Positions 1 to 64,000 of a stretch of 64,000 bases of DNA are shown here, one piece after another. This DNA is from Prevotellaceae bacterium (GTDB lineage Bacteria; Bacteroidota; Bacteroidia; Bacteroidales; Bacteroidaceae). A program made the translations under genes and the position numbers. Location of the stretch: positions 1,871 through 65,870 of the forward strand of contig JBNMJN010000009.1 of NCBI GenBank assembly GCA_050873805.1. The letters are read 5' to 3'. Every line of letters begins with the position of its first letter. Position 1 is the first letter of the stretch. Below the pieces are notes generated by a model. The model made no database searches, was not told the DNA's origin, and saw nothing but the letters and a program-made list of their open reading frames with translations.

Positions 1-1108
1 CATCGTCCCACTCAAAGCGCAGCCCCTTGACAGGGAAGCCGTGCTTCACCATGCGTGGGATAAGCTGGTTGTTCACGATGTCGCGCAACATGGTGCAATC
101 GCTCTCCACCAAGTTCTCGAACACCTCCAGGTGCGTCTCCGACTGCGAGAGGCTGCTTCCGTCCTCAATGGTCATGGTCTGCCCGATGATGAGCTTTGAG
201 AGTTCCGAGTTCGCGCGGTCGATGCGCTTGTCATAGACATTGAAGGCATCGCCCTTGCCATTCTCCACGAACTCAATCTCCGTGTCCTGCCCGGCAACCA
301 TGTACTGGCTTGCGCCAGCCCCCTTCAGCATCTGTTCCAGCCGTCCCATCTCTTTGGGGTCGCGTGAAGTCGTGCGAGCGATACGCATTGGCATACCGAA
401 AATCTCGCCGAAGGTGTCCCAGAACGCCAGCATGTTCTTCTTGGGAATAGTCTGCGTGGCAGCCTTCAGATACAGACCGAGGTCGTCAGGCCGCCCGGCT
501 TCAATGAGCCAGTCGGAGAACGGAGCCGAGCGGTAGTCGATGCCCGAAGTCCAGTCCTGCCCAATCTGCTGCACAACACGCCCGTATTCCGGAATGACAT
601 GCTTGCGTGGAATGAGCGTCACCATATTGTAGCACACGCAGCCATCGCCGTCCGTGGTGAGGTCGCCAAGCTCGATGAGCGAGTGCCCCCAGTTGTTGGC
701 GGCCAGCGCATATTCGAGCAACTGCTTGAACCACGACTGGTCGAAATAGTGGTGCGCCTCCTCGTTCTCGTTGCCCTGTGCGTCCACCAACTTGAACGAC
801 TTCGCCATGACGAAGCCCACACGCTGGCGCACGCAACCCGAGAGGTGCAGGTCAATCTCCACATCGCGGTAAATATCATAAAGCCGCTTGCGGTCTGGGT
901 TGTCCACGTTGATGGCCATCTGCCAAGCCTGTCGCCAGTCGGCGATGTCCTTGCGCGTGAGTGCGTCGGTGGTGCGCTGCAGTTCGATGACCATCTTCTT
1001 CACACGCTTGCGGTCGGATGACTTGGCAAGGTTGAAGTTTCCGTATGGTGTGCGCAGCACATTCTGCCCACCACCGAACATACCGCTGAAAAAGTTCTTT
1101 ATATCCAT
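1..1108 (-). CDS. Phage portal protein, Mu gp29/DUF935-like (partial; continues past the window start)
   Basis: My own reverse translation from ATG 1108..1106 is open to position 1 (MDIKNFFSGMFGGGQNVLRTPYGNFNLAKSSDRKRVKKMVIELQRTTDALTRKDIADWRQAWQ...). It is missing from the ORF track because it runs off the edge. It lies downstream of the terminase genes. Family assignment is from recalled sequence character only. Confidence 0.6.
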   Translation of the reverse strand, partial: MDIKNFFSGMFGGGQNVLRTPYGNFNLAKSSDRKRVKKMVIELQRTTDALTRKDIADWRQAWQMAINVDNPDRKRLYDIYRDVEIDLHLSGCVRQRVGFVMAKSFKLVDAQGNENEEAHHYFDQSWFKQLLEYALAANNWGHSLIELGDLTTDGDGCVCYNMVTLIPRKHVIPEYGRVVQQIGQDWTSGIDYRSAPFSDWLIEAGRPDDLGLYLKAATQTIPKKNMLAFWDTFGEIFGMPMRIARTTSRDPKEMGRLEQMLKGAGASQYMVAGQDTEIEFVENGKGDAFNVYDKRIDRANSELSKLIIGQTMTIEDGSSLSQSETHLEVFENLVESDCTMLRDIVNNQLIPRMVKHGFPVKGLRFEWDD

Positions 1109-1110
1109 AG

Positions 1111-1530
1111 TTACCAATTGTGCCTTAATTGTTGTTGTGAACCGAATATGAGTAGGTCGCCAGTCGGTGTGCCGTCCTTGTCGGTGGCGAGCGGCAAGTC
1201 CGGGATAATCTTCCCGGCCTGCACACCCTCCAGCCATTTGACCGCACGCTCGTAGCGTTCCTTGCGTATCTCGCTGCCCATCTTCTGGGGCATGGCCGAG
1301 GTCATGTGGTAGAGCGCGATGTCGGCAGCATACATCACCACCAGGCGGTTGCGCTCTTCACCCTCAGCCGAGAACACCGCCTCCGTGTCGTATTTGGGTC
1401 GGAGGTATCCGGCAATCTCCTCACACGCCTCCAACTCCGCATTGTCGCGTATCTCTTGCGAGGCTTGCGACACCACCTTCAGTGCATTCTCGCCGATGAC
1501 CACCCTGTAATCTTCTTCCGTGATAAACAT
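1111..1530 (-). CDS. Head-tail connector-type protein, DUF1320 / Mu gp36-like
   Basis: 139-aa ORF (MFITEEDYRVVIGENALKVV...AGYLRPKYD...DIALYHM...YERAVKWLEGVQAGKI) with a DUF1320-like pattern, sitting between terminase and portal. Confidence 0.55.
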   Translation of the reverse strand: MFITEEDYRVVIGENALKVVSQASQEIRDNAELEACEEIAGYLRPKYDTEAVFSAEGEERNRLVVMYAADIALYHMTSAMPQKMGSEIRKERYERAVKWLEGVQAGKIIPDLPLATDKDGTPTGDLLIFGSQQQLRHNW

Positions 1531-1545
1531 GACGCGCCCCCTTTC

Positions 1546-1776
1546 TTAATGCGTTACATAAATGGCGCGACGCTCAATGTCCGCCACCTTCACACCCTTG
1601 CGGAAGCGATGCTTTGCCACCAGTTCACGGATGGTGCGTTTCGGCACGACCTTCAGCGAGCCGTTCATGTAAATCACATAATATTTCATGCCAAGCAGCT
1701 CTGAGAGCTTGTTGGCCTTCTTGATGGCACGCTTGCACTGCCATCCCCAGATAATGTCCTTTATAACTTGAATCAT
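1546..1776 (-). CDS. Small phage hypothetical protein (~76 aa)
   Basis: In-frame ATG at 1776 lies 3 nt after the terminase stop (MIQVIKDIIWGW...). The longer track ORF (to 1860) would overlap terminase. Confidence 0.35.
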   Translation of the reverse strand: MIQVIKDIIWGWQCKRAIKKANKLSELLGMKYYVIYMNGSLKVVPKRTIRELVAKHRFRKGVKVADIERRAIYVTH

Positions 1777-1778
1777 AG

Positions 1779-3338
1779 TTACCAAATGTTTTTGGCGGTC
1801 GGCCTCTTGCCGAACACCGGTTTGAAACTTTCCTGTCTTGTGTTGCGCTGCAGGATCCATATCGCACCCTCGTCAGCGTCAGGCGCATCGTCATGCACAC
1901 GGCTTCCACGCTCCAGTGCCAGCGTCTGTTCGATGCCCACCTGCATGTCGGGGTCGTCTTTCTTGCGCTCGTTGTAGAAAACAAAGCCACGCTCCCAAAG
2001 CGGACTGACCGCCTCGATGCGCTGAATTTTGTCCGGCTTCTTGCGCTTGTCGGGCATGATGGGCAACTGGTACCCGCGCAGGTTTCCCTCCACGGCGAAC
2101 TCGTCCAGGATCACGTCCTGCATGAAGTTCGCCTCCATGAAGAACTGCACGGCTACCGTGTCGCGTGTGCGCTCGTAGAGGTCGTAAAGCCACCGCACCA
2201 TCTCGCTGACTGTAGCCTGGCGCACGAAGGCATCGATGAGATGCAGTTCCGAGCCAATCTTTCCCCACAGGCGACACGCCTTGTAGTCGTTGGAAGTGGT
2301 CGATTTGAACGACGGGTCGGTGTAACATACCAGCATGTCGTACTTTTCGAGCTTGGGCAGACGCTTGTAGCGAATCCACTCCGCACGGAAGATGGTGCCG
2401 TCCACGATAGGGTTGTGCATCATCTCCTTCTCCCAGGCGCGGTAGCCCACGAAGTCGCGGTAAGCCTGCGCCTCCTCCTTCGTCCACTTCTCCTTCCACA
2501 CAGGCTCGCCGTTTCGGTCCACCGCCTGTATCTTGGAGAGGAACACGCCCTTTGTGCGCGAGATGTTGTAGAGCACCGAGTTCTTGCTGATGAGGTTGCC
2601 CACCATGATGAAACGGCCACGACCCACATCAAGCGCACCGAAGAGCGCCTCCTTCACCCAGTCCGTGAGGTCATGCACCAGTTTCTCGTTGCGGCACAGC
2701 TGGTCGTCGTCCAAGTCGTCGATGACGATGTAGTCCGGACGAGCCTCACGGTCGCGCAGACCACGTGGCGACTGACCGCGACCGCAGGCAAGGAACTTCA
2801 CACCGCTCTTGGTCTTGAACTCGCCCTCCTGCCAGCCACCGTCATTCTTCTGTTGCCCGAAGTCAGCGATGAGCCGTTGGTTGTATTCCAACTCCGCCTG
2901 AATGTCGCCGAGCAGTCGGTCGGCATTGTCCTCTGACTTGCCCACGACCACCATAAAGTTGATGAGCCGCTTCGGTTGGAACATCAACCAGAGCGGCGTG
3001 AAAACATCAAGGTGCGTCGATTTGGCATGACCGCGCGGCCACATGAACACCGCCTTCAGGTCGGGCGTGTTTCGCACCTTGCGTGCCGCCTCGTTGTGGA
3101 ACGGCGCATTGTGAATGGTGCGTATGACCTCGCCGGTCGTCTTGTCGCGCAACTGGAGGAAGTGGGGGAAGTAATACTCGCAGAACGCCGCATAATTACC
3201 CAGCAACCGTTTGATGCGCATATCCCTCTCCACGGGCGTTTCGCTTTTGAGAAGCGACGTGTCCGTGATGGACTGCACCTGCCGGCACCGCTCTTTCCAT
3301 TCCTCGTATGCCTTTTTCTTTTCCGCTGCTGTTGCCAT
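1779..3338 (-). CDS. Terminase large subunit
   Basis: 519 aa. ATPase region (MWPRGHAKST; IVIDDLDD) followed by a nuclease-like C-terminal half (DPSFKST...; HDDAPDA). Sits directly downstream of an HTH small-subunit-like gene. Confidence 0.85.
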   Translation of the reverse strand: MATAAEKKKAYEEWKERCRQVQSITDTSLLKSETPVERDMRIKRLLGNYAAFCEYYFPHFLQLRDKTTGEVIRTIHNAPFHNEAARKVRNTPDLKAVFMWPRGHAKSTHLDVFTPLWLMFQPKRLINFMVVVGKSEDNADRLLGDIQAELEYNQRLIADFGQQKNDGGWQEGEFKTKSGVKFLACGRGQSPRGLRDREARPDYIVIDDLDDDQLCRNEKLVHDLTDWVKEALFGALDVGRGRFIMVGNLISKNSVLYNISRTKGVFLSKIQAVDRNGEPVWKEKWTKEEAQAYRDFVGYRAWEKEMMHNPIVDGTIFRAEWIRYKRLPKLEKYDMLVCYTDPSFKSTTSNDYKACRLWGKIGSELHLIDAFVRQATVSEMVRWLYDLYERTRDTVAVQFFMEANFMQDVILDEFAVEGNLRGYQLPIMPDKRKKPDKIQRIEAVSPLWERGFVFYNERKKDDPDMQVGIEQTLALERGSRVHDDAPDADEGAIWILQRNTRQESFKPVFGKRPTAKNIW

Positions 3339-3351
3339 AGGCTGCCCTCCG

Positions 3352-3816
3352 TTACTTTATGCCCATCTGTTCGGTGATGTACAAGTCCTGGTACTTGTTG
3401 ATGACACGCATCAGTTCGGGAGTAACTTCCGGGTCGGTCTGCGAGCGGAACTCCAGCCATCTGGAGAAAGCCATGAACACCTCGATGGCATCCACCACGT
3501 TGGCCTTCTTGTCGAGTTTCTCTATGACCGACGAGAGCTTTGCCAGCTTGTCGCCCAGCCCTGCGATGAGTGCGGGGTCGTTGGAGTCATTCACCTGTGT
3601 AATGAGCGTGTCGATGGTGAGCAGCAGTTTGTTCACCAGTTCGGGACGGGTGATGTTCTTGGCGGCACGCGCCTCCTTCCACCCGTCGGCTGTGCACCAC
3701 TTGGATATGGTGACGCGCGACACGTCCACCTTTTCCGCAATCTCCTGCTGCTCCATGCCAGAGAGATAGAGCGTGCGTGCCAGCGACTTCTTCTTTTCAA
3801 TATCTGCCTTTGTCAT
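3352..3816 (-). CDS. Terminase small subunit-like HTH DNA-binding protein
   Basis: 154 aa with an N-terminal HTH (LYLSGMEQQEIAEKVDVSRVTISKW), immediately upstream of the large terminase. Confidence 0.6.
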   Translation of the reverse strand: MTKADIEKKKSLARTLYLSGMEQQEIAEKVDVSRVTISKWCTADGWKEARAAKNITRPELVNKLLLTIDTLITQVNDSNDPALIAGLGDKLAKLSSVIEKLDKKANVVDAIEVFMAFSRWLEFRSQTDPEVTPELMRVINKYQDLYITEQMGIK

Positions 3817-3900
3817 GTTGATAAGGTTTTTTGTTCGTTATGTCAGGGAACACCACGCCCCGATTTATTTGCAAAAGTGCCACGATTTCGGTGGCTCTCC

Positions 3901-3952
3901 AAAAAAGTGTGCAATGCTTTCATAGAAGTGTGCAACCATTGCACACTTTTTT
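3901..3952. promoter_or_regulatory. Operator-like repeat set in the divergent intergenic region (AAGTGTGCAA x3)
   Basis: AAGTGTGCAA occurs at 3905-3914 and 3926-3935 (direct) and inverted as TTGCACACTT at 3939-3948. Copies 2 and 3 form a perfect 10-bp inverted repeat with a 3-nt spacer. 3901-3916 is a perfect 16-nt reverse complement of 3937-3952. Confidence 0.5.
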
Positions 3953-4023
3953 GGCGGACAGACATTTACCTCGTAATATTGCAGTCGCAAACCGGGCGGT
4001 GCAGCCCCAAAAACAGCAACGAC

Positions 4024-4962
4024 ATGAGTAAAGGAAAACGAGTAAGAATAACCAACGACAGCCTGAACAGCTACGGCACAAGAGTGCTGACGGCAGGCAT
4101 GAACGTGGAGCAGTACCAGCGCAACCCGGTGCTGCTGTACATGCACGAGCGCGGCAACGTGATAGGCTATGTGAAAGACCTGAAGGTGGAGGACGGCGAG
4201 GTGACCGGCGAGCTGATGTTTGACGAAGCCTCCGAACTCTCCGTGCGCTGCAAGAAGCAGTACGAGTTCGGCAGTCTGAAGATGGTGAGCGCAGGTCTTG
4301 ACATTCTGGAGACAAGCGAGGACCCGGAACTGCTTGTGCAGGGGCAGACCAGCCCCACCGTCACCAAGAGCAAACTGTTTGAGGTCAGCCTGGTGGACAT
4401 CGGAGCCAATGACGATGCCATCGTGCTGCAGAAGGACGGCAAGAAGATAACCCTCGGCAAGGATAGCGAATGTCCCTTGCCAATGTTGAACAACAATAAT
4501 CAAAAACAAATGGAACAGAAACAGATTGCCCTACAGTTGGGCTTGCCGGAAACGGCAACTGAGGCGGACATCAACGCCAAGCTCGGTGAGTTGAAGGCTG
4601 CCAAGGAAGAGAACGAGAAACTCCAGCAGGAGAAGGCGACCATCACGCTTGCCAGCATCACCGCCATCGTGGAGAAGGCGGTAGGGGAGAAGCGCATCGC
4701 CCCCGACAAGAAGGACGAGTTCATCAACCTCGGCAAGGAAGTCGGCAAGGAGAAACTGGAGCGCATTGTCGCAGCCATGGCTCCACAGATGAAGCTCAGT
4801 GCCGTTATCGGACATCAGGGCGGAGCGGCAACACAACAGCCGACTGCCTACAAGAAACTGAGCGATGTGCCGTCAAGCGAACTCTTGACCCTCCGCAAGG
4901 AGCAGCCCGAAGAGTACAAGCGACTCTACAAGGAAGAGTACGGCATGGAGTGTGAACTTTAG
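4024..4962 (+). CDS. Prohead serine protease (HK97/S78 family) fused to a coiled-coil scaffold domain
   Basis: ATG at 4024 (MSKGKRVRITNDSLNSYGTRV...). Protease-like motifs LLYMHERG, MVSAGLD, LFEVSLVDIGANDDA. The C-terminal half is E/K-rich and helical. Sits immediately upstream of the capsid gene. The upstream 270 aa of the track ORF are antisense to the small terminase. Confidence 0.75.
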   Translation: MSKGKRVRITNDSLNSYGTRVLTAGMNVEQYQRNPVLLYMHERGNVIGYVKDLKVEDGEVTGELMFDEASELSVRCKKQYEFGSLKMVSAGLDILETSEDPELLVQGQTSPTVTKSKLFEVSLVDIGANDDAIVLQKDGKKITLGKDSECPLPMLNNNNQKQMEQKQIALQLGLPETATEADINAKLGELKAAKEENEKLQQEKATITLASITAIVEKAVGEKRIAPDKKDEFINLGKEVGKEKLERIVAAMAPQMKLSAVIGHQGGAATQQPTAYKKLSDVPSSELLTLRKEQPEEYKRLYKEEYGMECEL

Positions 4963-4987
4963 TACAAACCAACAAAACAAAAAAAGA

Positions 4988-6055
4988 ATGAAAGCAAAAG
5001 TATTTTTGACCATGATTACGGCTGTGCTGTTCAATGCGATGACAGGAGCCGTATTCGGTATGGCATTGGGCGTGTCGCCCGTGGCAGGTGCCGTCGGTGC
5101 CAATGCCGTCGCACTTGCCGTGAGCGGTGCAATGCCTGTGGGAGTGGCACGCGAGGGCGTGTTGAAAGAGATTTGGACTGGCGAGTTGGTGAAGGCACTC
5201 CGCGAGTTCCTCGCCGGCACTTGGCTTGACGGCATCCCCGACAGTTCAAGCATCGTCGATAACGATGTTATCCACTTGGTGGAGGTCGGTGTGGACCCTG
5301 ACGTACTCGTCAACAACACCACCTATCCAATCCCCTTGCAGGCACTTGATGACAAGGACATCGCCATCCAGCTTGACAAGTTCCAGACAAAGGTAACACC
5401 AATCACTGACGATGAGTTGTACGCTATCAGCTACGACAAGATTGCCCGAGTGAAGGAGAGTCATTCAAACGCCATCAACGATGCCAAGTTCGCCAAGGCA
5501 GCACATGCGCTCTGCGCTCAGAAGAACACCGTCAAGACCCCGGTGTTGACCACTACCGGCGAGCGTGACGCGACCACCGGCCGTATCAAGATGACCGTAA
5601 AGGATTTGCTTGCTATGAAGGCAGCCCTCGACAAGTTGGGTGTTCCGACTACGAACCGTCGCCTTGTGCTGTGTACCGACCATGTGAACGACCTCTTGGA
5701 AACCGACCAGCGTTTCAAGGAGCAGTACAACATCGACCGCAACACCGGCAAGGTGGGCAAACTCTACGGTTTTGACATCTATGAGTTCGCCAACACCCCA
5801 TACTTCTCAGCCAAGGGCGAGAAGAAGGCAGCTGGTGACAAAGGTGAGACCGCAGGTGACTTCCACTGCTCGTTCGCATTCTACACCCAGCGCGTGTTCA
5901 AGGCTACAGGCTCCACCAAGATGTACTGGAGCGCTGCCGAGAACGACCCCGAGTACCAGCGCAACAAGGTGAACTTCCGCCACTACTTCATCTGCATGTT
6001 CAAGAAGGCAGACGCAGGTGTCGTGATGACCAGCGGATATAAGGCTGAAGCGTGA
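4988..6055 (+). CDS. Major capsid protein (HK97-fold type)
   Basis: Follows the protease-scaffold gene. ~355 aa from ATG 4988; the track start at 4952 is GTG. Sequence character is typical of Bacteroidota siphophage capsids. Confidence 0.75.
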   Translation: MKAKVFLTMITAVLFNAMTGAVFGMALGVSPVAGAVGANAVALAVSGAMPVGVAREGVLKEIWTGELVKALREFLAGTWLDGIPDSSSIVDNDVIHLVEVGVDPDVLVNNTTYPIPLQALDDKDIAIQLDKFQTKVTPITDDELYAISYDKIARVKESHSNAINDAKFAKAAHALCAQKNTVKTPVLTTTGERDATTGRIKMTVKDLLAMKAALDKLGVPTTNRRLVLCTDHVNDLLETDQRFKEQYNIDRNTGKVGKLYGFDIYEFANTPYFSAKGEKKAAGDKGETAGDFHCSFAFYTQRVFKATGSTKMYWSAAENDPEYQRNKVNFRHYFICMFKKADAGVVMTSGYKAEA

Positions 6056-6525
6056 TGGCGAGAATGAAGTATTTGGTCCTGCACTGCACAGCCACGCCGG
6101 AAGGCCGTGAGGTGACCTCCTCGGAGATACGCCACTGGCACACCGACCCGGTAAGCAAGGGTGGGCGTGGCTGGAGGCAGGTAGGCTATACCGACCTGAT
6201 ACACTTGGACGGCAAGGTGGAACGCCTTGTCGACAACAACGAGGACGCGGAAGTGGACCCATGGGAAGTGACCAACGGCGCGAAAGGCTACAACAGTGTG
6301 AGCCGTCACATCGTGTATGCCGGAGGCTTGGCCAAGGACGGCAAGACCACCAAGGACACACGCACGGCAGCACAGATGAAGACAATGACCGACTATGTGC
6401 GCAACTTCCACGAAAGGTTTCCGCAAATCAAGATAGTGGGACACCGTGACCTTCCGGGCGTGAACAAAGCCTGTCCGAGTTTCGATGTGGCGGGGTGGCT
6501 CAAGTCAATAGGTATATACCAATAA
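6055..6525 (+). CDS. N-acetylmuramoyl-L-alanine amidase (Amidase_2/PGRP-type endolysin)
   Basis: YLVLHCTATPEG...WRQVGY...IVGHRDLPGVNKACPSFDV matches the T7-lysozyme-like amidase pattern. The ATG overlaps the capsid TGA by 1 nt. Confidence 0.85.
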   Translation: MARMKYLVLHCTATPEGREVTSSEIRHWHTDPVSKGGRGWRQVGYTDLIHLDGKVERLVDNNEDAEVDPWEVTNGAKGYNSVSRHIVYAGGLAKDGKTTKDTRTAAQMKTMTDYVRNFHERFPQIKIVGHRDLPGVNKACPSFDVAGWLKSIGIYQ

Positions 6526-6535
6526 CAACAAAAAC

Positions 6536-7021
6536 ATGGATGGCATGAATATCAGCGAAGTCCTGAACGTCCTCCTCGGCGGAGGCTTGGTGGCAACCAT
6601 CGTGGCGATATGCACGCTGCGGGCTACCATAAGGAAAGCGAAAGCGGAATCGATGAAGGCGGAAGCCGATGCCGAGACGGTGCGTATGGACAACGCCGAG
6701 CATGCCACCCGTATCTTGGTAGAGAACATTGTAAAACCATTAAAGGAAGAACTGGGTGAAACAAGAAGATACCTCGAAGCGTCAAAGCGCGAGATGGCGC
6801 GTCTCCGAAAGGCTATCGACACTGCGAACAGTTGCAAGCATCATGATGACTGCCCTGTTCTTGTCGGGCTGCGCGACAAGCCGAAAGGCGAGCGAGGCCA
6901 CGGAGGAAAGCGTGAGACAAGCATCCGCGGACAGCCTCCGGAGCGAGGTGCGACGGACGTGGACGGAGACAGTACCGCAGGAGGAGGCCAAACTGGAGAT
7001 ACCCCTGGCGGAACTGGCTGA
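6536..7021 (+). CDS. N-terminal single-TMD, coiled-coil protein (holin or i-spanin-like)
   Basis: TMD VLNVLLGGGLVATIVAICTL followed by a charged helical region. Sits directly after the endolysin. The low-complexity C-terminal tail overlaps the next gene and may not all be coding. Confidence 0.45.
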   Translation: MDGMNISEVLNVLLGGGLVATIVAICTLRATIRKAKAESMKAEADAETVRMDNAEHATRILVENIVKPLKEELGETRRYLEASKREMARLRKAIDTANSCKHHDDCPVLVGLRDKPKGERGHGGKRETSIRGQPPERGATDVDGDSTAGGGQTGDTPGGTG

Positions 7022-7337
7022 CCTGCCCGAAAAGGCAGAGTACCGCGCCAAGAACGGCAGGGCCAGCGCGACCGTGCAGAACAAAGGCGGCACCATCGTG
7101 GTGTATGCCACCTGCGACAGCCTGCAGCGTCAGTGCGAATACTATGAGCGCCAGATGGCAAGCTACAAGAATGCGCTGGAACAGCAGAAGAATGAAGCCA
7201 AGACGGAAAAGGAACGCAGTTCCAATCCGTGGAAGACGCTTCTCATCGCCTTTATCGTCGGAGTGGCGACCGGCATAGTATTAACCATCACAACAAAAAG
7301 AATATGGCAGAAAGTAAGAAATTCATGTACGGCATAG
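6843..7337 (+). CDS. Lipoprotein with C-terminal TMD (spanin-like)
   Basis: ATG 6843 gives MMTALFLSGC with lipobox LSGC. C-terminal TMD is WKTLLIAFIVGVATGIVLTITT. The gene starts inside the preceding ORF in a different frame. Confidence 0.5.
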   Translation: MMTALFLSGCATSRKASEATEESVRQASADSLRSEVRRTWTETVPQEEAKLEIPLAELADLPEKAEYRAKNGRASATVQNKGGTIVVYATCDSLQRQCEYYERQMASYKNALEQQKNEAKTEKERSSNPWKTLLIAFIVGVATGIVLTITTKRIWQKVRNSCTA

Positions 7338-7798
7338 GTGTCGTAAAGTTTGGAGACAAGACAGTCGGCTATATAGAGAAAGGCAGCTGGGACTGGGGCG
7401 GAGCCAAGCCCGAGAAAGTCGATGTGGAAGCCGAGCAGGTGCCCGGTGCCCCCGTGCTGACCCTCGTCACGAAGAACGGCACGATAGCCCCCACGTTCAA
7501 CCTCATACAGTTGGACTACGAGAACCTCCAGCTCGCCCTTGGCGGTACGCTTGTCGGCACACAAGGAGCCTATACCGGTTGGAAAGCTCCGACCGACCTT
7601 GTGGAGCTCCGAGACAAGTGTGAGATTCAGCTGAAGAGCGGCCAGACAGTGACGATACCGAGTGCCACCCTTATGGCCAACCTCGGAGGCAAGCTCACCT
7701 TGACCGAAGTCTCCAAGATAGAGTGCCAGTTGACGGTGAACGCGCCTGATGACGGCAGTGCCCCCTATGATGTGGCCGATACCAAACCAGGGGAGTAG
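7304..7798 (+). CDS. Major tail (tube) protein candidate
   Basis: 164 aa from ATG 7304 (MAESKKFMYGIGVVKFGDKTVGYIEKG...). Occupies the canonical position just upstream of the chaperone pair and tape measure. Confidence 0.5.
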   Translation: MAESKKFMYGIGVVKFGDKTVGYIEKGSWDWGGAKPEKVDVEAEQVPGAPVLTLVTKNGTIAPTFNLIQLDYENLQLALGGTLVGTQGAYTGWKAPTDLVELRDKCEIQLKSGQTVTIPSATLMANLGGKLTLTEVSKIECQLTVNAPDDGSAPYDVADTKPGE

Positions 7799-7801
7799 CG
7801 T

Positions 7802-8281
7802 ATGAACCGAGCAATCGAAAAAGAAGCAGCGGAGGCACTCCTTGACAGGGGTGTCTCCGTGCCGTTTAAGGACATACGGCTGCCGTTTCGCAAGAAACCG
7901 CTGAAGGTGCGCATCACCATGAAGCGCCCCACATTGGCAGGTCAGATAGAAATCGGCCGGCAGTACTTGGAGATGGACACGACGGCGGAGGAGGTGCGGA
8001 CACTGCCCAGACTGGAACAGATGCGTTTCATGGCCAGACACGGCAAGCGCCTGTCGCGCATCATCGCCTACACCGTGTGCAGGGGATATATATCCCGCCA
8101 TCTGCTTGTGGGGCTGACCGCGTGGCTCGTGCGCAACTTCGTGGCGTACCGGTACCAGGTGGCAGCCACCGAGCAATTCGAGCGGCTGATGGGTACAGAC
8201 CCTTTTATGAGTATTATCAGATCCGCGGAACGGACGAACCCGATGAAGCTGAGACTGAGCCAAGGAAAGAAGGGGAGTTAA
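7802..8281 (+). CDS. Tail assembly chaperone (lambda G-like position)
   Basis: 159 aa between the tube candidate and the tape measure. Overlapped at its 3' end by a start-less ORF in the -1 frame. Confidence 0.5.
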   Translation: MNRAIEKEAAEALLDRGVSVPFKDIRLPFRKKPLKVRITMKRPTLAGQIEIGRQYLEMDTTAEEVRTLPRLEQMRFMARHGKRLSRIIAYTVCRGYISRHLLVGLTAWLVRNFVAYRYQVAATEQFERLMGTDPFMSIIRSAERTNPMKLRLSQGKKGS

Positions 8282-8514
8282 GGACCGAGTATGAAGGTTC
8301 CCATAGCCCTTTCGGATTCGTGTGGCAGATAGCCAGCGCCACAGGCTGGAGCGTGGACTACATACTCCACGGCGTGAACTACCAGACCCTCATCATGATG
8401 CTGTGCGATGCCCCACGTTACATCAAGAAGAAAGCCGGCAAATCCGACAACGGTAAGACCGCCGAGGAGGAGGCCGAAGACATAGCAGGATTTTTTCAAA
8501 GTAAACTGAATTGA
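8077..8514 (+). CDS. -1 frame extension ORF (lambda T-like), probably expressed only as a frameshift fusion with 7802..8281
   Basis: It lies in the -1 frame relative to 7802..8281. The believable part (SPFGFVWQIASATGWSVDYILHGVNYQTLIMMLCDAPRYIKKK) has no Met upstream of MMLCD after the overlap. It ends 4 nt before the tape-measure ATG. Confidence 0.4.
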   Translation: MQGIYIPPSACGADRVARAQLRGVPVPGGSHRAIRAADGYRPFYEYYQIRGTDEPDEAETEPRKEGELRTEYEGSHSPFGFVWQIASATGWSVDYILHGVNYQTLIMMLCDAPRYIKKKAGKSDNGKTAEEEAEDIAGFFQSKLN

Positions 8515-8518
8515 AAAC

Positions 8519-11500
8519 ATGAGCAAGCCCGTAGAGATAGAGTTTCTGATGAAGGACAAACTGAGTGACGGTATCGACAATGCCAACGCGCATATCGACA
8601 CCCTCATCGACAATGCCAAGAAAGCGGCCGAACTGGTGAACGCCAAGATAGCCGAGCAGCACAAGGTCATTGACGGCGTGGCCGCGGACATCAGCCGTAT
8701 GGAGAGGCAGCTTGCAGGCATGAAGCCCGGTACCGCCCAGAAAGAACTCGCCGCCGATGTCATGGCTTGCCGTAAGGTGCTGGACGAGGAGCGGAACACC
8801 CTTGTCTATCTGGAGAAGCAGCACCGCCAGGCGGAAAAGGCCGTGTCCGACTTGGAGAAGGAGCATGGCAAGCTCTCCGAGTCCAGCACCACGGCGGCAA
8901 TGGCGCAGAAGACCCTTGCCGAGCGTATCGCCGAGAGTAGGGATTTGGTGAAGTACACCACCTCCTGCATCAAGGAGCTGGAGAAGGCCTACAGGAACGC
9001 GGCTCCCGGCAATGCCCAGTCCGCAGCCCTTGCCGAACTCAACGCCGCCAAGAAGGCTCTGGAGGAGGAGAAACTGATACTCGCCAGCCTTACACGCGAG
9101 CAGGAGGAAAACAAGGAGAGCAACAAGCGTCTGGCCATGCAGCTGCGTGAGTTGCAGGACGCGATGGCCAAGATGAGACTGGAGGGAAAGCAGAACACGG
9201 AAGAGTACCGCGAGATGGCGGAGAAGGCTGCCTTACTATCCGACACCATCGCCGACCTCCATACCCAGACCAAGATACTCTCCAATGATGATGCCAACCT
9301 GCAGGGCTTCATGTCCGGCATCAGCGGTCTGTCCGGCATGTTCACCGCCGCCACAGGTGCCGTGTCGCTGTTCGCCTCCGAGAACGAGAACCTTGCCAAG
9401 ATACAGGCGCGGGTGCAGTCCGTCATGGCCGTCACCATGGGATTGCAGCAGGTGTTCAATACCCTGAACAAAGACTCTGCGTTCCGACTGGTGACGGTGG
9501 TGAAAATGAAGAACCTGTTGACGGCGGCCAACGCAAGACTGGCTGCATCGCTCGGCATCTCCACCGCTGCAGCGTCTGCGCTTATGGCGACCCTCACGCT
9601 GGGTCTGTCCGCAGCCATTACCGGTCTGATTGTCCTGTTCAACAAGTACAGCGACGCGCAGGAAGAGGCACGGCAGAAGGCACAGGAACTCGTCGAGGTG
9701 GAGAGCGAGGGCAGGGCGCAGATGATAAAGACCCGTTTCGAGATAAACAACACCATTCGCGAGTTGAAGGAGTTCACCGGCAGCAAGGAGGAGGAAAAGA
9801 AGAAGACCGAGGAACTGAACCGCAAGTACGGCGAGGCATTCGGCTACTACGACACCGTTGCCGAGTGGTATGATGTCCTCACGCAGAAAGCGGCCGACTA
9901 TATCCAGATGCTCTTTCTGCAGGCCAAGGCACAGGCACTGGTCAACAAGGCCGTGGAAGCCGATGACAAGGTGAACAAGCTGAAGGCAACCGATGCCGAT
10001 GATGTCGATGGCTCCATGGGGTGGTTCAAGAAGTCTCTCCTGTATTTTGCGCAAGGAGAGACCAACGGTCAGATAGACGCCTCGGCCATCATCAAGGAAG
10101 AGAACGAGAAAAACAAGGAACAGGCTATCGCCGATGCCGAGAAACTCCGTGATGACCTGCTCAAACAGGCAGAAGACCTGACCAAGGAAATGGGTGAGAT
10201 AGGCAAGAACAGCAATATCGGCGGTCATTCCAAGCCCGAACACAAGTCAACAGGCAGCACTGGGAACAGAGACAAGGACCGGCAGAAAGAGCTGGAGCGC
10301 GAGAAGGCAGCCGAGCAAAAACGTGCCGAGGAACTTGCACGGCTCCGTCAGGAGAACGAGCAGGAAAGCATTGACCAGATGGCGGAGGGCAGTGCCAAGC
10401 GAATTAGGCAGATAAAGTTCAACTACCAGAAAGAGGAAGCCGAGATAAAGGCGCAGGAGACCAAGTGGCGTGATGCGCAAGGCGGCAACCTCACGGAGGA
10501 GCAGGGCGAAGCCCTTGCGGAACGGCTGCGTCTGGCACAGGAGGAACAGCGCAAGGGGCTGGAGGAAATCGACAAGGAATCCCTGAAGAACGAGCTCCAG
10601 GCCATGGTGGACTATCTGCGTGAGTATGGTACTCTTCAGGAGCAGAAATACGCCATCGCCAAGGAATACGCCGAGAAGATACGCGAGGTGAACGAGGGCG
10701 ACGGTACAGCGGAGGAGAAACGGTGGCAAGTCCGCAAACTCGAAAAGGAGCGTGACGCTGCCGTCAGCCAGACCAATGCCCAGAACCTTGCCTTGAACAT
10801 TGACTGGAGCACCACCTTCGAGGGTGTCGGCAATGTGCTCAAAGATGTGGCGAAAGAGACTCTCGCCAAGATAGAGGAGTACATGCAGACCTCCGAGTTC
10901 AAGAAACTCTCGGCGGAAAACAAGAAAGTATATACCGACCTGCAGGCGAAACTGAAGGACGAGACCGGCGGTAACAGCACCAGCGCCTTCAACTTCAAGA
11001 TATGGGGTACGATTGCCGAGAACGTGAAATCCTACCAGGACAGTGTGCGCACGCTCCGAGAGAAGACTGATGCCCACACACAGGCCGTTGCCGATTTGGA
11101 GCAGGCGCAGCAGGACCTTGCCGATGCCACCGATGATGCCTCAAAGGAAATCGCGCAGAAGGCGGTGGACATAGCGCAGGGCAAGGTCAATGCGACGGCA
11201 GCATCGCAGAACGAGGCGCAGGAGGCCAGCGACAAGGCGCGGAAGACCCTCACCGACAACACCAACGCGGCGGCGCAGGGTATCAAGAACTTCACCGGTT
11301 ACCTGAATGAGATGTCTGACGGCTCGCTGTACGGTTTTGCCAATGGCATCACCAAGCTCATCACCTCGCTCTCCAAAGGCTCCGACGGCATCGGAAAGTC
11401 GCTTGGCGAGCTGGGCGGCAAGGTAGGCGGCATCGTCGGTGCCATACTCCAGATACTCGATGCGCTGGGCGATGACCCGAAAGGCTTCATCAACGACCTG

Positions 11501-12703
11501 CTCGACAAGGTGGCTGACACGATAAACAAGGTTGTGGAGGAACTTCCCGAAATCATCATCGATGTCATCAAGGACGTGGGCAATATCGTGCAGGGGTTGC
11601 TCAGCGGCATTGCCGGGTGGTTCGGCATTGACGACCTCTTCGGGCTGAACGGCAACGAGAAAGAGGTGAAGAAGACCATAGAAAACCTGACCGAGCGCAC
11701 GGAACTCCTGCAGAACGCCATTGAGGACCTGACCGATGTGATGGAGAAAAGCTACGGTCAGAAAGCCACCGATGCCTACGAGCAGGCCAAGCGCAACCAG
11801 GAGGAGACCAATGCCAACTACCTGGGCATCGCGCAGGCGCAGGCAAGTTACTGGAAGCACCACCATAGCTGGAATTATTACTGGAACGGCTTTTCCGATG
11901 ACCAGACGGCATGGATAAGGCAGAACGTGAAGGAAAACTTCGACGGCAGTATCTGGAGCCTCACACCGGAGGAGATGAAGAAACTTCTCTCCAATGTGGA
12001 TATAGCCGAGTACATCAAGAACAGTGGCAAGGGAGGATACGGAAGTAATGTGCTGGACAAGCTGCAGGACTATGCGGACCAGGCCGGAAAGATAGAGGAA
12101 CTGACCGATAGCTGGCGCGAGACCATCACCCAGATAAGTTTCGACAGCATGAAGGACAGCTTCATTTCCAACCTGATGGACATGAAGAAAACCTCCAAGG
12201 ACTTTGCCGAGGACTTCGCCACAGACATGCAGAAAGCCCTGCTGAGCTATTCCATGGAAGACCTCGTCAATGGCAAGCTGAAGCAATTGTATGATGACTG
12301 GGCGCAGCTCATTTCCGACAAGAACGGCGAGTTGACGGAAAAGGACATCGAGGACTTCAACCGCCGCTATGACGAGATTGTGGCGGAAGGACTGAAACGC
12401 AGGGACGAGTGGGCGAAAGTCACTGGCTACGAGGACACGGGCGGTACCAGCCAGAGCGCGAAGTCCGGAGGCTTTACCGCCATGACGCAGGACCAGGGCA
12501 CGAAGCTGGAGGGCATGTTTACCAGCGGGTTGCAGCACTGGTCAAGCATGGACGAGCGTCTGGAGACCGTGGCCGACCGCATGAACCTTGCCGAGAGTCA
12601 CCTTGCCCGGATAGCCGAGAATACCGGCACGAGTGCGGGGCATCTTGGCGAGATAAAGGAGGACATCAGGAAAATAGTAAGGGACGGACTAAAAGTGAAA
12701 TGA
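8519..12703 (+). CDS. Tail tape measure protein
   Basis: 1394 aa. Long coiled-coil segments plus a central hydrophobic block (FMSGISGLSGMFTAATGAVSLFA...LTLGLSAAITGLIVLF). Canonical position. Confidence 0.9.
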   Translation: MSKPVEIEFLMKDKLSDGIDNANAHIDTLIDNAKKAAELVNAKIAEQHKVIDGVAADISRMERQLAGMKPGTAQKELAADVMACRKVLDEERNTLVYLEKQHRQAEKAVSDLEKEHGKLSESSTTAAMAQKTLAERIAESRDLVKYTTSCIKELEKAYRNAAPGNAQSAALAELNAAKKALEEEKLILASLTREQEENKESNKRLAMQLRELQDAMAKMRLEGKQNTEEYREMAEKAALLSDTIADLHTQTKILSNDDANLQGFMSGISGLSGMFTAATGAVSLFASENENLAKIQARVQSVMAVTMGLQQVFNTLNKDSAFRLVTVVKMKNLLTAANARLAASLGISTAAASALMATLTLGLSAAITGLIVLFNKYSDAQEEARQKAQELVEVESEGRAQMIKTRFEINNTIRELKEFTGSKEEEKKKTEELNRKYGEAFGYYDTVAEWYDVLTQKAADYIQMLFLQAKAQALVNKAVEADDKVNKLKATDADDVDGSMGWFKKSLLYFAQGETNGQIDASAIIKEENEKNKEQAIADAEKLRDDLLKQAEDLTKEMGEIGKNSNIGGHSKPEHKSTGSTGNRDKDRQKELEREKAAEQKRAEELARLRQENEQESIDQMAEGSAKRIRQIKFNYQKEEAEIKAQETKWRDAQGGNLTEEQGEALAERLRLAQEEQRKGLEEIDKESLKNELQAMVDYLREYGTLQEQKYAIAKEYAEKIREVNEGDGTAEEKRWQVRKLEKERDAAVSQTNAQNLALNIDWSTTFEGVGNVLKDVAKETLAKIEEYMQTSEFKKLSAENKKVYTDLQAKLKDETGGNSTSAFNFKIWGTIAENVKSYQDSVRTLREKTDAHTQAVADLEQAQQDLADATDDASKEIAQKAVDIAQGKVNATAASQNEAQEASDKARKTLTDNTNAAAQGIKNFTGYLNEMSDGSLYGFANGITKLITSLSKGSDGIGKSLGELGGKVGGIVGAILQILDALGDDPKGFINDLLDKVADTINKVVEELPEIIIDVIKDVGNIVQGLLSGIAGWFGIDDLFGLNGNEKEVKKTIENLTERTELLQNAIEDLTDVMEKSYGQKATDAYEQAKRNQEETNANYLGIAQAQASYWKHHHSWNYYWNGFSDDQTAWIRQNVKENFDGSIWSLTPEEMKKLLSNVDIAEYIKNSGKGGYGSNVLDKLQDYADQAGKIEELTDSWRETITQISFDSMKDSFISNLMDMKKTSKDFAEDFATDMQKALLSYSMEDLVNGKLKQLYDDWAQLISDKNGELTEKDIEDFNRRYDEIVAEGLKRRDEWAKVTGYEDTGGTSQSAKSGGFTAMTQDQGTKLEGMFTSGLQHWSSMDERLETVADRMNLAESHLARIAENTGTSAGHLGEIKEDIRKIVRDGLKVK

Positions 12704-12704
12704 C

Positions 12705-13169
12705 ATGGACAAGATACTTGGAGGACTGGTGCTGGTGAACGGCACCGACATCTGGAAAGAATACGGCGTGTTCCTCGCCGAGGACAAGCGTGGCGGCATG
12801 GATAACCTCACCGCCATACTCACCCCGAGCAAGACGAAGAAGGACACCGCTGTGAACATACGCGAGGAGCAGGGCGAGAAATACTCCGCCACGCTGACAC
12901 CGAGAAACGAGCCGAGGGACATCACGCTCAACTTCGCCCTGTACGACAAGACACAGGCGGGCTGGCTACGGAAATACTTCTCGTTCATCAATTTCCTGAA
13001 GCAGGGCAAGGGGGGCTGGCTGGACATCGTATTCACGCAGCTTGACCTTACCCTGCATGTGAAATACAGCGAGAGCCCCAAGTTCACGCCGCTCACCTAC
13101 CTGTGGAAAGAGGGCGTGAACGCCGGCAAGTTCAAGGTGAAGTTCCGCGAGACTGTCCCCATCATCTGA
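12705..13169 (+). CDS. Distal tail protein (Dit-like) candidate
   Basis: 154 aa, starting 1 nt after the tape-measure stop. Assignment is by position only. Confidence 0.45.
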   Translation: MDKILGGLVLVNGTDIWKEYGVFLAEDKRGGMDNLTAILTPSKTKKDTAVNIREEQGEKYSATLTPRNEPRDITLNFALYDKTQAGWLRKYFSFINFLKQGKGGWLDIVFTQLDLTLHVKYSESPKFTPLTYLWKEGVNAGKFKVKFRETVPII

Positions 13170-13192
13170 CGACATTCTAACAGCATTCCGAT

Positions 13193-16100
13193 ATGGTTCT
13201 GACGATATACGACAAATACGGCACCGCCCGGACGGACATCTCGCCCGGTGACGGAAGTACCCAGCAGAAGGAGGTGCAGGGCGACAACGTGCTGACGCTC
13301 TCCTTCACCCATTACGAGCACATACCTCTCGATGTGAACGACTATGTGGACTTTGAGGGCGAGCGCTACTGGCTCACCGAGAAGTACGCCCCAGCTCAGA
13401 AGAGCGGGGGAGAGTGGTCGTATGACGTGAAATTTTACGGCATCGAGAGCCTGATAAAGCGTTTCCTCGTGCTGGAGACCACAGACAACAATGCCGAGCC
13501 CGTGTTCACCCTCACCGCCACTCCGAGAGAACATGTGGCGATGGTGGTGAAGTGCATCAACAACGGCATGGGGCACACCACCGATTGGAAAGTGGGGCAG
13601 GTGGACGGCACCGACCTCATTGTCATCGACTACGAGGGCAAGTACTGCGACGAGGCACTGAAGGAGATAGCCGAGAAAGTTGGCGGCAGTGCCGAGTGGT
13701 GGGTGGAAGGGCAGACCGTGAACATCTGCAAGTGCGAGCACGGAGAGGAGATAACGCTGGGCTACGGGAACGGACTGACGAGCCTGGAGCGTGACACCGG
13801 CAACACCAACAAGTTCTACACGCGCCTGTTCCCGATAGGCAGCACCCGCAACATCGACGCGGAGAAATACGGCCACAGCCGTCTGATGCTGCCCGGCGGC
13901 CGCCAGTATGTGGAACTGCACACCGACGAGTACGGCATCTATGACCACTACGAGAAAGACGCGTTCAGCGACATCTATCCGAGACGCACCGGTGAGGTGA
14001 GCAGTGTGCGCAGTGAGAATGTCAAGGACGATGACGGCAACGCGTTCACCATCTACTATTTCAGGGACGATACGCTGAACTTCGATCCCAACGACTATGA
14101 ACTGGCCGGGGAGACCAAGCGCGTGTCGTTCCAGGACGGCGAGCTTGCCGGGCTCGGCACCGATGACGACCACTATTTCGAGGTGAACTTCGACAGCAAG
14201 ACACGCGAGTTCGAGATAATCACCATCTGGCCGTATGACGACGACACCCAGCTGCCCGGAGGAAAGCTCGTACCCAAAGTGGGTGACCACTATATCCTTT
14301 GGAACGTACGTATGCCCGACGAGTACTACCCGATAGCGGAGGAGGAGTTCCTGAACGCAGTGGAGAAGTACAACACCGAACACTGGAAGGACATCAGCGT
14401 CTATAAAGCCCCGACCGACCATGTGTGGGTGGAGGAGAATGATGCCGTGCTCCATGTCGGCAGGCGCGTCCGGCTTGTGAGCGACAAGTATTTCCCGGAG
14501 AACGGATACCGGCAGAGCCGTATCACCAAGATAACGCGCAAGGTGAACCTGCCAAGCCAGATGGACCTTGAAATCAGCGACGCCCTGCAGACAGGCGCGC
14601 TTGACAAGGTGAATGACAGCATCGGCGAGCTGAAGAACTATACCAAGTCCAGGACGGAGGGCGCTACCCTTCCCGACATCATACGCTTGTGGGACGACAC
14701 GCAGCCGACCGACAACAACCTGTTCTCCGCAAGACGGAGCCAGCAGGAGTTCCTGAGCAAGAAACGCAACGACCGCACGAAAGGACGGATAACCTTTGAG
14801 CAGGGTGTGGTATTCGGACAGGAGGAGAACGGGCGCATCGACGGCAAGGGCAATGCCGATTTGCTCACTCTTGTGGTGCGCGAACTGTTGCGTAGCGCCA
14901 ACTATGATGGTGGTGGCATGACAGACAACGGCTGGCAGATTGGCCTTGACGAGGACCTGCTGTCGCACCTGACAGTTGACAAGATAACCGTCCGGCGTGT
15001 GATGAATGTCTTTGAACTGCTGATAAACAAGGTGCGCAGCGTGGGCGGACAGATTTGCGTGAGCGCAGCCAACGGCAAGATAAAGACGGTGCAGGAGCAG
15101 GGCGACTACTGGCACATCACCTTCGAGCAGGAGAATACTTTCGTGGCACACGACCTGATGCGCTGCCAGGTGTTCACCGGCATATCACAGAAAGCCTACT
15201 GGGTGGAGGTGGCCGGCACCGCGAATGGCGGCATACTTGTGGAGAAATCCGAGTTTGATACGGCACAGCCCGAAGAGGGCGACGAGTGTGTGCTGATGGG
15301 CAACACCGAGATTGCGAACCGCCAGAACCTCGTCCTCATATCCGCCTCGGAGGACGGACACCCAAGGGTAGATGTGCTGGACGGAGTAAGTTCCAAGAAC
15401 TTTGACCACGCCCTGCGTGCACGATTGGGCAACCTTGACGACATCAAGGACGACCGTTTCCCTCTGGATAACCAGCCGAATGGCAACGGCCTGTATGCTG
15501 ACAACGTGTATCTGCGTGGCACGTTCCTGCTTTCCACCGGCGAGGACATCAAGACCAAGCTGGAGATAACGGAGGGCAAGGTGCAGAGTGCCATCGACAG
15601 TGTGCGCAACGACTTCCTGAGCGAGAAAGGCTACCTGAACAACCCCACGTTCACATCGGGGCTTGAGAAATGGAACTCCGAGAACGAGACCGTTTTCTTC
15701 CTTGTCGGCAACAAGTGGATATGGGCCAACGGCAATGTGCTCTCCAAGAAAGGGGACGGCGCAAGCGTGGTGACAGACATGGGGCGGACGGTGGTGCGCA
15801 TACGCAACAAGTACATACTGCAGAAGCACGGGAATTTGCGCTATGTGCCCACGTTCCCGACCAATGACGAGGGGCAGAAAGAGGCATTGCCGGTGTATCT
15901 GACATTCTTCTACCGCTGTGCCAAGGCCGGCACGCTGAAAGTCCGCTTCGAGAATGTGGACAAGACAGGCTTCGCCAACTTCAACAGCATGGAGATAAGT
16001 GAGGAAATCGCGGAGACCGACGGCTATGTGCAATATACCGGAAACGGCCTGTGGAACGGCACGGGCGACTTCCGTCTGGAGTTTGATGGTGACATCTACA

Positions 16101-16846
16101 TGTACATGCTGGTGCTCAGTACCGACAAGTACGAGGCACTGACGCACCGCTACCGCACATTGTTCGAGCAGAGCGAGCGACTTGTGAAAATCTCCGCAGC
16201 GGTATTTGACAAGGACGAGAATATGCTGGAGGAGACAGGACTTGTCACCACCTCCAAGGTGTCGGGTCTGTACGCCATCGACGGAGACGGAAACCTGAAG
16301 TCCTTTGTCGGTGCGGGTCAGGACGGTGTGAAGATAAAGGCCGCCAACATACAGCTGGAGGGAATCGTCACGGCCAACGGCAACTTCAAGATATTGGAGG
16401 ACGGCAGCATCGTCACGCAGAATGCGACGATATACGGCAAGGTGTTCGTCGAGGACGGCGGAAAAGTCGGAGGCTTTGATATTCAGAACGCCTGCATGAA
16501 ATGGAATGACAGCATGGCGGAGATACGACTTGGATACGACTCCACCTGGGGCAGACAAACTTGCGTATATATAAAGGCGGACATGTTCAGCAATGCTATC
16601 GCTGGGCTTGCCCCGATGGGTGGAAGCGGAATATATGGGAGTTGCAGGAGCACCCCCACGTTCCCGAAAGATGACACTATGTGTGCAGGGTATTTTGATG
16701 GGGACATACTCGTCAATGCCGGTAACATAATAGTGACGGGCGGTGCTATTCAGGCTGACAGTGTGCTGCCCCAAAACGGCTGGTCGGGTAAGTTCAAAGG
16801 CAAGACGGTAACGGTTCAAAACGGAATAATCACAAATGTATCATAA
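13193..16846 (+). CDS. Tail-associated / baseplate hub protein (Tal-like minor structural protein)
   Basis: 1217 aa following Dit. The N-terminal region resembles the siphovirus minor structural protein N-terminal domain (recalled pattern). Confidence 0.6.
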   Translation: MVLTIYDKYGTARTDISPGDGSTQQKEVQGDNVLTLSFTHYEHIPLDVNDYVDFEGERYWLTEKYAPAQKSGGEWSYDVKFYGIESLIKRFLVLETTDNNAEPVFTLTATPREHVAMVVKCINNGMGHTTDWKVGQVDGTDLIVIDYEGKYCDEALKEIAEKVGGSAEWWVEGQTVNICKCEHGEEITLGYGNGLTSLERDTGNTNKFYTRLFPIGSTRNIDAEKYGHSRLMLPGGRQYVELHTDEYGIYDHYEKDAFSDIYPRRTGEVSSVRSENVKDDDGNAFTIYYFRDDTLNFDPNDYELAGETKRVSFQDGELAGLGTDDDHYFEVNFDSKTREFEIITIWPYDDDTQLPGGKLVPKVGDHYILWNVRMPDEYYPIAEEEFLNAVEKYNTEHWKDISVYKAPTDHVWVEENDAVLHVGRRVRLVSDKYFPENGYRQSRITKITRKVNLPSQMDLEISDALQTGALDKVNDSIGELKNYTKSRTEGATLPDIIRLWDDTQPTDNNLFSARRSQQEFLSKKRNDRTKGRITFEQGVVFGQEENGRIDGKGNADLLTLVVRELLRSANYDGGGMTDNGWQIGLDEDLLSHLTVDKITVRRVMNVFELLINKVRSVGGQICVSAANGKIKTVQEQGDYWHITFEQENTFVAHDLMRCQVFTGISQKAYWVEVAGTANGGILVEKSEFDTAQPEEGDECVLMGNTEIANRQNLVLISASEDGHPRVDVLDGVSSKNFDHALRARLGNLDDIKDDRFPLDNQPNGNGLYADNVYLRGTFLLSTGEDIKTKLEITEGKVQSAIDSVRNDFLSEKGYLNNPTFTSGLEKWNSENETVFFLVGNKWIWANGNVLSKKGDGASVVTDMGRTVVRIRNKYILQKHGNLRYVPTFPTNDEGQKEALPVYLTFFYRCAKAGTLKVRFENVDKTGFANFNSMEISEEIAETDGYVQYTGNGLWNGTGDFRLEFDGDIYMYMLVLSTDKYEALTHRYRTLFEQSERLVKISAAVFDKDENMLEETGLVTTSKVSGLYAIDGDGNLKSFVGAGQDGVKIKAANIQLEGIVTANGNFKILEDGSIVTQNATIYGKVFVEDGGKVGGFDIQNACMKWNDSMAEIRLGYDSTWGRQTCVYIKADMFSNAIAGLAPMGGSGIYGSCRSTPTFPKDDTMCAGYFDGDILVNAGNIIVTGGAIQADSVLPQNGWSGKFKGKTVTVQNGIITNVS

Positions 16847-16847
16847 T

Positions 16848-17126
16848 ATGAAGATAGACTTTCAGCATTTCAATGTTTATCTGTCGGTCAGCCACAAGGA
16901 GGCACGGCCGATGGATGTTCGCGAGGTCTTTGCGGACATGATATACAACAACGTGAACGGTATCAAGGCACACGCCCTCGCCCTGAAGATATACGAGAGT
17001 AAGGGAGAGGCTGACTACACCGATGACGAGGTGAAACTGGTGCGCATCGTCGCCGAGCGTCTTTGCGTGCCCGGTTTCATAGACGGACTGAACGAGCAGT
17101 TGGATAATAACCCTAACAACAAATGA
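16848..17126 (+). CDS. Small phage hypothetical protein (92 aa)
   Basis: ATG 16848 lies just after the upstream stop. It ends 1 nt before the fibre gene ATG. Confidence 0.4.
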   Translation: MKIDFQHFNVYLSVSHKEARPMDVREVFADMIYNNVNGIKAHALALKIYESKGEADYTDDEVKLVRIVAERLCVPGFIDGLNEQLDNNPNNK

Positions 17127-17127
17127 T

Positions 17128-20100
17128 ATGACAGACGAAGAGAAGAAGACAGTCGTTCAGGAAGTCCTGAACCAGATAAAGACAGCCAGCCAGAGTGTGG
17201 ACGAGCTGGAAACCGCCACTTCACTTGACAGCGTGAACTCACTACCGGCTATACAGGGTGAGAAAGTCGTCCGGGTGCCGATACCCTTGCTTGCTAAACC
17301 TGCGGAAGATGCGGCCAAGACCGCAAACGCAGCCGCTGCCACGGCGGACGCATCATCAAAAGCGGCCGGAACTGCGGCACAGCAGGCCAAAGATGCGGCA
17401 GATGTAGCATCGGGTGCCGCCCTCACGGCAAACAATTCGGCCATGCTTGCCGATGCGGCCACGGCAAAGCTGAATGATGCCATCGCGGCCGCCAACACCC
17501 ACCCGGTGGTGCTGGCGAATTATCTTGTCGGTGATCCTGACCGTATATTCTCTGACTGGCGTGACGCGGCCGAGACAATAGCCGGTGATGAAAGCTACGG
17601 CGGGGAGCAGGTCTTCACGACAGGCTGTGTGATGATATTCAGAAGTGAAGACGGCTGGGAGTCCTGGCAATATACCGGCAATCTGGACGGTGACCTTTAT
17701 GATGCGGAGAAATGGCAGGAATATGCCACAGGTGGCAGTGGCGGAAATACCTACAACGTGACAGAGGAAGTCCCACTTGAGAGCGGTTATTATACATTAG
17801 CGACCGCTATCGTTGCAGTGGAGGATAAGAAACGCGCGAAGGGACGCTGCATCACTTACGAGACGGCGCAGGGCAAGTGGGAAACCAAGCAGTTTGTCGG
17901 CACAAGCCTTGACAGCTGGGAACAGGTCGCGAGTTGGGAGGACTTCGGTGGTGCAGGCAATGTGAAGAGCATCTCGGTGAACGGGAAGAAACAGACACTT
18001 GACAGCGCGGGCAACGTGAACCTCACCATCAACGAGACGGAGGTGGACGAGAGCCTGAACACGAACTCCACCAATCCGGTGCAGAACGCGGCCGTGGCCA
18101 CCAAACTTGCAGAGGTCGAAGCCAACACCATATTCGGCGGCAGTGCCGAGCTGAGCGACGACGAGAGCACCGTGCGTGTGACGCTGACCAACAAGAGCGG
18201 CGCGGAGATTGTCGGTTTGGATATTCCTGCCGGCAAGGGCAGTGGTGGCGGAGAAACCTCCACCACCAAAATCGTGCTGACGGCAGAGACAGACAAGTCC
18301 GTCATCAAGGAAGGCGACAAGGCCACACTCACATGGTTCTACGACCACCAGTACAGCAGCGGTGACGAGAAAGGCACATCGACGGGGCAGAAAGCCACGG
18401 TGGAGATACAGATGAAACGTGGCGCGACACTGATGTATTCCGACACGCAGCAGGACGTGAGCAAGGGCACCTATACGCTTGACCTTACGAAATACCTCCT
18501 TTTGGGCACGACTGACATCTATGTGAAGGCCACCACCACCGACCCGACCACAGGCAAGACGCAGACCAAGCAGAGCTATGTGAGCGTGAAGGCAGTTACC
18601 CTTGCCTTGAGCAGTGGTTTCAATATCGCCGAGTGCATCGCGAAAGGCGGTTATGGCGTGAGCGAGAACGTGGGCATACCCTATGCCGTAAGCGGAAGCG
18701 GCACAAAGACCGTCACCCTCTATGTGGACGGCATACAGAAAGATTCCGTTTCCGTCACGAGGAGCGGCACAACCAACGGCAGTTTCACGCTCTCCATGTC
18801 GGGGCTATCAGTCGGCAGGCATACCGTGCAGATGGTGGCCGAGATGAAGGCAAGCGAGGAACTGACACTGAAGAGCGAGAGCATCTATTTCGACATATTG
18901 AAGACCGGCAGCAGTGCCCCCTATATCGGAACCAAGATTACCTTCAAGGACGGGCGCATCTTTACGGCAGACCATCTTACCCCGACTATTGACACAGGCC
19001 AGTATGAGCAGGTGCTGTTTGACTTCGTGGCGTATGACCCGACGGCAACCCCTGCAAGCATGAGCGTGTGGAGGGACGACATAAGGACACAGACTGTGAG
19101 CGTGCCGAGGACGGTGCAGACTTACACGAACCGTTTCTTGGAGAAAGGCGCGGTGGCGATGGTGTTCAAGTGCGGCACGACCGAATACAAGTTCAACGTG
19201 AACGTGACGGAGAGCAGCATCGACCTTGGCGAGGCTACTTCTGGGCTTGTACTGAAACTGACGGCTGCGGGCAGGAGCAACAGCGAGAGCAACCCTGCGG
19301 AATGGAGTTATAACGACGTTCAAACGGCGTTTGAAGGCTTTGACTGGCAGAGCAACGGCTGGACGGGCGACGCGCTGAAACTGACGAACGGTGCGAACAT
19401 CGAGATAGGCTACAAGCCTTTCAGCAACGACGCGACCACGACGGGCGCGACCTACGAGATGGAACTGACCTGCACGAACGTGACAGACCGGAAAGGCACG
19501 GTGGTGGACTGCATGGCCGGCAATGTCGGTTTCCGGCTGACCACGCAGGAGGCACTGATGCGCACTGGTGCAGGAAGTGAGGTGGGCACGAAATTCGCGA
19601 GCGGGATGACGCTGAAGATAGCCTTCGTGGTGCAGGAGAAGAAGGGCAATAGGCTGATGGAGCTGTATGTGAACGGCATATTGAGCGGTGCAAAGCGGTA
19701 TGCCCCGACAGACAGCCTTTTGCAGGACGAGCCGGCCAACATCAGAATAACGAGCGAGAGCGCGGACATGGAGGTGCGGAACCTGCGCGTGTATAACCGC
19801 GCACTGGGCGATGACGAGGAACTGGCAAACTACATGGTGGACCGCCCGACGAGCGACGAGATGGTGGTGCTGTTCGAGAAGAATCAGGTGATGGACGACG
19901 AGGGCACTGATGTCGATATAGACAAGCTGAGGGCGATGGGCAAGAGCGTGATGCGCATCGTGGGCGACGTGAATCTGGTGAACCAGACGAACAACAAGAA
20001 GTTTGAAGTGCCGGTGGACATCTACTTCTACTCGGCCTACGGCAAGGAGTATGACTTCATCATCTACCAGTGCGGTCTGCGCATACAGGGCACGTCATCG

Positions 20101-23100
20101 ACCACCTACCCAAGAAAGAACTACCGCATCTATTTCTCAAGGGAGAGCAAGTACGGCACGAAACTGTATGTGAACGGCGTGGAGGTTCCCGACTTCAAAT
20201 ACTCGTTCAAGCCCGGTGCACGTCCCATCGACATCTTTTGCCTGAAGGCTGACTTCTCGGACTCGTCCTCCACGCATAACCCCGGTGGTGTGCGCATCGT
20301 GAACGACATCTGGAAGAAGTGCGGCTGGCTGACCCCGCCACAGGCGGCATACAAGGGCAACTACGACGTGAGAATCGGCGTGGACGGTTTCCCGATGGAC
20401 CTGTTCTACGACAACGACGGTACGGGCGAGAACGTGTACTTAGGCAAGTACAACTTCCTGAACGAGAAGAGCGGCAGCGGCATCATCTACGGCTTTGAGG
20501 GCATAGAAGGCTTCAATGACGAGGCGGCGCTGAACGGCGAGCGGAACAAGTGCATCTGCCTGGAGTTCCTGAACAACTCGGAAGCGCTGTGCCTGTTCGG
20601 CACGAGCAACATGGACTCGTTTGACGACGCGCTGGAGTTCCGCTTCAAGGCTGACCAGACGTGGGCTACGGCACACGAGGACGACAAGGCGGCGGTAAAG
20701 CGGCTGTGGGAGTGGATACAATCGTGCAAGGGCAACCCGACAAAGTTCCTGAACGAGTATGACCAGTATTTCGGGAACGACTCGCCCTTTGCCTGGTACT
20801 TGATAACGGACTACCTGATGGCTGTGGACAACCGGGCGAAGAATATGATGCTCGTGACATGGGACGGCAAGATATGGTACTTTATCCCCTACGACATGGA
20901 CACGATATTCGGCGAGCGCAACGACTCGGTGCTGAAGTATGACTACACGATAACCTGGGAGACAATGGACGAGAGCATCGGCTCGTATGCCTTTGCCGGA
21001 CACGACTCCACGCTGTGGGAGCTGGTGAGAGGCTGCCCCGACAAGTTGCGTGAGGTGGCCGACAAGCTGCGCTCAACCATGTCCCTTGAATATGTGCTGA
21101 AGGTGTTCAACGAGGAGCAGATGGGCAACTGGTGCGAGCGCATCTACAACAAGGACGGCATCTACAAGTATATCAAGCCACTTACAGAGGGCGTGACGAG
21201 CGCGGACGGCACGACGAGCTACTATGACTACCTGTATGCCTTGCAGGGCAGCCGGTACGCGCACCGCACGTTCACGATACAGAACCGCTTCGCGCTGCTT
21301 GACAGCCAGTATGTGTGCGGAACATATAGAAAAGACAGTTTTGCGGCCTACTTTGGCTACAAGTTTGGCTCGGACAACAGAAAGATACGGATCACGGCAA
21401 GCGAGCGGTACTATTTCGGCTACGGCTACACAAGCGGAACGCCTCACCAGAGCGCGGTGCTGGCCGAGGACACGGGTAGCACGGTAAACCTGATATTGGA
21501 TACAGACCTCATTGTGAACGACCCTCAGTACGTCTATGGCGCGAGCCGCATCATGGGGCTTGACCTGACGGATGTGAGCCACGCAATACTGCAGACGCTG
21601 AATCTGAATAACTGCTCGGCACTGCGTACTTTGGACGTGAGCTGCGCACAGACACAGACAACACTGAACGCCCTACTGGTGAACGGCTGCCGGAACCTGC
21701 GGATACTGAACATGACTGGCTTGAAGTCAAGCAGTTTTACAGGCATAGACCTGAGCAACAACACGAAATTAGAGACGCTGAAGGCTGGCAAGACAGCGCT
21801 GACTGGCGTGAACTTCGCGCAGGGCGCACCACTGACAAGCGTCACATTGCCGGCATCGCTCCAGACTTTGGAGCTGCGCTACCTTGGCAAACTGACTACG
21901 AGCGGACTGACGCTGGAGGGCACGGGCAACATCACAAGACTGGTGGTGGACAACTGTCCGGGAATAGACTGGCAGACACTGAAGGCAAGATGCACCAACG
22001 TGAAGTACTTGCGCGTGACAGGCATCGACATGGAGGGCGACGGCAGTCTGCTGACCTCGCTGATGGCGACGGGTGGTGTGGACGAGAACGGTGGCAACGT
22101 GGACACCTGCCGACTGGTGGGAACGTACCGACTGACCTCTTATAAAGCGGATGAGGAGTATGAGGCATTGCAGGCGCACTTCCCCGAACTGAACATCGTG
22201 CAGCCGGAATACACGATGCTTGAGAGCGACGAGAGTGTGGCAGACGATGCGAACATCTCGAACCTTGACAACGGGACGGGCTATAAGTACGGCAACGACT
22301 ACAAGCCGAGCGGCCACATCGAGTCCATCTTCAAGAACCGCCACCGCGTGCTGGCGAAGGTGACGAAGAAGGCCACGACGAGGAACGTGAACATCGCCAA
22401 TGTGGACACCGTGGTGAACAACCTTGACGGGGAGATGACTTACTGCCAATTGGACGATGCGGACAGCAACAAGTACGCTGACGGCTCGGCGGCCAAGCTG
22501 GACGGCACGGAGGGCGACTGGATGATGTATGAGCCGTTCTTCTGGAGCAAGGGCATCAATGACTTTTTGAACAACAAGAACTACTCGTGCTACAGCTTCA
22601 GAGACAAGGACCACATGCCGAGTGTGCCGAATGTGGATGTGCTGACCTTGGAGGACATCAAGAAGACGCAGGGCGGCTACACGAGCGGCAAGAAGGTGAT
22701 GAGCGGGAAGGACACCGTGACCAACTCGCTGAGCACGGACAGCTCGTACTCGGTGTGCATGGTGAACGTGGCGGGCTACAAGAAGGTGCGCTGGCCGAGC
22801 GTGCCAGGCACGAACCTCGTGGGTTCGGTATTCACAGACGCAAGCGGCAATGTGGTGGACAGCATCGTGGTGCCGACGCTGGGCAACCGCTTTGAGGCTG
22901 GGATGTATCTTGTCAAAGACATTCCCGAAAATGCCGTGGCCTTGTACTTCTCGATACTGAACACGGCGGAGTTCGACAAGGTGGTGCTGAGCAACAGTGG
23001 GAAGATAGAGGATATGGAGCCGGAGTGGTTCGCTAACGACGAGCACCTGTGCGCAGTGGTTGGCAGTTCGGTAGTCGGCAGTAAGTTGCGCTCCTCCATA

Positions 23101-23901
23101 ACAGGCAACAGCACCACTGGCAACATGACATGGACGGACTTCCACTACTACAGCGTGCAGCGAGGGATGCAGCAGATAGACGCACTGATGCACTTCCGCA
23201 TAGCGAACCTTGCCTATGCCAAGTATGGGCGGAGAAATATGCAGGAGCAGTGTGGCGCCGGCTCGCATACTTATGCGCGCACGACCGGCGGCACGGCATC
23301 AAGGGGCATGCAGGACACGATAGGCTATGAGGAGGCAAAGGGCATCAACCCCAACGTGACCAACAGCCTTGTGGACGAGAACCGAGTACATCAATATGCC
23401 TGGTATAAAGACAAGGACGAGTATGGCGCAGCGAAGGTGACGCAGGTGAACAACATCTGCTGCATCGGCTACGAGGACATCTACGGCCACAAGTATGACA
23501 TGATGGACGGCGTGGACTTGCCTAACGACTCGGGTAATGCCGGCAAATGGCGCGTGTGGATGCCTGACGGCAGCACGATTATGATAAAGGGCACGACGAA
23601 CAGTGGCTACTGGATAACCTCGGTGGCTCATGGCAAACTGATGGCGGTTATATCCGTCGGTTCCATGAACGGCTCAAGCAGCACATACTATTCAGACCTA
23701 TACTGGGTAAGCACCTCATCAGGCCGTGTGGTCTATCGCGGTTACAGCAACGCGTACGCGGATGGCGGTGTTTCGAGTGCGCATGCGAGTGGCGATGCCT
23801 CGTATGCGAATGCGGGTGTCGGCTCGCGTCTCGCCTTCCGCGGAAAAATCGTGAAGGCGCAAAGCGTGGCCGCGTATAAAGCGATAACCGAGGTGGCGTA
23901 A
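17128..23901 (+). CDS. Giant multidomain tail fibre / receptor-binding protein (LamG-like, CotH-like, LRR, C-type-lectin-like C-terminus)
   Basis: 2257 aa. LamG-like: LMELYVNGILSGAKRY...NLRVYNRALGDDEELANY (~19250-19830). CotH-like: IQGTSSTTYPRKNYRIYF, LKADFSDSSS, DNRAKNMMLVTWDGKIWYFIPYDMDTIFG (~20060-20920). LRR: LNLNNCSALRTLDVS...NLRILNMTGLK...LETLKAGKTALTGVNF (~21540-21960). CLec/FGE-like: IYGHKYDMMDGV...RVVYRG...GSRLAFRG (~23440-23850). Confidence 0.75.
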   Translation: MTDEEKKTVVQEVLNQIKTASQSVDELETATSLDSVNSLPAIQGEKVVRVPIPLLAKPAEDAAKTANAAAATADASSKAAGTAAQQAKDAADVASGAALTANNSAMLADAATAKLNDAIAAANTHPVVLANYLVGDPDRIFSDWRDAAETIAGDESYGGEQVFTTGCVMIFRSEDGWESWQYTGNLDGDLYDAEKWQEYATGGSGGNTYNVTEEVPLESGYYTLATAIVAVEDKKRAKGRCITYETAQGKWETKQFVGTSLDSWEQVASWEDFGGAGNVKSISVNGKKQTLDSAGNVNLTINETEVDESLNTNSTNPVQNAAVATKLAEVEANTIFGGSAELSDDESTVRVTLTNKSGAEIVGLDIPAGKGSGGGETSTTKIVLTAETDKSVIKEGDKATLTWFYDHQYSSGDEKGTSTGQKATVEIQMKRGATLMYSDTQQDVSKGTYTLDLTKYLLLGTTDIYVKATTTDPTTGKTQTKQSYVSVKAVTLALSSGFNIAECIAKGGYGVSENVGIPYAVSGSGTKTVTLYVDGIQKDSVSVTRSGTTNGSFTLSMSGLSVGRHTVQMVAEMKASEELTLKSESIYFDILKTGSSAPYIGTKITFKDGRIFTADHLTPTIDTGQYEQVLFDFVAYDPTATPASMSVWRDDIRTQTVSVPRTVQTYTNRFLEKGAVAMVFKCGTTEYKFNVNVTESSIDLGEATSGLVLKLTAAGRSNSESNPAEWSYNDVQTAFEGFDWQSNGWTGDALKLTNGANIEIGYKPFSNDATTTGATYEMELTCTNVTDRKGTVVDCMAGNVGFRLTTQEALMRTGAGSEVGTKFASGMTLKIAFVVQEKKGNRLMELYVNGILSGAKRYAPTDSLLQDEPANIRITSESADMEVRNLRVYNRALGDDEELANYMVDRPTSDEMVVLFEKNQVMDDEGTDVDIDKLRAMGKSVMRIVGDVNLVNQTNNKKFEVPVDIYFYSAYGKEYDFIIYQCGLRIQGTSSTTYPRKNYRIYFSRESKYGTKLYVNGVEVPDFKYSFKPGARPIDIFCLKADFSDSSSTHNPGGVRIVNDIWKKCGWLTPPQAAYKGNYDVRIGVDGFPMDLFYDNDGTGENVYLGKYNFLNEKSGSGIIYGFEGIEGFNDEAALNGERNKCICLEFLNNSEALCLFGTSNMDSFDDALEFRFKADQTWATAHEDDKAAVKRLWEWIQSCKGNPTKFLNEYDQYFGNDSPFAWYLITDYLMAVDNRAKNMMLVTWDGKIWYFIPYDMDTIFGERNDSVLKYDYTITWETMDESIGSYAFAGHDSTLWELVRGCPDKLREVADKLRSTMSLEYVLKVFNEEQMGNWCERIYNKDGIYKYIKPLTEGVTSADGTTSYYDYLYALQGSRYAHRTFTIQNRFALLDSQYVCGTYRKDSFAAYFGYKFGSDNRKIRITASERYYFGYGYTSGTPHQSAVLAEDTGSTVNLILDTDLIVNDPQYVYGASRIMGLDLTDVSHAILQTLNLNNCSALRTLDVSCAQTQTTLNALLVNGCRNLRILNMTGLKSSSFTGIDLSNNTKLETLKAGKTALTGVNFAQGAPLTSVTLPASLQTLELRYLGKLTTSGLTLEGTGNITRLVVDNCPGIDWQTLKARCTNVKYLRVTGIDMEGDGSLLTSLMATGGVDENGGNVDTCRLVGTYRLTSYKADEEYEALQAHFPELNIVQPEYTMLESDESVADDANISNLDNGTGYKYGNDYKPSGHIESIFKNRHRVLAKVTKKATTRNVNIANVDTVVNNLDGEMTYCQLDDADSNKYADGSAAKLDGTEGDWMMYEPFFWSKGINDFLNNKNYSCYSFRDKDHMPSVPNVDVLTLEDIKKTQGGYTSGKKVMSGKDTVTNSLSTDSSYSVCMVNVAGYKKVRWPSVPGTNLVGSVFTDASGNVVDSIVVPTLGNRFEAGMYLVKDIPENAVALYFSILNTAEFDKVVLSNSGKIEDMEPEWFANDEHLCAVVGSSVVGSKLRSSITGNSTTGNMTWTDFHYYSVQRGMQQIDALMHFRIANLAYAKYGRRNMQEQCGAGSHTYARTTGGTASRGMQDTIGYEEAKGINPNVTNSLVDENRVHQYAWYKDKDEYGAAKVTQVNNICCIGYEDIYGHKYDMMDGVDLPNDSGNAGKWRVWMPDGSTIMIKGTTNSGYWITSVAHGKLMAVISVGSMNGSSSTYYSDLYWVSTSSGRVVYRGYSNAYADGGVSSAHASGDASYANAGVGSRLAFRGKIVKAQSVAAYKAITEVA
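23722..23841 (+). other. DGR variable-region-like segment at the 3' end of the fibre gene
   Basis: In codons 23737-23841 every adenine lies in position 1 or 2 of an NNY codon (tac agc aac tac gat agt cat agt gat tat aat). All other codons are A-free (gcg, ggc, ggt, gtt, tcg, gcc, gtc, cgt, ctc, ttc, cgc). The peptide is YSNAYADGGVSSAHASGDASYANAGVGSRLAFR. Confidence 0.5.
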
Positions 23902-23941
23902 AGCGAAGCGCGACAAAGCGGGAGCGAAGCGACAAAACGAA

Positions 23942-23978
23942 AAGAACGGGGTTCGGATGGTGTCCGGACTCCGTTCTT
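23942..23978 (+). terminator. 16-bp stem hairpin downstream of the fibre gene
   Basis: aagaacggggttcgga / tccggactccgttctt pair fully (two G-U wobbles) around the loop tggtg. It lies 41 nt after the stop and has no T-tract. Confidence 0.45.
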
Positions 23979-23991
23979 AGGATATACGAAT

Positions 23992-24015
23992 ACCGGCGTA
24001 AGCCGGTCGATTTTT
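23992..24015 (+). terminator. Rho-independent terminator
   Basis: Stem accggc, loop gtaa, stem gccggt, followed by cgattttt. Confidence 0.55.
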
Positions 24016-24043
24016 GTGAGGGTGGGGGAGTGCCCCAGCGGTA

Positions 24044-24099
24044 CGTTTCGTTTTAAGAAATTATGCGGTTCGTTCTGAAAAGGTGAAACGCTTCGTTTT
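24044..24099. repeat. Three phased direct repeats CGNTTCGTTYT (candidate transposase/recombinase end-binding sites)
   Basis: Copies at 24044-24054, 24066-24076 and 24089-24099, spaced 22 and 23 bp. They sit at the junction between high-GC phage DNA and the truncated DUF1016 gene. Confidence 0.4.
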
Positions 24100-24129
24100 G
24101 CGGATTATAATGCCCGTAAGGCTGTCGGT

Positions 24130-24654
24130 ATGTTCAAGGACGAATATCTGCTTGATTATATCAATGTAGAGGAAATGGAGGTTGACAAGTCTGAGGATGT
24201 TGACGAAAGGGTGATTGAGCAAGCCATTGTCCGCAACATCAAGAAGTTCATCATGACTTTTGGCCGAGACTTTGCGTATATCGGCAACCAATATCATTTG
24301 GAGATATACGGTGAAGAGTTGTTCCCAGACTTGCTTTTCCTCAACCGTGAACTTAACTGCATGGTTGTGGTTGAATTGAAAAAAGGGGCATTCAAACCCG
24401 CCTATATAGGTCAGTTGCAAACATACATGAAAGTGCTTGACGACAAGGTGCGCAAGCCACATGAGAATCCTACTATTGGCATTCTTCTCTGCAAGAGTGC
24501 CAACAAGGCTTTCGTGGAGTATGTCATCCGTGACTACAGTAGTCCTATGGGAGTCGCCACGTATAAAACGGCTGAAGACATGAGCGAAGCCATGCGAAAG
24601 GCTTTGCCCGACATTGACGAGATGCGAAAGCTACTCACCGAAAGCGATAAATAA
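24130..24654 (+). pseudogene. PDDEXK nuclease, YhcG/DUF1016 family, C-terminal half only (5'-truncated)
   Basis: The 174 aa start at the KDxYxLxF-like segment and contain the nuclease core (DLLFLNRELNCMVVVELKKGAFKP...IGILLCK). The ~170-aa N-terminal domain typical of the family (recalled) is absent. An in-frame stop at 24076 lies inside the repeats. Confidence 0.55.
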
Positions 24655-24777
24655 GTGACAGATTATCAACTGATAGTACCAAAAGAGAAATTACAAAAAA
24701 GTCCTTGCTGACGAGATAAAGGCGTTTGGGGAGGAGAAAGAAAACGATACGAAAAAATAATAAAGAGATTTGTATAT

Positions 24778-25980
24778 ATGCCCAAAAGAATAGCTTCTTT
24801 GTTCTCTGGCTGTGGTGGATTAGACCTTGGTTTTACAGGTGGATTCACTTTCAGAGGACATGAATATAATAGACTTAATACAACTATACTGTTTGCGAAT
24901 GATTTTGATCAAGATGCGCAGACCTGCTATAATGCCAATCCACTTCTTGCAGAGGATGGGGCTGAATGCTTATTAGCAGATATTAGAGATGTTGAAGCAG
25001 AGAATATTCCAGACTTTGACATTTTGTTGGCAGGATTCCCTTGTCAACCATTTTCTAATGCAGGAAAACGAAAAGGGGTGAATGATGCTAATGGTCGGGG
25101 AACTTTATTTGCCGAATGTGAACGCATTATTCGGAGTAAGATAGAAATCGGACACAGACCACAAGCATTCGTATTCGAAAACGTACGTGGCATACTATCG
25201 TCAAAGATGCCAGATGGAGAAACAAGTGTTCCACAAGAGATTATAAACAGAATGCATAAACTTGGGTATCAAGTATCTATGCAGTTGGTCTGTGCCTCTG
25301 ATTATGGTGTTCCACAAAAGCGGTATCGTGTCTTGATAGTTGGTGTTGACGAACAATTAGGACTTGGTGCTTTTGATTTTGAAGCTATGCGGCATGTCGT
25401 AGAATTAAATAATATTCCTTCGGAACATTTTGGTAGGAAAGAAGGGCTTTTGCTTGGAAGAATCTTGCAAGGTGTTGAAAATGTCTCCGACAATGAAGTT
25501 TGGGAATATAGTCCTGGTACACAACAAACTGTAAATTTGATTGGCAGCTGTTCACATGGAATGAAAGCCATCCGTCAATTTCATGATGGATATAAGATTT
25601 CTGAGTTATCTGAAGATTGTTTTGAAGGGAAATCGTGGAAAGATATTCCTTACGAGTTATTGACTCCGAGATTTCGCAATATCGCAGACAATCCTCAAAA
25701 ATATCATGCTCCGAAATTCTTTAGAAGATTTGCTTTCGGGGAAATCAATGGAACGATTACAGCTTCAGCTCAACCAGACAAATGTGGAGTAACACATCCT
25801 GTTGAAAACAGAAGATATTCTGTTCGAGAATGCGCAAGGATTCAATCCTTCCCTGACAATTATACATTTGGTGCAATACCACTTCAATCTCGATATAAAG
25901 TCATAGGCAATGCTGTTCCACCTATTTTGGGATGGGTACTGGCATCAGCTTTGTTGGATTTTCTACCAAATGACAATTGA
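24778..25980 (+). CDS. DNA (cytosine-5)-methyltransferase
   Basis: Motif I SLFSGCGGLDLGF, motif IV GFPCQPFS, ENV, QKRYRV, C-terminal RECARIQSFPD and GNAVPP. Confidence 0.9.
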   Translation: MPKRIASLFSGCGGLDLGFTGGFTFRGHEYNRLNTTILFANDFDQDAQTCYNANPLLAEDGAECLLADIRDVEAENIPDFDILLAGFPCQPFSNAGKRKGVNDANGRGTLFAECERIIRSKIEIGHRPQAFVFENVRGILSSKMPDGETSVPQEIINRMHKLGYQVSMQLVCASDYGVPQKRYRVLIVGVDEQLGLGAFDFEAMRHVVELNNIPSEHFGRKEGLLLGRILQGVENVSDNEVWEYSPGTQQTVNLIGSCSHGMKAIRQFHDGYKISELSEDCFEGKSWKDIPYELLTPRFRNIADNPQKYHAPKFFRRFAFGEINGTITASAQPDKCGVTHPVENRRYSVRECARIQSFPDNYTFGAIPLQSRYKVIGNAVPPILGWVLASALLDFLPNDN

Positions 25981-25982
25981 TT

Positions 25983-28070
25983 ATGGGCTATTTAAGCAAG
26001 AAAACGATACTACAAGCTTATGAGAAACTTTCTCATTTAAGCAAAGACCCTACATTACAAGGGGCAACTCAGAAAGTCAGTGCTATAAGATATTTTATGG
26101 CACTCGATAGTTTCTGTCTGAAATTTCATAGAGATTGCAATACTCGCGACAAAAATGATAAAAAAGAATACGCCAATCACGTAGGTCTTGTGTGTGATGT
26201 GTGTCTAAACTTGTACACACCAAATTTTTATTATCCTCTAAAAGAACATAATAAAGATTTTGGCGTAGGTAGTAATTTTTATTCTGCAGGTCAAGTTAAC
26301 TCTTCACTTGTAAATCCAGAAGAAACGTTCGTTTATCCAAAACGTGGTGGAACTCCACTATTCCATATAAAAAATGGCACTCTAATTCGTGACGAAGAAC
26401 TGTATTCAAACTTTGATTCCTATATTGAAGGCGTTTCGTGTAGGGTAGCTTTTGTCTTATGGCTATTAAGAAAGACACCCATTGATGATAATGAAAGCAT
26501 CTTTGAAGGCATTCGAAAATCCATAAGTAGCATTTATTCAAAAAGACTTGTGGATACATTGATAAGTGATGAGGATTCTTTTAAATTAGAACTTGGCAAT
26601 TACGATTGCTCTCTAAATGAGAATTTCTATTCCATTAGAGAGGAAGACATAAATGGTTTATTCAATGTGAAAAGCAAGAATCAACGTCTGATAGTATCAA
26701 ACAATATGCTAAACCAGAACAGCAAAGAGATCAACTATCTCGCCGCCCTCCGCACCAAGCCTTTCATGCTTCTTGCCGGCATCAGCGGTACTGGCAAGAG
26801 CCGCATTGTGCGCAAGTTGGCACAAGCGACAGTGACAGAGGAGCTGCAAAGAGCAAATGGGTATAAGGGGAATGATTGGAAGGATGACCGTTGGACGCTG
26901 CACTCTCCAGCCAACTTTGAGCTTATACAAGTGAAGCCAAACTGGCACAACTCGATGGATGTAATTGGCTATTTGTCGAACATTCCGAGTCCGCATTATG
27001 TATTCACGCCATTCATTGAGTTTATAGTAAAGGCATGGCAGCATCCCGAAGTGCCGTTCTTCCTGTGCCTTGACGAGATGAACCTCGCTCCTGTGGAGGA
27101 ATACTTTGCCGAATTTTTGAGTGCCATTGAGAGCCGTAGCTTTGAGGGCGGAGAATACATGACCGACCCCATCATCAAGCCATTCAACTCTTTTGGAGAA
27201 GATGTAGCAAAAATAATGGTAAACACACTATTCCCGAACTTCAAGGCAAGCGATACAGAATCGGAGATTGTAAAGGTTATCACACATTTACGCACAAGAG
27301 GTCTGACCCTGCCCAAGAACCTCATTGTCATTGGCACGGTGAATATGGACGAGACCACTTTCTCCTTCTCACGCAAAGTGCTCGACAGAGCCATGTCGGT
27401 AGAAATGAACGAGGTGAACTACGACAGTTTCCTGACCGACGCGACAGATGATGAGCTCAAAGCCATTGTAAAGGCATTTGAGGAAAACGAAGAGGCAAAC
27501 CTGAATACATTGCTTGTAGACCGACACATCGAAGCAAGGGAAATCATTGAAGAACTTGGCGAGGATGCCCAGTTTGCCATTGACTATCTAAAGCGCGTCA
27601 ATGCCCTGCTTGAAGGCACTCCATTCAAACTTGGCTATCGTGCCGCCAACGAGGTGTTGATATATCTACAAGCTGCGCATGAGCTCGGGCAGACCGACCG
27701 CATAGCTGCGCTTGACAACTTTACGCTGATGAAGATACTCTCACGCATAGAGGGCGATGAAACAAAATTGAAAATCACCAATTCGGAAGCAGACAAGCAG
27801 CGCATAGCCAATGCCGGTGTTAACGTAGATGCCGCCAAGCAATATGGCGACTTGAACATACTCACGGCATTGAGGAACATCATCACGGGACAGTTGGGCG
27901 AGACTGATAATGCCGATATTGATAGTGATGATACTGAAGAAACGGCATCAGAGAATGGAGAGGAAATGATTTCCACCGAGCAGAAAAATAAAGAGTTACA
28001 GTCTGTCAAAAAGATAGACAGCATGCTCAGCCAGCTCAAACGTGACCATTTCGTTTCCTATTGGAACTAA
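25983..28070 (+). CDS. McrB-like AAA+ GTPase restriction subunit (LlaJI.R1-like) with an uncharacterised ~250-aa N-terminal domain
   Basis: Walker A LLAGISGTGKSR, FFLCLDEMNLAPVEEYFAEFLS, IGTVNMDETTFSFSRKVLDRA. The track start at 25977 is TTG; the ATG at 25983 lies 3 nt after the methyltransferase stop. Confidence 0.85.
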   Translation: MGYLSKKTILQAYEKLSHLSKDPTLQGATQKVSAIRYFMALDSFCLKFHRDCNTRDKNDKKEYANHVGLVCDVCLNLYTPNFYYPLKEHNKDFGVGSNFYSAGQVNSSLVNPEETFVYPKRGGTPLFHIKNGTLIRDEELYSNFDSYIEGVSCRVAFVLWLLRKTPIDDNESIFEGIRKSISSIYSKRLVDTLISDEDSFKLELGNYDCSLNENFYSIREEDINGLFNVKSKNQRLIVSNNMLNQNSKEINYLAALRTKPFMLLAGISGTGKSRIVRKLAQATVTEELQRANGYKGNDWKDDRWTLHSPANFELIQVKPNWHNSMDVIGYLSNIPSPHYVFTPFIEFIVKAWQHPEVPFFLCLDEMNLAPVEEYFAEFLSAIESRSFEGGEYMTDPIIKPFNSFGEDVAKIMVNTLFPNFKASDTESEIVKVITHLRTRGLTLPKNLIVIGTVNMDETTFSFSRKVLDRAMSVEMNEVNYDSFLTDATDDELKAIVKAFEENEEANLNTLLVDRHIEAREIIEELGEDAQFAIDYLKRVNALLEGTPFKLGYRAANEVLIYLQAAHELGQTDRIAALDNFTLMKILSRIEGDETKLKITNSEADKQRIANAGVNVDAAKQYGDLNILTALRNIITGQLGETDNADIDSDDTEETASENGEEMISTEQKNKELQSVKKIDSMLSQLKRDHFVSYWN

Positions 28071-28083
28071 CCATATATCGCAC

Positions 28084-30444
28084 ATGGCAAGCGTATTCAA
28101 CTTTGAAGTGGCAAATGAGGACTTGTTGGTAAGGTTCTCATGTCCCAATCATGAGCTGAGAATAGCCGAAACCGTCCGCAACCTATGTATCGACACTGAC
28201 TGTCAAGACAGTGCCGCAAAGTTGTTATGCCGTTACACGGCAGAAACTCAGAATGTAAAGTTCTCCTTTGAAGGAAACGTACAGGAGGGGAATGACATAC
28301 GACATGAAGCCGTGTTCTTTGAGAATACGGAATATCCGCTTATTGTGCGTGGCAGAGGAAAGGAGTTGCAGGATTTGTCGCTTGCCATCAACGACCATTT
28401 GCGCACAGACGGCAAGGAAAAAAGCACCATCATCAGCACGGGTGATGAACTATACGGCTCGCTGAACTTTCACAACCAAGTGGGCATGACCGACTTCTGC
28501 ATCACCTACAGGGTAAAAGGAGAAGTGCAGACTAAGGAACTGAAGTTCATGACCGAGGTGTTGAGCTACAAGTTGGACTACCGCTCCGACCTGAAGACCA
28601 TCATCTCTGACATAGAGCACGAGTATGCCATGCTGAGCACATCGTTCTTGAAGGACACCTATCTCAGTATGCGCCAAGGTACTGGTGAGAACAATCCGCT
28701 GATATGGTGGCAGATATTCAAGTCGTGCTATGCCGACATCATGGCGGCAGCACGCCAAATTATCGACCGCCCCAAACGGCGTTTGCGCTCCATTGCCAAG
28801 TATGAGAGAGCAGAGCGTATGGCGTATATCCCAAGAGAACTTGAAAACGAATACCAGACGCACAAGGACAATCCTGCTCATTTATACCGCACAGAAGAAC
28901 TTACGCTGAGCCACGACACAATAGAGAACCGCTTTCTGAAATATGCCATCCGAGAAATGACGCATCGCTTCGCCGTGGTGAAAGAACACATCATGACCGC
29001 CATGCACCTTGATGACCCGAAGCGCATTGATACTTCGCTTGAAGAAATGGAGAACGAGCTGATGCAACTCTCCAATAATGCGTTTTTCCGTGGCGTAGGA
29101 CAGTTCAAAGGATTCACGCAAGACAACCTCGTGATGAAACAGGCGCAAGGCTACAAGACCATCATGGAGAAATGGGTGGAACTGCAACAAGGTTATGAGT
29201 TGGAGGACGGCATGAGGAAACTGGAGGTGAAAGACATCTGCGACCTGTATGAGATATGGTGCTTCATCAAGGTGAAGAACATTGTGCAGGATGTGATGAA
29301 AGAGTTGGGCAAGGATGCCCAACCAAAGGTGAACGGCAGGGACATTACCAACGACTTCATTCCGCAGCTCGTATATGGCGGTTCGGTGAGTTTCATCAAC
29401 CAGTCAGGCATTGAGTTGGCAAGTGTATGCTACAATGCTGAGGTGCATAAAGGCAAATCCTATTCAGCCATAAGCGGAACAAACACCATGACTACGGTGC
29501 AGCGTCCCGACATAGTGCTACGGTTGAGCAAACAGGCAGAAGGCAACATGAAGTTCACCTACCTGTTTGATGCCAAATACCGAATAGCCGATACAGACGA
29601 GAACGGCAACAGATACGATAGTCGTTATGACGTTCCGCCTGCTGATGCCATTGACCAGATGCACCGCTACCGTGATGCCATATACTATACGGAGGAAGGA
29701 CGTGACCGTGAGCACTTGAAGAAAGAAATCATAGCAGGTTATGTGCTATTTCCTGGTCGCATACCATTAGAAGCTCTTGATGCGGAAAATGGAGACTATT
29801 ACTATCAGCAGTCAAACCGCTTGATTGGCATCGGCGCTTTTCCCTTGCGCCCTGACCAAGAGCAGCATGCTGATGACGGAACCATCATCGTAAATGCCAA
29901 CAGTTCGGAGCAAGCCTTGCGCAGACAGATACGCCATTGGCTTGAAGAAGACAACGGACGAGAGCAATTACTCGAAGAAAGTATTCCTCAAAAAGGGTTG
30001 GAATACTCGGACGAACCTGTTAATAAAGGTACATTCTACATTGCGTCAGTAGATGGGCATGTGAACGTAGCCAAGGAATTGGTGCTGAATGGTCAAAGCA
30101 AGATTTTCTTCTCTGGCTATAAATCCATCCTTTCGGGTGTGGATTTTCAGAAGATAAAATACTTTGCCCCTGTTGACAACCACTTGGTAAAAGGATATTA
30201 TCAGGTGCTCTCGGTGGAAGCGATGGATATGAGTGAAGTGCTGGTGAAAGAGAAAGCGGAAGCCAAAGGTGTAGCCTTGAAATATGGAGGCTACGATAAG
30301 CCTATCCGCATTTGCCTGAAGTTGGGCAAATACACTCTGCTATCCGCTCCCTTTGTCTATGGACTGGACAGCAATGCATCCAAAGGGATTGCTATGACAA
30401 GGAAAGAGTTTAAGGAGTATTGCGAGAGAACCACATCAGTATGA
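28084..30444 (+). CDS. McrC-like nuclease subunit (DUF2357-type N-domain + PD-(D/E)xK core + extra C-terminal domain)
   Basis: RPDIVLRL...YLFDAKYRI...DQMHRYRDAIYY gives a D...DxK nuclease core. ATG 28084 (MASVFNFEV) follows the McrB-like stop. About 170 extra C-terminal residues have unknown function. Confidence 0.8.
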   Translation: MASVFNFEVANEDLLVRFSCPNHELRIAETVRNLCIDTDCQDSAAKLLCRYTAETQNVKFSFEGNVQEGNDIRHEAVFFENTEYPLIVRGRGKELQDLSLAINDHLRTDGKEKSTIISTGDELYGSLNFHNQVGMTDFCITYRVKGEVQTKELKFMTEVLSYKLDYRSDLKTIISDIEHEYAMLSTSFLKDTYLSMRQGTGENNPLIWWQIFKSCYADIMAAARQIIDRPKRRLRSIAKYERAERMAYIPRELENEYQTHKDNPAHLYRTEELTLSHDTIENRFLKYAIREMTHRFAVVKEHIMTAMHLDDPKRIDTSLEEMENELMQLSNNAFFRGVGQFKGFTQDNLVMKQAQGYKTIMEKWVELQQGYELEDGMRKLEVKDICDLYEIWCFIKVKNIVQDVMKELGKDAQPKVNGRDITNDFIPQLVYGGSVSFINQSGIELASVCYNAEVHKGKSYSAISGTNTMTTVQRPDIVLRLSKQAEGNMKFTYLFDAKYRIADTDENGNRYDSRYDVPPADAIDQMHRYRDAIYYTEEGRDREHLKKEIIAGYVLFPGRIPLEALDAENGDYYYQQSNRLIGIGAFPLRPDQEQHADDGTIIVNANSSEQALRRQIRHWLEEDNGREQLLEESIPQKGLEYSDEPVNKGTFYIASVDGHVNVAKELVLNGQSKIFFSGYKSILSGVDFQKIKYFAPVDNHLVKGYYQVLSVEAMDMSEVLVKEKAEAKGVALKYGGYDKPIRICLKLGKYTLLSAPFVYGLDSNASKGIAMTRKEFKEYCERTTSV

Positions 30445-30734
30445 TATTTACTGCTGGCTTTCCCTCTCCATCAAGTCATGCACGAGTCTTATCTCCGAAT
30501 AGTCGTACTCTGCTCCCAGGGCTTATCTCGCTCCACCATCTGCTTATCCTTTCCTCGATTCCCACGCTTGTTCAGTCTGCCATTGTTATGTCTTATTGTA
30601 TGTTAGGCCATCTCTTAACTCATTATGTGTGGAATCCTGCTGGAGGTATGGATGGCTGTATTCCTCTGACTGCCAATAGTATCCACACTCCCAATGCCGT
30701 GGATGCAGCATTGGGCGTGTGTGGGGGGAGTGCC

Positions 30735-31481
30735 TCACTCAAATGCCCTCTCTATCAGGAGCAGGGTCATGAAGCCCAGGAGCAGGGCATAGGTGGCCTG
30801 CTTCTGATAGCCGTGGGCATGGGTCTCGGGTATCATCTCGTCGCTGGTCACATAGAGCATGGCACCGCCAGCAAAGCCCAGCATGACAGGCAGCATAGCC
30901 TGTGACATGCTGCCCAAGGCGAAGCCCAGCCACACACCCACCACCTCGAGCAAGCCTATGATGATAGAGATGACGAAGGTGCGCGGCGTGCTCACTCCTG
31001 CCAGCAGCAGGGGAGCGATGATGACCATACCCTCGGGCACATTCTGCAGGGCAATGCCAGCGCTCACAGCCCATCCTGCCGAGTCGAGGCCAGTCATGCT
31101 CACACCCGCAGCCATTCCCTCGGGCAACTTGTGCAGGGCAATGGCCATGACAAAGAGCAGGACACGGTTGAGCGAGGCATTGTGGTGATGTTCTGCCTCG
31201 CCAAGTCCTGTGATATGATGCAGGTGAGGCGTGGCCAGGTCAAGGACGTTGAGGAACAGGGCTCCCGCCATTACGCCCAGCACCACCAGCCACCAGTGTG
31301 CGGTCATCTCAAAGGCTGGCACTATGAGCCCCAGGGTGGATGCAGCCAGCATGATGCCCGCGCAATAGCCCAGTACCGTATCGTTCCACTTGTGGGGCAG
31401 TTCCTTGATGAGAAAACCCAGAAGGCTGCCTATTACCGTTGAGCCGCACAGTCCTGCGGCGCTAATCCATACTTGTGTCAT
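30735..31481 (-). CDS. zupT: ZIP family metal (zinc) transporter
   Basis: 248 aa, polytopic membrane protein with a His-rich loop (HLHHITGLGEAEHHHN) and ZupT-like ends. Noticeably higher GC than both neighbours. Confidence 0.8.
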   Translation of the reverse strand: MTQVWISAAGLCGSTVIGSLLGFLIKELPHKWNDTVLGYCAGIMLAASTLGLIVPAFEMTAHWWLVVLGVMAGALFLNVLDLATPHLHHITGLGEAEHHHNASLNRVLLFVMAIALHKLPEGMAAGVSMTGLDSAGWAVSAGIALQNVPEGMVIIAPLLLAGVSTPRTFVISIIIGLLEVVGVWLGFALGSMSQAMLPVMLGFAGGAMLYVTSDEMIPETHAHGYQKQATYALLLGFMTLLLIERAFE

Positions 31482-32455
31482 AGCTTTTCCTGTTTCTGCT
31501 GTGATGTGTTCTTGCCCTCTTCTGCGATAGTGACCTCATAAGGCACATGTGTCATGGAGGAGATGACACGCAGTATCCTGCACTTGTCCTTGACCAGTGG
31601 AGGTACCGTGAGCCATTCCCCCGATGAAAGTTGCACCTGATAGGGGTATTCTCTCTTAGGGGTGACTATCTGCTTGCCTGCTATCTTGAAGTTCGCTTTT
31701 CTGATGTTGCCAATCCCTATCTTTTGAAGCGATGCAATAAATACATGCTGATGGTCTGTGCTGGCTATTTCCTGTCTGTCAGGGAAAACGACACACAGGC
31801 GCGATTTTCTCCGATGTGCGATTGGCTTTGTCGCATTTCTAATGGGAACAATTGTGTCATAATCGCCTATTTCCACATGAGCATCGACACGCAGACGAGT
31901 GACGATGGAGGTTAACTGCATAAACTTTTGCCTGGTATCGCTTTGAACCATCAGAAACCATCCATCCTTAATCTCTTTTGTCCACTTGGCATATTGGGGA
32001 ACAATCTTTTGGGAAAGCAATGGAATGTGGCAAACTTCCATCTGCAGGGAAGCCACCTGCTCAATGCCAAGTTTCTTTATGGCTTGTACCATTGTTTCGG
32101 TAGCACTACTACCGCAGAATACCGTACCATCTGCAAAAGACACTTTCAGACGTTGGTTTTTACCTCGCATTCTGATCTTGCTGCATGATGATTCATGTGA
32201 TGGTTCTGCTTTTTTGTCTTCTTTGTCAGAAACGGAAACAGAGTTCATCGTATGCGTTTCCTTTGGGTGTGATTTCTCAGTCCTCTTTTCATACGCCAAC
32301 GATTCTTGGTACTTTGCTGCTTTAGCGGCTCCCTCTTGCAACGCTTCTCCCTGAATAGGGAAAGGCGCGGTGCAGTCTCCATGTGAATCCTCATTAAAGA
32401 ATGTGTCATCAAACAGAAACTGCTCTTGGTATGTTAAGCTCCTTTTTGTTGTCAT
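31478..32455 (-). CDS. Hypothetical protein with a tandemly duplicated ~93-aa domain
   Basis: 325 aa. Residues ~102-196 (RLKVSFADGTVF...IKKLGIEQV...DGWFLMV...) align with ~219-310 (RLCVVFPDRQEI...LQKIGIGNI...GEWLTVP...). The N-terminal ~100 aa are low-complexity. Its stop TGA overlaps the zupT ATG (ATGA). Confidence 0.6.
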   Translation of the reverse strand: MTTKRSLTYQEQFLFDDTFFNEDSHGDCTAPFPIQGEALQEGAAKAAKYQESLAYEKRTEKSHPKETHTMNSVSVSDKEDKKAEPSHESSCSKIRMRGKNQRLKVSFADGTVFCGSSATETMVQAIKKLGIEQVASLQMEVCHIPLLSQKIVPQYAKWTKEIKDGWFLMVQSDTRQKFMQLTSIVTRLRVDAHVEIGDYDTIVPIRNATKPIAHRRKSRLCVVFPDRQEIASTDHQHVFIASLQKIGIGNIRKANFKIAGKQIVTPKREYPYQVQLSSGEWLTVPPLVKDKCRILRVISSMTHVPYEVTIAEEGKNTSQQKQEKL

Positions 32456-32512
32456 GTGGTCATCATGTTCTATTGACGTTTTCCAATAGTTTACCGTGTT
32501 ATAATGTTGAAG

Positions 32513-33457
32513 TCAAGTTGCTAAAATGTATCCTTCTTGCTCATATCCCTTGCGGTACCGATGAATCATATCCACAAGAGGTTGAAGGCGGGCATCCGTC
32601 ACTTCCATGTTCTTGAACCTCGCATACTGCTGGTCATAGAGGGAGGCATTACCATCTGCCAAACGCACCTCAATGTCAGAGGGTATCAAGAAAGAAGCCC
32701 TATCCCCCAACTGGACATAAAACTCGGAGAGATAGATGTGAATACCAGCCAAATCGAAGTCACCGAAATGGATGTAGCGATTGGGAATCCGCTTCAGCCA
32801 ATCTCGCAAATCCGAAAGATTTTCCTGAGGATAACGGCTTACAAACAAATAATGTTTCTCCCGATGAAATCCATCAGAAGAACTTTTCCCACCAACAGAC
32901 AAAGCATCGAAAAGATACTCCTGCTTCCTAATCTGCATGAAATTCTCTGCATTCTCCATTCCCACCACTATTACATCTTCGGGAATCTCGAAGGTTTCTG
33001 GAGTGTTGATGAAGATGGAGCTGCCCTCCTGAGGTTTCAACAGGAAAGGACGATGATGCAAGGTCGCCTCTATCGGAGTATAGCAATCCACCAAGAAGCC
33101 TCGGAAAGTCTTCACTTTCTTATATTTGGAATCACCAACTTTAGAAACCAATTCCGCTCGGCTTTCCTGAGGAAATTCTCCTATCCATTCCTCCAACGAG
33201 CATTTCAGTCCAAACTGCTGCGCCAAGCACACACGGCAAGCCTCTCGCCGGGCATCGGCTATATGATACTTGCATCGACTGCCATTGCTTCTCATCAGCA
33301 GCAGGCTTTCTTGCCGCAACCATTCTGCCATGTGAGGAGACAGCTTTGAAGAAGCCACCTCCTCGCCATTCAGCATAGCCAGTATTTGTCGGGCATCGCC
33401 CAAGCCTAATTTCTCCATGTTCCACACATTATTGCATATAAGGAAACATTTTTCCAC
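32513..33457 (-). CDS. jetD: Wadjet JetD (Toprim / DUF2220-type nuclease subunit)
   Basis: VVGMENAENF...LFVSRYP...IHFGDFDLAGIHIY is Toprim-like. Last gene after jetABC. The 33457 start is GTG; an alternative ATG is at 33418. Confidence 0.8.
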   Translation of the reverse strand: MEKCFLICNNVWNMEKLGLGDARQILAMLNGEEVASSKLSPHMAEWLRQESLLLMRSNGSRCKYHIADARREACRVCLAQQFGLKCSLEEWIGEFPQESRAELVSKVGDSKYKKVKTFRGFLVDCYTPIEATLHHRPFLLKPQEGSSIFINTPETFEIPEDVIVVGMENAENFMQIRKQEYLFDALSVGGKSSSDGFHREKHYLFVSRYPQENLSDLRDWLKRIPNRYIHFGDFDLAGIHIYLSEFYVQLGDRASFLIPSDIEVRLADGNASLYDQQYARFKNMEVTDARLQPLVDMIHRYRKGYEQEGYILAT

Positions 33458-33463
33458 AAAAGA

Positions 33464-36400
33464 TTACAATCTCTTGATCAACTGTGTTACCTTCGTATTC
33501 GCCCTGCCGTCCTTGCTCAGCAGATACGTATATTTATAATCCTCCACATTGTAGGTGGTTGGCGAACTGTTCACCAACAAGATATTGCGGCGATTGGCGA
33601 AGTCGAGGATACCCTTCACATTGTTAGGATGGAGCTTTCCAATCTCGTCCATCATGCAGTGTATCTTGAAGTCGCCCGATTTCTTCGAGGCTTTCTCCTT
33701 GAACACGTTGATGAGCATGATGTTCACCATCGCCTTTACCAAGATGTCGGTGCCATCGGAACCCACATTGGCTATCTTCTCGACCCAACCCGTATCATTG
33801 TCGTTCTCCTTGATGCGGAACTCCAACTTGAAGGTATCGGAAACCTGCAACTGCTTGCGGTTCGGCTCGTCCAACAATCCCTTCATAAAGGCAAGGAGAT
33901 ACTTTACCGCCTTGGCGTTTACATCCTGACGAGACTCCGTGGCAAAGAGATCCATCTCGCCCATATTAAACTGGTTCTCTTCCGTGAAGTCCTTGATGCG
34001 CAGGAGCAAGAGCATCAACTGGTCGTTGGTCTTCAGAGGACGCAAGGCTATCTCTCGGATGACTCCCGCAAAGTTGCGCTCCTCGAAGTCGTGGTTGATG
34101 TCGTTGATGGTCTTGCCGATGTCTCCCTCCCGACGAGTCAAGTCGCCCACCTCCTTGGAGATGCGGAGGATGATGTCGGTGTATCGTCCGCTGATGCGTT
34201 TCTGATATTCCGAAATCTTGTCGTTCTCGACAAACTCGCAGAGGTTGGAAGCGAAGTCGAAGAACTCCTCTTCCGTCACCGGACTCACATTGAAGTGGAA
34301 GGTATTGTGCGGCGAGAACATTCCCAGGAACTGCTGCGACTGTTTCTTGAAAGTGTCGAGCGAATTTCGGTCGGCGAAGATTTGGCTCTTCAGTTCTTCT
34401 ACGATGGACAGGCAATCCTTGGTCGTGGTCTTCTCCTCCACCTCGTTGCTGCCGATAGGACTGAAGGTGTCGTTGCTTCGGAAGGTCTTGACGGCATTCA
34501 GGCCATCCTCCGCTTTCCGAAGTTCAGCCTGTTGCTTGGCGAGTTTATCTTGCACCACGTGAAGTTGCAAGCCGAGTCGCTCGCTACGTTGCTTGAACTT
34601 GTCTTCGAGCATCGTCAAAGCATCCGCCTTATTCTTTCGCTCTTGCTTGACCATCGGTTCTTGGTCAAACAATTCGACTTTGTCATTCCGATAAACAGCC
34701 ACCTCGTCTCGATGCTGACGGATAAACCTGAGCTCTGCATCCAGGTCAGCGATGCGCTTGTTGTAAGCGTCCAAAGCCGTGGTGTCCATTCCCTTGCCTT
34801 GCAACTCGTCGTGTTGCAACTTCAAGAGTTCCTGCTTGTGAGTTTCCGCTTGCTTTCTCTTGGTCTCCATTTGCGCCTTCGCATCGGAAGCAAAATACTC
34901 GTATGCATCGGTCTCAGTTTTCACCTGACGATTATACTCCGTCTGCAATGCCTTGAGTTTGCGCTGCAGTTCGCCTTCCAACTGGTGCTTGGCTTCTTCT
35001 CGCTTCACCTTTTCTGCCACAAGCGCATTCTGTTTGTCATCCAATTCAGCCAGTTGCTGCTTACGCCAATTCTCTAGTTGGTTCTGTAGTTCGAGTGCCT
35101 TGGTCTTGACTTTCTTCTCCAATTGCGGCAGCTGCTGTAGCTCCGCCTTTAATGTATGGAGGGTCTCGTTGAGTTTTCTTATCTGCGCCTGATACTTGCC
35201 TCGCAGAGTCTTGTTTGCCTCCTCATGCTGATGGAGCAACTCGTTCATCTGCTTCACAAGATGAGTGCGAAGTTCCTCTTTTTCTGATAACAACGCCTTC
35301 AACTCCTCAGGCGTTCTGAACTTTCGTTCGATAGCAGCGAGATTGATAGATACACCGTAAAGAGAAGCAGATGAAGAAATGCAAGAAGACAACCCAAGAG
35401 AAGGTTCTTTTCCTTCCATTGAAGCACCAACTCCATCTGCCAATTGTGGATTCAATACATTATTATATAATATCGTCTCCTCATCCACCACTTTTCCGAT
35501 ATTCTCTTGCCAACCTTTCTTGTTTTGGTCGAGCCATTCCGAGAACGAGCCTTTGCTCTTGTCCAAAAGGCTTTGAATCTTTTCGATTTCATCAAGCAGC
35601 TCAGTTTTCTGCCTTTTCGGCTCATCGAGCGAAGCTTGGAATTTCAGTTCAGCGATTTCCAATTCCTTCTCCGCCTCTTGTCGCAGCGTTTCCAAGCGCA
35701 TCTCCTGCTCTTTCACCTCTGCCTCCAACTGAGTCTTTCGAGCCAAGAGTTCCAGGTGTTCCTGCTTGTTCGTCTCCATATCCTTGGCAAACGGATTCTC
35801 GTGAGCCACCTTCGCTTTCTGGACTTTCAGGCTGGTTTCATCATGAGCGAGTTGGGCAATGACCTCATCTATTGCAGCAATCTTCTCAGCGATGAGAGTT
35901 CGAGATTCCGACTCCGCCTTTCGGAGTTCTTGCATCAAAGCCTCTTTCTTGTTCATCAAAGCAGCCTTGTGCTCATTCACATGCATCGTCATATTGTTCT
36001 CGAAGGCACGCAGGTCCATCTCCAGGAGATCCAACTGTGCCTTGTACTTATCCACCACGTTCTGGTATGATTTCTGCAGTTCAGCCTTCATCGCCTCCTG
36101 TCGTTTTCTCTCTTCCTCGATGGTCGATTCCTGCTCCACCCTTCTCTGCAAATCCTCAATATGAATCTCCTCATAATGCTTTCGCTTGGCGGCAGTTTTC
36201 TTCAGCTGGGCATCCAGCACACCTATCTCCTTGGTCAGTTTGTCACGCTCCTTGCCATACTTCTCTTGCTCCTCACCTTTCAGTTTGAGAAGGCGATTGC
36301 GCTCCACATCGCTCTCCTGGATGTCAAGTCGATATTGTGGCAGAAGTTCCTGGGCAATGCGCTCGGCATAATTGAGTTCCTTGCGTCCCTCTCGTATCAA

Positions 36401-37180
36401 TCGACGATTATTCAATAGGGTGCGATATGTATCTATCACCTTGTCTGCCATCCTGCGAACCGTGACCTCGCCATTTTTGTTTTGCGTAGTCCAAAGACTC
36501 ACATCCTTGTATTCCTGCTCAAACTCCTTGATTTGCTCACGATAGAAATTGAGGTTGATAAACATGTCCTCGTCGCTCATCGAACGGATGATAGTGTTCT
36601 TGATGAAGTCGGCATCCAACTTGGTATTGAGGAACACGTTTTGGATGGTACGCGGAATATTCTGATACTTGGCACTTTCCACAATGGCAAACTTGCGATA
36701 AGGCAGAAGTTCCTGTCGGCGGTTGTTGCCAAAGATGATGTCACGATAAATCTCGTAACTGCTCACAAGCGAAGAAATTGGATGTTTCTTGCCCACCTGT
36801 TCACGAATCTGGCTCCACTCCCCATACACCTGCTTATGCTCGTCGATAAACCACTTGCTGTCAAAAGGCGCATCGATGAAACGATACATGACTCGTCCCT
36901 GCGACTTCAATGCCACCACACAATACGCCCCATTCTCTCGCATCACCTCATAGACGATGTAAGAATTGGAATAAGGGAAATAAAAAGCATCAAAAGATTT
37001 CTTCTCCTTTGGGATGCCCAAGCGCAACTTGTCGGCATTATAAAAGAACAAGATGGCACGGAGCAAGGTACTCTTGCCCACGCCCTGGGTTCCGATGAAA
37101 TGAGCGTTTCCATCAAGCTTTACCTCTGCATAAGGAATATGCGCACTATTCAGGAATATGATTTTATTCAAATATCTCAT
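33464..37180 (-). CDS. jetC: Wadjet JetC (SMC-family ATPase)
   Basis: ~1238 aa from ATG 37180 (MRYLNKIIFLNSAHIPYAEVKLDGNAHFIGTQGVGKSTLL, Walker A). Very long central coiled coils. C-terminal head has CMMDEIGKLHPNN...LLVNSSP. Confidence 0.85.
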   Translation of the reverse strand: MRYLNKIIFLNSAHIPYAEVKLDGNAHFIGTQGVGKSTLLRAILFFYNADKLRLGIPKEKKSFDAFYFPYSNSYIVYEVMRENGAYCVVALKSQGRVMYRFIDAPFDSKWFIDEHKQVYGEWSQIREQVGKKHPISSLVSSYEIYRDIIFGNNRRQELLPYRKFAIVESAKYQNIPRTIQNVFLNTKLDADFIKNTIIRSMSDEDMFINLNFYREQIKEFEQEYKDVSLWTTQNKNGEVTVRRMADKVIDTYRTLLNNRRLIREGRKELNYAERIAQELLPQYRLDIQESDVERNRLLKLKGEEQEKYGKERDKLTKEIGVLDAQLKKTAAKRKHYEEIHIEDLQRRVEQESTIEEERKRQEAMKAELQKSYQNVVDKYKAQLDLLEMDLRAFENNMTMHVNEHKAALMNKKEALMQELRKAESESRTLIAEKIAAIDEVIAQLAHDETSLKVQKAKVAHENPFAKDMETNKQEHLELLARKTQLEAEVKEQEMRLETLRQEAEKELEIAELKFQASLDEPKRQKTELLDEIEKIQSLLDKSKGSFSEWLDQNKKGWQENIGKVVDEETILYNNVLNPQLADGVGASMEGKEPSLGLSSCISSSASLYGVSINLAAIERKFRTPEELKALLSEKEELRTHLVKQMNELLHQHEEANKTLRGKYQAQIRKLNETLHTLKAELQQLPQLEKKVKTKALELQNQLENWRKQQLAELDDKQNALVAEKVKREEAKHQLEGELQRKLKALQTEYNRQVKTETDAYEYFASDAKAQMETKRKQAETHKQELLKLQHDELQGKGMDTTALDAYNKRIADLDAELRFIRQHRDEVAVYRNDKVELFDQEPMVKQERKNKADALTMLEDKFKQRSERLGLQLHVVQDKLAKQQAELRKAEDGLNAVKTFRSNDTFSPIGSNEVEEKTTTKDCLSIVEELKSQIFADRNSLDTFKKQSQQFLGMFSPHNTFHFNVSPVTEEEFFDFASNLCEFVENDKISEYQKRISGRYTDIILRISKEVGDLTRREGDIGKTINDINHDFEERNFAGVIREIALRPLKTNDQLMLLLLRIKDFTEENQFNMGEMDLFATESRQDVNAKAVKYLLAFMKGLLDEPNRKQLQVSDTFKLEFRIKENDNDTGWVEKIANVGSDGTDILVKAMVNIMLINVFKEKASKKSGDFKIHCMMDEIGKLHPNNVKGILDFANRRNILLVNSSPTTYNVEDYKYTYLLSKDGRANTKVTQLIKRL

Positions 37181-37242
37181 ATCAATATCGTTTGTCAAGC
37201 CATCGCCCCTCAATGGCACTTGAATTCTTCACTCTTCGTTCT

Positions 37243-37803
37243 TCACACTTCACTTTCATCTTCCGCTTCATCGGTGATGGAAATGCAATCTGTCAAGTCT
37301 TCGATGTAATGGAAGGAAGCGAGGACTTTCCAAGTCTTCTCCAATTCATTTTGCTGTTCGATGAATCCCATACGTTCCAATTCGGCGATGAGTTTATCCA
37401 CCACATCATCGTACGACTTCTTCTCGCTGAAGAGTTTTCCAGCCAATTCCTTCAACTCCATGTCGCAGTTGATTCTCACCACGATGTCGGCAGCCGAGAA
37501 CACCAATCCCGAACCAAAGGCAGAGTTGTAGGTCTTCAAGAAGGTAAGATAATCTATCCACTTGCCCACCGACTCCAACTTGCGTTGCAAATCGACCTTG
37601 GCTTCCTTGCGAGTGAAGAAGAAATATCCATCGCCCGCTTCCAAATGGAAACCAATGCCACTGTAATACTCGTCATATTCTGCCTGATTGTCCTCGATGG
37701 CATCATAATATCGCTTCATCTTAGCCTGGACGCTGTTGTTGGAAATGAAACCACCACGGCTCAGGATATTGAAGATTTCTTCTGTATAGTTTAAGCTATT
37801 CAT
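37243..37803 (-). CDS. jetB: Wadjet JetB (MukE/KITE-like, DUF4194-type)
   Basis: 186-aa acidic protein between jetA and jetC. Size and position fit; family assigned by context. Confidence 0.7.
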   Translation of the reverse strand: MNSLNYTEEIFNILSRGGFISNNSVQAKMKRYYDAIEDNQAEYDEYYSGIGFHLEAGDGYFFFTRKEAKVDLQRKLESVGKWIDYLTFLKTYNSAFGSGLVFSAADIVVRINCDMELKELAGKLFSEKKSYDDVVDKLIAELERMGFIEQQNELEKTWKVLASFHYIEDLTDCISITDEAEDESEV

Positions 37804-37824
37804 TTTTATTAGATACTATTTGAG

Positions 37825-39024
37825 TTATCTTGGGAGTATCATTGGATACTCCACTCCATACGCTTCGGCATAATTGCCTGTAAATTTCAGTTTATCTACA
37901 TATTGCGAGGCTATCTGGCAGAAATACACCAACTTGTCTTTCAAGCTCTGTTTCTTGTCGTATTGATAGTTCATCACGAAAGCGAAGAGATGGGTGCTCG
38001 AAGCCGAGAAGGCATTATAGATTTCCTGCAAATTCACAGCCTCCAACTTCTGCTTGTTGCTCTTCAGATAATCATCGGGTATCGGCTCAGCCACATTGTC
38101 CAAGCCTCTGCCCTCTCTCTTCTTCAATTTCTCCGACAATGCCCGGATGCACTGCAATGCCTCATCGGAAGTACGAAGATTATCTATCGACAATTTGATA
38201 TAATACTTCGGTTGCGGTTCCATCCACACTGCATTTCTGGCTGCGAGAACCTGACGCACATCCGTCGCTTCCTCCCATCTAAACTGGTCCTTGAGGTATT
38301 TCAGCTTCTTCGCCTTCTCGAAGATACGATTCTGATAATCTATCAAATTCAGATATTGGATGATCTGGCGTTCAATCTCCAAGAGATTGTGATAAGATTC
38401 GTTCAGTTGCAAGCGAACGTCATTGACCACGTTTCTCATCTGCACATCCATCGCCACAGAGAAAAAGATGGGTTGCTCGGTGTCTATCACTCGCTCACTC
38501 TCGGTGATGAGTTGGGAGATATTCTTCAGTTTCTCGCTGAGTCGTTGGAGCTTTGCTTTCTTGATGGCATAGTTGGGCTCGTTCTTGTAAGTATTGTCCA
38601 TGTTGCGCTTCAGGTCGAGCACATTGCGCACCGTTGCCAAGGCTATCGTCTTCAAGCATCGGCGCACTTCCTTCAGATACTTATACTTACGGGTCTCATT
38701 GTTTTCCTTCAGATAGTAGTCGATATTCTCGTTCAAGGCTGAGATATAGTCACGCACCGAGGATACATTGATTTCCTCGTTGACCTCCAGTACATCCTCG
38801 AAGAACTTCTGATATACATCCTCCATCTCCAGGCAATCCCCCGTATCACGTATCACCCCATTCTCTATCAAGAAGCGAATGCGCTCCTCCTTATACTCAG
38901 TCATCTCCAGGGCATAGTCGTATCGAAACTGAAGGGAATGCCGTTTTGCAAACATCTCCTTCAGCAGCAACTTCTCCCTGTCGAGTGCTCTCACCAGTTC
39001 GTCTATCGATCGGAATGTTCCCAT
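37825..39024 (-). CDS. jetA: Wadjet JetA (kleisin-like, DUF3375-type)
   Basis: ~399 aa from ATG 39024 (MGTFRSIDELVRALDREKLLLKEMF...). First gene of the four-gene array. The 30 upstream codons of the track ORF look non-coding. Confidence 0.7.
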   Translation of the reverse strand: MGTFRSIDELVRALDREKLLLKEMFAKRHSLQFRYDYALEMTEYKEERIRFLIENGVIRDTGDCLEMEDVYQKFFEDVLEVNEEINVSSVRDYISALNENIDYYLKENNETRKYKYLKEVRRCLKTIALATVRNVLDLKRNMDNTYKNEPNYAIKKAKLQRLSEKLKNISQLITESERVIDTEQPIFFSVAMDVQMRNVVNDVRLQLNESYHNLLEIERQIIQYLNLIDYQNRIFEKAKKLKYLKDQFRWEEATDVRQVLAARNAVWMEPQPKYYIKLSIDNLRTSDEALQCIRALSEKLKKREGRGLDNVAEPIPDDYLKSNKQKLEAVNLQEIYNAFSASSTHLFAFVMNYQYDKKQSLKDKLVYFCQIASQYVDKLKFTGNYAEAYGVEYPMILPR

Positions 39025-39286
39025 TGCTCTTGGATTTTGGGGGTGAAGTATTGTTGCCTGTGTTTTCTTCTTTTGGCATTTCTGGCATTGTGTTGGGACG
39101 CATGAGAAGGACACCAGGCACAGGGTTGTTTAGGCTGTAAAGTTACATGAATTGTGCGAGACGACAAGCCCAGTATGGTGGCTTTTTCTGTTCGGGTGCT
39201 TTTCGGGAGGGAGAAAGGGAGCAGGCTGGCCCTTCGGACATCGCGCCGAGGAGCCAGCCTGTGGAGTATGGGGGTGTGCAAATGGC

Positions 39287-39814
39287 TCAGAACTCGAAGC
39301 CGAACTGAAAGCCTATGTTGTGATAGCAGTCGCGATGTGAATAGCTGACACCCCACCAGTCTTCGGTGTCCTTTTGGGTGAGCAGTGTATAGGTGAACTC
39401 AAAGTTGATGGCAAACCTGTTGGCCACCGGCATGCTCACGCCGATGGATGGCTCGATGTAGCCGCCTGTGAAGTCGCCCACGCAGCCACCTCCCTTGAAG
39501 TCGAAGTAGGGACTGATGGGACGGTTGATGAAGTTGATGCGCGCCTGCCCAAAGAGGGGAGCGTAGGCCGCAGCACCGTCAGGGTTGGACAGATTCAGCC
39601 CTATGCCTGCTCCCACGAAAATGTAAGGATTGACTTGCAGACCGTGTGAGGTGGTGAAGGAGAATGCCGTGGAATTGTCCCCGTCATAGAATGTGGAACT
39701 TAGTCCGATGTTGGCAAATCCCTTGTAGGCCATGTGGCGGTCGCGAAACTCGCTCTGCGCCATGGCCGACAGGCCGAGGCATGCTGTGATGAGAAGTGTG
39801 ATTAGTTTCTTCAT
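39287..39814 (-). CDS. Small outer-membrane beta-barrel protein (porin-family/OmpW-like)
   Basis: Signal peptide MKKLITLLITACLGLSAMAQ, alternating amphipathic strands, C-terminal ...GFQFGFEF. Confidence 0.75.
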   Translation of the reverse strand: MKKLITLLITACLGLSAMAQSEFRDRHMAYKGFANIGLSSTFYDGDNSTAFSFTTSHGLQVNPYIFVGAGIGLNLSNPDGAAAYAPLFGQARINFINRPISPYFDFKGGGCVGDFTGGYIEPSIGVSMPVANRFAINFEFTYTLLTQKDTEDWWGVSYSHRDCYHNIGFQFGFEF

Positions 39815-39886
39815 TGTGTGAATTGTTTGTGGTGAATAGTCTTGATGGATGACTTGTAGGCTCGTGCTCCTCTGGCGCTTGTCGCA

Positions 39887-40705
39887 TTAGTGAACCGTTC
39901 CGTATGGCTCGGATGCGTCTGCTGAGAAGTCTTTCTTGTGCATGTGGTCATAAGGCAGATAAAACCTTGTGTTTCGGGCTTGCTTGTTCACCTTCTGCTT
40001 CAGTTGTGACTTGCAGCCTGTCTTCACCTTCTCCTCAATCTCCGTTGACACGTAATTGGTGAATCCTGCCACGTGGAAATCATTCTGGACAACCTTTTCC
40101 TTCTGCGAGTCTCCCACTCGGTAAGTGATGTAGTTGGAGAAGTGCAGCGGGCTGTTCTCTTGTGTGAAGGTAATGCTCTCGGGTTTCTTGCTCTTGGGGA
40201 AGAGCCTTATGGAGCAATCCTGCATCACATCTGCGGCGAGTGTGAACTCGCTCACGGACTTGCCCGCATGGGGCGGTATGGCAATGATGGGCTTTTCGCT
40301 GGTTGTCATGTTTGAGGAAGTTGTCTTGGAATTAGAGCTTGCAAGTGTGACAGGTGTGCCCACAAGCAGTGAGAATGCTGTGGCAGCAGTTGTGTTGGAT
40401 GAGGACCTGGTTGTCCCGTCTTCGTGAGTCCTGTTCTGGAAGTAGTCATAGGCTGTGCCGTTCTCTATGAAGAACGTCTTGGTGAGGTCAAGGTAGAGAA
40501 TCTCATCGGTCAGATTCTCAACGTAGAAACCTGGGTCTCCCCCCTTGCTCCACAGGGCATAGGTGATGCGGCAAGCCTCGTCGGTATAGACATAGTTGTC
40601 GTTGACTGTGGGGAGTGAACTCTTGACATCCACCACCTGCATGTAGGTGGATGAGGCGCATGAGCACAAGGCTATTGTGCAGAGCAGCAAAGGAAGCTTT
40701 TTCAT
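39887..40705 (-). CDS. Hypothetical lipoprotein
   Basis: MKKLPLLLCTIALCSCAS has a lipobox. 272 aa with a central S/T-rich linker. Confidence 0.7.
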   Translation of the reverse strand: MKKLPLLLCTIALCSCASSTYMQVVDVKSSLPTVNDNYVYTDEACRITYALWSKGGDPGFYVENLTDEILYLDLTKTFFIENGTAYDYFQNRTHEDGTTRSSSNTTAATAFSLLVGTPVTLASSNSKTTSSNMTTSEKPIIAIPPHAGKSVSEFTLAADVMQDCSIRLFPKSKKPESITFTQENSPLHFSNYITYRVGDSQKEKVVQNDFHVAGFTNYVSTEIEEKVKTGCKSQLKQKVNKQARNTRFYLPYDHMHKKDFSADASEPYGTVH

Positions 40706-40778
40706 ATCGATGATGTTTTATGTTGTTTTGTCCCACGCCTCTTGACTCTGCTGTCCCTGAGGCAGGGCAATGATGTTG

Positions 40779-40786
40779 CAAATATA
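40779..40786 (-). promoter_or_regulatory. Bacteroidota -7 box (TATATTTG) upstream of the lipoprotein gene
   Basis: Plus-strand caaatata equals TATATTTG on the minus strand, ~75 nt upstream of ATG 40705. Matches the TAnnTTTG consensus. Confidence 0.35.
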
Positions 40787-40853
40787 GATGTTTTCCGCTT
40801 GCTGTGGAAATATGTGAAGAAAAAAGATAGGGCATGCGCGTGGCGTGGGCCAG

Positions 40854-43800
40854 TCATTCTGCCTCGGTGAGGCTTCGGCTTCTCCTCAGCGTAAGGTCGG
40901 GTAGCAGCACGGCGGTCTCTTCTTCCCCTTTGGGGGCATCCTTGGGTTTCCATGCCACGATGAAGCGTACTGAGGCCGAGGTCGCCTGGTAGCCCTTGCC
41001 TTGCCAGTCCAGCAGCGTGGCCTGCATTCTCTGGGCGAGCTGGGCCACAGGAATGCCCGCTTGGGTATATAGGAAGAAGTCCCTGCAGGCCAGCTCATCC
41101 CCACTCTTGAGGGAGAGAACCTCACGCTTGCGGGACTTGAAGAAGCCCAGGTTCACATCCTTGTGGCTGAGTTGCAGCACAATCTCGTCGGGCAGCGAGT
41201 ACTCATGGCGGTCGTAGGTCTGCTGGTCGGGCTTGATGCAGTCAAATGTCGTGCCATCGGTGTGTATGGACAACCTTTTCTTTGCCCGTGTGATACCCAC
41301 ATAGAATTTCCTGCATTGCTCTTCTGTCAGCGCGACCCTGCCTGTGACCATCATATACACATTGTCGTATTCGCGCCCCTTGGACTTGTGTATGGTGGAG
41401 ACGATGACCTCGTGTCCCCTGCCCGATGCGTCGCAGAAGTCCTCAGCCGATGACTCGAAGAGAAACTCTTGCAGGTCGCTGAGGTATTTGCTCCTGTTGG
41501 TCTTCTCGAAAAGTGCCATGCAACGCTTGATATATGGCAGGCTGCTGCTTGTGGCATAACGGCTGTACGTCCTCGCCTTGGCCATTTCCCATGCCTCGTC
41601 GGGGATTATGGCACGGTTGCGTGATGGGGCTTTTCCCTGTATCAGTTGCTTGAGGAAGTAGCGCACCTCGGCCAGGTTCCAGAAGTGGAATCCGTCGGTG
41701 GCCTGCACCAGACGGCTCTTGATGCCATGCCTGCGCAGCAGGGCCACCATGATGACCGCTTCCTCGTTGGTTTGTGTCAGCACGCAGGTGGTGCCCTCAT
41801 CCAGGTGCGTCTGGATGTAGCGGGCCAATGGCCTGTAAATGCAAGGGGAGGCGTAGCGCGTAATCTCCACGCTCCCATCGCTCTGGCTCATGGACAGGAT
41901 GGGCGTGCGCTTCATCCTGTGCCGGATGAGACGGGCAAAGGAGTTGGCGGCATCTACGATGTGGCGCATGCTCCTGTAGTTCTCGGTCACCTCGATGAAC
42001 CTGGCTCCTGGCTCCTGCGTGAGCCTGAACATGTACTGCGAACTGGAGCCTCGGAACTCATAGATGTTCTGGTCATCATCGCCCACGGCTATCACCCTCA
42101 TGTCCTCGTTGGCATCCATCAGAGCCTTTAGCAGGGCATACTCATCCTCTCCCATGTCCTGTGCCTCGTCGATGACCAGCACCAGCTTGCCTATCTTGCT
42201 GGGCTCCACCTCGCCCTGCCTGATGAGTTCGGCGGCCTTGCCTACCACATTGTCCATTTCCTCGGGGGTGCCGGTGCGTCCCAGGAGGTCGAAGCAATAG
42301 GAGTGGAAGGTCTTTATCTCCACAAAGTGGGCCGCGTTGCCAATAAGATTCATCAGCCGTTGCTTGAACTCGGTGGCGGCTGCGCGTGAGAAGGTGAGCA
42401 TCAGCAGCTGTTCATGCTTCACATCCTCCAGGATGAGCAGGGAGGCCAGCTTGTGCACCAGCACGCGCGTCTTTCCGCTGCCAGGCCCGGCAGCTACCAC
42501 GATGCAGCGTGACTCCTTGTCCGAGATGACCTCCATCTGCTTCTTGGACAGTTGCTCCATCAGTTGGCGGTACTTCCTGGGCGACAGGTTGCGCTGTATC
42601 TCCTCCAGCCTTTCTCCCTTGAAGTACTTGGCGATGAACTTGCGGTAGTCCATCTGGAAATAGTCGTGCACATACTGCAGCGCGGCATCATAGTCCCTTA
42701 CCATCAGGTTGGCATATTCGCCCACGATGTGCACCTGCTGCATCTTCATCTTGTAGAAGTTGTCAAGCAGGCGGTAGTCCTCTTGCTTGTATCTGAGCTG
42801 GCTTCCCTTGATCCGGTGTATGTCCATGCGGTTGTATATCACCAGGAAGCCTCCTTCCAGCTTCAGCGCGTCTATCTTGTCCAGGTAGAGCAATGCCTCC
42901 TCCACATCCTCCAGCGTCGCGCTATCCGCGTCCTGGAAGAGTGACTGGGCACTCTGTCCCTCCATCTCTCTCAGCAACTCCACCACCGAGAACTGTATGC
43001 AGGTTCTTTCGGTGTCGCTTGTGGCTGTCTCGCTTACCTTCCCATACAGCCATTCCACGGCAAAGCGGCAGATGGCCAGCCTCTTCTCATATCGTGCGAG
43101 AGTCTGTTCCTGGCTGTGCTTCCTCTCGATGGACACGCCCTGTGTGCCCTCTCCATTCTTGCTGCAGCGCATGTATCCCTTGATGGCGAGGAAGTAGAGC
43201 AAGGTCTTCACGTCCTTTTCGCTTGCCGAGGAGATGCCGCTGCTGGTGGCCTCTTCGTTGATTTGCTTGTAGGTGGTGCATAGTGATTCGTCGGGCACAT
43301 GACTTAGGATATACTGTTCCAGCCTGGCACAGCGTTCCAGGCGCAACCTGCTCTTGTGCTCTGTGGCATCCTTGTCCAGCAGGTAGGCCGACATGTCCTT
43401 GCTGTCGGCCAGGATGCCCTCCTGCTTCATGTGCTCCACGGCCGACACCACCTCTCTCTTGGTCAGCCCCAGGATGTCGGCCAGGTAGTCAATCCGCGAC
43501 TCCGCCTGCTCCTCGTCGGCCGAGGTGTATTTCTTGGAGATGAGGGACTTGATGATTCTTGCCGCATTCTCGCTCTCCTTGCTGTCAAAGAAGCGCGAGG
43601 ACTCCAGCCTCCTCCTGGCCTCGTCCATGTTCCTCACGGTGATGCCTGTGGCATACACATGGGGCACGTTGTCCCCTCGCTTGATGTAGCCAGCTTGTTC
43701 CAGTGCCGCCAGTGCCGTGCGCACTCTTGTCTCTATATCTGTTACAGAGTCGTCCCACTTAGCCTTCCGCGCTATCTCCAGTGCCGACTTGCAGAACCTC

Positions 43801-45758
43801 TCCCTGTCCTTGGTAAAGAATTTGATGGCCGTCCACACCTGATTGATTTCCTTCAGGCTCAGCTTCGTCTGGTTGAGCAGGATGAAGTGCTTGTCCAGGT
43901 CGTCATCCCCATATAGGACAACGCACTTCGCGCTCAGGTGCTGGTCTCGTCCTGCGCGTCCTGCCTCCTGCACATAATTCTCCAGGGAGTCAGATATGTC
44001 ATAGTGGATCACCAGCCCCACATTATTCTTGTCCACCCCCATCCCGAAGGCCGATGTGGCCACGATGATGCGCACGCGGGGGTTGGTCATAAAGGCATTC
44101 TGGTTGGCAATCTTCTCATCGGAACTCATGCGCCCGTTGAATGGAAGGGCATGGAAGCCATCTCTGTTCAGTCGTGATGCCAGTTCGCGTGTGCGCTTGG
44201 TGCGTGACACATACACGATGGTGGGGCAGTCGCTGGCCGATACCAGTGCCCTGAGCTTGTCGTATTTGTCCTCCTCCGACTCGGTGTGTATTACCGAATA
44301 GTGGAGGTTGGTGCGCGAGGCAGAGGAGGCCAGGAGCGTGAGATTGAGGCCGAGGTTCTGCTTGAAGTAGTCACAGATGTCCTGTATGACCTTCTGCTTG
44401 GCGGTGGCCGTGAAGCAAGATACGGGTATGGGACTGATGTCCCCCTTCTGCTCCTGTAGCTTCTTGATGAAGTGTGCGATGTACATGTAGTCCACACGGA
44501 AGTCCTGTCCCCAGGCCGAGAAGCAATGTGCCTCGTCGATGACAAACCGCACCACATGCCTTGCCATGAGGATGCGCTCGATAGTCTTGGAGCGAAGCAT
44601 CTCGGGTGCGATATACAGCAGGGACACAGCGCCGTCGCGCACCCGCTGTATGCTGTTGGCCCTTGTGATGGGGTCCAGCAGCCCATTGATGGTGGCCACC
44701 TCAGTAATGCCGCGCTCGGCCAGTTTGTCCACCTGGTCTTTCATCAGGGAGAGCAGGGGAGAGATGACCACCGTGAGGCCATGCGCAGCCTGCCCCTCTA
44801 TCAGGGCTGGCAACTGGAACGTGAGCGACTTGCCGCCTCCTGTGGGGAAGATGGCAAGCAGCGATTTCCCCTCGATGGCAGCCTGGCAGGCTTGCTCCTG
44901 CAATGGCTCGCCCTCGTATGTGCGGAACTCGGTGTAGCCGAAGAACTTCTTGAGGTTGCGGTGTATGTCCAGTTTCTGGTCACAATAGGCACAGCCCTCC
45001 CTGCAAGGCGTTTCCCTCAGGAGAGCCATCACATGCTCGACGGCTGGAAATTGGTGAAGCACCCAGCCAGGGGTGGCCGAGTGATGGTCGGTGGTCTCTG
45101 TCAGAGCCAGGGCATAGGCCAGTTCGCAGGGATAACTCCTGGTCATCATGGCTATGTCGGCATGGGAGCAGACGAGCCCCTTGTAAACGTCCGTTATGAG
45201 TCTTGGCAAGTTCCTGACCCTGCCGCTTGCGTTCACCATGTCCAGGAAGCCCTGGAACTCAGGTTGGCTGGCCAGCAGTCCCGCATATATCTGCCTCTTC
45301 TCCAGGGGAAGTCCGGCCCACTTGTCAATCTCCTCTTGCAGTAGGTCCAGGTCTTTTTCGCAGTCATTCACGGGATTGTTGGCCTGTTCTGAGAGCAGTT
45401 TGTCATCCTTCGTCAGCCTGTGGCAGGAATGCTGGGGGAAGAGTAGAGGGGATATGTACAGGGTGTCCACCAGCGTCCATTGCCTTTGTCCATCGGGAAA
45501 CAGGTACTTGGCATCGTGGTGAACAATGTTGTGCCCGCACAGATAGTCGCAGTCCTTGACAAAGTGGATGGCCTCTGTGAGCGAGGCGGAGTGGTAGATG
45601 CCCCTGTCATGGCGCAGGATGCCGATGTCGTGTATCCTGTGGTCATTCATGCTGACCTCGGTGTCGATGACGGCGTAGCGCAGGGAATTGAGGTCGGGGA
45701 TTGGGGCGTTTTCCTCGACTTCCTCTATTCCCATAAGCCTTTTCCATATCGACGGCAT
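40854..45758 (-). CDS. Triple-fusion helicase: DnaQ-like 3'-5' exonuclease + RecQ-family SF2 helicase + UvrD/PcrA-like SF1 helicase
   Basis: 1634 aa. Exo motifs: YAVIDTEV, CGHNIVHHDAKYL. RecQ: AIFPTGGGKSLTFQLPA, FVIDEAHCFSAWGQDFR, VATSAFGMGVDK, QEAGRAGRD. UvrD: VAAGPGSGKTRVL, LVIDEAQDM, IAVGDDDQNIYEFRG, TIHKSKGREYD, YVGITRAKKRL. Confidence 0.85.
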   Translation of the reverse strand: MPSIWKRLMGIEEVEENAPIPDLNSLRYAVIDTEVSMNDHRIHDIGILRHDRGIYHSASLTEAIHFVKDCDYLCGHNIVHHDAKYLFPDGQRQWTLVDTLYISPLLFPQHSCHRLTKDDKLLSEQANNPVNDCEKDLDLLQEEIDKWAGLPLEKRQIYAGLLASQPEFQGFLDMVNASGRVRNLPRLITDVYKGLVCSHADIAMMTRSYPCELAYALALTETTDHHSATPGWVLHQFPAVEHVMALLRETPCREGCAYCDQKLDIHRNLKKFFGYTEFRTYEGEPLQEQACQAAIEGKSLLAIFPTGGGKSLTFQLPALIEGQAAHGLTVVISPLLSLMKDQVDKLAERGITEVATINGLLDPITRANSIQRVRDGAVSLLYIAPEMLRSKTIERILMARHVVRFVIDEAHCFSAWGQDFRVDYMYIAHFIKKLQEQKGDISPIPVSCFTATAKQKVIQDICDYFKQNLGLNLTLLASSASRTNLHYSVIHTESEEDKYDKLRALVSASDCPTIVYVSRTKRTRELASRLNRDGFHALPFNGRMSSDEKIANQNAFMTNPRVRIIVATSAFGMGVDKNNVGLVIHYDISDSLENYVQEAGRAGRDQHLSAKCVVLYGDDDLDKHFILLNQTKLSLKEINQVWTAIKFFTKDRERFCKSALEIARKAKWDDSVTDIETRVRTALAALEQAGYIKRGDNVPHVYATGITVRNMDEARRRLESSRFFDSKESENAARIIKSLISKKYTSADEEQAESRIDYLADILGLTKREVVSAVEHMKQEGILADSKDMSAYLLDKDATEHKSRLRLERCARLEQYILSHVPDESLCTTYKQINEEATSSGISSASEKDVKTLLYFLAIKGYMRCSKNGEGTQGVSIERKHSQEQTLARYEKRLAICRFAVEWLYGKVSETATSDTERTCIQFSVVELLREMEGQSAQSLFQDADSATLEDVEEALLYLDKIDALKLEGGFLVIYNRMDIHRIKGSQLRYKQEDYRLLDNFYKMKMQQVHIVGEYANLMVRDYDAALQYVHDYFQMDYRKFIAKYFKGERLEEIQRNLSPRKYRQLMEQLSKKQMEVISDKESRCIVVAAGPGSGKTRVLVHKLASLLILEDVKHEQLLMLTFSRAAATEFKQRLMNLIGNAAHFVEIKTFHSYCFDLLGRTGTPEEMDNVVGKAAELIRQGEVEPSKIGKLVLVIDEAQDMGEDEYALLKALMDANEDMRVIAVGDDDQNIYEFRGSSSQYMFRLTQEPGARFIEVTENYRSMRHIVDAANSFARLIRHRMKRTPILSMSQSDGSVEITRYASPCIYRPLARYIQTHLDEGTTCVLTQTNEEAVIMVALLRRHGIKSRLVQATDGFHFWNLAEVRYFLKQLIQGKAPSRNRAIIPDEAWEMAKARTYSRYATSSSLPYIKRCMALFEKTNRSKYLSDLQEFLFESSAEDFCDASGRGHEVIVSTIHKSKGREYDNVYMMVTGRVALTEEQCRKFYVGITRAKKRLSIHTDGTTFDCIKPDQQTYDRHEYSLPDEIVLQLSHKDVNLGFFKSRKREVLSLKSGDELACRDFFLYTQAGIPVAQLAQRMQATLLDWQGKGYQATSASVRFIVAWKPKDAPKGEEETAVLLPDLTLRRSRSLTEAE

Positions 45759-45856
45759 AGTAGGTCAGTAGCGTGTCTTTAGCTTTGGTCTTGTCTCTTG
45801 TCGCCTGTAAAGGTAGGCAAATTGGCCGAGACGGGTATGGGTGGGACTCCCTTTTC

Positions 45857-46717
45857 TCACAGTCCCTTGAGCCATTCCTCCATCAGCTTGGGCCACTTGG
45901 ATGCAGCCTCGGCCAGGTTGGCACGCAGGCCATAGCCGTGCTTGCCCTTCTCATATACGTGCAGTTCCACCGGCACCTTGTGGTCGCGCAGGGCATGGGA
46001 GATGACAAAGGCACTGTTGCCATAGGGGTCCTCCTCGGTCTGGAACACAAAGAAGGGGGGCGTGTGCTCCGTAATGGTCAGTTCGGGAGTGAGGGTGTGG
46101 TTCTCGCCCTCGTCCATGTAGGCCGGGTAGATGAGTGCCGCAAAGTCGGGGCGGGCCGATAGCGTGTCGATGTCGTCCGTGGCTGTGTAACTGGGAGTCT
46201 GGAATCGGGTTGCGGCCCTGGCGCTCAGGCTGGCTCCTGCCGAGAAGCCCATCACGCCCACCTGCTTGCCTGGATTCTCGGCCCTGGCCATGCGTATGGC
46301 ACGCTGCACGTCCTGCAAGGCTCCGGCCCTGTTCTTGGGCACTCGGTAGCGAAGCACATAGGCCGTGTGGCCCAGTGCGTTGAGCCATTGTGCTATCTCA
46401 GTCCCCTCATGGTTCACAGCCAGGATGTTGTACCCGCCTCCGGGGCACACGATGATGACCTTCCCCTTGGGAGCGTTCACCACGGGAAACTTCTGCAGCG
46501 TGGGCACAGGCATCTGCTCGATGCGCAGGATGCCGTCCTGGCCCATGGTCTGCTTCATCTTCCCCTCCTTCAGAACCACCTCGGCGGGACGGTTCTTGGG
46601 CCAGATGTTCCTCTCGCTCTCCTGCGCCCACAGCGGGGCGGCCAGCATCAGGGCCGATGCCAGCATCATTGTCTTAGTCTTGTTCATAGATTCCGTATTG
46701 TCGTAGTCCTGTTCCAT
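45857..46717 (-). CDS. Secreted alpha/beta hydrolase (esterase, Abhydrolase_3/BD-FAE-like)
   Basis: VIIVCPGGGY...GVMGFSAGASL contains GxSxG. A signal peptide follows the alternative start MNKTKTMMLASALMLAAPLWAQ (ATG 46687). Confidence 0.75.
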   Translation of the reverse strand: MEQDYDNTESMNKTKTMMLASALMLAAPLWAQESERNIWPKNRPAEVVLKEGKMKQTMGQDGILRIEQMPVPTLQKFPVVNAPKGKVIIVCPGGGYNILAVNHEGTEIAQWLNALGHTAYVLRYRVPKNRAGALQDVQRAIRMARAENPGKQVGVMGFSAGASLSARAATRFQTPSYTATDDIDTLSARPDFAALIYPAYMDEGENHTLTPELTITEHTPPFFVFQTEEDPYGNSAFVISHALRDHKVPVELHVYEKGKHGYGLRANLAEAASKWPKLMEEWLKGL

Positions 46718-46725
46718 AATTTGTC

Positions 46726-47217
46726 CTATCTGGGTATCTCTATCACCTCCAGGTCCTTGAAGGTCCCGCTGTCGATGGTCAGGCGCACCAGCGTGCGCAC
46801 CTGGTGCCAGCCCTGCAGCCCTGCCGCACCGGGGTTGATGTGCAGCAAGCCCAGCCTGGGGTCGCGCTGCACCTTCAGGATGTGGCTGTGCCCGCTGATG
46901 AAGAGTGAGGGAGGGTTGGCATAGAGTGTGCGGCGGATGTGCGCGTCATAGTGGCCAGGATAGCCGCCGATGTGCGTCATCAGCACGTCGGCTCCCTCGC
47001 AGGCGAAGCGCAGGTCGGCGGTGAAGGTGCGCCGCAGCTCCCCCCCGTCGGCATTGCCATATACCGCCCTCACGGGGCGGAACTCCTGCAGGCGCGTGAT
47101 GAGCTCCATGCCCCCGATGTCGCCTGCGTGCCATATCTCGTCGCAGGGCTCCAGGTAGCGCAGGTAGCGGTCGTCCCAGTAGCCGTGTGTGTCACTTATG
47201 AGTCCTATCCTCTTCAT
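46726..47217 (-). CDS. Metallophosphoesterase, YfcE/MJ0936 family
   Basis: LISDTHGYWD, HAGDIG, GNADG, GHSH motifs; 163 aa. Confidence 0.8.
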   Translation of the reverse strand: MKRIGLISDTHGYWDDRYLRYLEPCDEIWHAGDIGGMELITRLQEFRPVRAVYGNADGGELRRTFTADLRFACEGADVLMTHIGGYPGHYDAHIRRTLYANPPSLFISGHSHILKVQRDPRLGLLHINPGAAGLQGWHQVRTLVRLTIDSGTFKDLEVIEIPR

Positions 47218-48568
47218 GCTTGCGCAGTCTTATGACCAGGTACCACATCATCCCGCAGGCCGTGAAGAAACTGATGGCGTCGCTCACGGGCATGCTCATC
47301 CACACCCCGTCCAGTCCCCACCAGCGGGGCAGCAGGGCCAGCATGGGCACCAGGAAGAGCAGTTGGCGTGTGACGCTCAGGAAGATGCTCTTGGCCGCAT
47401 GGCCTATGCTCTGGAAGAAGTTGCCCATCACCATCTGCGCTCCCACCAGCGGGAACATCGCCACGATGATGCGGTAGGCGCGCACAGCCTTTCCGGTCAG
47501 CTCCTCACCCGCCCCGAAGATGTGTATCACCTGTGTGGGCAGGAACTCGCCTATGAGTGTGGCCGAGAGCGTGACCAGCGTGGCCCAGGCTATGGTGAGC
47601 CGCAGCACGGCCCACACGCGCTGGTCTTTGCGCGCGCCCCAGTTGTAGCCCACGATGGGCTGCATGCCCTGCACCAGTCCCAGCACGATGGTCACAAAGA
47701 GGAACACCACGCGGTTCACAATGCCATAGGCCCCGATGGCCATGTCGCCGCCCATGTCCAGCAGGCGGCGGTTGATGATGAGCACCACCAGGCAAGCGCA
47801 GCAGTTCATCAGGAACGGGCTCATGCCTATGGCTATACACTGGCGCACGATGTCCATCCTGAGCCGGTAGATGCCATGGCGCAGGTGCAGCAGCTCGGTG
47901 GGGCGGCTGAACAGGCGAAGCTGTATGGCGAGGGCTATCACCTGCGACAGGATGGTGGCCCAGGCTGCTCCCTCGATGCCCCAGTGGAACACAAAGATGA
48001 AGAGGGGGTCCAGTACCACATTGGCCACGATGGCGATAAACGTGCAGTTCATGGCCAGCCGTGGGTGTCCCGCGCTGCGCAGGATGGCATTCAGCCCAAA
48101 GTAGCAGTGCGTCACCACATTGCCCAGCATGATGATGCGCATATAGTCGCGGGCATAGGGAAGGGTAGCCTCGCTGGCTCCGAAGAGGTACAGGATGCTG
48201 TCGAGAAACGGCCAGCACACGACGGTGAGTGCGATGCCCAGGATGATGTTGAGCGTGAGCGTGTTGCCCAGGATATTCTGTGCGGTCTCGTATTTGCCCT
48301 GTCCCAGGCGCACGCTGATGACGGTGCTTGCGCCCACGCCCACCATGGCTCCGAAGGCTGCGGCCAGGTTCATGAACGGGCTTGCCACGGCCATGCCGCT
48401 GATGCCTATGTCGCCCACGCCCTGGCCCACGAAGATGCTGTCCACGATGTTATATACCGACGAGGCCACCATCGCCACGATGGCGGGCAGGGCATAGCCG
48501 GCCAGCAGCCGCCCGATGGGCAGTTCGCCCAGCTCGGTGGGCACGTATTGCTTTACTTCCTGGCTCAT
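47192..48568 (-). CDS. MATE family efflux transporter
   Basis: 458 aa, 12-TM-like. N-terminus LPIGRLLAGYALPAIVAMVASSVYNIVDSIFVG is typical of the MATE family. Confidence 0.85.
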   Translation of the reverse strand: MSQEVKQYVPTELGELPIGRLLAGYALPAIVAMVASSVYNIVDSIFVGQGVGDIGISGMAVASPFMNLAAAFGAMVGVGASTVISVRLGQGKYETAQNILGNTLTLNIILGIALTVVCWPFLDSILYLFGASEATLPYARDYMRIIMLGNVVTHCYFGLNAILRSAGHPRLAMNCTFIAIVANVVLDPLFIFVFHWGIEGAAWATILSQVIALAIQLRLFSRPTELLHLRHGIYRLRMDIVRQCIAIGMSPFLMNCCACLVVLIINRRLLDMGGDMAIGAYGIVNRVVFLFVTIVLGLVQGMQPIVGYNWGARKDQRVWAVLRLTIAWATLVTLSATLIGEFLPTQVIHIFGAGEELTGKAVRAYRIIVAMFPLVGAQMVMGNFFQSIGHAAKSIFLSVTRQLLFLVPMLALLPRWWGLDGVWMSMPVSDAISFFTACGMMWYLVIRLRKHEEDRTHK

Positions 48569-49506
48569 TCTGTGAGTGTGAGAATCTTCAGGTGTGCGTC
48601 ATTGTTGTCATTGTGCAGGCTCATGCGAAGCCGTCCCTGCAGGTCGCGGAAGAGCATCTGGTGCCCGCCGCCCACATAGAACGGTTTCTCGTCATGCACC
48701 CAGGGGCCGGCCACATTGCCCGACGCGCTCACCGCGCGTCCCACGGCATACACCCCGTCCACGAATGAGCTCCAGTAGCAGGAGAGCTGTCCTGTGCGCT
48801 CGTCACGCCACAGGAAGGGTGCATCGACCACCAGCTTGCGGTCCTCCTGGCGGCTGTTCCACTTGGAGTCGGCGGCTGTGAACAGGCGTATGGGCTCGCC
48901 CAGCCGCCCCTTCAGGTTCTTGCGCAGGCGCACGGCCCACGTCTCGCCCACCTCGTTCTGCACCTGTGCGCCGTTCCACTCCAGGCTGTACACCAGCCAG
49001 GGCTGCCCGTCGCTGTCGATGAAGAGGCTCCCGTCCAGGCACTGCTGTCCCTCGGGCGTGAGGCTTATGGGCTTTCCCTCCACCCAGGTGTCGCGGTACT
49101 TGTCGGTGGGCTTGCGTCCTCCGCGCAGCAGCGTGCAGAAGTTCACGCGCCCCTCCTGCTGGTTGGTGAGTGTCACTATGGTGTAGTAGTGCCCCTTGTA
49201 GCAATAGGTGTCGGGAGCCCACCAGTGGTCCACGCTCGCCTTCACGGTCTTCATCCAGCGGTTTTCGCCCAGATACACATAGCCCACCTCGCGCCACATC
49301 TCCAGGTCGCGGCTCTCGTATGCCTTGAGTGCGACCGCGTCCTCGGACCGCCCTGCGGTGATGAGGTAGTAGAGTCCCTGTGCGCGGTCAACGGTGATAA
49401 ACGGGTCTCTCACGCGGATGCTCTCCTGCGGGATAGTGTATTCCTGTGCCATGGCACACAGGGTGGCAAGGGTCATTGCCAGGATGAGTGAAAGTGCTTT
49501 CTTCAT
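48565..49506 (-). CDS. Glycoside hydrolase family 43-like protein (secreted)
   Basis: True start ATG 49506 (MKKALSLILAMTLATLCAMAQ). VRDPFI, WAPD motifs. The upstream 338 aa of the 651-aa track ORF are a GC-driven extension. Confidence 0.75.
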   Translation of the reverse strand: MKKALSLILAMTLATLCAMAQEYTIPQESIRVRDPFITVDRAQGLYYLITAGRSEDAVALKAYESRDLEMWREVGYVYLGENRWMKTVKASVDHWWAPDTYCYKGHYYTIVTLTNQQEGRVNFCTLLRGGRKPTDKYRDTWVEGKPISLTPEGQQCLDGSLFIDSDGQPWLVYSLEWNGAQVQNEVGETWAVRLRKNLKGRLGEPIRLFTAADSKWNSRQEDRKLVVDAPFLWRDERTGQLSCYWSSFVDGVYAVGRAVSASGNVAGPWVHDEKPFYVGGGHQMLFRDLQGRLRMSLHNDNNDAHLKILTLTE

Positions 49507-49542
49507 AATGTGTTTACCTTGTGCTTGTTGAAAATCATGGTG

Positions 49543-49550
49543 CAAAGGTA
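49543..49550 (-). promoter_or_regulatory. Bacteroidota -7 box (TACCTTTG) upstream of the GH43 gene
   Basis: Plus-strand caaaggta equals TACCTTTG on the minus strand, 37-44 nt upstream of ATG 49506. Confidence 0.45.
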
Positions 49551-49812
49551 CGCATAAATGGTTGTATGCCGAAGTTTTCTTGGGCAGAAAGGCCAGGCTG
49601 GAAGCCAAAAAACGTCTGCCGTTGCCCCTTGTGCAATCCATCGGGCCCGCTTTTCGGGTGGAGTGTGGGGACGAGGGGCACCCCCTGGGAAAGAATGTGA
49701 AAAGTGGGGGAGAGTAGAGGAAAATCCACCTTTTGCAGATGCGGGCTAAACCCAAGGGCTGGAGTGGGGTCAGAGAAGCAGAGACAAGCAGAAAGAGTAC
49801 TAACCCAAAAAT

Positions 49813-50379
49813 ATGATAAGAATGATGAAGAAAATGCTGATGATGATGGTTCTCAGCCTGTTGGCAGTAGCGCCAGTGTGCGCGCAGGATGAGGATGCGG
49901 GCGAGAGCCGCGAGGCCAAGCGTGCCGAGATGATACAGAAGTCGGGCGAGCGCATGGCCAAGAACTTCGGGCTGGAGGGGGCTGCCAGGGACAGTTTCCT
50001 GGCTGTATATACCCAGTACCAGACCGAGATGTTTGCCACCAACGTGCCCCGTGCGCGCAAGTCGGAAGGGCAGGCCAAGGACGATGAGGGCAAGAAGGAA
50101 CTCACCGACGAGCAGGCCACCGAGCGCATTGAGGCCCAGTTTGAGCGCCAGGAGCAGCAGGCGCAGCAGATTCAGCAGCGTATGGCCATCCAAAGGCGCT
50201 ATTATGCCCGTTTCCAGCAGATGCTCACGCCCGCCCAGATACTCAAGACGATGTTCCCACAGCGTCCCCGCCCTCAGGGCAATGGCCAGCAGCAGAGTGG
50301 TGGCCAGCGTCGTGGCGGGGGTGACAGACCTGGTGGGTTTGGCGGTTTTGGCGGCTTCGGCGGTCCTGGCGGCTTCTGA
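49813..50379 (+). CDS. Secreted LTXXQ-motif (Spy/CpxP-like) protein with a Gly/Phe-rich tail
   Basis: Signal peptide MMVLSLLAVAPVCAQ. LTDEQ and LTPAQ motifs. C-terminus GGFGGFGGFGGPGGF. Confidence 0.5.
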   Translation: MIRMMKKMLMMMVLSLLAVAPVCAQDEDAGESREAKRAEMIQKSGERMAKNFGLEGAARDSFLAVYTQYQTEMFATNVPRARKSEGQAKDDEGKKELTDEQATERIEAQFERQEQQAQQIQQRMAIQRRYYARFQQMLTPAQILKTMFPQRPRPQGNGQQQSGGQRRGGGDRPGGFGGFGGFGGPGGF

Positions 50380-50455
50380 TGCCCCTTGCCACCCACAGGT
50401 ATGGCAAGCCCCCTCATGCCCTGCCGGGCGCGAGGGGGCTTGCTGTCTTGTAATC

Positions 50456-51079
50456 TCAACGGATAAAGTTCGTTCTTTGCTGAGGCTCCTTCCCGGGGCG
50501 CTTGGGTGCGGCGTCGGCATGCAGGCTCTTCAGCATCCAGGCCATGTTGCGTGCCAGCGTGCGCATGGTCTGCAGTCCCTCCTGGTCATGGGCGGTCTCG
50601 CCGGGGGCAGCCCCATAGGCTATGTTCCAGTACTGGCTGGTGACCTGCGGCATGTTCATCATCTGGAAGGCCATGTTCATCGTGGCAAATGAGGCCGATG
50701 CCCCACCACGGCGGCACACCGCCACGTTGGCGAATGGCTTGAACTCAAAGTGCTTGCCGTTGGCAAAGAGGGCACGCTGGATGACGGCCAGCAATGCGCC
50801 GTTGGGCTGCCCATAGTACACGGGAGAGCCAAACACAAAGCTATCGGCCCGCTCGGCGGCCTCGCACAGGCGGTTGCACACATCATCGTCAAAGGCGCAT
50901 CGCCCCTCTCCCGCCTTGCGGCAGCCGCCACAGGCGATGCAGCCCCGCACGGGTCGGTTGCCCAGTTGCAGTATCTCCGTGTCTATACCCTCGGCATTGA
51001 GCGTGCGTGCCGCCTCGCTCAGTGCAATGAATGTGTTGCCCTCCCGGACAGGGCTTCCGTTTACCAGTAATACTCTCAT
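50456..51079 (-). CDS. Flavodoxin-like fold NAD(P)H-dependent FMN reductase / iron-sulfur flavoprotein
   Basis: MRVLLVNGSPVREGNT, Cys cluster CIACGGCRKAGEGRC, FGSPVYYG. Confidence 0.8.
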   Translation of the reverse strand: MRVLLVNGSPVREGNTFIALSEAARTLNAEGIDTEILQLGNRPVRGCIACGGCRKAGEGRCAFDDDVCNRLCEAAERADSFVFGSPVYYGQPNGALLAVIQRALFANGKHFEFKPFANVAVCRRGGASASFATMNMAFQMMNMPQVTSQYWNIAYGAAPGETAHDQEGLQTMRTLARNMAWMLKSLHADAAPKRPGKEPQQRTNFIR

Positions 51080-51252
51080 CTTTCTCTTTCTTATAATTCT
51101 GGCAGATGTCCCGGGTGTGGGGTCTCTGCTCTCTGTCGGTTTCTATTTGTCTTGTGGTCAAGTCCGCCCTTCTTGCCGCGAGCGGTTCGTGCCGCTTCAT
51201 CCGCATCTTGGCATCCTCGTGTGGCGGTCTCTTCCCGCAGCCCCTTTTCCAC

Positions 51253-51353
51253 GCAGCGCGGTGCGATGGCCGATGCAGCGCGGTGCGATGGCTGATGCAG
51301 TGCGGTGCGATGGCCGATGCAGCGCGGTGCGATGGCCGATGCAGCGCGCTGCG
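51253..51353. repeat. 22-bp tandem repeat, ~4.6 copies (GCAGCGCGGTGCGATGGCCGAT)
   Basis: Copies at 51253-74, 51275-96 (1 mismatch), 51297-318 (1 mismatch) and 51319-40, plus a partial copy at 51341-53. Contiguous, with no spacers. Confidence 0.9.
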
Positions 51354-51415
51354 TTTTTCAGTGCGGTGCTCCTCTGTGGTGAGGGGTGGGTAGATGCCCA
51401 TCTTGAGCCTGGCCG

Positions 51416-51751
51416 TTATAGTCCTTGTGCGTGCATGTCATTGAACAGCCGTATGAGGGCACGTCCCATTGCCCATGCCAGGTTGACAGGCACCGCATTG
51501 CCTATCTGTTTGTACTGGGCCGATAGTGGGCCGGCAAACTCCCAGTTGTCGGGGAACGTCTGTATGCGTGCATATTCCCTTACAGTGAGCGGACGAGTTT
51601 CCGTCGGGTGGCATCGCTCGGTCTGTTTTTGTGCGGGAGCACAGGTGAGTGTGAGACTTGGCTCGTCCATTGATAGCCTTCTGGCCATGCCCGTCTTTCC
51701 ACCGCCCAGATTGTAGCTGCCTGCAAATGAGAGAACGGCTGGCCGTGGCAC
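51416..51751 (-). pseudogene. C-terminal remnant of a DNA (cytosine-5)-methyltransferase
   Basis: The 111 aa carry only the late motifs (RPLTVREYARIQTFPDNWEF; YKQIGNAVPVNLA). No room for motifs I-VIII remains: the upstream neighbour ends at 51806. Confidence 0.7.
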
Positions 51752-51805
51752 TTTTGCCAGAAATGTGTCTTTGCTGGCTGGTGTCGGGATGCGGTGCCTC
51801 CAGCT

Positions 51806-53077
51806 CTATTCTTCCACCTTCCCCGTGAATGCCATGGGGTACCATCGCATGGCAAGGATGGTGACCAGCCAGCCCAGTGGGGCCGTGAGTGTGTCCAGCA
51901 GGAAGAACAGACGATAGCCGCACCAGTTGGCGAGCCAGCCGCTCAGGGCTGCGGGGGGGATAAGGCAAGTGGCCACCAGGGGAATGTAGAGCAGGTTGAT
52001 GGTGTTGCGGTAGCGCGCCCCCGAGATGTACTGCACGGGCAGGCGGCAGGCATACAGCCCCAGGCCGAAGCAGAACTGTGCGAGGCAGGTGCAGGCACAC
52101 ACTGCCCACAGTGAGGTGGGCGGACTGAGCGTCATGTGCAGATAGGCCAGCGGCGACAGCCCCAGTGCGATGGCAAAGAACCAGAAGGAGCGGCGCAGGG
52201 AACTGCGCAGCAGCAGCCTGCGACCCAGCGTGAGCCCCAGGCAGAAGGCTATCACGCCCACCGTGCCCTGGGCAAAGCCTATCTCCTGTATGCTGCAGGC
52301 CAGTCCGCCTCGCGTGCGCGTATCATATAGATATATCACGCGCGTGAAGAACATCAGGCTCTGTGGCAGCAGCAGGGCAAACAGCGAGATGACGGGTGCC
52401 AGCCAGCCTGGCTTCTGGCGTATGCGGTCGATGATGTGTATCTCGGCCTTTACCGACCCGCTCACGGTGTGGCTTGCGCTGCGGTTGCCCACAATGGGGG
52501 AGCGCAGGGCCAGCAGGTGGTACAGGGCAAAGAGCGCGAAGCCGCCAGCCAGCAGGTAGCATCCCGTGGACCACGCGTGCAGGATGTGGCGATAATAGAC
52601 CTGCAGGCTGCCCACCACGATGATGAGCATGCCGTAGGTGAGCACCACGGCCATCTGCGAGAAGAATATCTTGGGAGTGGTGAACACACGCTGCAGGGGT
52701 GGCCTGAGCATGCGCTCGTAGTACATGCGGGCTGTGAGCTCGTGCCATGAGCACAGCAGGCTGGTGAGCATCAGCGAGGCGAAGAGTGCCCCCTGCCCGT
52801 AGGGGAAACTCAGTGCCACCAGCACCAGGGACAGGAAGATGAGCGCCTCTATCCAGTGGATGGTGTGGCGGAAGTGCCCCCGCCGCCTTATCCATGAGCG
52901 CACAAAGGACTTCAGTGTCCAGGGCAGGAAGAGCAACGCGGCATACAGGGTGGCCCAGGCGGGCGATGTCTCGCATTGCAGGAACATGAGCAGAGCCACA
53001 AAGGTCACCATGGCCGAGGGAATCTCCTCCGCTCCGAAGAGGGTGGGTACCCACATCCATGGTGACCTCGTGCTCAT
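51806..53077 (-). CDS. MFS permease, AmpG-like
   Basis: 423 aa, polytopic. N-terminus RSPWMWVPTLFGAEEIPSAMV resembles AmpG-family starts (recalled pattern). Confidence 0.55.
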   Translation of the reverse strand: MSTRSPWMWVPTLFGAEEIPSAMVTFVALLMFLQCETSPAWATLYAALLFLPWTLKSFVRSWIRRRGHFRHTIHWIEALIFLSLVLVALSFPYGQGALFASLMLTSLLCSWHELTARMYYERMLRPPLQRVFTTPKIFFSQMAVVLTYGMLIIVVGSLQVYYRHILHAWSTGCYLLAGGFALFALYHLLALRSPIVGNRSASHTVSGSVKAEIHIIDRIRQKPGWLAPVISLFALLLPQSLMFFTRVIYLYDTRTRGGLACSIQEIGFAQGTVGVIAFCLGLTLGRRLLLRSSLRRSFWFFAIALGLSPLAYLHMTLSPPTSLWAVCACTCLAQFCFGLGLYACRLPVQYISGARYRNTINLLYIPLVATCLIPPAALSGWLANWCGYRLFFLLDTLTAPLGWLVTILAMRWYPMAFTGKVEE

Positions 53078-53093
53078 GTCTTGCCAGGGAGGG

Positions 53094-54572
53094 TTAGTAA
53101 CTGCGGGCTATCAGCACGCGTGCCACGGCAGGCTTGCCTGTCACCATGTCCACGCCCGGTGTCTGCTCTATGCCGAATGGCACGCAGCGTATGGTGGCCT
53201 GCGTCTCCTCCTTGATGCGTGCCTCGGTCTCGGCAGTGCCGTCCCAGTGGCACAGGAAGAATCCGCCGTCCTTCACACGCTCCTTGAACTCCTCGTAGTT
53301 CTCGCACTCGTAGATGTGCGTGTCGCGGAACTTCTTGGCCTTCTCGAATATGTTCTGCTGGATGTCGTCGAGCAGCTGCTTCACATGCTCCACGATGCCC
53401 TCCACGGGGAGGTTCTCCTTCTCCAGCGTGTCGCGGCGCATCACTTCCACCACGCCCTTCTCCAGGTCTCTTGCGCCCAGCACGATGCGCACGGGTACTC
53501 CGCGCAGCTCGTAGTCGGCAAACTTGAATCCGGGGCGCTTGTTGTCGCTGTTGTCGTACTTCACGCTCACGCCCAGCTTGCGCAGTCCCTCGCTTATCTC
53601 CTCGGCCTTGCTGTCCAGGGCCTCGGTCTGGCCAGGCTTGCCGATGGGGATGATGACCACCTGTATGGGAGCCAGTGCGGGAGGCAGCACCAGGCCGTTG
53701 TCGTCAGAGTGTGTCATGATGAGCGCGCCCATCAGGCGTGTGCTCACACCCCAGCTGGTGGCCCAGGCATACTCGGGCTTGTTCTCCTTGTTGAGGAACT
53801 GCACGTCGAATGCCTTGCCGAAGTTTTGTCCCAGGAAGTGGCTGGTGCCGCTCTGCAGAGCCTTGCCGTCCTGCATCATGGCCTCGATGGTGTAGGTGTC
53901 CAGCGCGCCCGCAAAGCGCTCGGTCTCGCTCTTCACGCCCTGAATCACGGGCACGGCCATGTACTGCTCGGCAAAGTTGGCATATATCTTGAGCATCTGC
54001 TGCGCGCGCTTCTCGGCCTCCTCGCGTGTGGCGTGGGCAGTGTGCCCCTCCTGCCACAGGAACTCGCTGGTGCGCAGGAACAGGCGTGTGCGCATCTCCC
54101 AGCGCATCACGTTGCACCACTGGTTGACCAGCAGGGGGAGGTCACGGTAGGAATGTATCCAGTTCTTGAAGGTATTCCATATAATGGTCTCCGAGGTGGG
54201 GCGTATGATGAGCTCTTCCTCCAGCCGGGCCGCAGGGTCCACCACCACACCATCGTGTGTCTCGTTGGCCTTCAGGCGATAGTGTGTCACCACCGCACAT
54301 TCCTTGGCGAAGCCCTCCACATGCTCGGCCTCCTTGGAGAGGAAACTCTTGGGGATGAGCAGGGGGAAGTAGGCATTCTGCACGCCTGTCTGCTTGAACA
54401 TGTCGTCCAGCGTGCGCTGCATCTTCTCCCAGATGGCGTAGCCGTAGGGCTTGATGACCATGCAGCCGCGCACGTCGGCCTGCTCTGCCAGGTCGGCCTT
54501 CACCACCAGTTCGTTGTACCACTTGCTATAGTCCTCGCTCCTTTTGGTGAGGAATTCCAGTTCTTTTGCCAT
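53094..54572 (-). CDS. proS: Proline--tRNA ligase (archaeal/eukaryote-like type)
   Basis: Start ATG 54572 ([30 protein letters not shown]...). Class II motifs and a C-terminal Zn-like domain. ~492 aa. Confidence 0.95.
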
Positions 54573-54640
54573 TATGTTGTGTCTGTTATGTTGAATCTTA
54601 AAAGGGGGCATCCTGTAGGGATGTGCTCTCAAAACGTCTG

Positions 54641-54648
54641 CAAATTTA
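54641..54648 (-). promoter_or_regulatory. Bacteroidota -7 box (TAAATTTG) upstream of proS
   Basis: Plus-strand caaattta equals TAAATTTG on the minus strand, ~70 nt upstream of ATG 54572. Confidence 0.4.
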
Positions 54649-54691
54649 CTAAAAAAAGCCTAAAGGATGGAGCAGAGCCGCGAAAAATGGC

Positions 54692-54699
54692 TATCTTTG
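54692..54699 (+). promoter_or_regulatory. Bacteroidota -7 box (TATCTTTG) upstream of the OmpA-like gene
   Basis: TATCTTTG lies 49 nt upstream of ATG 54748. Confidence 0.45.
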
Positions 54700-54747
54700 C
54701 CCTGAATTAGAAACCTTAATATTGGATAATCTCAACAAATCAAAGCA

Positions 54748-55476
54748 ATGAAAGGTAAGAAGATTACTGTGATGGCACTGTGCATGGGCATGGTGCTTAC
54801 GGGCTGCGGCTCAATGTCCAACAAGGCCAAGGGTGGCCTGATAGGCACAGCTGCGGGCGGTGCTGCCGGCACTGGTCTGGGTGCTGCTATCGGTGCGCTG
54901 GTCAACGGTAAGAAGGGCGCCAAGATAGGTGCTGCCATAGGTGCGGGCGTAGGTGTGGCTGGAGGCGCCACCGCAGGTGCGCTCATCGGCAAGAAGATGG
55001 ACAAGGCTGCCGCTGCCGCTGCCGCCGTGGCCAATGCCGATGTGGAGAAGACCAAGGACGCCAATGGCCTGGACGCTGTGAAGGTGACCTTTGACAATGG
55101 CATCCTCTTCAATGTGGGCAAGTCCACCCTGCAGGCAGGGGCGCAGAAGTCCCTCAGCCAGTTTGCCGCCAATGTGCTGAACGTATATACCGACTGTGAC
55201 GTGGCCATCATGGGCTTCGCCAGCAGCGATGGCTCTGATGCCACCAACCTGACCCTGAGCCAGGCCCGTGCCAATGCCGTGAAGTCCTATCTGACAGGCA
55301 CCTGCGGCGTGAGCGGAAGCCAGATTAAGAGTGCCGTGGGCTATGGCGAGGATCCCCAGTACCTGGTGTACGATGCCAATGGCAAGGAAGACCGCAATGC
55401 CAGCCGCCGCGTGGAGGTGTACCTGTATGCCAGCGAGGCCATGATCAAGGCTGCCAACGCAGGTTCTCTGCAGTAA
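54748..55476 (+). CDS. OmpA-family lipoprotein with a glycine-zipper region
   Basis: Lipobox LTGC. Gly-zipper [15 protein letters not shown]...[13 protein letters not shown]. OmpA-like C-domain ([16 protein letters not shown]...RRVEV). Confidence 0.85.
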
Positions 55477-55483
55477 GCTTGCG

Positions 55484-56176
55484 ATGAGTCTGCTCAAGAG
55501 AATACAGAAGATAATGCGATGGATTGTGCTCCTGTTCTTCGGGAGCACAATCCTTGCTGTATTAGTCTATAAGTGGGTGCCGGTGTATGTGACCCCGCTC
55601 ATGATTATACGCTGTGCGCAGCAGGTGAGCCGTGGCGAGCGCATACGCCTCAAGCACCACTGGGTGCCGCTCGACTCAATGTCTATCTACATGCCCGTGG
55701 CTGTGATGGCCAGTGAGGACCAGCGCTTCCTGGACCACCATGGCTTTGACTTCAAGGAGATTGGCAATGCCCTGCAGGAGCGGGCAAGCGGCAAGCGTCA
55801 TCGCGGTGGCAGCACCATCAGCCAGCAGACGGCCAAGAACGTGTTTCTGTGGCCCCGGAGCTCATGGGTGCGCAAGGGTTTTGAGGCTTACTTCACCCTC
55901 CTTATAGAGACCGTGTGGGGCAAGGAGCGCATCATGGAGGTCTATCTCAACTCCATTGAGATGGGCGACGGCATCTATGGAGCCGAGGCCGTGGCGCAGC
56001 AGCACTTCTCCCGCACTGCCCTGGAGCTCACCCGCCCCAACTGCGCGCTCATAGCCGCCACTTTGCCCAATCCGCTCAAGTTCAGCAGCAAGTCGCCCTC
56101 GGCCTACATGCTTCGCCGCCAGACGGCAATCATGAGACAGATGAGGTACATCGATGTGTTTCCTCAAAAAGAATGA
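55484..56176 (+). CDS. mtgA: Monofunctional biosynthetic peptidoglycan transglycosylase
   Basis: GT51 motifs [33 protein letters not shown]...E. 230 aa with an N-terminal TMD. Confidence 0.9.
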
Positions 56177-56228
56177 GCGAAAATATCACTTTTTGTCATC
56201 TGTAGTTTGCAATTAGCCCAAAAACGAG

Positions 56229-56236
56229 TACCTTTG
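56229..56236 (+). promoter_or_regulatory. Bacteroidota -7 box (TACCTTTG) upstream of the AAA ATPase gene
   Basis: TACCTTTG lies 27 nt upstream of ATG 56263. Confidence 0.45.
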
Positions 56237-56262
56237 CACGTGCAAAATAATCCTTTTTGGGT

Positions 56263-57444
56263 ATGCTTGAGACCTTCTTTCACACACATCAGTTCCTGGT
56301 GGAGCACACCGACGCGCCGGTGCGCAGAAACCTGATGGGTGAGGTGGACTGGGACAATCGCCTGATAGGCATCAAGGGAAGCCGAGGGGTGGGCAAGACC
56401 ACCTTCCTGCTCCAGTACGCAAAGGAGAACTTCGGGTCGCGCAACCGCAAGTGCCTTTACGTCAACATGAACAACTTCTACTTTCAGGGACACACACTCT
56501 TCCAGTTTGCCTCGGAGTTTGCACACGAGGGAGGCCAGGTACTGCTCATCGACCAAGTGTTCAAGCATCGCGACTGGAGCCATGAGCTCAGGCTGATACA
56601 CGACAAGTTGCCACAGCTGAAGGTGGTGTTCACCGGCAGCAGCGTGATGAGGCTCAAGGAGGAGAACGTGGAACTCAACGGACTGGTGAGCAGCTACAAC
56701 CTGCGCGGCTTCTCCTTCCGTGAGTATCTCAATCTCATGACAGGCAGCACCTTCCGCTCCTACACCATGGGGGAGATAGAGAACAGGCATGAGCATATCG
56801 TGAGGAAGGTGCTCGACAAGGTCAATCCCATAGAGTACTTCCAGGGTTACCTGCATCACGGGTACTACCCCTTCTTCCTGGAGAACACCTATTTCAGCGA
56901 GAACCTGCTCAAGACCATCAACATGATGATAGAGGTTGACATCCTTTTCATCAAGCAGATTGACCTGAAGTATCTCGACAAGATCAAGCAACTATACTAC
57001 CTGCTTGCCACTGGCGGCTCGGGGATGCCCAACGTGAGCCAGCTTGCAGCCGACATGCACACCAGCCGCGCCACGGTGGTCAACTACATGAAGTACCTGA
57101 CCGACGCGCGCATGCTCAACATGATGTACCGCCTGGGCGACGAGTACCCCAGGAAACCGTCGGGCATCATGCTGCACAACACCAACCTGCTCTATGCCAT
57201 GGCCTACCATGGGCTGGACAGGCAGACTCTGATGGACACCTTCTTCCAGAATGCCCTGTGGGGCAGGCACCAGGTGAACCTGGGTGACCGCAGCTGCTCA
57301 TTTATCGTGGACGGGACACGCAAGTTCCGCATCTGCCTTGAGGCCCCGCACCGCAAGATGCCCGAGGTGACCTATGCGGTGGCCGACCCCCAGGCCGACC
57401 CCATCAAGGACATACCCCTGTGGCTCTATGGCTTCCTGTACTGA
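56263..57444 (+). CDS. AAA-family ATP-binding protein (AAA_14/DUF4143-like)
   Basis: Walker A GSRGVGKTT, Walker B-like VLLIDQV. The track start at 56257 is TTG; the ATG is at 56263. Confidence 0.7.
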   Translation: MLETFFHTHQFLVEHTDAPVRRNLMGEVDWDNRLIGIKGSRGVGKTTFLLQYAKENFGSRNRKCLYVNMNNFYFQGHTLFQFASEFAHEGGQVLLIDQVFKHRDWSHELRLIHDKLPQLKVVFTGSSVMRLKEENVELNGLVSSYNLRGFSFREYLNLMTGSTFRSYTMGEIENRHEHIVRKVLDKVNPIEYFQGYLHHGYYPFFLENTYFSENLLKTINMMIEVDILFIKQIDLKYLDKIKQLYYLLATGGSGMPNVSQLAADMHTSRATVVNYMKYLTDARMLNMMYRLGDEYPRKPSGIMLHNTNLLYAMAYHGLDRQTLMDTFFQNALWGRHQVNLGDRSCSFIVDGTRKFRICLEAPHRKMPEVTYAVADPQADPIKDIPLWLYGFLY

Positions 57445-57514
57445 CGGGGAGCCTGGGGACACTAATATGTATAAAGTATATAAGGACAAACGTTTTATAT
57501 AAAACACAATCAAA

Positions 57515-60500
57515 ATGGCAAAAGAAAAGAAATTTGTGACATGGGACGGTAATACCTGTGCAGGACATGTGGCCTACATGTTCAGCGAGGTGGCCGCCAT
57601 CTATCCCATCACTCCCTCGTCTCCCATGGCGGAGCATGTGGACGAGTGGGCTGCCCAGGGGCGCAAGAACCTCTTCGGCGACACCGTGCTGGTGCAGGAG
57701 ATGCAGTCAGAGGCTGGCGCTGCAGGCGCCGTGCACGGCTCATTGCAGGCCGGTGCACTCACCTCCACATTCACTGCCAGCCAGGGCTTGCTGCTGATGA
57801 TTCCCAACATGTACAAGATTGCCGGTGAGCTGCTTCCCAGCGTCTTCCATGTGTCGGCCCGTACCGTGGCCACTCACTCCCTGTGTATCTTTGGTGACCA
57901 CAGCGATGTGATGGCTTGCCGCCAGACTGGTTTCGCCATGCTGTGCGAGGGCTCTGTGCAGGAAGTCATGGACCTGAGTGCTGTGGCTCACCTGGCTGCC
58001 ATCGAGGGACGTGTGCCATTCATCAACTTCTTCGACGGCTTCCGCACCTCGCATGAGTACCAGAAGGTGGAACTGCTGGAGGAGGACGATGTGCGTGACC
58101 TGGTGGACCAGAAGGCTGTGAGCGAGTTCCGCGCACGCGCACTCTCGCCCGAGCATCCCCAGGCAAAGGGCATGGCCGAGAATCCCGAGACCTTCTTCGC
58201 ACACCGCGAGTCCTGCAACCGCTACTACGATGCCATCCCCGGCATCGTGGAGAAGTACATGGCTGCCATCTCGGAGCGCACCGGCCGCAAGTATGAGCTC
58301 TTCTCATACTATGGTGCCGAGGATGCCGAGGATGTGATTATCCTGATGGGCTCTGCCACCGAGGCTGCCCGCGAGGCTATCGACTATGCCAACGCGCATG
58401 GCAAGAAGTATGGCATGGTGAGCGTGCATCTGTATCGCCCCTTCTCGGTGAAGCACCTCCTGAAGGCTGTGCCCCAGAGCTGCAAGCGCATCGCTGTGCT
58501 CGACCGTACCAAGGAGCCCGGCAGCAATGGAGAGCCTCTGTTGCTTGATGTCAAGGACGCATTCTATGGCGTGGAGAACGCTCCCGTGATAGTGGGTGGC
58601 CGCTACGGACTTGGTTCGGCCGACGTGACGCCTGCCATGATCCTGGGCGTGTATGAGAACCTGGAGCTGCCTCAGCCCAAGGACCACTTCACCATCGGCA
58701 TCGTGGACGACCTCACCTTCACCTCTCTGCCTCAGAAGGAAGAGATGGCTCTGGGAGGCAAGGGCGTGTTCGAGGCCAAGTTCTTCGGCCTGGGCGCCGA
58801 CGGTACCGTGGGCGCCAACAAGAATTCGGTGAAGATCATCGGTGACAACACCGACAAGTACTGCCAGGCATACTTCTCTTATGACTCCAAGAAGTCGGGC
58901 GGATTCACCTGCTCGCACCTGCGTTTCGGTGACAACCCCATCCGCTCTACCTACCAGATTAAGACCCCCAACTTCGTGGCATGCCATGTGCAGGCTTACC
59001 TGCACATGTACGATGTGACACGCGGCCTGCAGCAGAACGGCCTGTTCCTGCTCAACACCATCTTTGAGGGTGAGGAGCTGGTGAACTTCATCCCCAACAA
59101 CGTGAAGAAGTACTTCGCCGAGAAGAACATCACCGTATATTACATCAACGCTACCAAGATAGCACAGGAGATAGGGCTGGGCAACCGCACCAACACCATC
59201 CTGCAGTCGGCTTTCTTCCGCATCACCGAGGTCATCCCCGTGGATCTGGCCGTGGAGCAGATGAAGAAGGCCATCGTGAAGTCGTATGGCAAGAAGGGCG
59301 AGGATGTGGTCAACATGAACTACGCTGCCGTGGACCGTGGCGGCGAGTACAAGCAGCTGGCCGTGGATCCCGCGTGGGCCAACCTGCCTGCTGATGAGAA
59401 GGTGACCTATGACGAGCCTGAGTATATCACCAACCTGGTGCGTCCTATCAACGCACAGCTGGGTGCCGACCTGCCTGTGTCGGCCTACAAGGGCATCGAG
59501 GATGGAGCCTGGGAGCAGGGGACAGCCGCCTACGAGAAGCGTGGCGTGGCTGGATTCGTTCCCGTGTGGAACCCCGACAACTGTATCCAGTGTAACAAGT
59601 GTGCCTTCGTTTGTCCTCACTCTTGCATCCGTCCCTTCGTGATGAATGATGAGGAGGTGGCTGGATTCCAGGGCAAGACCATCGACATGAAGGCTCCCGC
59701 TGCCATGAAGGGCATGCACTTTGTGATGCAGGTGAGCGTGAAGGACTGCCTGGGCTGCGGCAACTGTGCCGACATCTGTCCCGGTAATCCCAAGCTGGGC
59801 GGTCCTGCCCTCAAGATGGTTGCCTACGACGACTCATCCGAGGCCACCGCACAGGAGGCTGCCAACTGGGAGTACTGCGTCAAGCATGTGACCAGCAAGC
59901 AGGACTTGGTGGACATCAAGCAGAGCCCCAAGAACAGCCAGTTTGCCACACCGCTGTTTGAGTTCAGCGGCGCATGCTCGGGCTGTGGCGAGACTCCCTA
60001 TGTGAAGCTCATCGCACAGCTCTTCGGTGACCGTGAGATGGTGGCCAACGCTACGGGTTGCTCCAGCATCTACTCTGGCTCTATTCCCAGCACACCTTAC
60101 ACCAAGAATGCCAAGGGGCAGGGTCCCGCATGGAGCAACTCCCTGTTTGAGGACTTCTGCGAGTATGGCCTGGGCATGGTGCTTGCCACCAAGAAGATGA
60201 AGAAGCGCATCACCATGCTGCTCCAGGAAATCATCGCTGGCGACAAGGCAAGTGCCGAGTACAAGGCCGCAGCCCAGAACTGGATTGACCAGCAGAATGA
60301 TGCCGAGGGCTCAAAGGCTGCCGCTGCTGCCCTGAAGCCCTTCATCGCCGAGGGTGCTGCCGCAGGTTGTCCTGTGTGTGCCCAGCTCAAGGAACTTGAC
60401 CATTACCTGGTGAAGCGCAGCCAGTGGATTATCGGTGGCGACGGTGCCTCTTATGACATCGGCTACGGTGGTCTCGACCATGTGATTGGAAGTGGCGAGG

Positions 60501-61087
60501 ATGTCAACATCTTCGTGATTGACACCGAGGTTTACTCCAACACGGGCGGCCAGGCATCCAAGGCTACTCCCATCGGCGCCATTGCGCAGTTTGCCGCCAA
60601 CGGCAAGCGTGTGGGCAAGAAGGACCTGGGCCTGATGCAGGCTACTTATGGCAACGTGTATGTGGCACAGGTGGCCATGGGCGCCGACCAGAGCCAGTGC
60701 CTCAAGGCATTCCGCGAGGCCGAGGCTTGGCACGGACCCTCACTCGTCATCGGCTATGCTCCCTGTATCAACCACGGCCTGAAGGCCAAGGGTGGCATGG
60801 GCAAGAGCCAGGCCGAGGAGGCCAAGGCTGTGGAGTGCGGTTACTGGCACTTGTGGCGCAACAACCCCGCCCTGGCTGCCGAGGGCAAGAACCCCTTCCA
60901 GCTTGACAGCAAGGAGCCCGACTGGGATAAGTTCCAGAGCTTCCTCGAGGGTGAGGTGCGTTTCCTCTCTCTGAAGAAGGCCGCTCCTGCCGAGGCACAG
61001 GAACTGTATGATGCTTGTAAGGAGGCCGCCAAGCGCCGTTACAAGACCTACATCCGCAAGACTCAGGAGGACTGGTCGCTCGACTAA
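57515..61087 (+). CDS. nifJ: Pyruvate:ferredoxin (flavodoxin) oxidoreductase
   Basis: 1190 aa. Two 4Fe-4S ferredoxin motifs (CIQCNKCAFVCPH; CLGCGNCADICP). TPP-binding region GGDGASYDIGYGGLDH. Confidence 0.95.
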   Translation: MAKEKKFVTWDGNTCAGHVAYMFSEVAAIYPITPSSPMAEHVDEWAAQGRKNLFGDTVLVQEMQSEAGAAGAVHGSLQAGALTSTFTASQGLLLMIPNMYKIAGELLPSVFHVSARTVATHSLCIFGDHSDVMACRQTGFAMLCEGSVQEVMDLSAVAHLAAIEGRVPFINFFDGFRTSHEYQKVELLEEDDVRDLVDQKAVSEFRARALSPEHPQAKGMAENPETFFAHRESCNRYYDAIPGIVEKYMAAISERTGRKYELFSYYGAEDAEDVIILMGSATEAAREAIDYANAHGKKYGMVSVHLYRPFSVKHLLKAVPQSCKRIAVLDRTKEPGSNGEPLLLDVKDAFYGVENAPVIVGGRYGLGSADVTPAMILGVYENLELPQPKDHFTIGIVDDLTFTSLPQKEEMALGGKGVFEAKFFGLGADGTVGANKNSVKIIGDNTDKYCQAYFSYDSKKSGGFTCSHLRFGDNPIRSTYQIKTPNFVACHVQAYLHMYDVTRGLQQNGLFLLNTIFEGEELVNFIPNNVKKYFAEKNITVYYINATKIAQEIGLGNRTNTILQSAFFRITEVIPVDLAVEQMKKAIVKSYGKKGEDVVNMNYAAVDRGGEYKQLAVDPAWANLPADEKVTYDEPEYITNLVRPINAQLGADLPVSAYKGIEDGAWEQGTAAYEKRGVAGFVPVWNPDNCIQCNKCAFVCPHSCIRPFVMNDEEVAGFQGKTIDMKAPAAMKGMHFVMQVSVKDCLGCGNCADICPGNPKLGGPALKMVAYDDSSEATAQEAANWEYCVKHVTSKQDLVDIKQSPKNSQFATPLFEFSGACSGCGETPYVKLIAQLFGDREMVANATGCSSIYSGSIPSTPYTKNAKGQGPAWSNSLFEDFCEYGLGMVLATKKMKKRITMLLQEIIAGDKASAEYKAAAQNWIDQQNDAEGSKAAAAALKPFIAEGAAAGCPVCAQLKELDHYLVKRSQWIIGGDGASYDIGYGGLDHVIGSGEDVNIFVIDTEVYSNTGGQASKATPIGAIAQFAANGKRVGKKDLGLMQATYGNVYVAQVAMGADQSQCLKAFREAEAWHGPSLVIGYAPCINHGLKAKGGMGKSQAEEAKAVECGYWHLWRNNPALAAEGKNPFQLDSKEPDWDKFQSFLEGEVRFLSLKKAAPAEAQELYDACKEAAKRRYKTYIRKTQEDWSLD

Positions 61088-61152
61088 ATCCTTCCTCGCG
61101 CTTAGGACAAGCACAGGTTGCCACCACCAGGTGGCAGCCCACCGATAATCAA

Positions 61153-61201
61153 GGAAGCATCCAGGGATGGCGAGAGCCGCCTGGGTGCTTCCTCTTTTTT
61201 C
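61153..61201 (+). terminator. Rho-independent terminator of nifJ
   Basis: 13-bp stem ggaagcatccagg / cctgggtgcttcc (one G-U wobble) followed by tcttttttc. Confidence 0.7.
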
Positions 61202-61340
61202 TTTGCTTGCCCGCAGACTCTTCTGGCCTCTTGCGCAATAGGAGCAGGGGGGCAGGATGGGGGGCTGTATAGCCGTGTTGGCATTTGGCAAGTATGTTCT
61301 GGCAACAAAATGAGGTGGAAAACGTAAATTAGTGGCAAAT

Positions 61341-61350
61341 GGGGGGGGGG
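61341..61350. repeat. G10 homopolymer tract
   Basis: Ten consecutive G residues read directly from the sequence. The tract is intergenic, 95 bp upstream of ATG 61445. Confidence 0.95.
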
Positions 61351-61370
61351 TATTTTATATAGTTTATGCC

Positions 61371-61378
61371 TAACTTTG
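61371..61378 (+). promoter_or_regulatory. Bacteroidota -7 box (TAACTTTG) upstream of the LRR surface protein gene
   Basis: TAACTTTG lies 67 nt upstream of ATG 61445 and 20 nt downstream of the G10 tract. Confidence 0.45.
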
Positions 61379-61444
61379 CACTTGCTTGTGAACTTGTCAT
61401 AGAGGAGATAAGCATTAGAGAGGATACAAATAATCAAGATACAA

Positions 61445-64000
61445 ATGAAAACGAGGAAGAATGAACCCGGCTGTTTGCAGCCAGGCGGAAGATGTGTAGC
61501 ATGGCGCATGCTGCTGGCAGTAATGTTGCTTGTCGCTGGGGTGGCAAACGCTTTTGCCAGCGATGAGGTGCATGCTGTGATTAATGGTGTGCCCTATGTG
61601 CTCTATCCCGACCCTGGGACGGCCAACTTCGATTATGATTATGATGGCGAGTGCGGAAAGAACATGCTTTTCGTGCGATACGTGTCATGTTACGTGAACG
61701 GAAAGCCTGTGAAATTCGATGCCGGCAACGAGGTGACCGAACTTGGCAGTTATCCTAAATTCCGCAATGTGGAAAGCGTGACAATAGGCGATGGCATAGA
61801 GAAGATCGCTAGCTCTGTTTTTGCTTACTGGGAAGGGCTGAAATCAGTGTCGTTCAAATCGTCCGACTTGAAGACAATTGGAGAAAGTGCTTTCGAAAAA
61901 TGCGAGTATTTGCAGAAGGTGCTTTACTATGGCGAGGACACCACCAGTGAGCCGCTCACCTTTGGCTCCCAGTGTTTTCTGGGCTGCACCAGCCTCACCA
62001 CTGTGACAGTGCCCAGCAACCGCCCTTATGCGTTCTCTGGGACAAAGCAGTTCTACGGCTGCACCAGTCTGACAAGTTTCAGCTTGCCCAAGGGGTTGCA
62101 GAAGAACTCTGATGGCTTGATGCTGCCCAGCGGCATGTTTGGCAACTGCTCCAATCTCGCTGATTTGGCGATATCCGACCATGTCAGCCAGGCAGAAATG
62201 GCTGCCGATGCTTTCCAGGTGAGCCAGCTCACCACCTTCTCCATGCCCTTCAGCGTGACCTACGATGCCACAGCCATCAACGGCGATTCCGTGTCCGTGA
62301 GCGACAAGGCACTCAATGTGCGCATCAATCTGAAAGACAACACGGCACAGCTCCTCGGCGCTTCCGACCCCGAGAGCGGCATATTCTATGTGCCCGATGC
62401 GTTCACCATCGTCGATGACTATAAGGCTATGGGCTTGCCCACATCATGCCGCCTCACCGGACTGGGCGACAACTGCCTGCGCACCAATATGGCCAACTCC
62501 ATAGTGATGCCTAAGTCGATGCCCATAAAGGGGTGCTTCGGAATAACCGAGGCACGAAATAATGCCACACAGGCACCCTTGGCAAAGAACTGCTTCAACC
62601 CAGGTGTCAAGGAAGGATGGACGGACCCATATGCCAAGGAGCCCATACTCGCCACGATATTTTTCTACACTGAGGACGGCACGCACTTCATGTATCGTCA
62701 GTGGTTCGAACACAAATATCCACAATGCGACCTGAGATACGCTGATGACGGCAACGGCAACTATGGGTGGGAGACAAAAACGCAGCAGATAGAGAATGTC
62801 GTTGTCCCGCATGCCATATATCTCTCCAACCTGCCTCTCGACTACTGGGAAAAGACTGACGAGTGGCCCATGAATCAAATCAATCCGTTGCTGAACGATA
62901 TTGATGATGGCTGCTACGACAATAACCTTTACGTCAAAAACATCAAGTTTGTTGATTCTGATGATGAAATGTACAATCTCACCATTGGCAAAGCGTTTAA
63001 CAATTGTCCAGGGCTGACAGAGGTGATATTACCCAGACGTGTGAATGGCGTGAGTGGATTCAACAACTGCGACAACTTGAAGAAGGTTACAATACTGAAA
63101 TTCAATAAAGAGCTGACTGTTGGTTTCGATGCCTTCAAGGCATGCCAGAACCTTGAGGAACTCTCCATAAAGCGACCTTTGGAGTTGTCCGACTGTGCTT
63201 TCATCGATTGTCCGAGCATCAAAGAGTTCCACGCAGAGGCTGGCGTCACCTCCATCGGCATACACGCATTCAAGAACTGCACAAGTCTGCGCAGCATAAA
63301 GATCGAGAACACCTTGGGATACACAGGATTCACATTGGACAAAATAAATGGTGGCGCATTCGAGAACAGCCCGAACCTCACCGAGGCGGAGTTCGTCCTG
63401 CCCGTAAACACCGTGTGCAAGAATGCGTTTGCAAACTGCCCCAATCTGGCTACACTTCGATTCAATCAGCATGTGGGCAAGATTGAAGCCAATTTCATGG
63501 ATTCAAACGTTGGCATAAAGACCCTCTACTTCGGCCAAGACATCACCATCATAGGCGAAAGGGCCTTTGCCGAATGCCCCAATCTGAGCAGTGTCACCTT
63601 CGCCGGTGCTGTGGGCACTGTGGGCGACAAGGCCTTTTACAAAGAGAGCACTCTTTCCTCGGTCAGCTTCGGCTCCACTCTCGACCTGATTGGCCAAAAC
63701 GCTTTCTCCAACTGCAAGGCTCTTACCGACCTCACCTTCGGTGGAGCTGTCGGCAAAGTGGGCTTCCGAGCATTCGAGAGATGTGAGGGCCTGACGAGCC
63801 TCACGCTGGCGATGAATACCGACAAGGAGGCTGAGCTGGACCAATATGCGTTCAACGCATGCTCCAACCTTCGCTATGTCATACTGAGGGACTGCAGGAA
63901 AATCGGTGGCGTGGCCTTCTGGCAATGCGGAAAACTCGTGTCGGCACAGTTGGGCGACAGTCTCACTTCGCTTGGCGATGATGCGTTCAGCGCCGCTCCC
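61445..64000 (+). CDS. BspA-type leucine-rich-repeat surface protein (partial; continues past the window end)
   Basis: My own translation from ATG 61445 is open for 852 codons to position 64000, so it is absent from the ORF track. Signal peptide MLLAVMLLVAGVANAFA (alternative start 61508). Repeated ...I..AF..C..L..V.. units (IGESAFEKCEYLQKV; IGIHAFKNCTSLRSI; IGERAFAECPNLSSV; IGQNAFSNCKALTDL). Confidence 0.8.
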   Translation, partial: MKTRKNEPGCLQPGGRCVAWRMLLAVMLLVAGVANAFASDEVHAVINGVPYVLYPDPGTANFDYDYDGECGKNMLFVRYVSCYVNGKPVKFDAGNEVTELGSYPKFRNVESVTIGDGIEKIASSVFAYWEGLKSVSFKSSDLKTIGESAFEKCEYLQKVLYYGEDTTSEPLTFGSQCFLGCTSLTTVTVPSNRPYAFSGTKQFYGCTSLTSFSLPKGLQKNSDGLMLPSGMFGNCSNLADLAISDHVSQAEMAADAFQVSQLTTFSMPFSVTYDATAINGDSVSVSDKALNVRINLKDNTAQLLGASDPESGIFYVPDAFTIVDDYKAMGLPTSCRLTGLGDNCLRTNMANSIVMPKSMPIKGCFGITEARNNATQAPLAKNCFNPGVKEGWTDPYAKEPILATIFFYTEDGTHFMYRQWFEHKYPQCDLRYADDGNGNYGWETKTQQIENVVVPHAIYLSNLPLDYWEKTDEWPMNQINPLLNDIDDGCYDNNLYVKNIKFVDSDDEMYNLTIGKAFNNCPGLTEVILPRRVNGVSGFNNCDNLKKVTILKFNKELTVGFDAFKACQNLEELSIKRPLELSDCAFIDCPSIKEFHAEAGVTSIGIHAFKNCTSLRSIKIENTLGYTGFTLDKINGGAFENSPNLTEAEFVLPVNTVCKNAFANCPNLATLRFNQHVGKIEANFMDSNVGIKTLYFGQDITIIGERAFAECPNLSSVTFAGAVGTVGDKAFYKESTLSSVSFGSTLDLIGQNAFSNCKALTDLTFGGAVGKVGFRAFERCEGLTSLTLAMNTDKEAELDQYAFNACSNLRYVILRDCRKIGGVAFWQCGKLVSAQLGDSLTSLGDDAFSAAP

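Follow-up and report, generated by a model that had tools for sequence, protein, structure and literature searches.

A Hankyphage-type variable region in the distal tail gene of a Mu-like Prevotellaceae prophage whose template repeat and reverse transcriptase most likely lie outside the window

Positions 23722-23835 of the window (the whole 64-kb stretch of DNA that was analyzed) very probably form the variable region (VR) of a Hankyphage-type diversity-generating retroelement (DGR). The VR occupies the C-terminal end of the prophage's distal tail protein; the prophage is Mu-like and transposable and is integrated in a Prevotellaceae genome, and the module of template repeat (TR) and reverse transcriptase (RT) is placed by this reading off-window to the left. 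In a DGR, a TR-bearing RNA is reverse-transcribed by the element's own RT, which misincorporates opposite template adenines. For this copy, the RT would copy the TR RNA with errors at adenines, and the cDNA would replace the VR. Randomization would thus affect eleven AAY (Asn) codons, together with a few codons that have a single A, with no stop codons created, giving, by our own arithmetic, a potential of 15^11 (ca. 1e13) variants or more. The known DGR mechanism is unchanged by these results.

Target gene and adenine pattern

The DGR target gene (17128..23901, + strand) encodes a tail-fiber-like protein of 2257 aa. Its C-terminal 633 aa matched phrog_14959 end to end, and a CotH-like domain was located at aa 984-1306. 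When the last 333 aa were used in tblastn, 26 phage records were matched (24 of them at 60-80% identity), including Bacteroides (Phocaeicola) dorei Hankyphage p00 (BK010646), the DGR of which was described by Benler et al. 2018 (PMC6199706), and its isolates. Over this segment, the protein was 75-78% identical to the p00 target and 84-89% identical to relatives in IMG/VR; one tblastn record, an unannotated human fecal phage contig, was 84% identical. In the p00-type records, the annotated “DGR variable repeat” falls under the match. An exact-protein look-up returned no identical record for the target or for the gp36 protein of the window.

The CLec/FGE-like fold proposed for the target was addressed by several means. 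Pfam gave no match to a CLec fold in any of 43 aligned sequences (that of the window and 42 homologues), and two sequence searches of the PDB with the target found no match. Two AlphaFold models were of low confidence (pLDDT 54 and 58), the values in the VR region being lower than 40, and two Foldseek searches were without a significant match. For the p00 homologue, a C-type lectin domain was reported by Benler et al. (PMC6199706).

The adenines at 23722-23841 were counted in the frame of the target ORF. All 14 adenines in these 40 codons occupy codon position 1 or 2, and all of the codons that contain them are NNY. Among 13,262 windows of 40 codons in the 15 long ORFs, this property was found at 23722-23841 alone, and the second-longest stretch of “allowed” codons in those ORFs was 27. 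Such codons make up ca. 71% overall; 0.71^40 is ca. 1e-6. A recount of the 35 codons at 23737-23841, in which 13 adenines had been reported at position 1 or 2 of NNY codons, agreed with the original prediction. The codon-position pattern of adenines alone thus suffices to recognize a DGR variable region in raw sequence.

The VR itself (23722..23835, + strand) is the TR-homologous stretch, and it aligns column-for-column with the annotated VR and TR of p00. It lies 22 codons ahead of the target stop, and the translation of the TR reads ...YNNANANGGVSNANANNDASNANAN... The 13 substituted adenine sites are at 23747, 23755, 23761, 23772, 23777, 23782, 23789, 23791, 23792, 23803, 23815, 23816, and 23833. 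The AAY design is evident: the VR is at the 3' end of the ORF, and the adenines are so placed that mutagenesis creates no stop codons. TR/VR homology stops within a GC-rich 3' end (23818..23843, + strand), where the VR sequence ...CGTCTC is followed by GCCTTCCGCGG; in TRs, either ...CGTCTC is followed by ACCAAC or ...CCTG by GAAATC. This boundary is IMH-like and, by analogy with Bordetella phage BPP-1, may have a role in the initiation of homing.

Template repeats in related phages

No TR-like copy was detected within the window by a repeat finder or by an A-tolerant scan of both strands. The best match in the latter covered 85 of 120 positions, 42 of which were “rescued” solely by an A in the other copy, and it was regarded as noise. 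An RT was likewise not found in the window (best E-value of 0.22 in tblastn with the p00 RT), and the statement that these 64 kb contain neither TR nor RT was thereby upheld. Rfam yielded nothing in the window.

IMG/VR was then scanned with the TR pattern predicted from the VR of the window, with two silent positions relaxed. Exactly one match (L291) was obtained; two stricter TR/VR patterns had no match in IMG/VR. L291 is colinear with positions 1-6444 of the window at 91.7% identity. Between its TR and the window VR, mismatches fall at 13 of the 27 TR adenines and at none of the 87 other bases (Fisher p = 4.6e-10). A repeat of the anticipated kind, matching 23722-23835 with mismatches at adenines only, was therefore found in a 92%-identical, colinear relative. 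The RT gene of L291 is ca. 200 nt past the end of the TR (RT start ca. 315 nt after TR start). An RT gene had been expected to adjoin the TR, and RVT_1 was present next to it in every relative examined.

In the contigs that contained both repeats, the mismatches between VR and TR (A/non-A) were 13/0, 9/0, 15/0, 13/0, 6/0, and 11/1. Column entropies were evaluated for 68 distinct VRs (67 from relatives and that of the window). The VR entropy was 1.42 bits at TR-adenine columns vs. 0.37 elsewhere; for the TRs, it was 0.27 at adenine columns and 0.27 at other columns. Judged from these VR and TR columns, diversification of the VR is ongoing among the related phages. The expectation that variation would be confined to A-type positions was borne out across the VRs of these phages (1.42 vs. 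0.37 bits). The interpretation of the fiber C-terminus as a DGR VR shaped by A-specific homing from AAY codons consequently stands, supported by the homology to the Hankyphage target, by the TR of a close relative that differs from the VR at adenines only (13 A vs. 0 non-A), and by the confinement of variation to TR-adenine columns.

Position of the cassette in related phages

The left edge of the window cuts a Mu-type portal gene (1..1108, - strand; Pfam Portal_Mu, E = 5e-68, profile positions 1-301 of 336). Beyond the portal, on its strand, the colinear relatives have Mu_F, a 77-aa ORF, the TR, and the RT downstream. A 40-mer from the left edge had no match in GTDB representative genomes, and in JGI metagenomes it was found only in an 87% relative that ends 1.2 kb left of the window, before the TR.

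The large terminase (1779..3338, - strand; phrog_38, E = 2e-84) served as the anchor for finding relatives. An identical terminase protein is listed in 421 blocks of the assembly collection. The look-up by identical TerL made no selection for TR or RT. Six contigs were listed, with seven similar places beyond the listing; an RT (RVT_1) was located ca. 4.2 kb beyond the terminase in all six of the listed places. The relatives from this look-up are ca. 93% identical to the window. Positions 1-13345 of the window are colinear, with no rearrangement, with relatives that bear the module ca. 2-2.5 kb further on, and base 1 of the window maps 2.05-2.5 kb from the TR in L087, L203-L208, and L291. In the six listed contigs and in every contig with both repeats, the TR-RT module is in the same prophage, ca. 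26 kb from the VR and on the opposite strand.

The module of the relatives comprises the TR, the RT (67-83% aa identity to that of p00), a 161-aa ORF, an 80-aa ORF, ThyA, and an N6-methyltransferase. No Pfam or NCBIfam match to an Avd-like protein was found among the small ORFs (77, 161, and 80 aa) beside the RT; published maps of Hankyphage annotate an Avd (PMC12135933).

Because related phages place both elements ca. 2-2.5 kb beyond the left edge, the TR and RT of this prophage are most likely off-window, not missing. We infer their presence in this particular prophage from relatives that are 92-94% identical. The original prediction had allowed that a DGR either acts from elsewhere or has been lost; the former is favored and the latter is not, the module being in the same prophage in all six listed TerL contigs. 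In this phage lineage, the module has moved from its place downstream of the VR, as in p00, to a site immediately past Mu-F, ca. 26 kb upstream of the VR and on the other strand. With the module ca. 26 kb away in the same prophage, the DGR would therefore act there on a single non-adjacent target. The window's own TR is predicted to be ca. 114 nt in length on the minus strand, with the sequence GGCCGTGTGGTCTATCGCGGTTACAACAACGCGAACGCGAATGGCGGTGTATCGAATGCGAATGCGAATAACGATGCCTCGAATGCGAATGCGAATGTCGGCTCGCGTCTC or one differing only where the window VR agrees; a conserved spacer of ca. 200 nt and then an RT gene of ca. 435 aa are predicted beyond it.

Right end of the prophage

The right end of the transposable prophage (24040..24109, + strand) contains three TTCGTT(T/C)T repeats (at 24047, 24069, and 24092; spacing of 22-23 nt) and terminates in ...GCGGATTATA. 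Phage p00 terminates with similar repeats. The three repeats of the window are putative transposase binding sites. The transposase genes of the prophage lie off-window. Since the phage ends at 24109, ca. 210 nt past the target stop codon, the target is the last gene of the prophage, as had been proposed. In 27 related loci, the sequence was common up to the terminal sequence of the window, ca. 369 nt after the VR start, and was followed by unrelated DNA; position 24109 is therefore the normal end of the phage, not a deletion scar. Insertion sites vary between the related loci with a common terminal sequence, which is Mu-like transposable behavior. A deletion of the cassette and its replacement by the downstream yhcG/Dcm/McrBC-like genes was considered and rejected, as the 27 independent loci end identically and their flanks are unrelated.

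In the host flank, a yhcG-type nuclease ORF (24130..24654, + strand) consists of the C-terminal domain only (Pfam YhcG_C positions 3-156 of 157, from residue 1) and is probably a gene split by the phage insertion. The GC content changes from 57% to 41% at the phage/host junction.

Three further features lie between the target and the phage end. A conserved 21-nt motif, GCGGGAGCGAAGCGACAAAAC (23918..23938, + strand), is just past the target stop codon. It recurs with at most three mismatches from the window copy, is identical in nearly every listed locus, and occurs 3' of the target in p00, adjacent-TR loci, and remote-TR loci alike. The minimum-free-energy fold contained a hairpin with a stem of ca. 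15 bp (23944..23976, + strand; z = -5.9 for the 214-nt region). A 16-bp hairpin had been placed at 23942-23978; it is real, but its extent and stem length are those given here. Two compensatory stem changes were observed within the remote-TR class (L005, L029/L042), and p00 has a different stem sequence at this position. Because this hairpin is absent from a sister clade with a complete adjacent cassette (adjacent-TR clade L009-L012), as it is from others, it is not a universal DGR element. A terminator scan identified a small GC hairpin, CCGGC-GTAA-GCCGG (23992..24007, + strand), which is followed in the window by a T-run and has a terminator-like score; it is the only hairpin kept in every architecture.

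Discussion

The adenine pattern might be ascribed to chance, composition, or codon usage in a Gly/Ala/Ser/Asn-rich C-terminus, without any DGR. The target gene is GC-rich, and ca. 71% of codons already satisfy the rule. This origin was nevertheless refuted by the scan of codon windows, in which the property was unique, by the independent TR of L291, to which the VR is identical at every non-A position, and by the restriction of variation among relatives to TR-A columns; its probability is practically nil. A different question is whether the VR is an orphan or fossil, the TR-RT module having been lost by deletion or truncation left of the window and the pattern being the frozen trace of past homing. 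The 64 kb without TR or RT would fit such a loss, as would the position of the left part of the prophage outside the window, and defective Hankyphage prophages have been reported (PMC12135933). However, positions 1-13345 are colinear with module-bearing relatives without rearrangement, the module is present in all six listed identical-TerL places, and the target, terminase, tail genes, and visible portal are intact ORFs. An orphan VR is accordingly unlikely. More likely than an orphan VR is a relocated, inverted cassette 26 kb from its sole target, which would be a layout so far unreported among relatives of Hankyphage.

Diversification could also be provided in trans by a DGR outside the prophage, for instance one in a second Hankyphage-like element or one in the chromosome whose TR matches the VR. 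DGR components are known to work in trans, remote targets have been recorded (PMC5758913), and the TRs of the Hankyphage-type family are very similar between phages. Against this, the window includes 40 kb of host DNA with no TR- or RT-like sequence, and the cassette of the lineage itself accounts perfectly for the VR, so that no DGR in trans is needed; this reading is very improbable. That the cassette beyond the left edge is absent or nonfunctional, with an orphan VR either frozen or kept variable in trans by another DGR, is judged quite improbable. If true, an orphan VR serviced in trans would mean that a phage receptor-binding gene relies on a retroelement carried elsewhere.

With a module off-window to the left as the preferred reading, the lack of a nearby RT is not evidence of loss: in a widespread gut phage lineage, template and RT are ca. 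26 kb from a single target. Such targets would be called orphans by pipelines that confine the VR search to a few kb around an RT, and by those whose input is windows or contigs broken at the repeats. Adjacent and remote cassette layouts both occur among close relatives with nearly the same target gene and thus furnish a natural test that homing is independent of distance and orientation. The pair of layouts also lends itself conveniently to a natural comparison of the way in which DGR cDNA locates its target. Hankyphage-like DGR phages are also extended to a Prevotellaceae host.

Comparison with known systems

In BPP-1, as here, a distal tail protein (in BPP-1, the Mtd tail fiber) carries the VR at its C-terminus, AAY codons undergo A-specific mutagenesis, the 3' boundary of the VR is GC-rich, and hairpins occur downstream. 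The two targets have no detectable sequence similarity. The BPP-1 cassette adjoins its VR, and no Avd homologue was recognized in the relatives of the window. The BPP-1 hairpins are next to the VR, whereas those of the window are 100-150 nt from the VR end.

The likeness to p00 is closer. The targets are homologous (ca. 76% aa identity over the last 333 aa), the VR is at the same place, and the TR has the same AAY-rich design. In the relatives of the window, as in p00, the RT is followed by genes for ThyA and the methyltransferase. Both phages have the backbone of a Mu-like transposable phage, in which the terminase/portal and head/tail blocks are divergent, and the gene order of p00 (Terminase_5, TerL, Mu gp36, Portal_Mu, head, tape measure, and tail genes) is found in the window. 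Activity of the Hankyphage DGR has been demonstrated experimentally (PMC12135933). In p00, however, VR and TR are on one strand, with their starts 370 nt apart and the TR second, close to the right end of the phage; the window lineage ends 210 nt past the target stop, and its module is after Mu-F, on the other strand, and ca. 26 kb away. The cassette directly downstream of the target, a p00-like trait, is thus not found in the window lineage. The host is a Prevotellaceae bacterium, not Bacteroides or Phocaeicola. Megablast with p00 covered 17% of positions 1-24100 at 74% identity. Given that the criterion for the genus is an intergenomic similarity > 70% (PMC12135933), this coverage, which pertains to the part of the phage genome in the window, makes the prophage a relative of Hankyphage that falls outside its genus.

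In their survey, Wu et al. 2018 (NAR) reported that targets of phage DGRs occur at distances of up to 50 kb from the RT (PMC5758913). Two of their phage-associated DGRs lacked an adjacent target and had only one target, ca. 20 kb away (PMC5758913). A remote single target is the architecture proposed here as well, with the difference that the distance is ca. 26 kb and the cassette inverted; those two cases may or may not be of the same lineage. Displaced cassettes are already on record for phage DGRs, and the present one is a new example of a known system.

Adenine-restricted segment and a compatible template in a relative

The target gene (17128..23901, + strand; 2257 aa) contains, in frame, a 40-codon run at 23722-23841 with 14 adenines. 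All 14 are first or second bases of NNY codons (TAT, TAC, AGC, AAC, GAT, AGT, CAT, and AAT), and the remaining codons are free of A. The original prediction had counted 13 adenines in 35 of these codons (23737-23841), and a recount gave the same number. Individually, ~71% of the target-gene codons satisfy the adenine rule. When the 15 long ORFs of the window were scored, 23722-23841 was the only one of 13,262 40-codon windows to satisfy it throughout, and the longest run elsewhere was 27 codons; the predicted pattern is thus real, and composition is not its cause. No second copy of the segment was found within the window, even when mismatches opposite adenines were allowed, nor was a Hankyphage-like reverse transcriptase (RT) found there (tblastn, best E-value 0.22), in agreement with the prediction that the window holds neither a template repeat (TR) nor an RT.

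A TR was predicted from the window's variable region (VR) by changing its variable positions back to A, and IMG/VR was scanned with it. Two over-specified patterns had no match there; with two silent positions left free, exactly one locus matched (L291), which is colinear with window positions 1-6444 at 91.7% identity and has an RT gene ~200 nt past the end of its TR. Homology between this TR and the VR spans 114 nt (window 23722-23835), within which the VR has substitutions at 13 of 27 TR adenines and at 0 of 87 other positions (Fisher's exact p = 4.6e-10). The encoded peptides are ...YNNANANGGVSNANANNDASNANAN... for the TR and ...YSNAYADGGVSSAHASGDASYANAG... for the VR. One substitution, GTA to GTT, is silent, so the rule is "adenine in the template" and not selection at the protein level. 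The reading of the segment as the VR of a diversity-generating retroelement (DGR) was right.

Diversification among relatives

Sixty-eight distinct VRs (67 from related loci and the window's own) and 55 distinct TRs were compared. Mean VR column entropy was 1.42 bits at TR-adenine columns vs 0.37 bits elsewhere, and TR entropy was 0.27 bits at both column classes. The VR excess indicates that diversification is ongoing in the lineage, the class with remote cassettes included.

One VR (L023:6825-6945; IMGVR_UViG_3300045988_147528), recognized as such from its VR-type 3' flank GCCTTCCGCGG, keeps every TR adenine with zero substitutions; it reflects either non-mutagenic homing or an assembly consensus drawn to the TR. 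In L030, L049, L063, L073, and many contig ends (L047, L051, L053, L058-L067, and others), assembled sequences frequently terminate at or within the VR, or pass directly from it into the TR 3' flank, a VR/TR collapse. Such artefacts would give seemingly orphan targets or seemingly adjacent cassettes.

Target gene and phage backbone

The C-terminal 633 aa of the target match PHROG 14959 end to end. A tblastn search of GenBank phages with the last 333 aa matched 26 records, 24 of them at 60-80% identity, among them Bacteroides phage p00 ("Hankyphage") and its isolates (~75-78%); the other two were an unannotated human faecal phage contig (84%) and a Bacteroides thetaiotaomicron phage (36%). In records of the p00 type, the match covers a feature annotated as "diversity generating retroelement variable repeat", and at the nucleotide level the window segment aligns in register with both VR (38049-38164) and TR (38419-38534) of p00.

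The left 24 kb of the window is a Mu-like phage with the gene order of p00: small and large terminase, Mu gp36, and Portal_Mu on the - strand, followed on the + strand by protease/scaffold, capsid, amidase, tape measure, tail proteins, and the target. Little of this region resembles p00 at the nucleotide level (74% identity over 17% of it), and the phage is related to Hankyphage without being Hankyphage.

Searches of Pfam, PDB sequences, and Foldseek returned no usable match for a CLec/FGE-like fold in the target, and two AlphaFold runs gave pLDDT values of 54 and 58, lowest in the VR. Benler et al. reported a C-type lectin domain in the homologous protein of p00 (PMC6199706), and by analogy with that report the target may adopt a CLec/FGE-like fold. 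The middle of the target carries a CotH kinase-like domain (window 19900-21050, aa 984-1306) that scores above the Pfam gathering threshold (E = 9e-7), and it also matches LRR_EndoS weakly; both are unusual as accessory domains in a tail fibre.

Right end of the prophage

Eighty IMG/VR loci encoding relatives of the target C-terminus were compared. In 17, the TR begins ~390 nt past the VR start and is followed by the RT, which is the p00 layout. In 27, the downstream TR and RT are absent and homology to the window, itself a member of this group, ends exactly at 24109 (...GAAACGCTTCGTTTTGCGGATTATA). The other 36 were either too short to classify (32) or apparent VR/TR assembly collapses (4). 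Beyond the equivalent of 24109, each of the 27 loci enters different, unrelated DNA. A deletion scar at 24109 is ruled out by this shared end followed by unrelated flanks, which instead mark the right end of a transposable phage with many insertion sites; the target is the last prophage gene, as predicted. The final 70 nt of the phage contain three TTCGTT(T/C)T repeats spaced 22-23 nt apart, plausibly transposase binding sites; p00 has similar repeats at its own end.

The hairpin flagged downstream of the VR is real, at 23944-23976, and in loci of the remote class its stem shows two compensatory changes. A different stem sequence occupies its position in p00, and the hairpin is absent from the clade with an adjacent TR (L009-L012, L019, and others); it therefore cannot be a universal homing element. 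A 21-nt motif (23918-23938) and a small CCGGC-GTAA-GCCGG hairpin (23992-24007) recur in every architecture; in the window a T-run follows the latter, which scores as a terminator.

An ORF for a yhcG-type PD-(D/E)XK nuclease (24110-24654) abuts the phage end. It holds the C domain only, from its very start (PF06250 positions 3-156), which suggests insertion of the phage into that gene. The Mu-like prophage probably split it, and the N-terminal half should lie to the left of the prophage, outside the window.

Host flank

Positions 24100-46000 form a low-GC island (41-50% GC vs 55-62% in host core genes), in which the 16 kb after the nuclease ORF carry restriction and defence-like genes. The island contains a Dcm-type methylase (24778-25980); an AAA protein (25977-28070) matching PADLOC candidate PDC-M26A and a DUF2357+PDDEXK_7 protein (28042-30444), which together resemble a McrBC-like pair; a - strand cluster (32513-39114) that includes an SMC-like DUF3584 protein of 1250 aa as well as a DUF7281 protein and for which PADLOC gave no match; and a fused DEAD+UvrD helicase of 1633 aa (40854-45758). 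At 51253-51362, within host DNA, a 22-nt unit (GCAGCGCGGTGCGATGGCCGAT) is repeated in tandem, with four copies. The host is placed in Prevotellaceae by its core genes, e.g. ProRS, which shares 94% aa identity with a Prevotellaceae MAG.

Remote TR-RT cassette in relatives

When IMG/VR was scanned with a TR-specific 20-mer, contigs of the class without a downstream TR proved to hold a TR and RT after all, ~26 kb upstream of the VR and on the opposite strand. Same-contig VR/TR pairs differed at 13 (L050/L087), 9 (L007/L145), 15 (L043/L163), 13 (L016/L197), and 6 (L064/L151) A sites with 0 non-A differences, and at 11 A sites with 1 non-A difference (L003/L115); judged by this substitution pattern, the remote repeats in the six pairs are the cognate templates. 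Two other same-contig pairs are non-cognate: L018/L132 (IMGVR_UViG_3300045988_185346; 13 A-site vs 19 non-A mismatches), in which the VR is p00-like, and L013/L157 (11 vs 6). These suggest recombinant tail-fibre modules or chimeric contigs.

Contigs with a terminase identical to the window's, a set not selected on the TR, were also looked up. Among the matches listed, 6 of 6 places share the order TerS, TerL, gp36, Portal_Mu, Mu_F, a 77-aa ORF, TR, RT (RVT_1, 436 aa), a 161-aa ORF, an 80-aa ORF, thymidylate synthase, and N6-methyltransferase. In p00, by contrast, the equivalent TR-to-methyltransferase module follows the VR at the right end; the two lineages thus differ by a relocation and inversion of this module. 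A profile search recognized no Avd in the relatives' cassettes. The 80-aa ORF (L203:17719-17961), two genes past the RT within the relocated module, has a weak Mor-like/HTH signature (Mu late-gene activator family).

A conserved GAGTAACTTTGCA / TAACTTTG motif lies ~25 nt upstream of every TR (L203:15340-15720, L001:9150-9516, L026:7150-7540). GAGTAACTTTGCA resembles the Bacteroidetes -7 promoter motif TAnnTTTG, and the TAACTTTG motif is a putative promoter of the cassette. The structured, highly conserved spacer of ~200 nt between TR and RT is probably part of the DGR RNA. Since motif and spacer are common to adjacent and remote cassettes, the module moved as a whole, its putative promoter included.

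Base 1 of the window falls inside the portal gene. When L087, L203-L208, and L291 serve as mapping references, the expected distance to the left of this base is 2.05-2.5 kb for the TR and ~2.4-4.1 kb for the RT. The apparent lack of TR and RT beside the VR is most likely explained by a cassette displaced inside this prophage, together with a window edge that stops ~2-2.5 kb short of it. From the relatives' gene order, we infer that the window prophage still has its cassette, which would be active.

Comparison with known DGRs

The steps of DGR action are established and have been summarized together with direct evidence of Hankyphage DGR activity (PMC12135933): the RT copies a TR-containing RNA, misincorporating at adenines, and the VR is replaced by the cDNA. 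The element of the window prophage would act in this way. Observed for this copy are the pattern that the process leaves in the VR, a near relative's template that is perfectly compatible with it, and the architecture of the lineage. DGR components act in trans, non-adjacent targets of phage DGRs occur at distances within 50 kb, and in two reported cases a single target lies ~20 kb away with none adjacent (PMC5758913); a target 26 kb away is consistent with both trans action and non-adjacent targets (PMC5758913). The displaced-cassette architecture is thus already on record for phage DGRs, and the window represents a further member of a known system.

Follow-up and report, generated by a model that had tools for sequence, protein, structure and literature searches.

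A mobile gene abutting a Bacteroidales Wadjet operon encodes a duplicated DNA-binding-like module and a putative clamp-docking peptide

A 325-residue protein is encoded directly downstream of a Wadjet operon in a 64,000-nucleotide stretch of Prevotellaceae DNA (the window). In the reading that we favor, with middling confidence, it is a non-enzymatic DNA-binding protein that joins tandem modules through an acidic tether to a clamp-docking peptide. It would serve as an autonomous, mobile, replisome-tethered reader and not as a regular Wadjet subunit. This reading builds on direct observations: the ORF and its family, an internal duplication, a basic core, a conserved motif, fusions to other domains, a variety of gene contexts, and the G+C pattern. 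The gene and its neighbors are arranged as follows.

30735-31481, minus strand: ZIP/ZupT-like transporter, a host gene of 58% G+C, its start overlapped by the stop of the 325-aa ORF
31478-32455, minus strand: the whole 325-aa ORF (P0001), with an ATG start
31478-31519, minus strand: non-conserved tail of the ORF, residues 313-325 plus stop, running to the TGA that overlaps the ZIP ATG
32456-32512, minus strand: 57-nt spacer between jetD and the gene, with neither a terminator-like site nor a TAnnTTTG box
32513-39114, minus strand: Wadjet/Mks-type operon, forming one low-G+C block (43-52%) with the gene
32513-33457, minus strand: DUF7281/JetD
33464-37219, minus strand: DUF3584/JetC
37243-37803, minus strand: MksE/JetB
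37825-39114, minus strand: JetA-like

Because the jetD-like ORF ends at 32513, the spacer measures 57 nt, and neither there nor where the gene meets ZIP did a consensus scan detect a terminator-like site. Both the TGA of the 325-aa ORF and the ATG of ZIP fall within CTATGA at 31478-31483. These results agree with the earlier note, which had described an ORF 57 nt past jetD on the same strand, an intervening gap without an obvious terminator, and a stop codon overlapping the ZIP start. Homologues in our alignment (A1) end at ..EVKIIE, and the last 13 residues of the window protein read on beyond this usual end. Since those residues are not conserved, the ATGA overlap looks like a by-product of the junction. 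One relative (L072) has a ZIP gene with the identical ATGA overlap, but its upstream gene is unrelated, and an empty-site comparison for the island showed a different region upstream of ZIP in every relative examined. No TAnnTTTG box occurs in the 57-nt gap, nor inside the 3' end of the gene for ZIP; the window contains no more copies of this motif than chance predicts, and a sigma-70-type promoter scan did not exceed shuffles. As the gap holds no clear promoter box for it, the gene may here rely on the Wadjet operon. It probably shares a transcript with jetD and ZIP.

This embedding raises the question of whether the gene is a dedicated accessory, or fifth, Wadjet component that couples the loading or cleavage control of JetABCD to replication forks or DNA state, at least in this lineage. 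The shared strand, the short gap, and the missing terminator-like site and promoter box all favor such a role, as does the low G+C content that the gene shares with jetABCD, in contrast to ZIP. Related loci add to the case: one homologue sits between jetC and jetD, with the jetD start ~12 nt past its stop (L013), another is located after jetD (L012), and a third locus retains ~25 nt of the jetD start (L016). These Wadjet-linked copies form the clade nearest the window protein, but they may descend from one ancestral event, and the L013 copy has its own 260-nt upstream region with a TAnnTTTG box. Where the gene sits relative to jetD varies. In a sample of jetD homologues (31-54% identity) from 20 other genomes of the same order, none of the ~16 informative loci carried the module within 1.5 kb of jetD. 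Conversely, Wadjet appears in only 3 of ~27 homologue contexts, and the homologues lie mostly away from it, many of them amid housekeeping genes. We consider an accessory Wadjet role unlikely.

The earlier note had raised a fifth Wadjet component as one possibility and pointed to co-occurrence with jetABCD as a check. Given the ~25 contexts without Wadjet, the empty jetD loci, and the mostly separate promoters, the proposal is not supported as a general rule, and regular co-occurrence was not found. Its alternative, an unrelated island gene, comes nearer but is too dismissive in view of the jetABCD-like G+C content and the Wadjet-linked nearest clade. Like a part of the Wadjet (JetABCD, or MksBEFG) operon, the window gene adjoins it on the same strand with the same G+C content, and in two related loci the gene lies within the operon or follows it; unlike one, it lies outside the described four-gene system and has most of its homologues elsewhere. 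In our reading, the gene arrived in the window with or beside jetABCD and, because it moves among many defense and housekeeping loci, is not a regular fifth subunit. It should not be annotated as one. The recurrent linkage in the nearest clade still admits a functional tie, which makes this one lineage worth testing.

The wider set of loci points to a gene that moves on its own. Homologues follow Wadjet, McrBC-like, type I and type III restriction-modification (R-M), and HipA genes, while many others follow housekeeping genes; relatives fused to Mrr follow AIPR genes. At most loci the homologue has its own TAnnTTTG promoter box, and some copies are embedded in housekeeping operons, separated from their neighbors by very short spacers. 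Compared with its flanks, the gene is found relocated (e.g., L040 versus L037) or inverted among loci, and in otherwise near-identical loci the defense blocks directly upstream of it are swapped (L021 versus L037; L005 versus L039). Together with the many contig breaks near the gene and the transposase genes nearby in L004 and L039, these rearrangements could be taken to indicate a mobile-element helper, that is, a target-site or integration factor that finds replicating DNA via the clamp, by analogy with Tn7 TnsE. Such a role would account for the position at island edges. No recombinase or transposase consistently adjoins the gene, however, the flanks show no conserved terminal repeats or shared sequence except for an upstream block in L012/L015 and the jetD-start remnant in L013/L016, and the homology of relocated copies stops at the ORF borders. 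We regard a helper function as very improbable. The contexts point to an autonomous, horizontally mobile unit that gathers at the 3' edge of DNA-targeting defense operons and also occurs in housekeeping loci.

By sequence, the gene is a true member of a widespread, unnamed, and undescribed family, which comprises 47 clusters at 90% identity, counts 466 representative clusters in a 50%-identity representative library, and is hosted by Bacteroidota, Bacillota, and Spirochaetota. The protein divides into the following parts.

32396-32428, minus strand: QEQFLFDDTFF, residues 10-20, a degenerate copy of the beta-clamp-binding-like family motif QLSLFDDSFF
32168-32395, minus strand: tether, residues 21-96, acidic, poorly conserved, and predicted to be disordered
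31868-32167, minus strand: module 1, residues 97-196 (module HMM E 1.7e-38; pI 9.4)
31880-31972, minus strand: strand-loop-helix, residues 162-192, aligning with SeqA 141-171 in a profile comparison
31526-31810, minus strand: module 2, residues 216-310 (module HMM E 1.7e-26; pI 9.9)

The duplication is supported at several levels. Matches to the module HMM, which derives from 196 family members, coincide with the two ~93-aa copies that the earlier note had placed at nt 32152-31868 and 31801-31526. In the AlphaFold model, strands and helices follow one another identically in both halves (pLDDT ~88-93), and AF2 models module 1 alone at pLDDT ~90 and pTM 0.79; direct BLASTP of one half against the other gives a weak match (E 0.009). 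With a pI of 9.9 for the pair, the module is predicted to be a basic, ~100-aa alpha/beta DNA-binding-like domain. The earlier note could not assign it to a family, and indeed no Pfam family exists for it: searches of Pfam, NCBIfam, PADLOC, and PHROGs with P0001 returned no match. Neither the PDB nor the BFVD viral structures contained a significant match to the fold, and Foldseek with module 1 alone, a single-module search that the same note had proposed, found nothing in the PDB, SeqA included. Weak PDB matches of the full model to tandem ferredoxin/ACT-like proteins (rmsd >12 Å) were dismissed as noise.

The only recurrent outside similarity of the module is to SeqA. When a broad module profile was compared with 177,635 PDB sequences, SeqA took the top four places (E 0.075-0.12), and the SeqA match score was reached by none of 5000 shuffles and lay above every background protein of the genome. 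The hhalign comparison of the module with SeqA gave 50-54% probability, and Foldseek with the full model recovered 3fmt_A at probability 0.75 (rmsd 2.8 over 78 columns). SeqA_C is also the sole Pfam family with repeated matches among the module instances (5 of 69), with the best family members at E 0.014 to 2.4e-4, under the 25.5-bit cut-off. The signal appears with the broad module profile only; a narrow family profile found nothing among the PDB sequences, hhalign of the narrow alignment with SeqA found nothing, and a widened SeqA profile was barely better, the 120 relatives listed all being at least 82% identical. P0001 itself has no SeqA_C match and no match to the SeqA_N oligomerization domain (PF17206), its N-terminus being predicted to be disordered instead. 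We describe the similarity as borderline, local (~30 residues), and below every curated threshold.

Within this stretch, Gln171 aligns with Asn150 of SeqA and Asp173 with Asn152, two DNA-binding loop residues (PMC2691817), so that the loop residues themselves differ. What the module appears to share with E. coli SeqA (Pfam SeqA_C, PF03925; PDB 1LRR, 3FMT) is a local strand-loop-helix, GxxWhhhT.S.T..K....I, whereas elsewhere in the module the succession of elements finds no significant structural match. SeqA acts as paired DNA-binding domains that follow replication forks; the window protein has two modules in one chain and a putative clamp tether. Its host is a member of the Bacteroidales and not a gammaproteobacterium, and its putative fork tracking would proceed via the clamp and not via Dam hemimethylation.

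Domain fusions offer a second view of the module. The pair is fused to an Mrr_cat nuclease in the paralogous architectures P0055, P0057, P0063, and P0066, and its other partners are MTaX1, SF2/ResIII restriction helicases, and CarD/PcrA RNA-polymerase-binding Tudor domains. The non-catalytic part of restriction-type fusions is the usual place of target-reader domains, and the module looks like the target-reading part of such enzymes. The window protein thus shares its tandem pair with the non-catalytic part of Mrr-type (type IV-like) enzymes and MTaX1-containing R-M proteins, but no enzymatic domain was detected in P0001, with the Mrr_cat (PD-(D/E)xK) nuclease, other nuclease, helicase, and MTaX1 domains all absent. 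MTaX1 itself has been proposed to tell modified DNA apart (PMC10853773).

The earlier note had called the N-terminal ~100 residues low-complexity. Disorder is indeed predicted, with pLDDT <50 at residues 1-47 and 57-98, a pI of 5.1 for residues 1-92, and a tether that varies across the alignment, but the region is not featureless: residues 10-20 hold a family-conserved motif in which Leu14, Phe15, and Phe20 are at least 90% conserved. This clamp-binding-like motif had been overlooked. Family variants at residues ~9-20 read exactly QLSLF, or take the hexapeptide-like forms QELSLF, QEMSLF, and QLELPF. Among the 86 members whose N-terminal extension spans 25-140 aa, 51 carry a clamp-type motif, against 0 of the 35 that have other N-terminal domains, and the exact motif appears just 3 times in the 946,000 residues of this genome. 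The window protein is on a long branch and its copy reads QEQFLF, which is degenerate, though Gln and Leu-Phe are retained.

Clamp-binding motifs of this kind include the N-terminal QLSLPL of Hda and the QLSLF of plasmid RK2 TrfA; as in Hda, the motif here is at the extreme N-terminus. The beta-clamp-binding consensus is QL[S/D]LF or QxxLF, and DnaN clients such as PolC (QLSLF) present a short peptide of this type in a disordered terminus (PMC12309361). The family shows the same feature, a clamp-type motif in an exposed disordered region, albeit with a degenerate copy in the window. Unlike those clients, the window protein lacks any polymerase, AAA+, or initiator domain. From these comparisons, the N-terminal peptide most likely docks on the sliding clamp (DnaN).

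The family motif runs on past the clamp consensus (LSLFDDSFF), which makes another partner conceivable. With a basic tandem DNA-binding-like core and a position at the borders of variable, low-G+C islands, the protein could then bind DNA to regulate or silence horizontally acquired genes, its N-terminal motif serving as a peptide for a non-clamp partner. Domain and structure searches, however, detected no helix-turn-helix or other known regulator fold, several independent motif variants fit known clamp-binding classes, and the fusion partners of the modules are restriction nucleases and helicases, not regulator domains. We view this alternative as improbable.

A clamp-binding peptide on a flexible tether could also block replication outright. 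SocB, the toxin of Caulobacter SocAB, is a clamp-binding replication blocker, and like it the window protein is a small, non-enzymatic protein proposed to work through the clamp cleft. A stand-alone effector that occupies the cleft and binds DNA might in this manner act as a single-gene defense or abortive-infection factor, consistent with the many loci where the gene stands alone behind a promoter of its own and with its enrichment beside defense genes. The window gene has no partner antitoxin, though, and no antitoxin-like or regulator neighbor recurs across the family; tandem DNA-binding-like modules dominate the protein. Stable copies inside housekeeping operons fit a constitutively tolerated protein, and the sharing of the conserved modules with nucleases and helicases favors DNA reading as the main activity. 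We find a replication-blocking effector improbable.

For the replisome-tethered reader that we prefer, the proposed steps extend from clamp binding and DNA binding to modification-state reading and a biological output. The ~75-residue acidic, disordered tether would join the two modules to the N-terminal peptide, which would bring the protein to sites of clamp loading or of clamps left behind, namely replication forks and replicating plasmid or phage DNA. The modules could then contact nearby duplex DNA via the SeqA-like strand-loop-helix and possibly read the modification state of the bound DNA. Action would be by occupancy, with nascent DNA marked or sequestered. A more ambitious version, to which we give little credence, casts the protein as a plug-in that serves DNA-targeting immune systems in general (Wadjet, McrBC-like, type I/III R-M). 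Clamp-tethered behind forks, it would mark or shield nascent DNA by modification or replication state, and the neighboring nuclease system could then distinguish the cell's own replicating DNA from that of invading plasmids or phages. If true, a SeqA-like principle would have been reinvented for immunity in Bacteroidota and Bacillota.

Together, these findings describe a widespread module that occurs in several architectures without a Pfam, NCBIfam, PADLOC, or PHROG model. The window subfamily would join a DNA reader to the replisome clamp. If both clamp and DNA binding hold true, the protein would offer a simple handle on the interplay of defense islands with replication and would represent a SeqA-like, fork-following protein beyond the gammaproteobacteria.

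The gene studied, whose 325-aa product is referred to here as P0001, sits in a run of same-strand ORFs as follows.

ORFs around the P0001 gene, in window coordinates
30735-31481, minus strand, ZIP/ZupT-like transporter, its ATG overlapped by the TGA of the P0001 gene
31478-32455, minus strand, P0001 ORF, 325 codons, ATG start
32513-33457, minus strand, DUF7281 ORF, jetD-like, with weak PADLOC JetD matches
33464-37219, minus strand, DUF3584 ORF, JetC/MukB-like
37243-37803, minus strand, MksE ORF (E 1e-42)
37825-39114, minus strand, first ORF of the operon, without a Pfam match

The four ORFs upstream of the P0001 gene constitute a Wadjet/Mks-type operon (jetABCD). The junctions are as the earlier note described them: the gap to the jetD-like ORF measures 57 nt and yielded no terminator-like site in a consensus scan, and the overlap with the ZIP start was confirmed from the sequence. 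The same scan found no terminator-like site at the ZIP junction. The G+C content of the P0001 gene is as low as that of jetABCD (43-52%), compared with 58% for ZIP and ~55-58% for the helicase gene past the operon; the P0001 gene and jetABCD therefore form one foreign block of ~7.6 kb. Across ZIP lies a C5-methylase/McrB/McrC-like operon (24778-30444), which places the P0001 gene between two DNA-targeting systems.

P0001 matched nothing in Pfam, NCBIfam, PADLOC or PHROGs, and is nevertheless not an orphan. Its relatives, about 300 aa long and 38-50% identical to it, form 47 clusters at 90% identity, and at E <= 1e-3 a 50%-identity library yields 466 representatives, of which 40 fall below 1e-30. 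The proposed two-module make-up proved correct. An HMM derived from this wider family places one module at residues 97-196 (E 1.7e-38) and the other at 216-310 (E 1.7e-26), and AlphaFold places strands and helices in the same succession in both halves (pLDDT about 88-93; pTM 0.79 for module 1 modelled alone), with BLASTP of one half against the other reaching only E 0.009. The module pair is the conserved unit of the family, and many members consist of the pair alone (about 220 aa). Others fuse it to an N-terminal Mrr_cat restriction nuclease (P0055, P0057, P0063 and P0066), to an N-terminal MTaX1 domain (six proteins), to SF2/ResIII helicases (P0133 and P0163), or to C-terminal CarD/TRCF and PcrA/UvrD Tudor domains, which are RNA polymerase binders (P0069). 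MTaX1 is a proposed discriminator of modified DNA in R-M systems (PMC10853773). P0001 has a basic core (pI 9.9; 34 K+R vs 19 D+E) and an acidic stretch at residues 1-92 (pI 5.1). Taken together, the fusions, the MTaX1 proposal, the basic core and the acidic N-terminus speak for the module pair as a nucleic-acid reader employed by restriction-type enzymes.

A lead to the DNA contact came from SeqA. Pfam SeqA_C gave sub-threshold matches inside a module of two MTaX1 fusions, and Foldseek aligned the full P0001 model with DNA-bound SeqA (3fmt_A, probability 0.75, rmsd 2.8 A, 78 columns), its other matches being poor. A search of all 177,635 PDB sequences with A3, a broad alignment covering 69 module instances, ranked the four SeqA constructs first to fourth (E 0.075-0.12); hhalign gave A3 a 50-54% probability against E. 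coli SeqA. Scanned singly, five of the 69 instances matched SeqA_C and one matched each other family, making SeqA_C the only Pfam family hit by more than one instance. SeqA scores 13.8 bits with the module profile, a value reached by none of 5000 SeqA shuffles (maximum 10.2), and no other protein of this genome exceeds 9.7 bits. The alignment joins SeqA 141-171 (PGTPYWVITNTNTGRKCSMIEHIMQSMQFPA) to P0001 162-192, pairing Q171 and D173 with SeqA N150 and N152, which are DNA-binding loop residues (PMC2691817). The match spans about 30 residues and stays below curated thresholds; the narrow family alignment gave no SeqA match, Foldseek with module 1 alone returned neither SeqA nor any other significant match, and a BFVD structure search found none. 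We regard the SeqA likeness as a moderately supported lead for the module's DNA contact and not as family membership.

The N-terminal ~100 residues, previously called low-complexity, are not featureless: the first ~96 are predicted to be disordered and are little conserved, except for a motif at the very start. Its family consensus, MAKK..QLSLFDDSFF, fits the bacterial sliding-clamp-binding consensus, QL[S/D]LF or more broadly QxxLF (PMC12309361), with QELSLF, QEMSLF, QLPLF, QLDLF and QMDLF among the variants at the same position and QLELPF in two Prevotella members. Among members with a 25-140 aa N-terminal extension, 51 of 86 carry the strict pattern at residues about 9-20 and several more are near-matches, as against 0 of 35 members with long, domain-bearing N-termini. 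Exact QL[SD]LF occurs three times in about 946,000 ORF residues of this genome, roughly our chance estimate, so the argument rests on the motif's fixed place and conservation and not on its presence. The family's N-terminal peptide probably docks on the clamp. P0001, on a long branch of the homologue tree, has a degenerate copy, QEQFLFDDTFF, that retains Q, LF, DD and FF, and docking would be less likely for it than for the family at large.

The earlier note raised the possibility of a fifth Wadjet component. In a reverse search, jetD homologues (31-54% identity) turned up in 20 further genomes from the same order, and at the roughly 16 of these loci whose flanks were long enough, no module lay within 1.5 kb; the gene thus does not regularly belong to Wadjet operons of this type. 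A lineage-specific functional tie is improbable, even with the homologues at L012, L013, L015, L016 and L018 forming one well-supported clade; at L012, whose protein is closest to P0001 at 52%, the gene follows jetD, and at L013 it lies between jetC and jetD. At L016, the homologue's stop codon is followed by a remnant, about 25 nt long, of the jetD start seen at L013. Ahead of the L013 homologue, a 260-nt stretch carries three copies of the palindromic GATAGCTAT (L013:9800-9870), which may represent an operator or protein-binding array.

Genes directly upstream of family members, same strand
Wadjet: window, L012, L013
DrmD-like helicase, type III methylase and type III restriction enzyme: L006, L023
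type I HsdR and YhcG nuclease: L021
McrB/McrC-like pair: L039
AIPR/MzaE-like genes, the homologue being an Mrr-fused variant: L026, L028
HipA, ADP-ribosylglycohydrolase and UvrD-like helicase: L015
AAA-ATPase_like/PDDEXK_9 genes: at least seven loci
housekeeping genes: GH2, arabinofuranosidase, PfkB, FolD, amino-acid kinase, carbonic anhydrase
housekeeping: DUF3843 beside ribosomal protein L17

The hosts (Prevotella/Segatella, Lachnospiraceae, Acutalibacteraceae, Oscillibacter and a Sphaerochaetaceae bin) indicate horizontal spread, and at most homologue loci a TAnnTTTG box of the Bacteroidetes type precedes the ATG by 25-40 nt. In L039, otherwise collinear with L005, the amino-acid kinase gene is separated from the homologue by exactly one 5.5-kb block (L039:1226-6685 vs L005:6273-6294) encoding RhuM, a DUF8425/DUF8426 protein, McrB-like AAA_5 and McrC with a FokI-like cleavage domain. 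L021 and L037 share 99% identity beginning 125 nt ahead of the homologue and running onward, and differ in upstream cargo; in L040 vs L037, one homologue copy is relocated and inverted against conserved flanks, with homology stopping at the ORF borders. In these strain comparisons the gene acts as a self-contained unit tending toward the edges of variable regions.

AAA-ATPase_like/PDDEXK_9-type genes stand beside or near the family at L004, L011, L014, L017, L019, L037 (two tandem copies) and L040. Directly after AIPR/MzaE-like (AbiU-like) genes, Mrr_cat nuclease is joined to tandem modules (L026:9488-10648, L028:9635-10762), and the two genes may be an undescribed restriction module. A conserved divergent 90-111 aa ORF with about 130 nt of common upstream DNA accompanies the homologue at L012:281-553 and L015:7531-7866, in two Bacillota bins with unlike neighbours (JetD vs HipA).

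At the ZIP junction, family members stop at ..EVKIIE, and P0001 runs on to the TGA through a 13-residue tail that is disordered and not conserved. In L072, a relative of the same genus, an unrelated 431-aa gene stops in the same ATGA (ATGAC, L072:1501); other relatives have ZIP with its own upstream region bearing a TAnnTTTG box, and the DNA upstream of ZIP differs in each relative examined. The tail, the L072 overlap and the independent ZIP regions make the overlap best read as a by-product of the island/host-gene join; the overlap may still couple ZIP expression to island transcription. The only perfect Bacteroidetes -7 box on the minus strand of 27215-40786 is TATATTTG (40779-40786), before the lipoprotein gene and upstream of the run lipoprotein-OMP-jetABCD-P0001 gene-ZIP. 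From 40779 to the end of ZIP that strand has no further TAnnTTTG, and across the window the motif is no commoner than expected by chance. The pattern is compatible with read-through in one long transcript from lipoprotein to ZIP.

The gene is real, conserved and mobile, and its product is non-enzymatic. P0001 combines a peptide that resembles clamp-binding motifs, a tether predicted to be disordered, and two modules that are putative DNA readers with a SeqA-like loop. That these modules bind DNA is predicted and likely; that they read DNA modification or replication state is a tentative, rather doubtful proposal, and action by occupancy of nascent DNA is speculative. The principles proposed for P0001, SeqA-like reading and clamp tethering, are already known; the domain family itself is undescribed.
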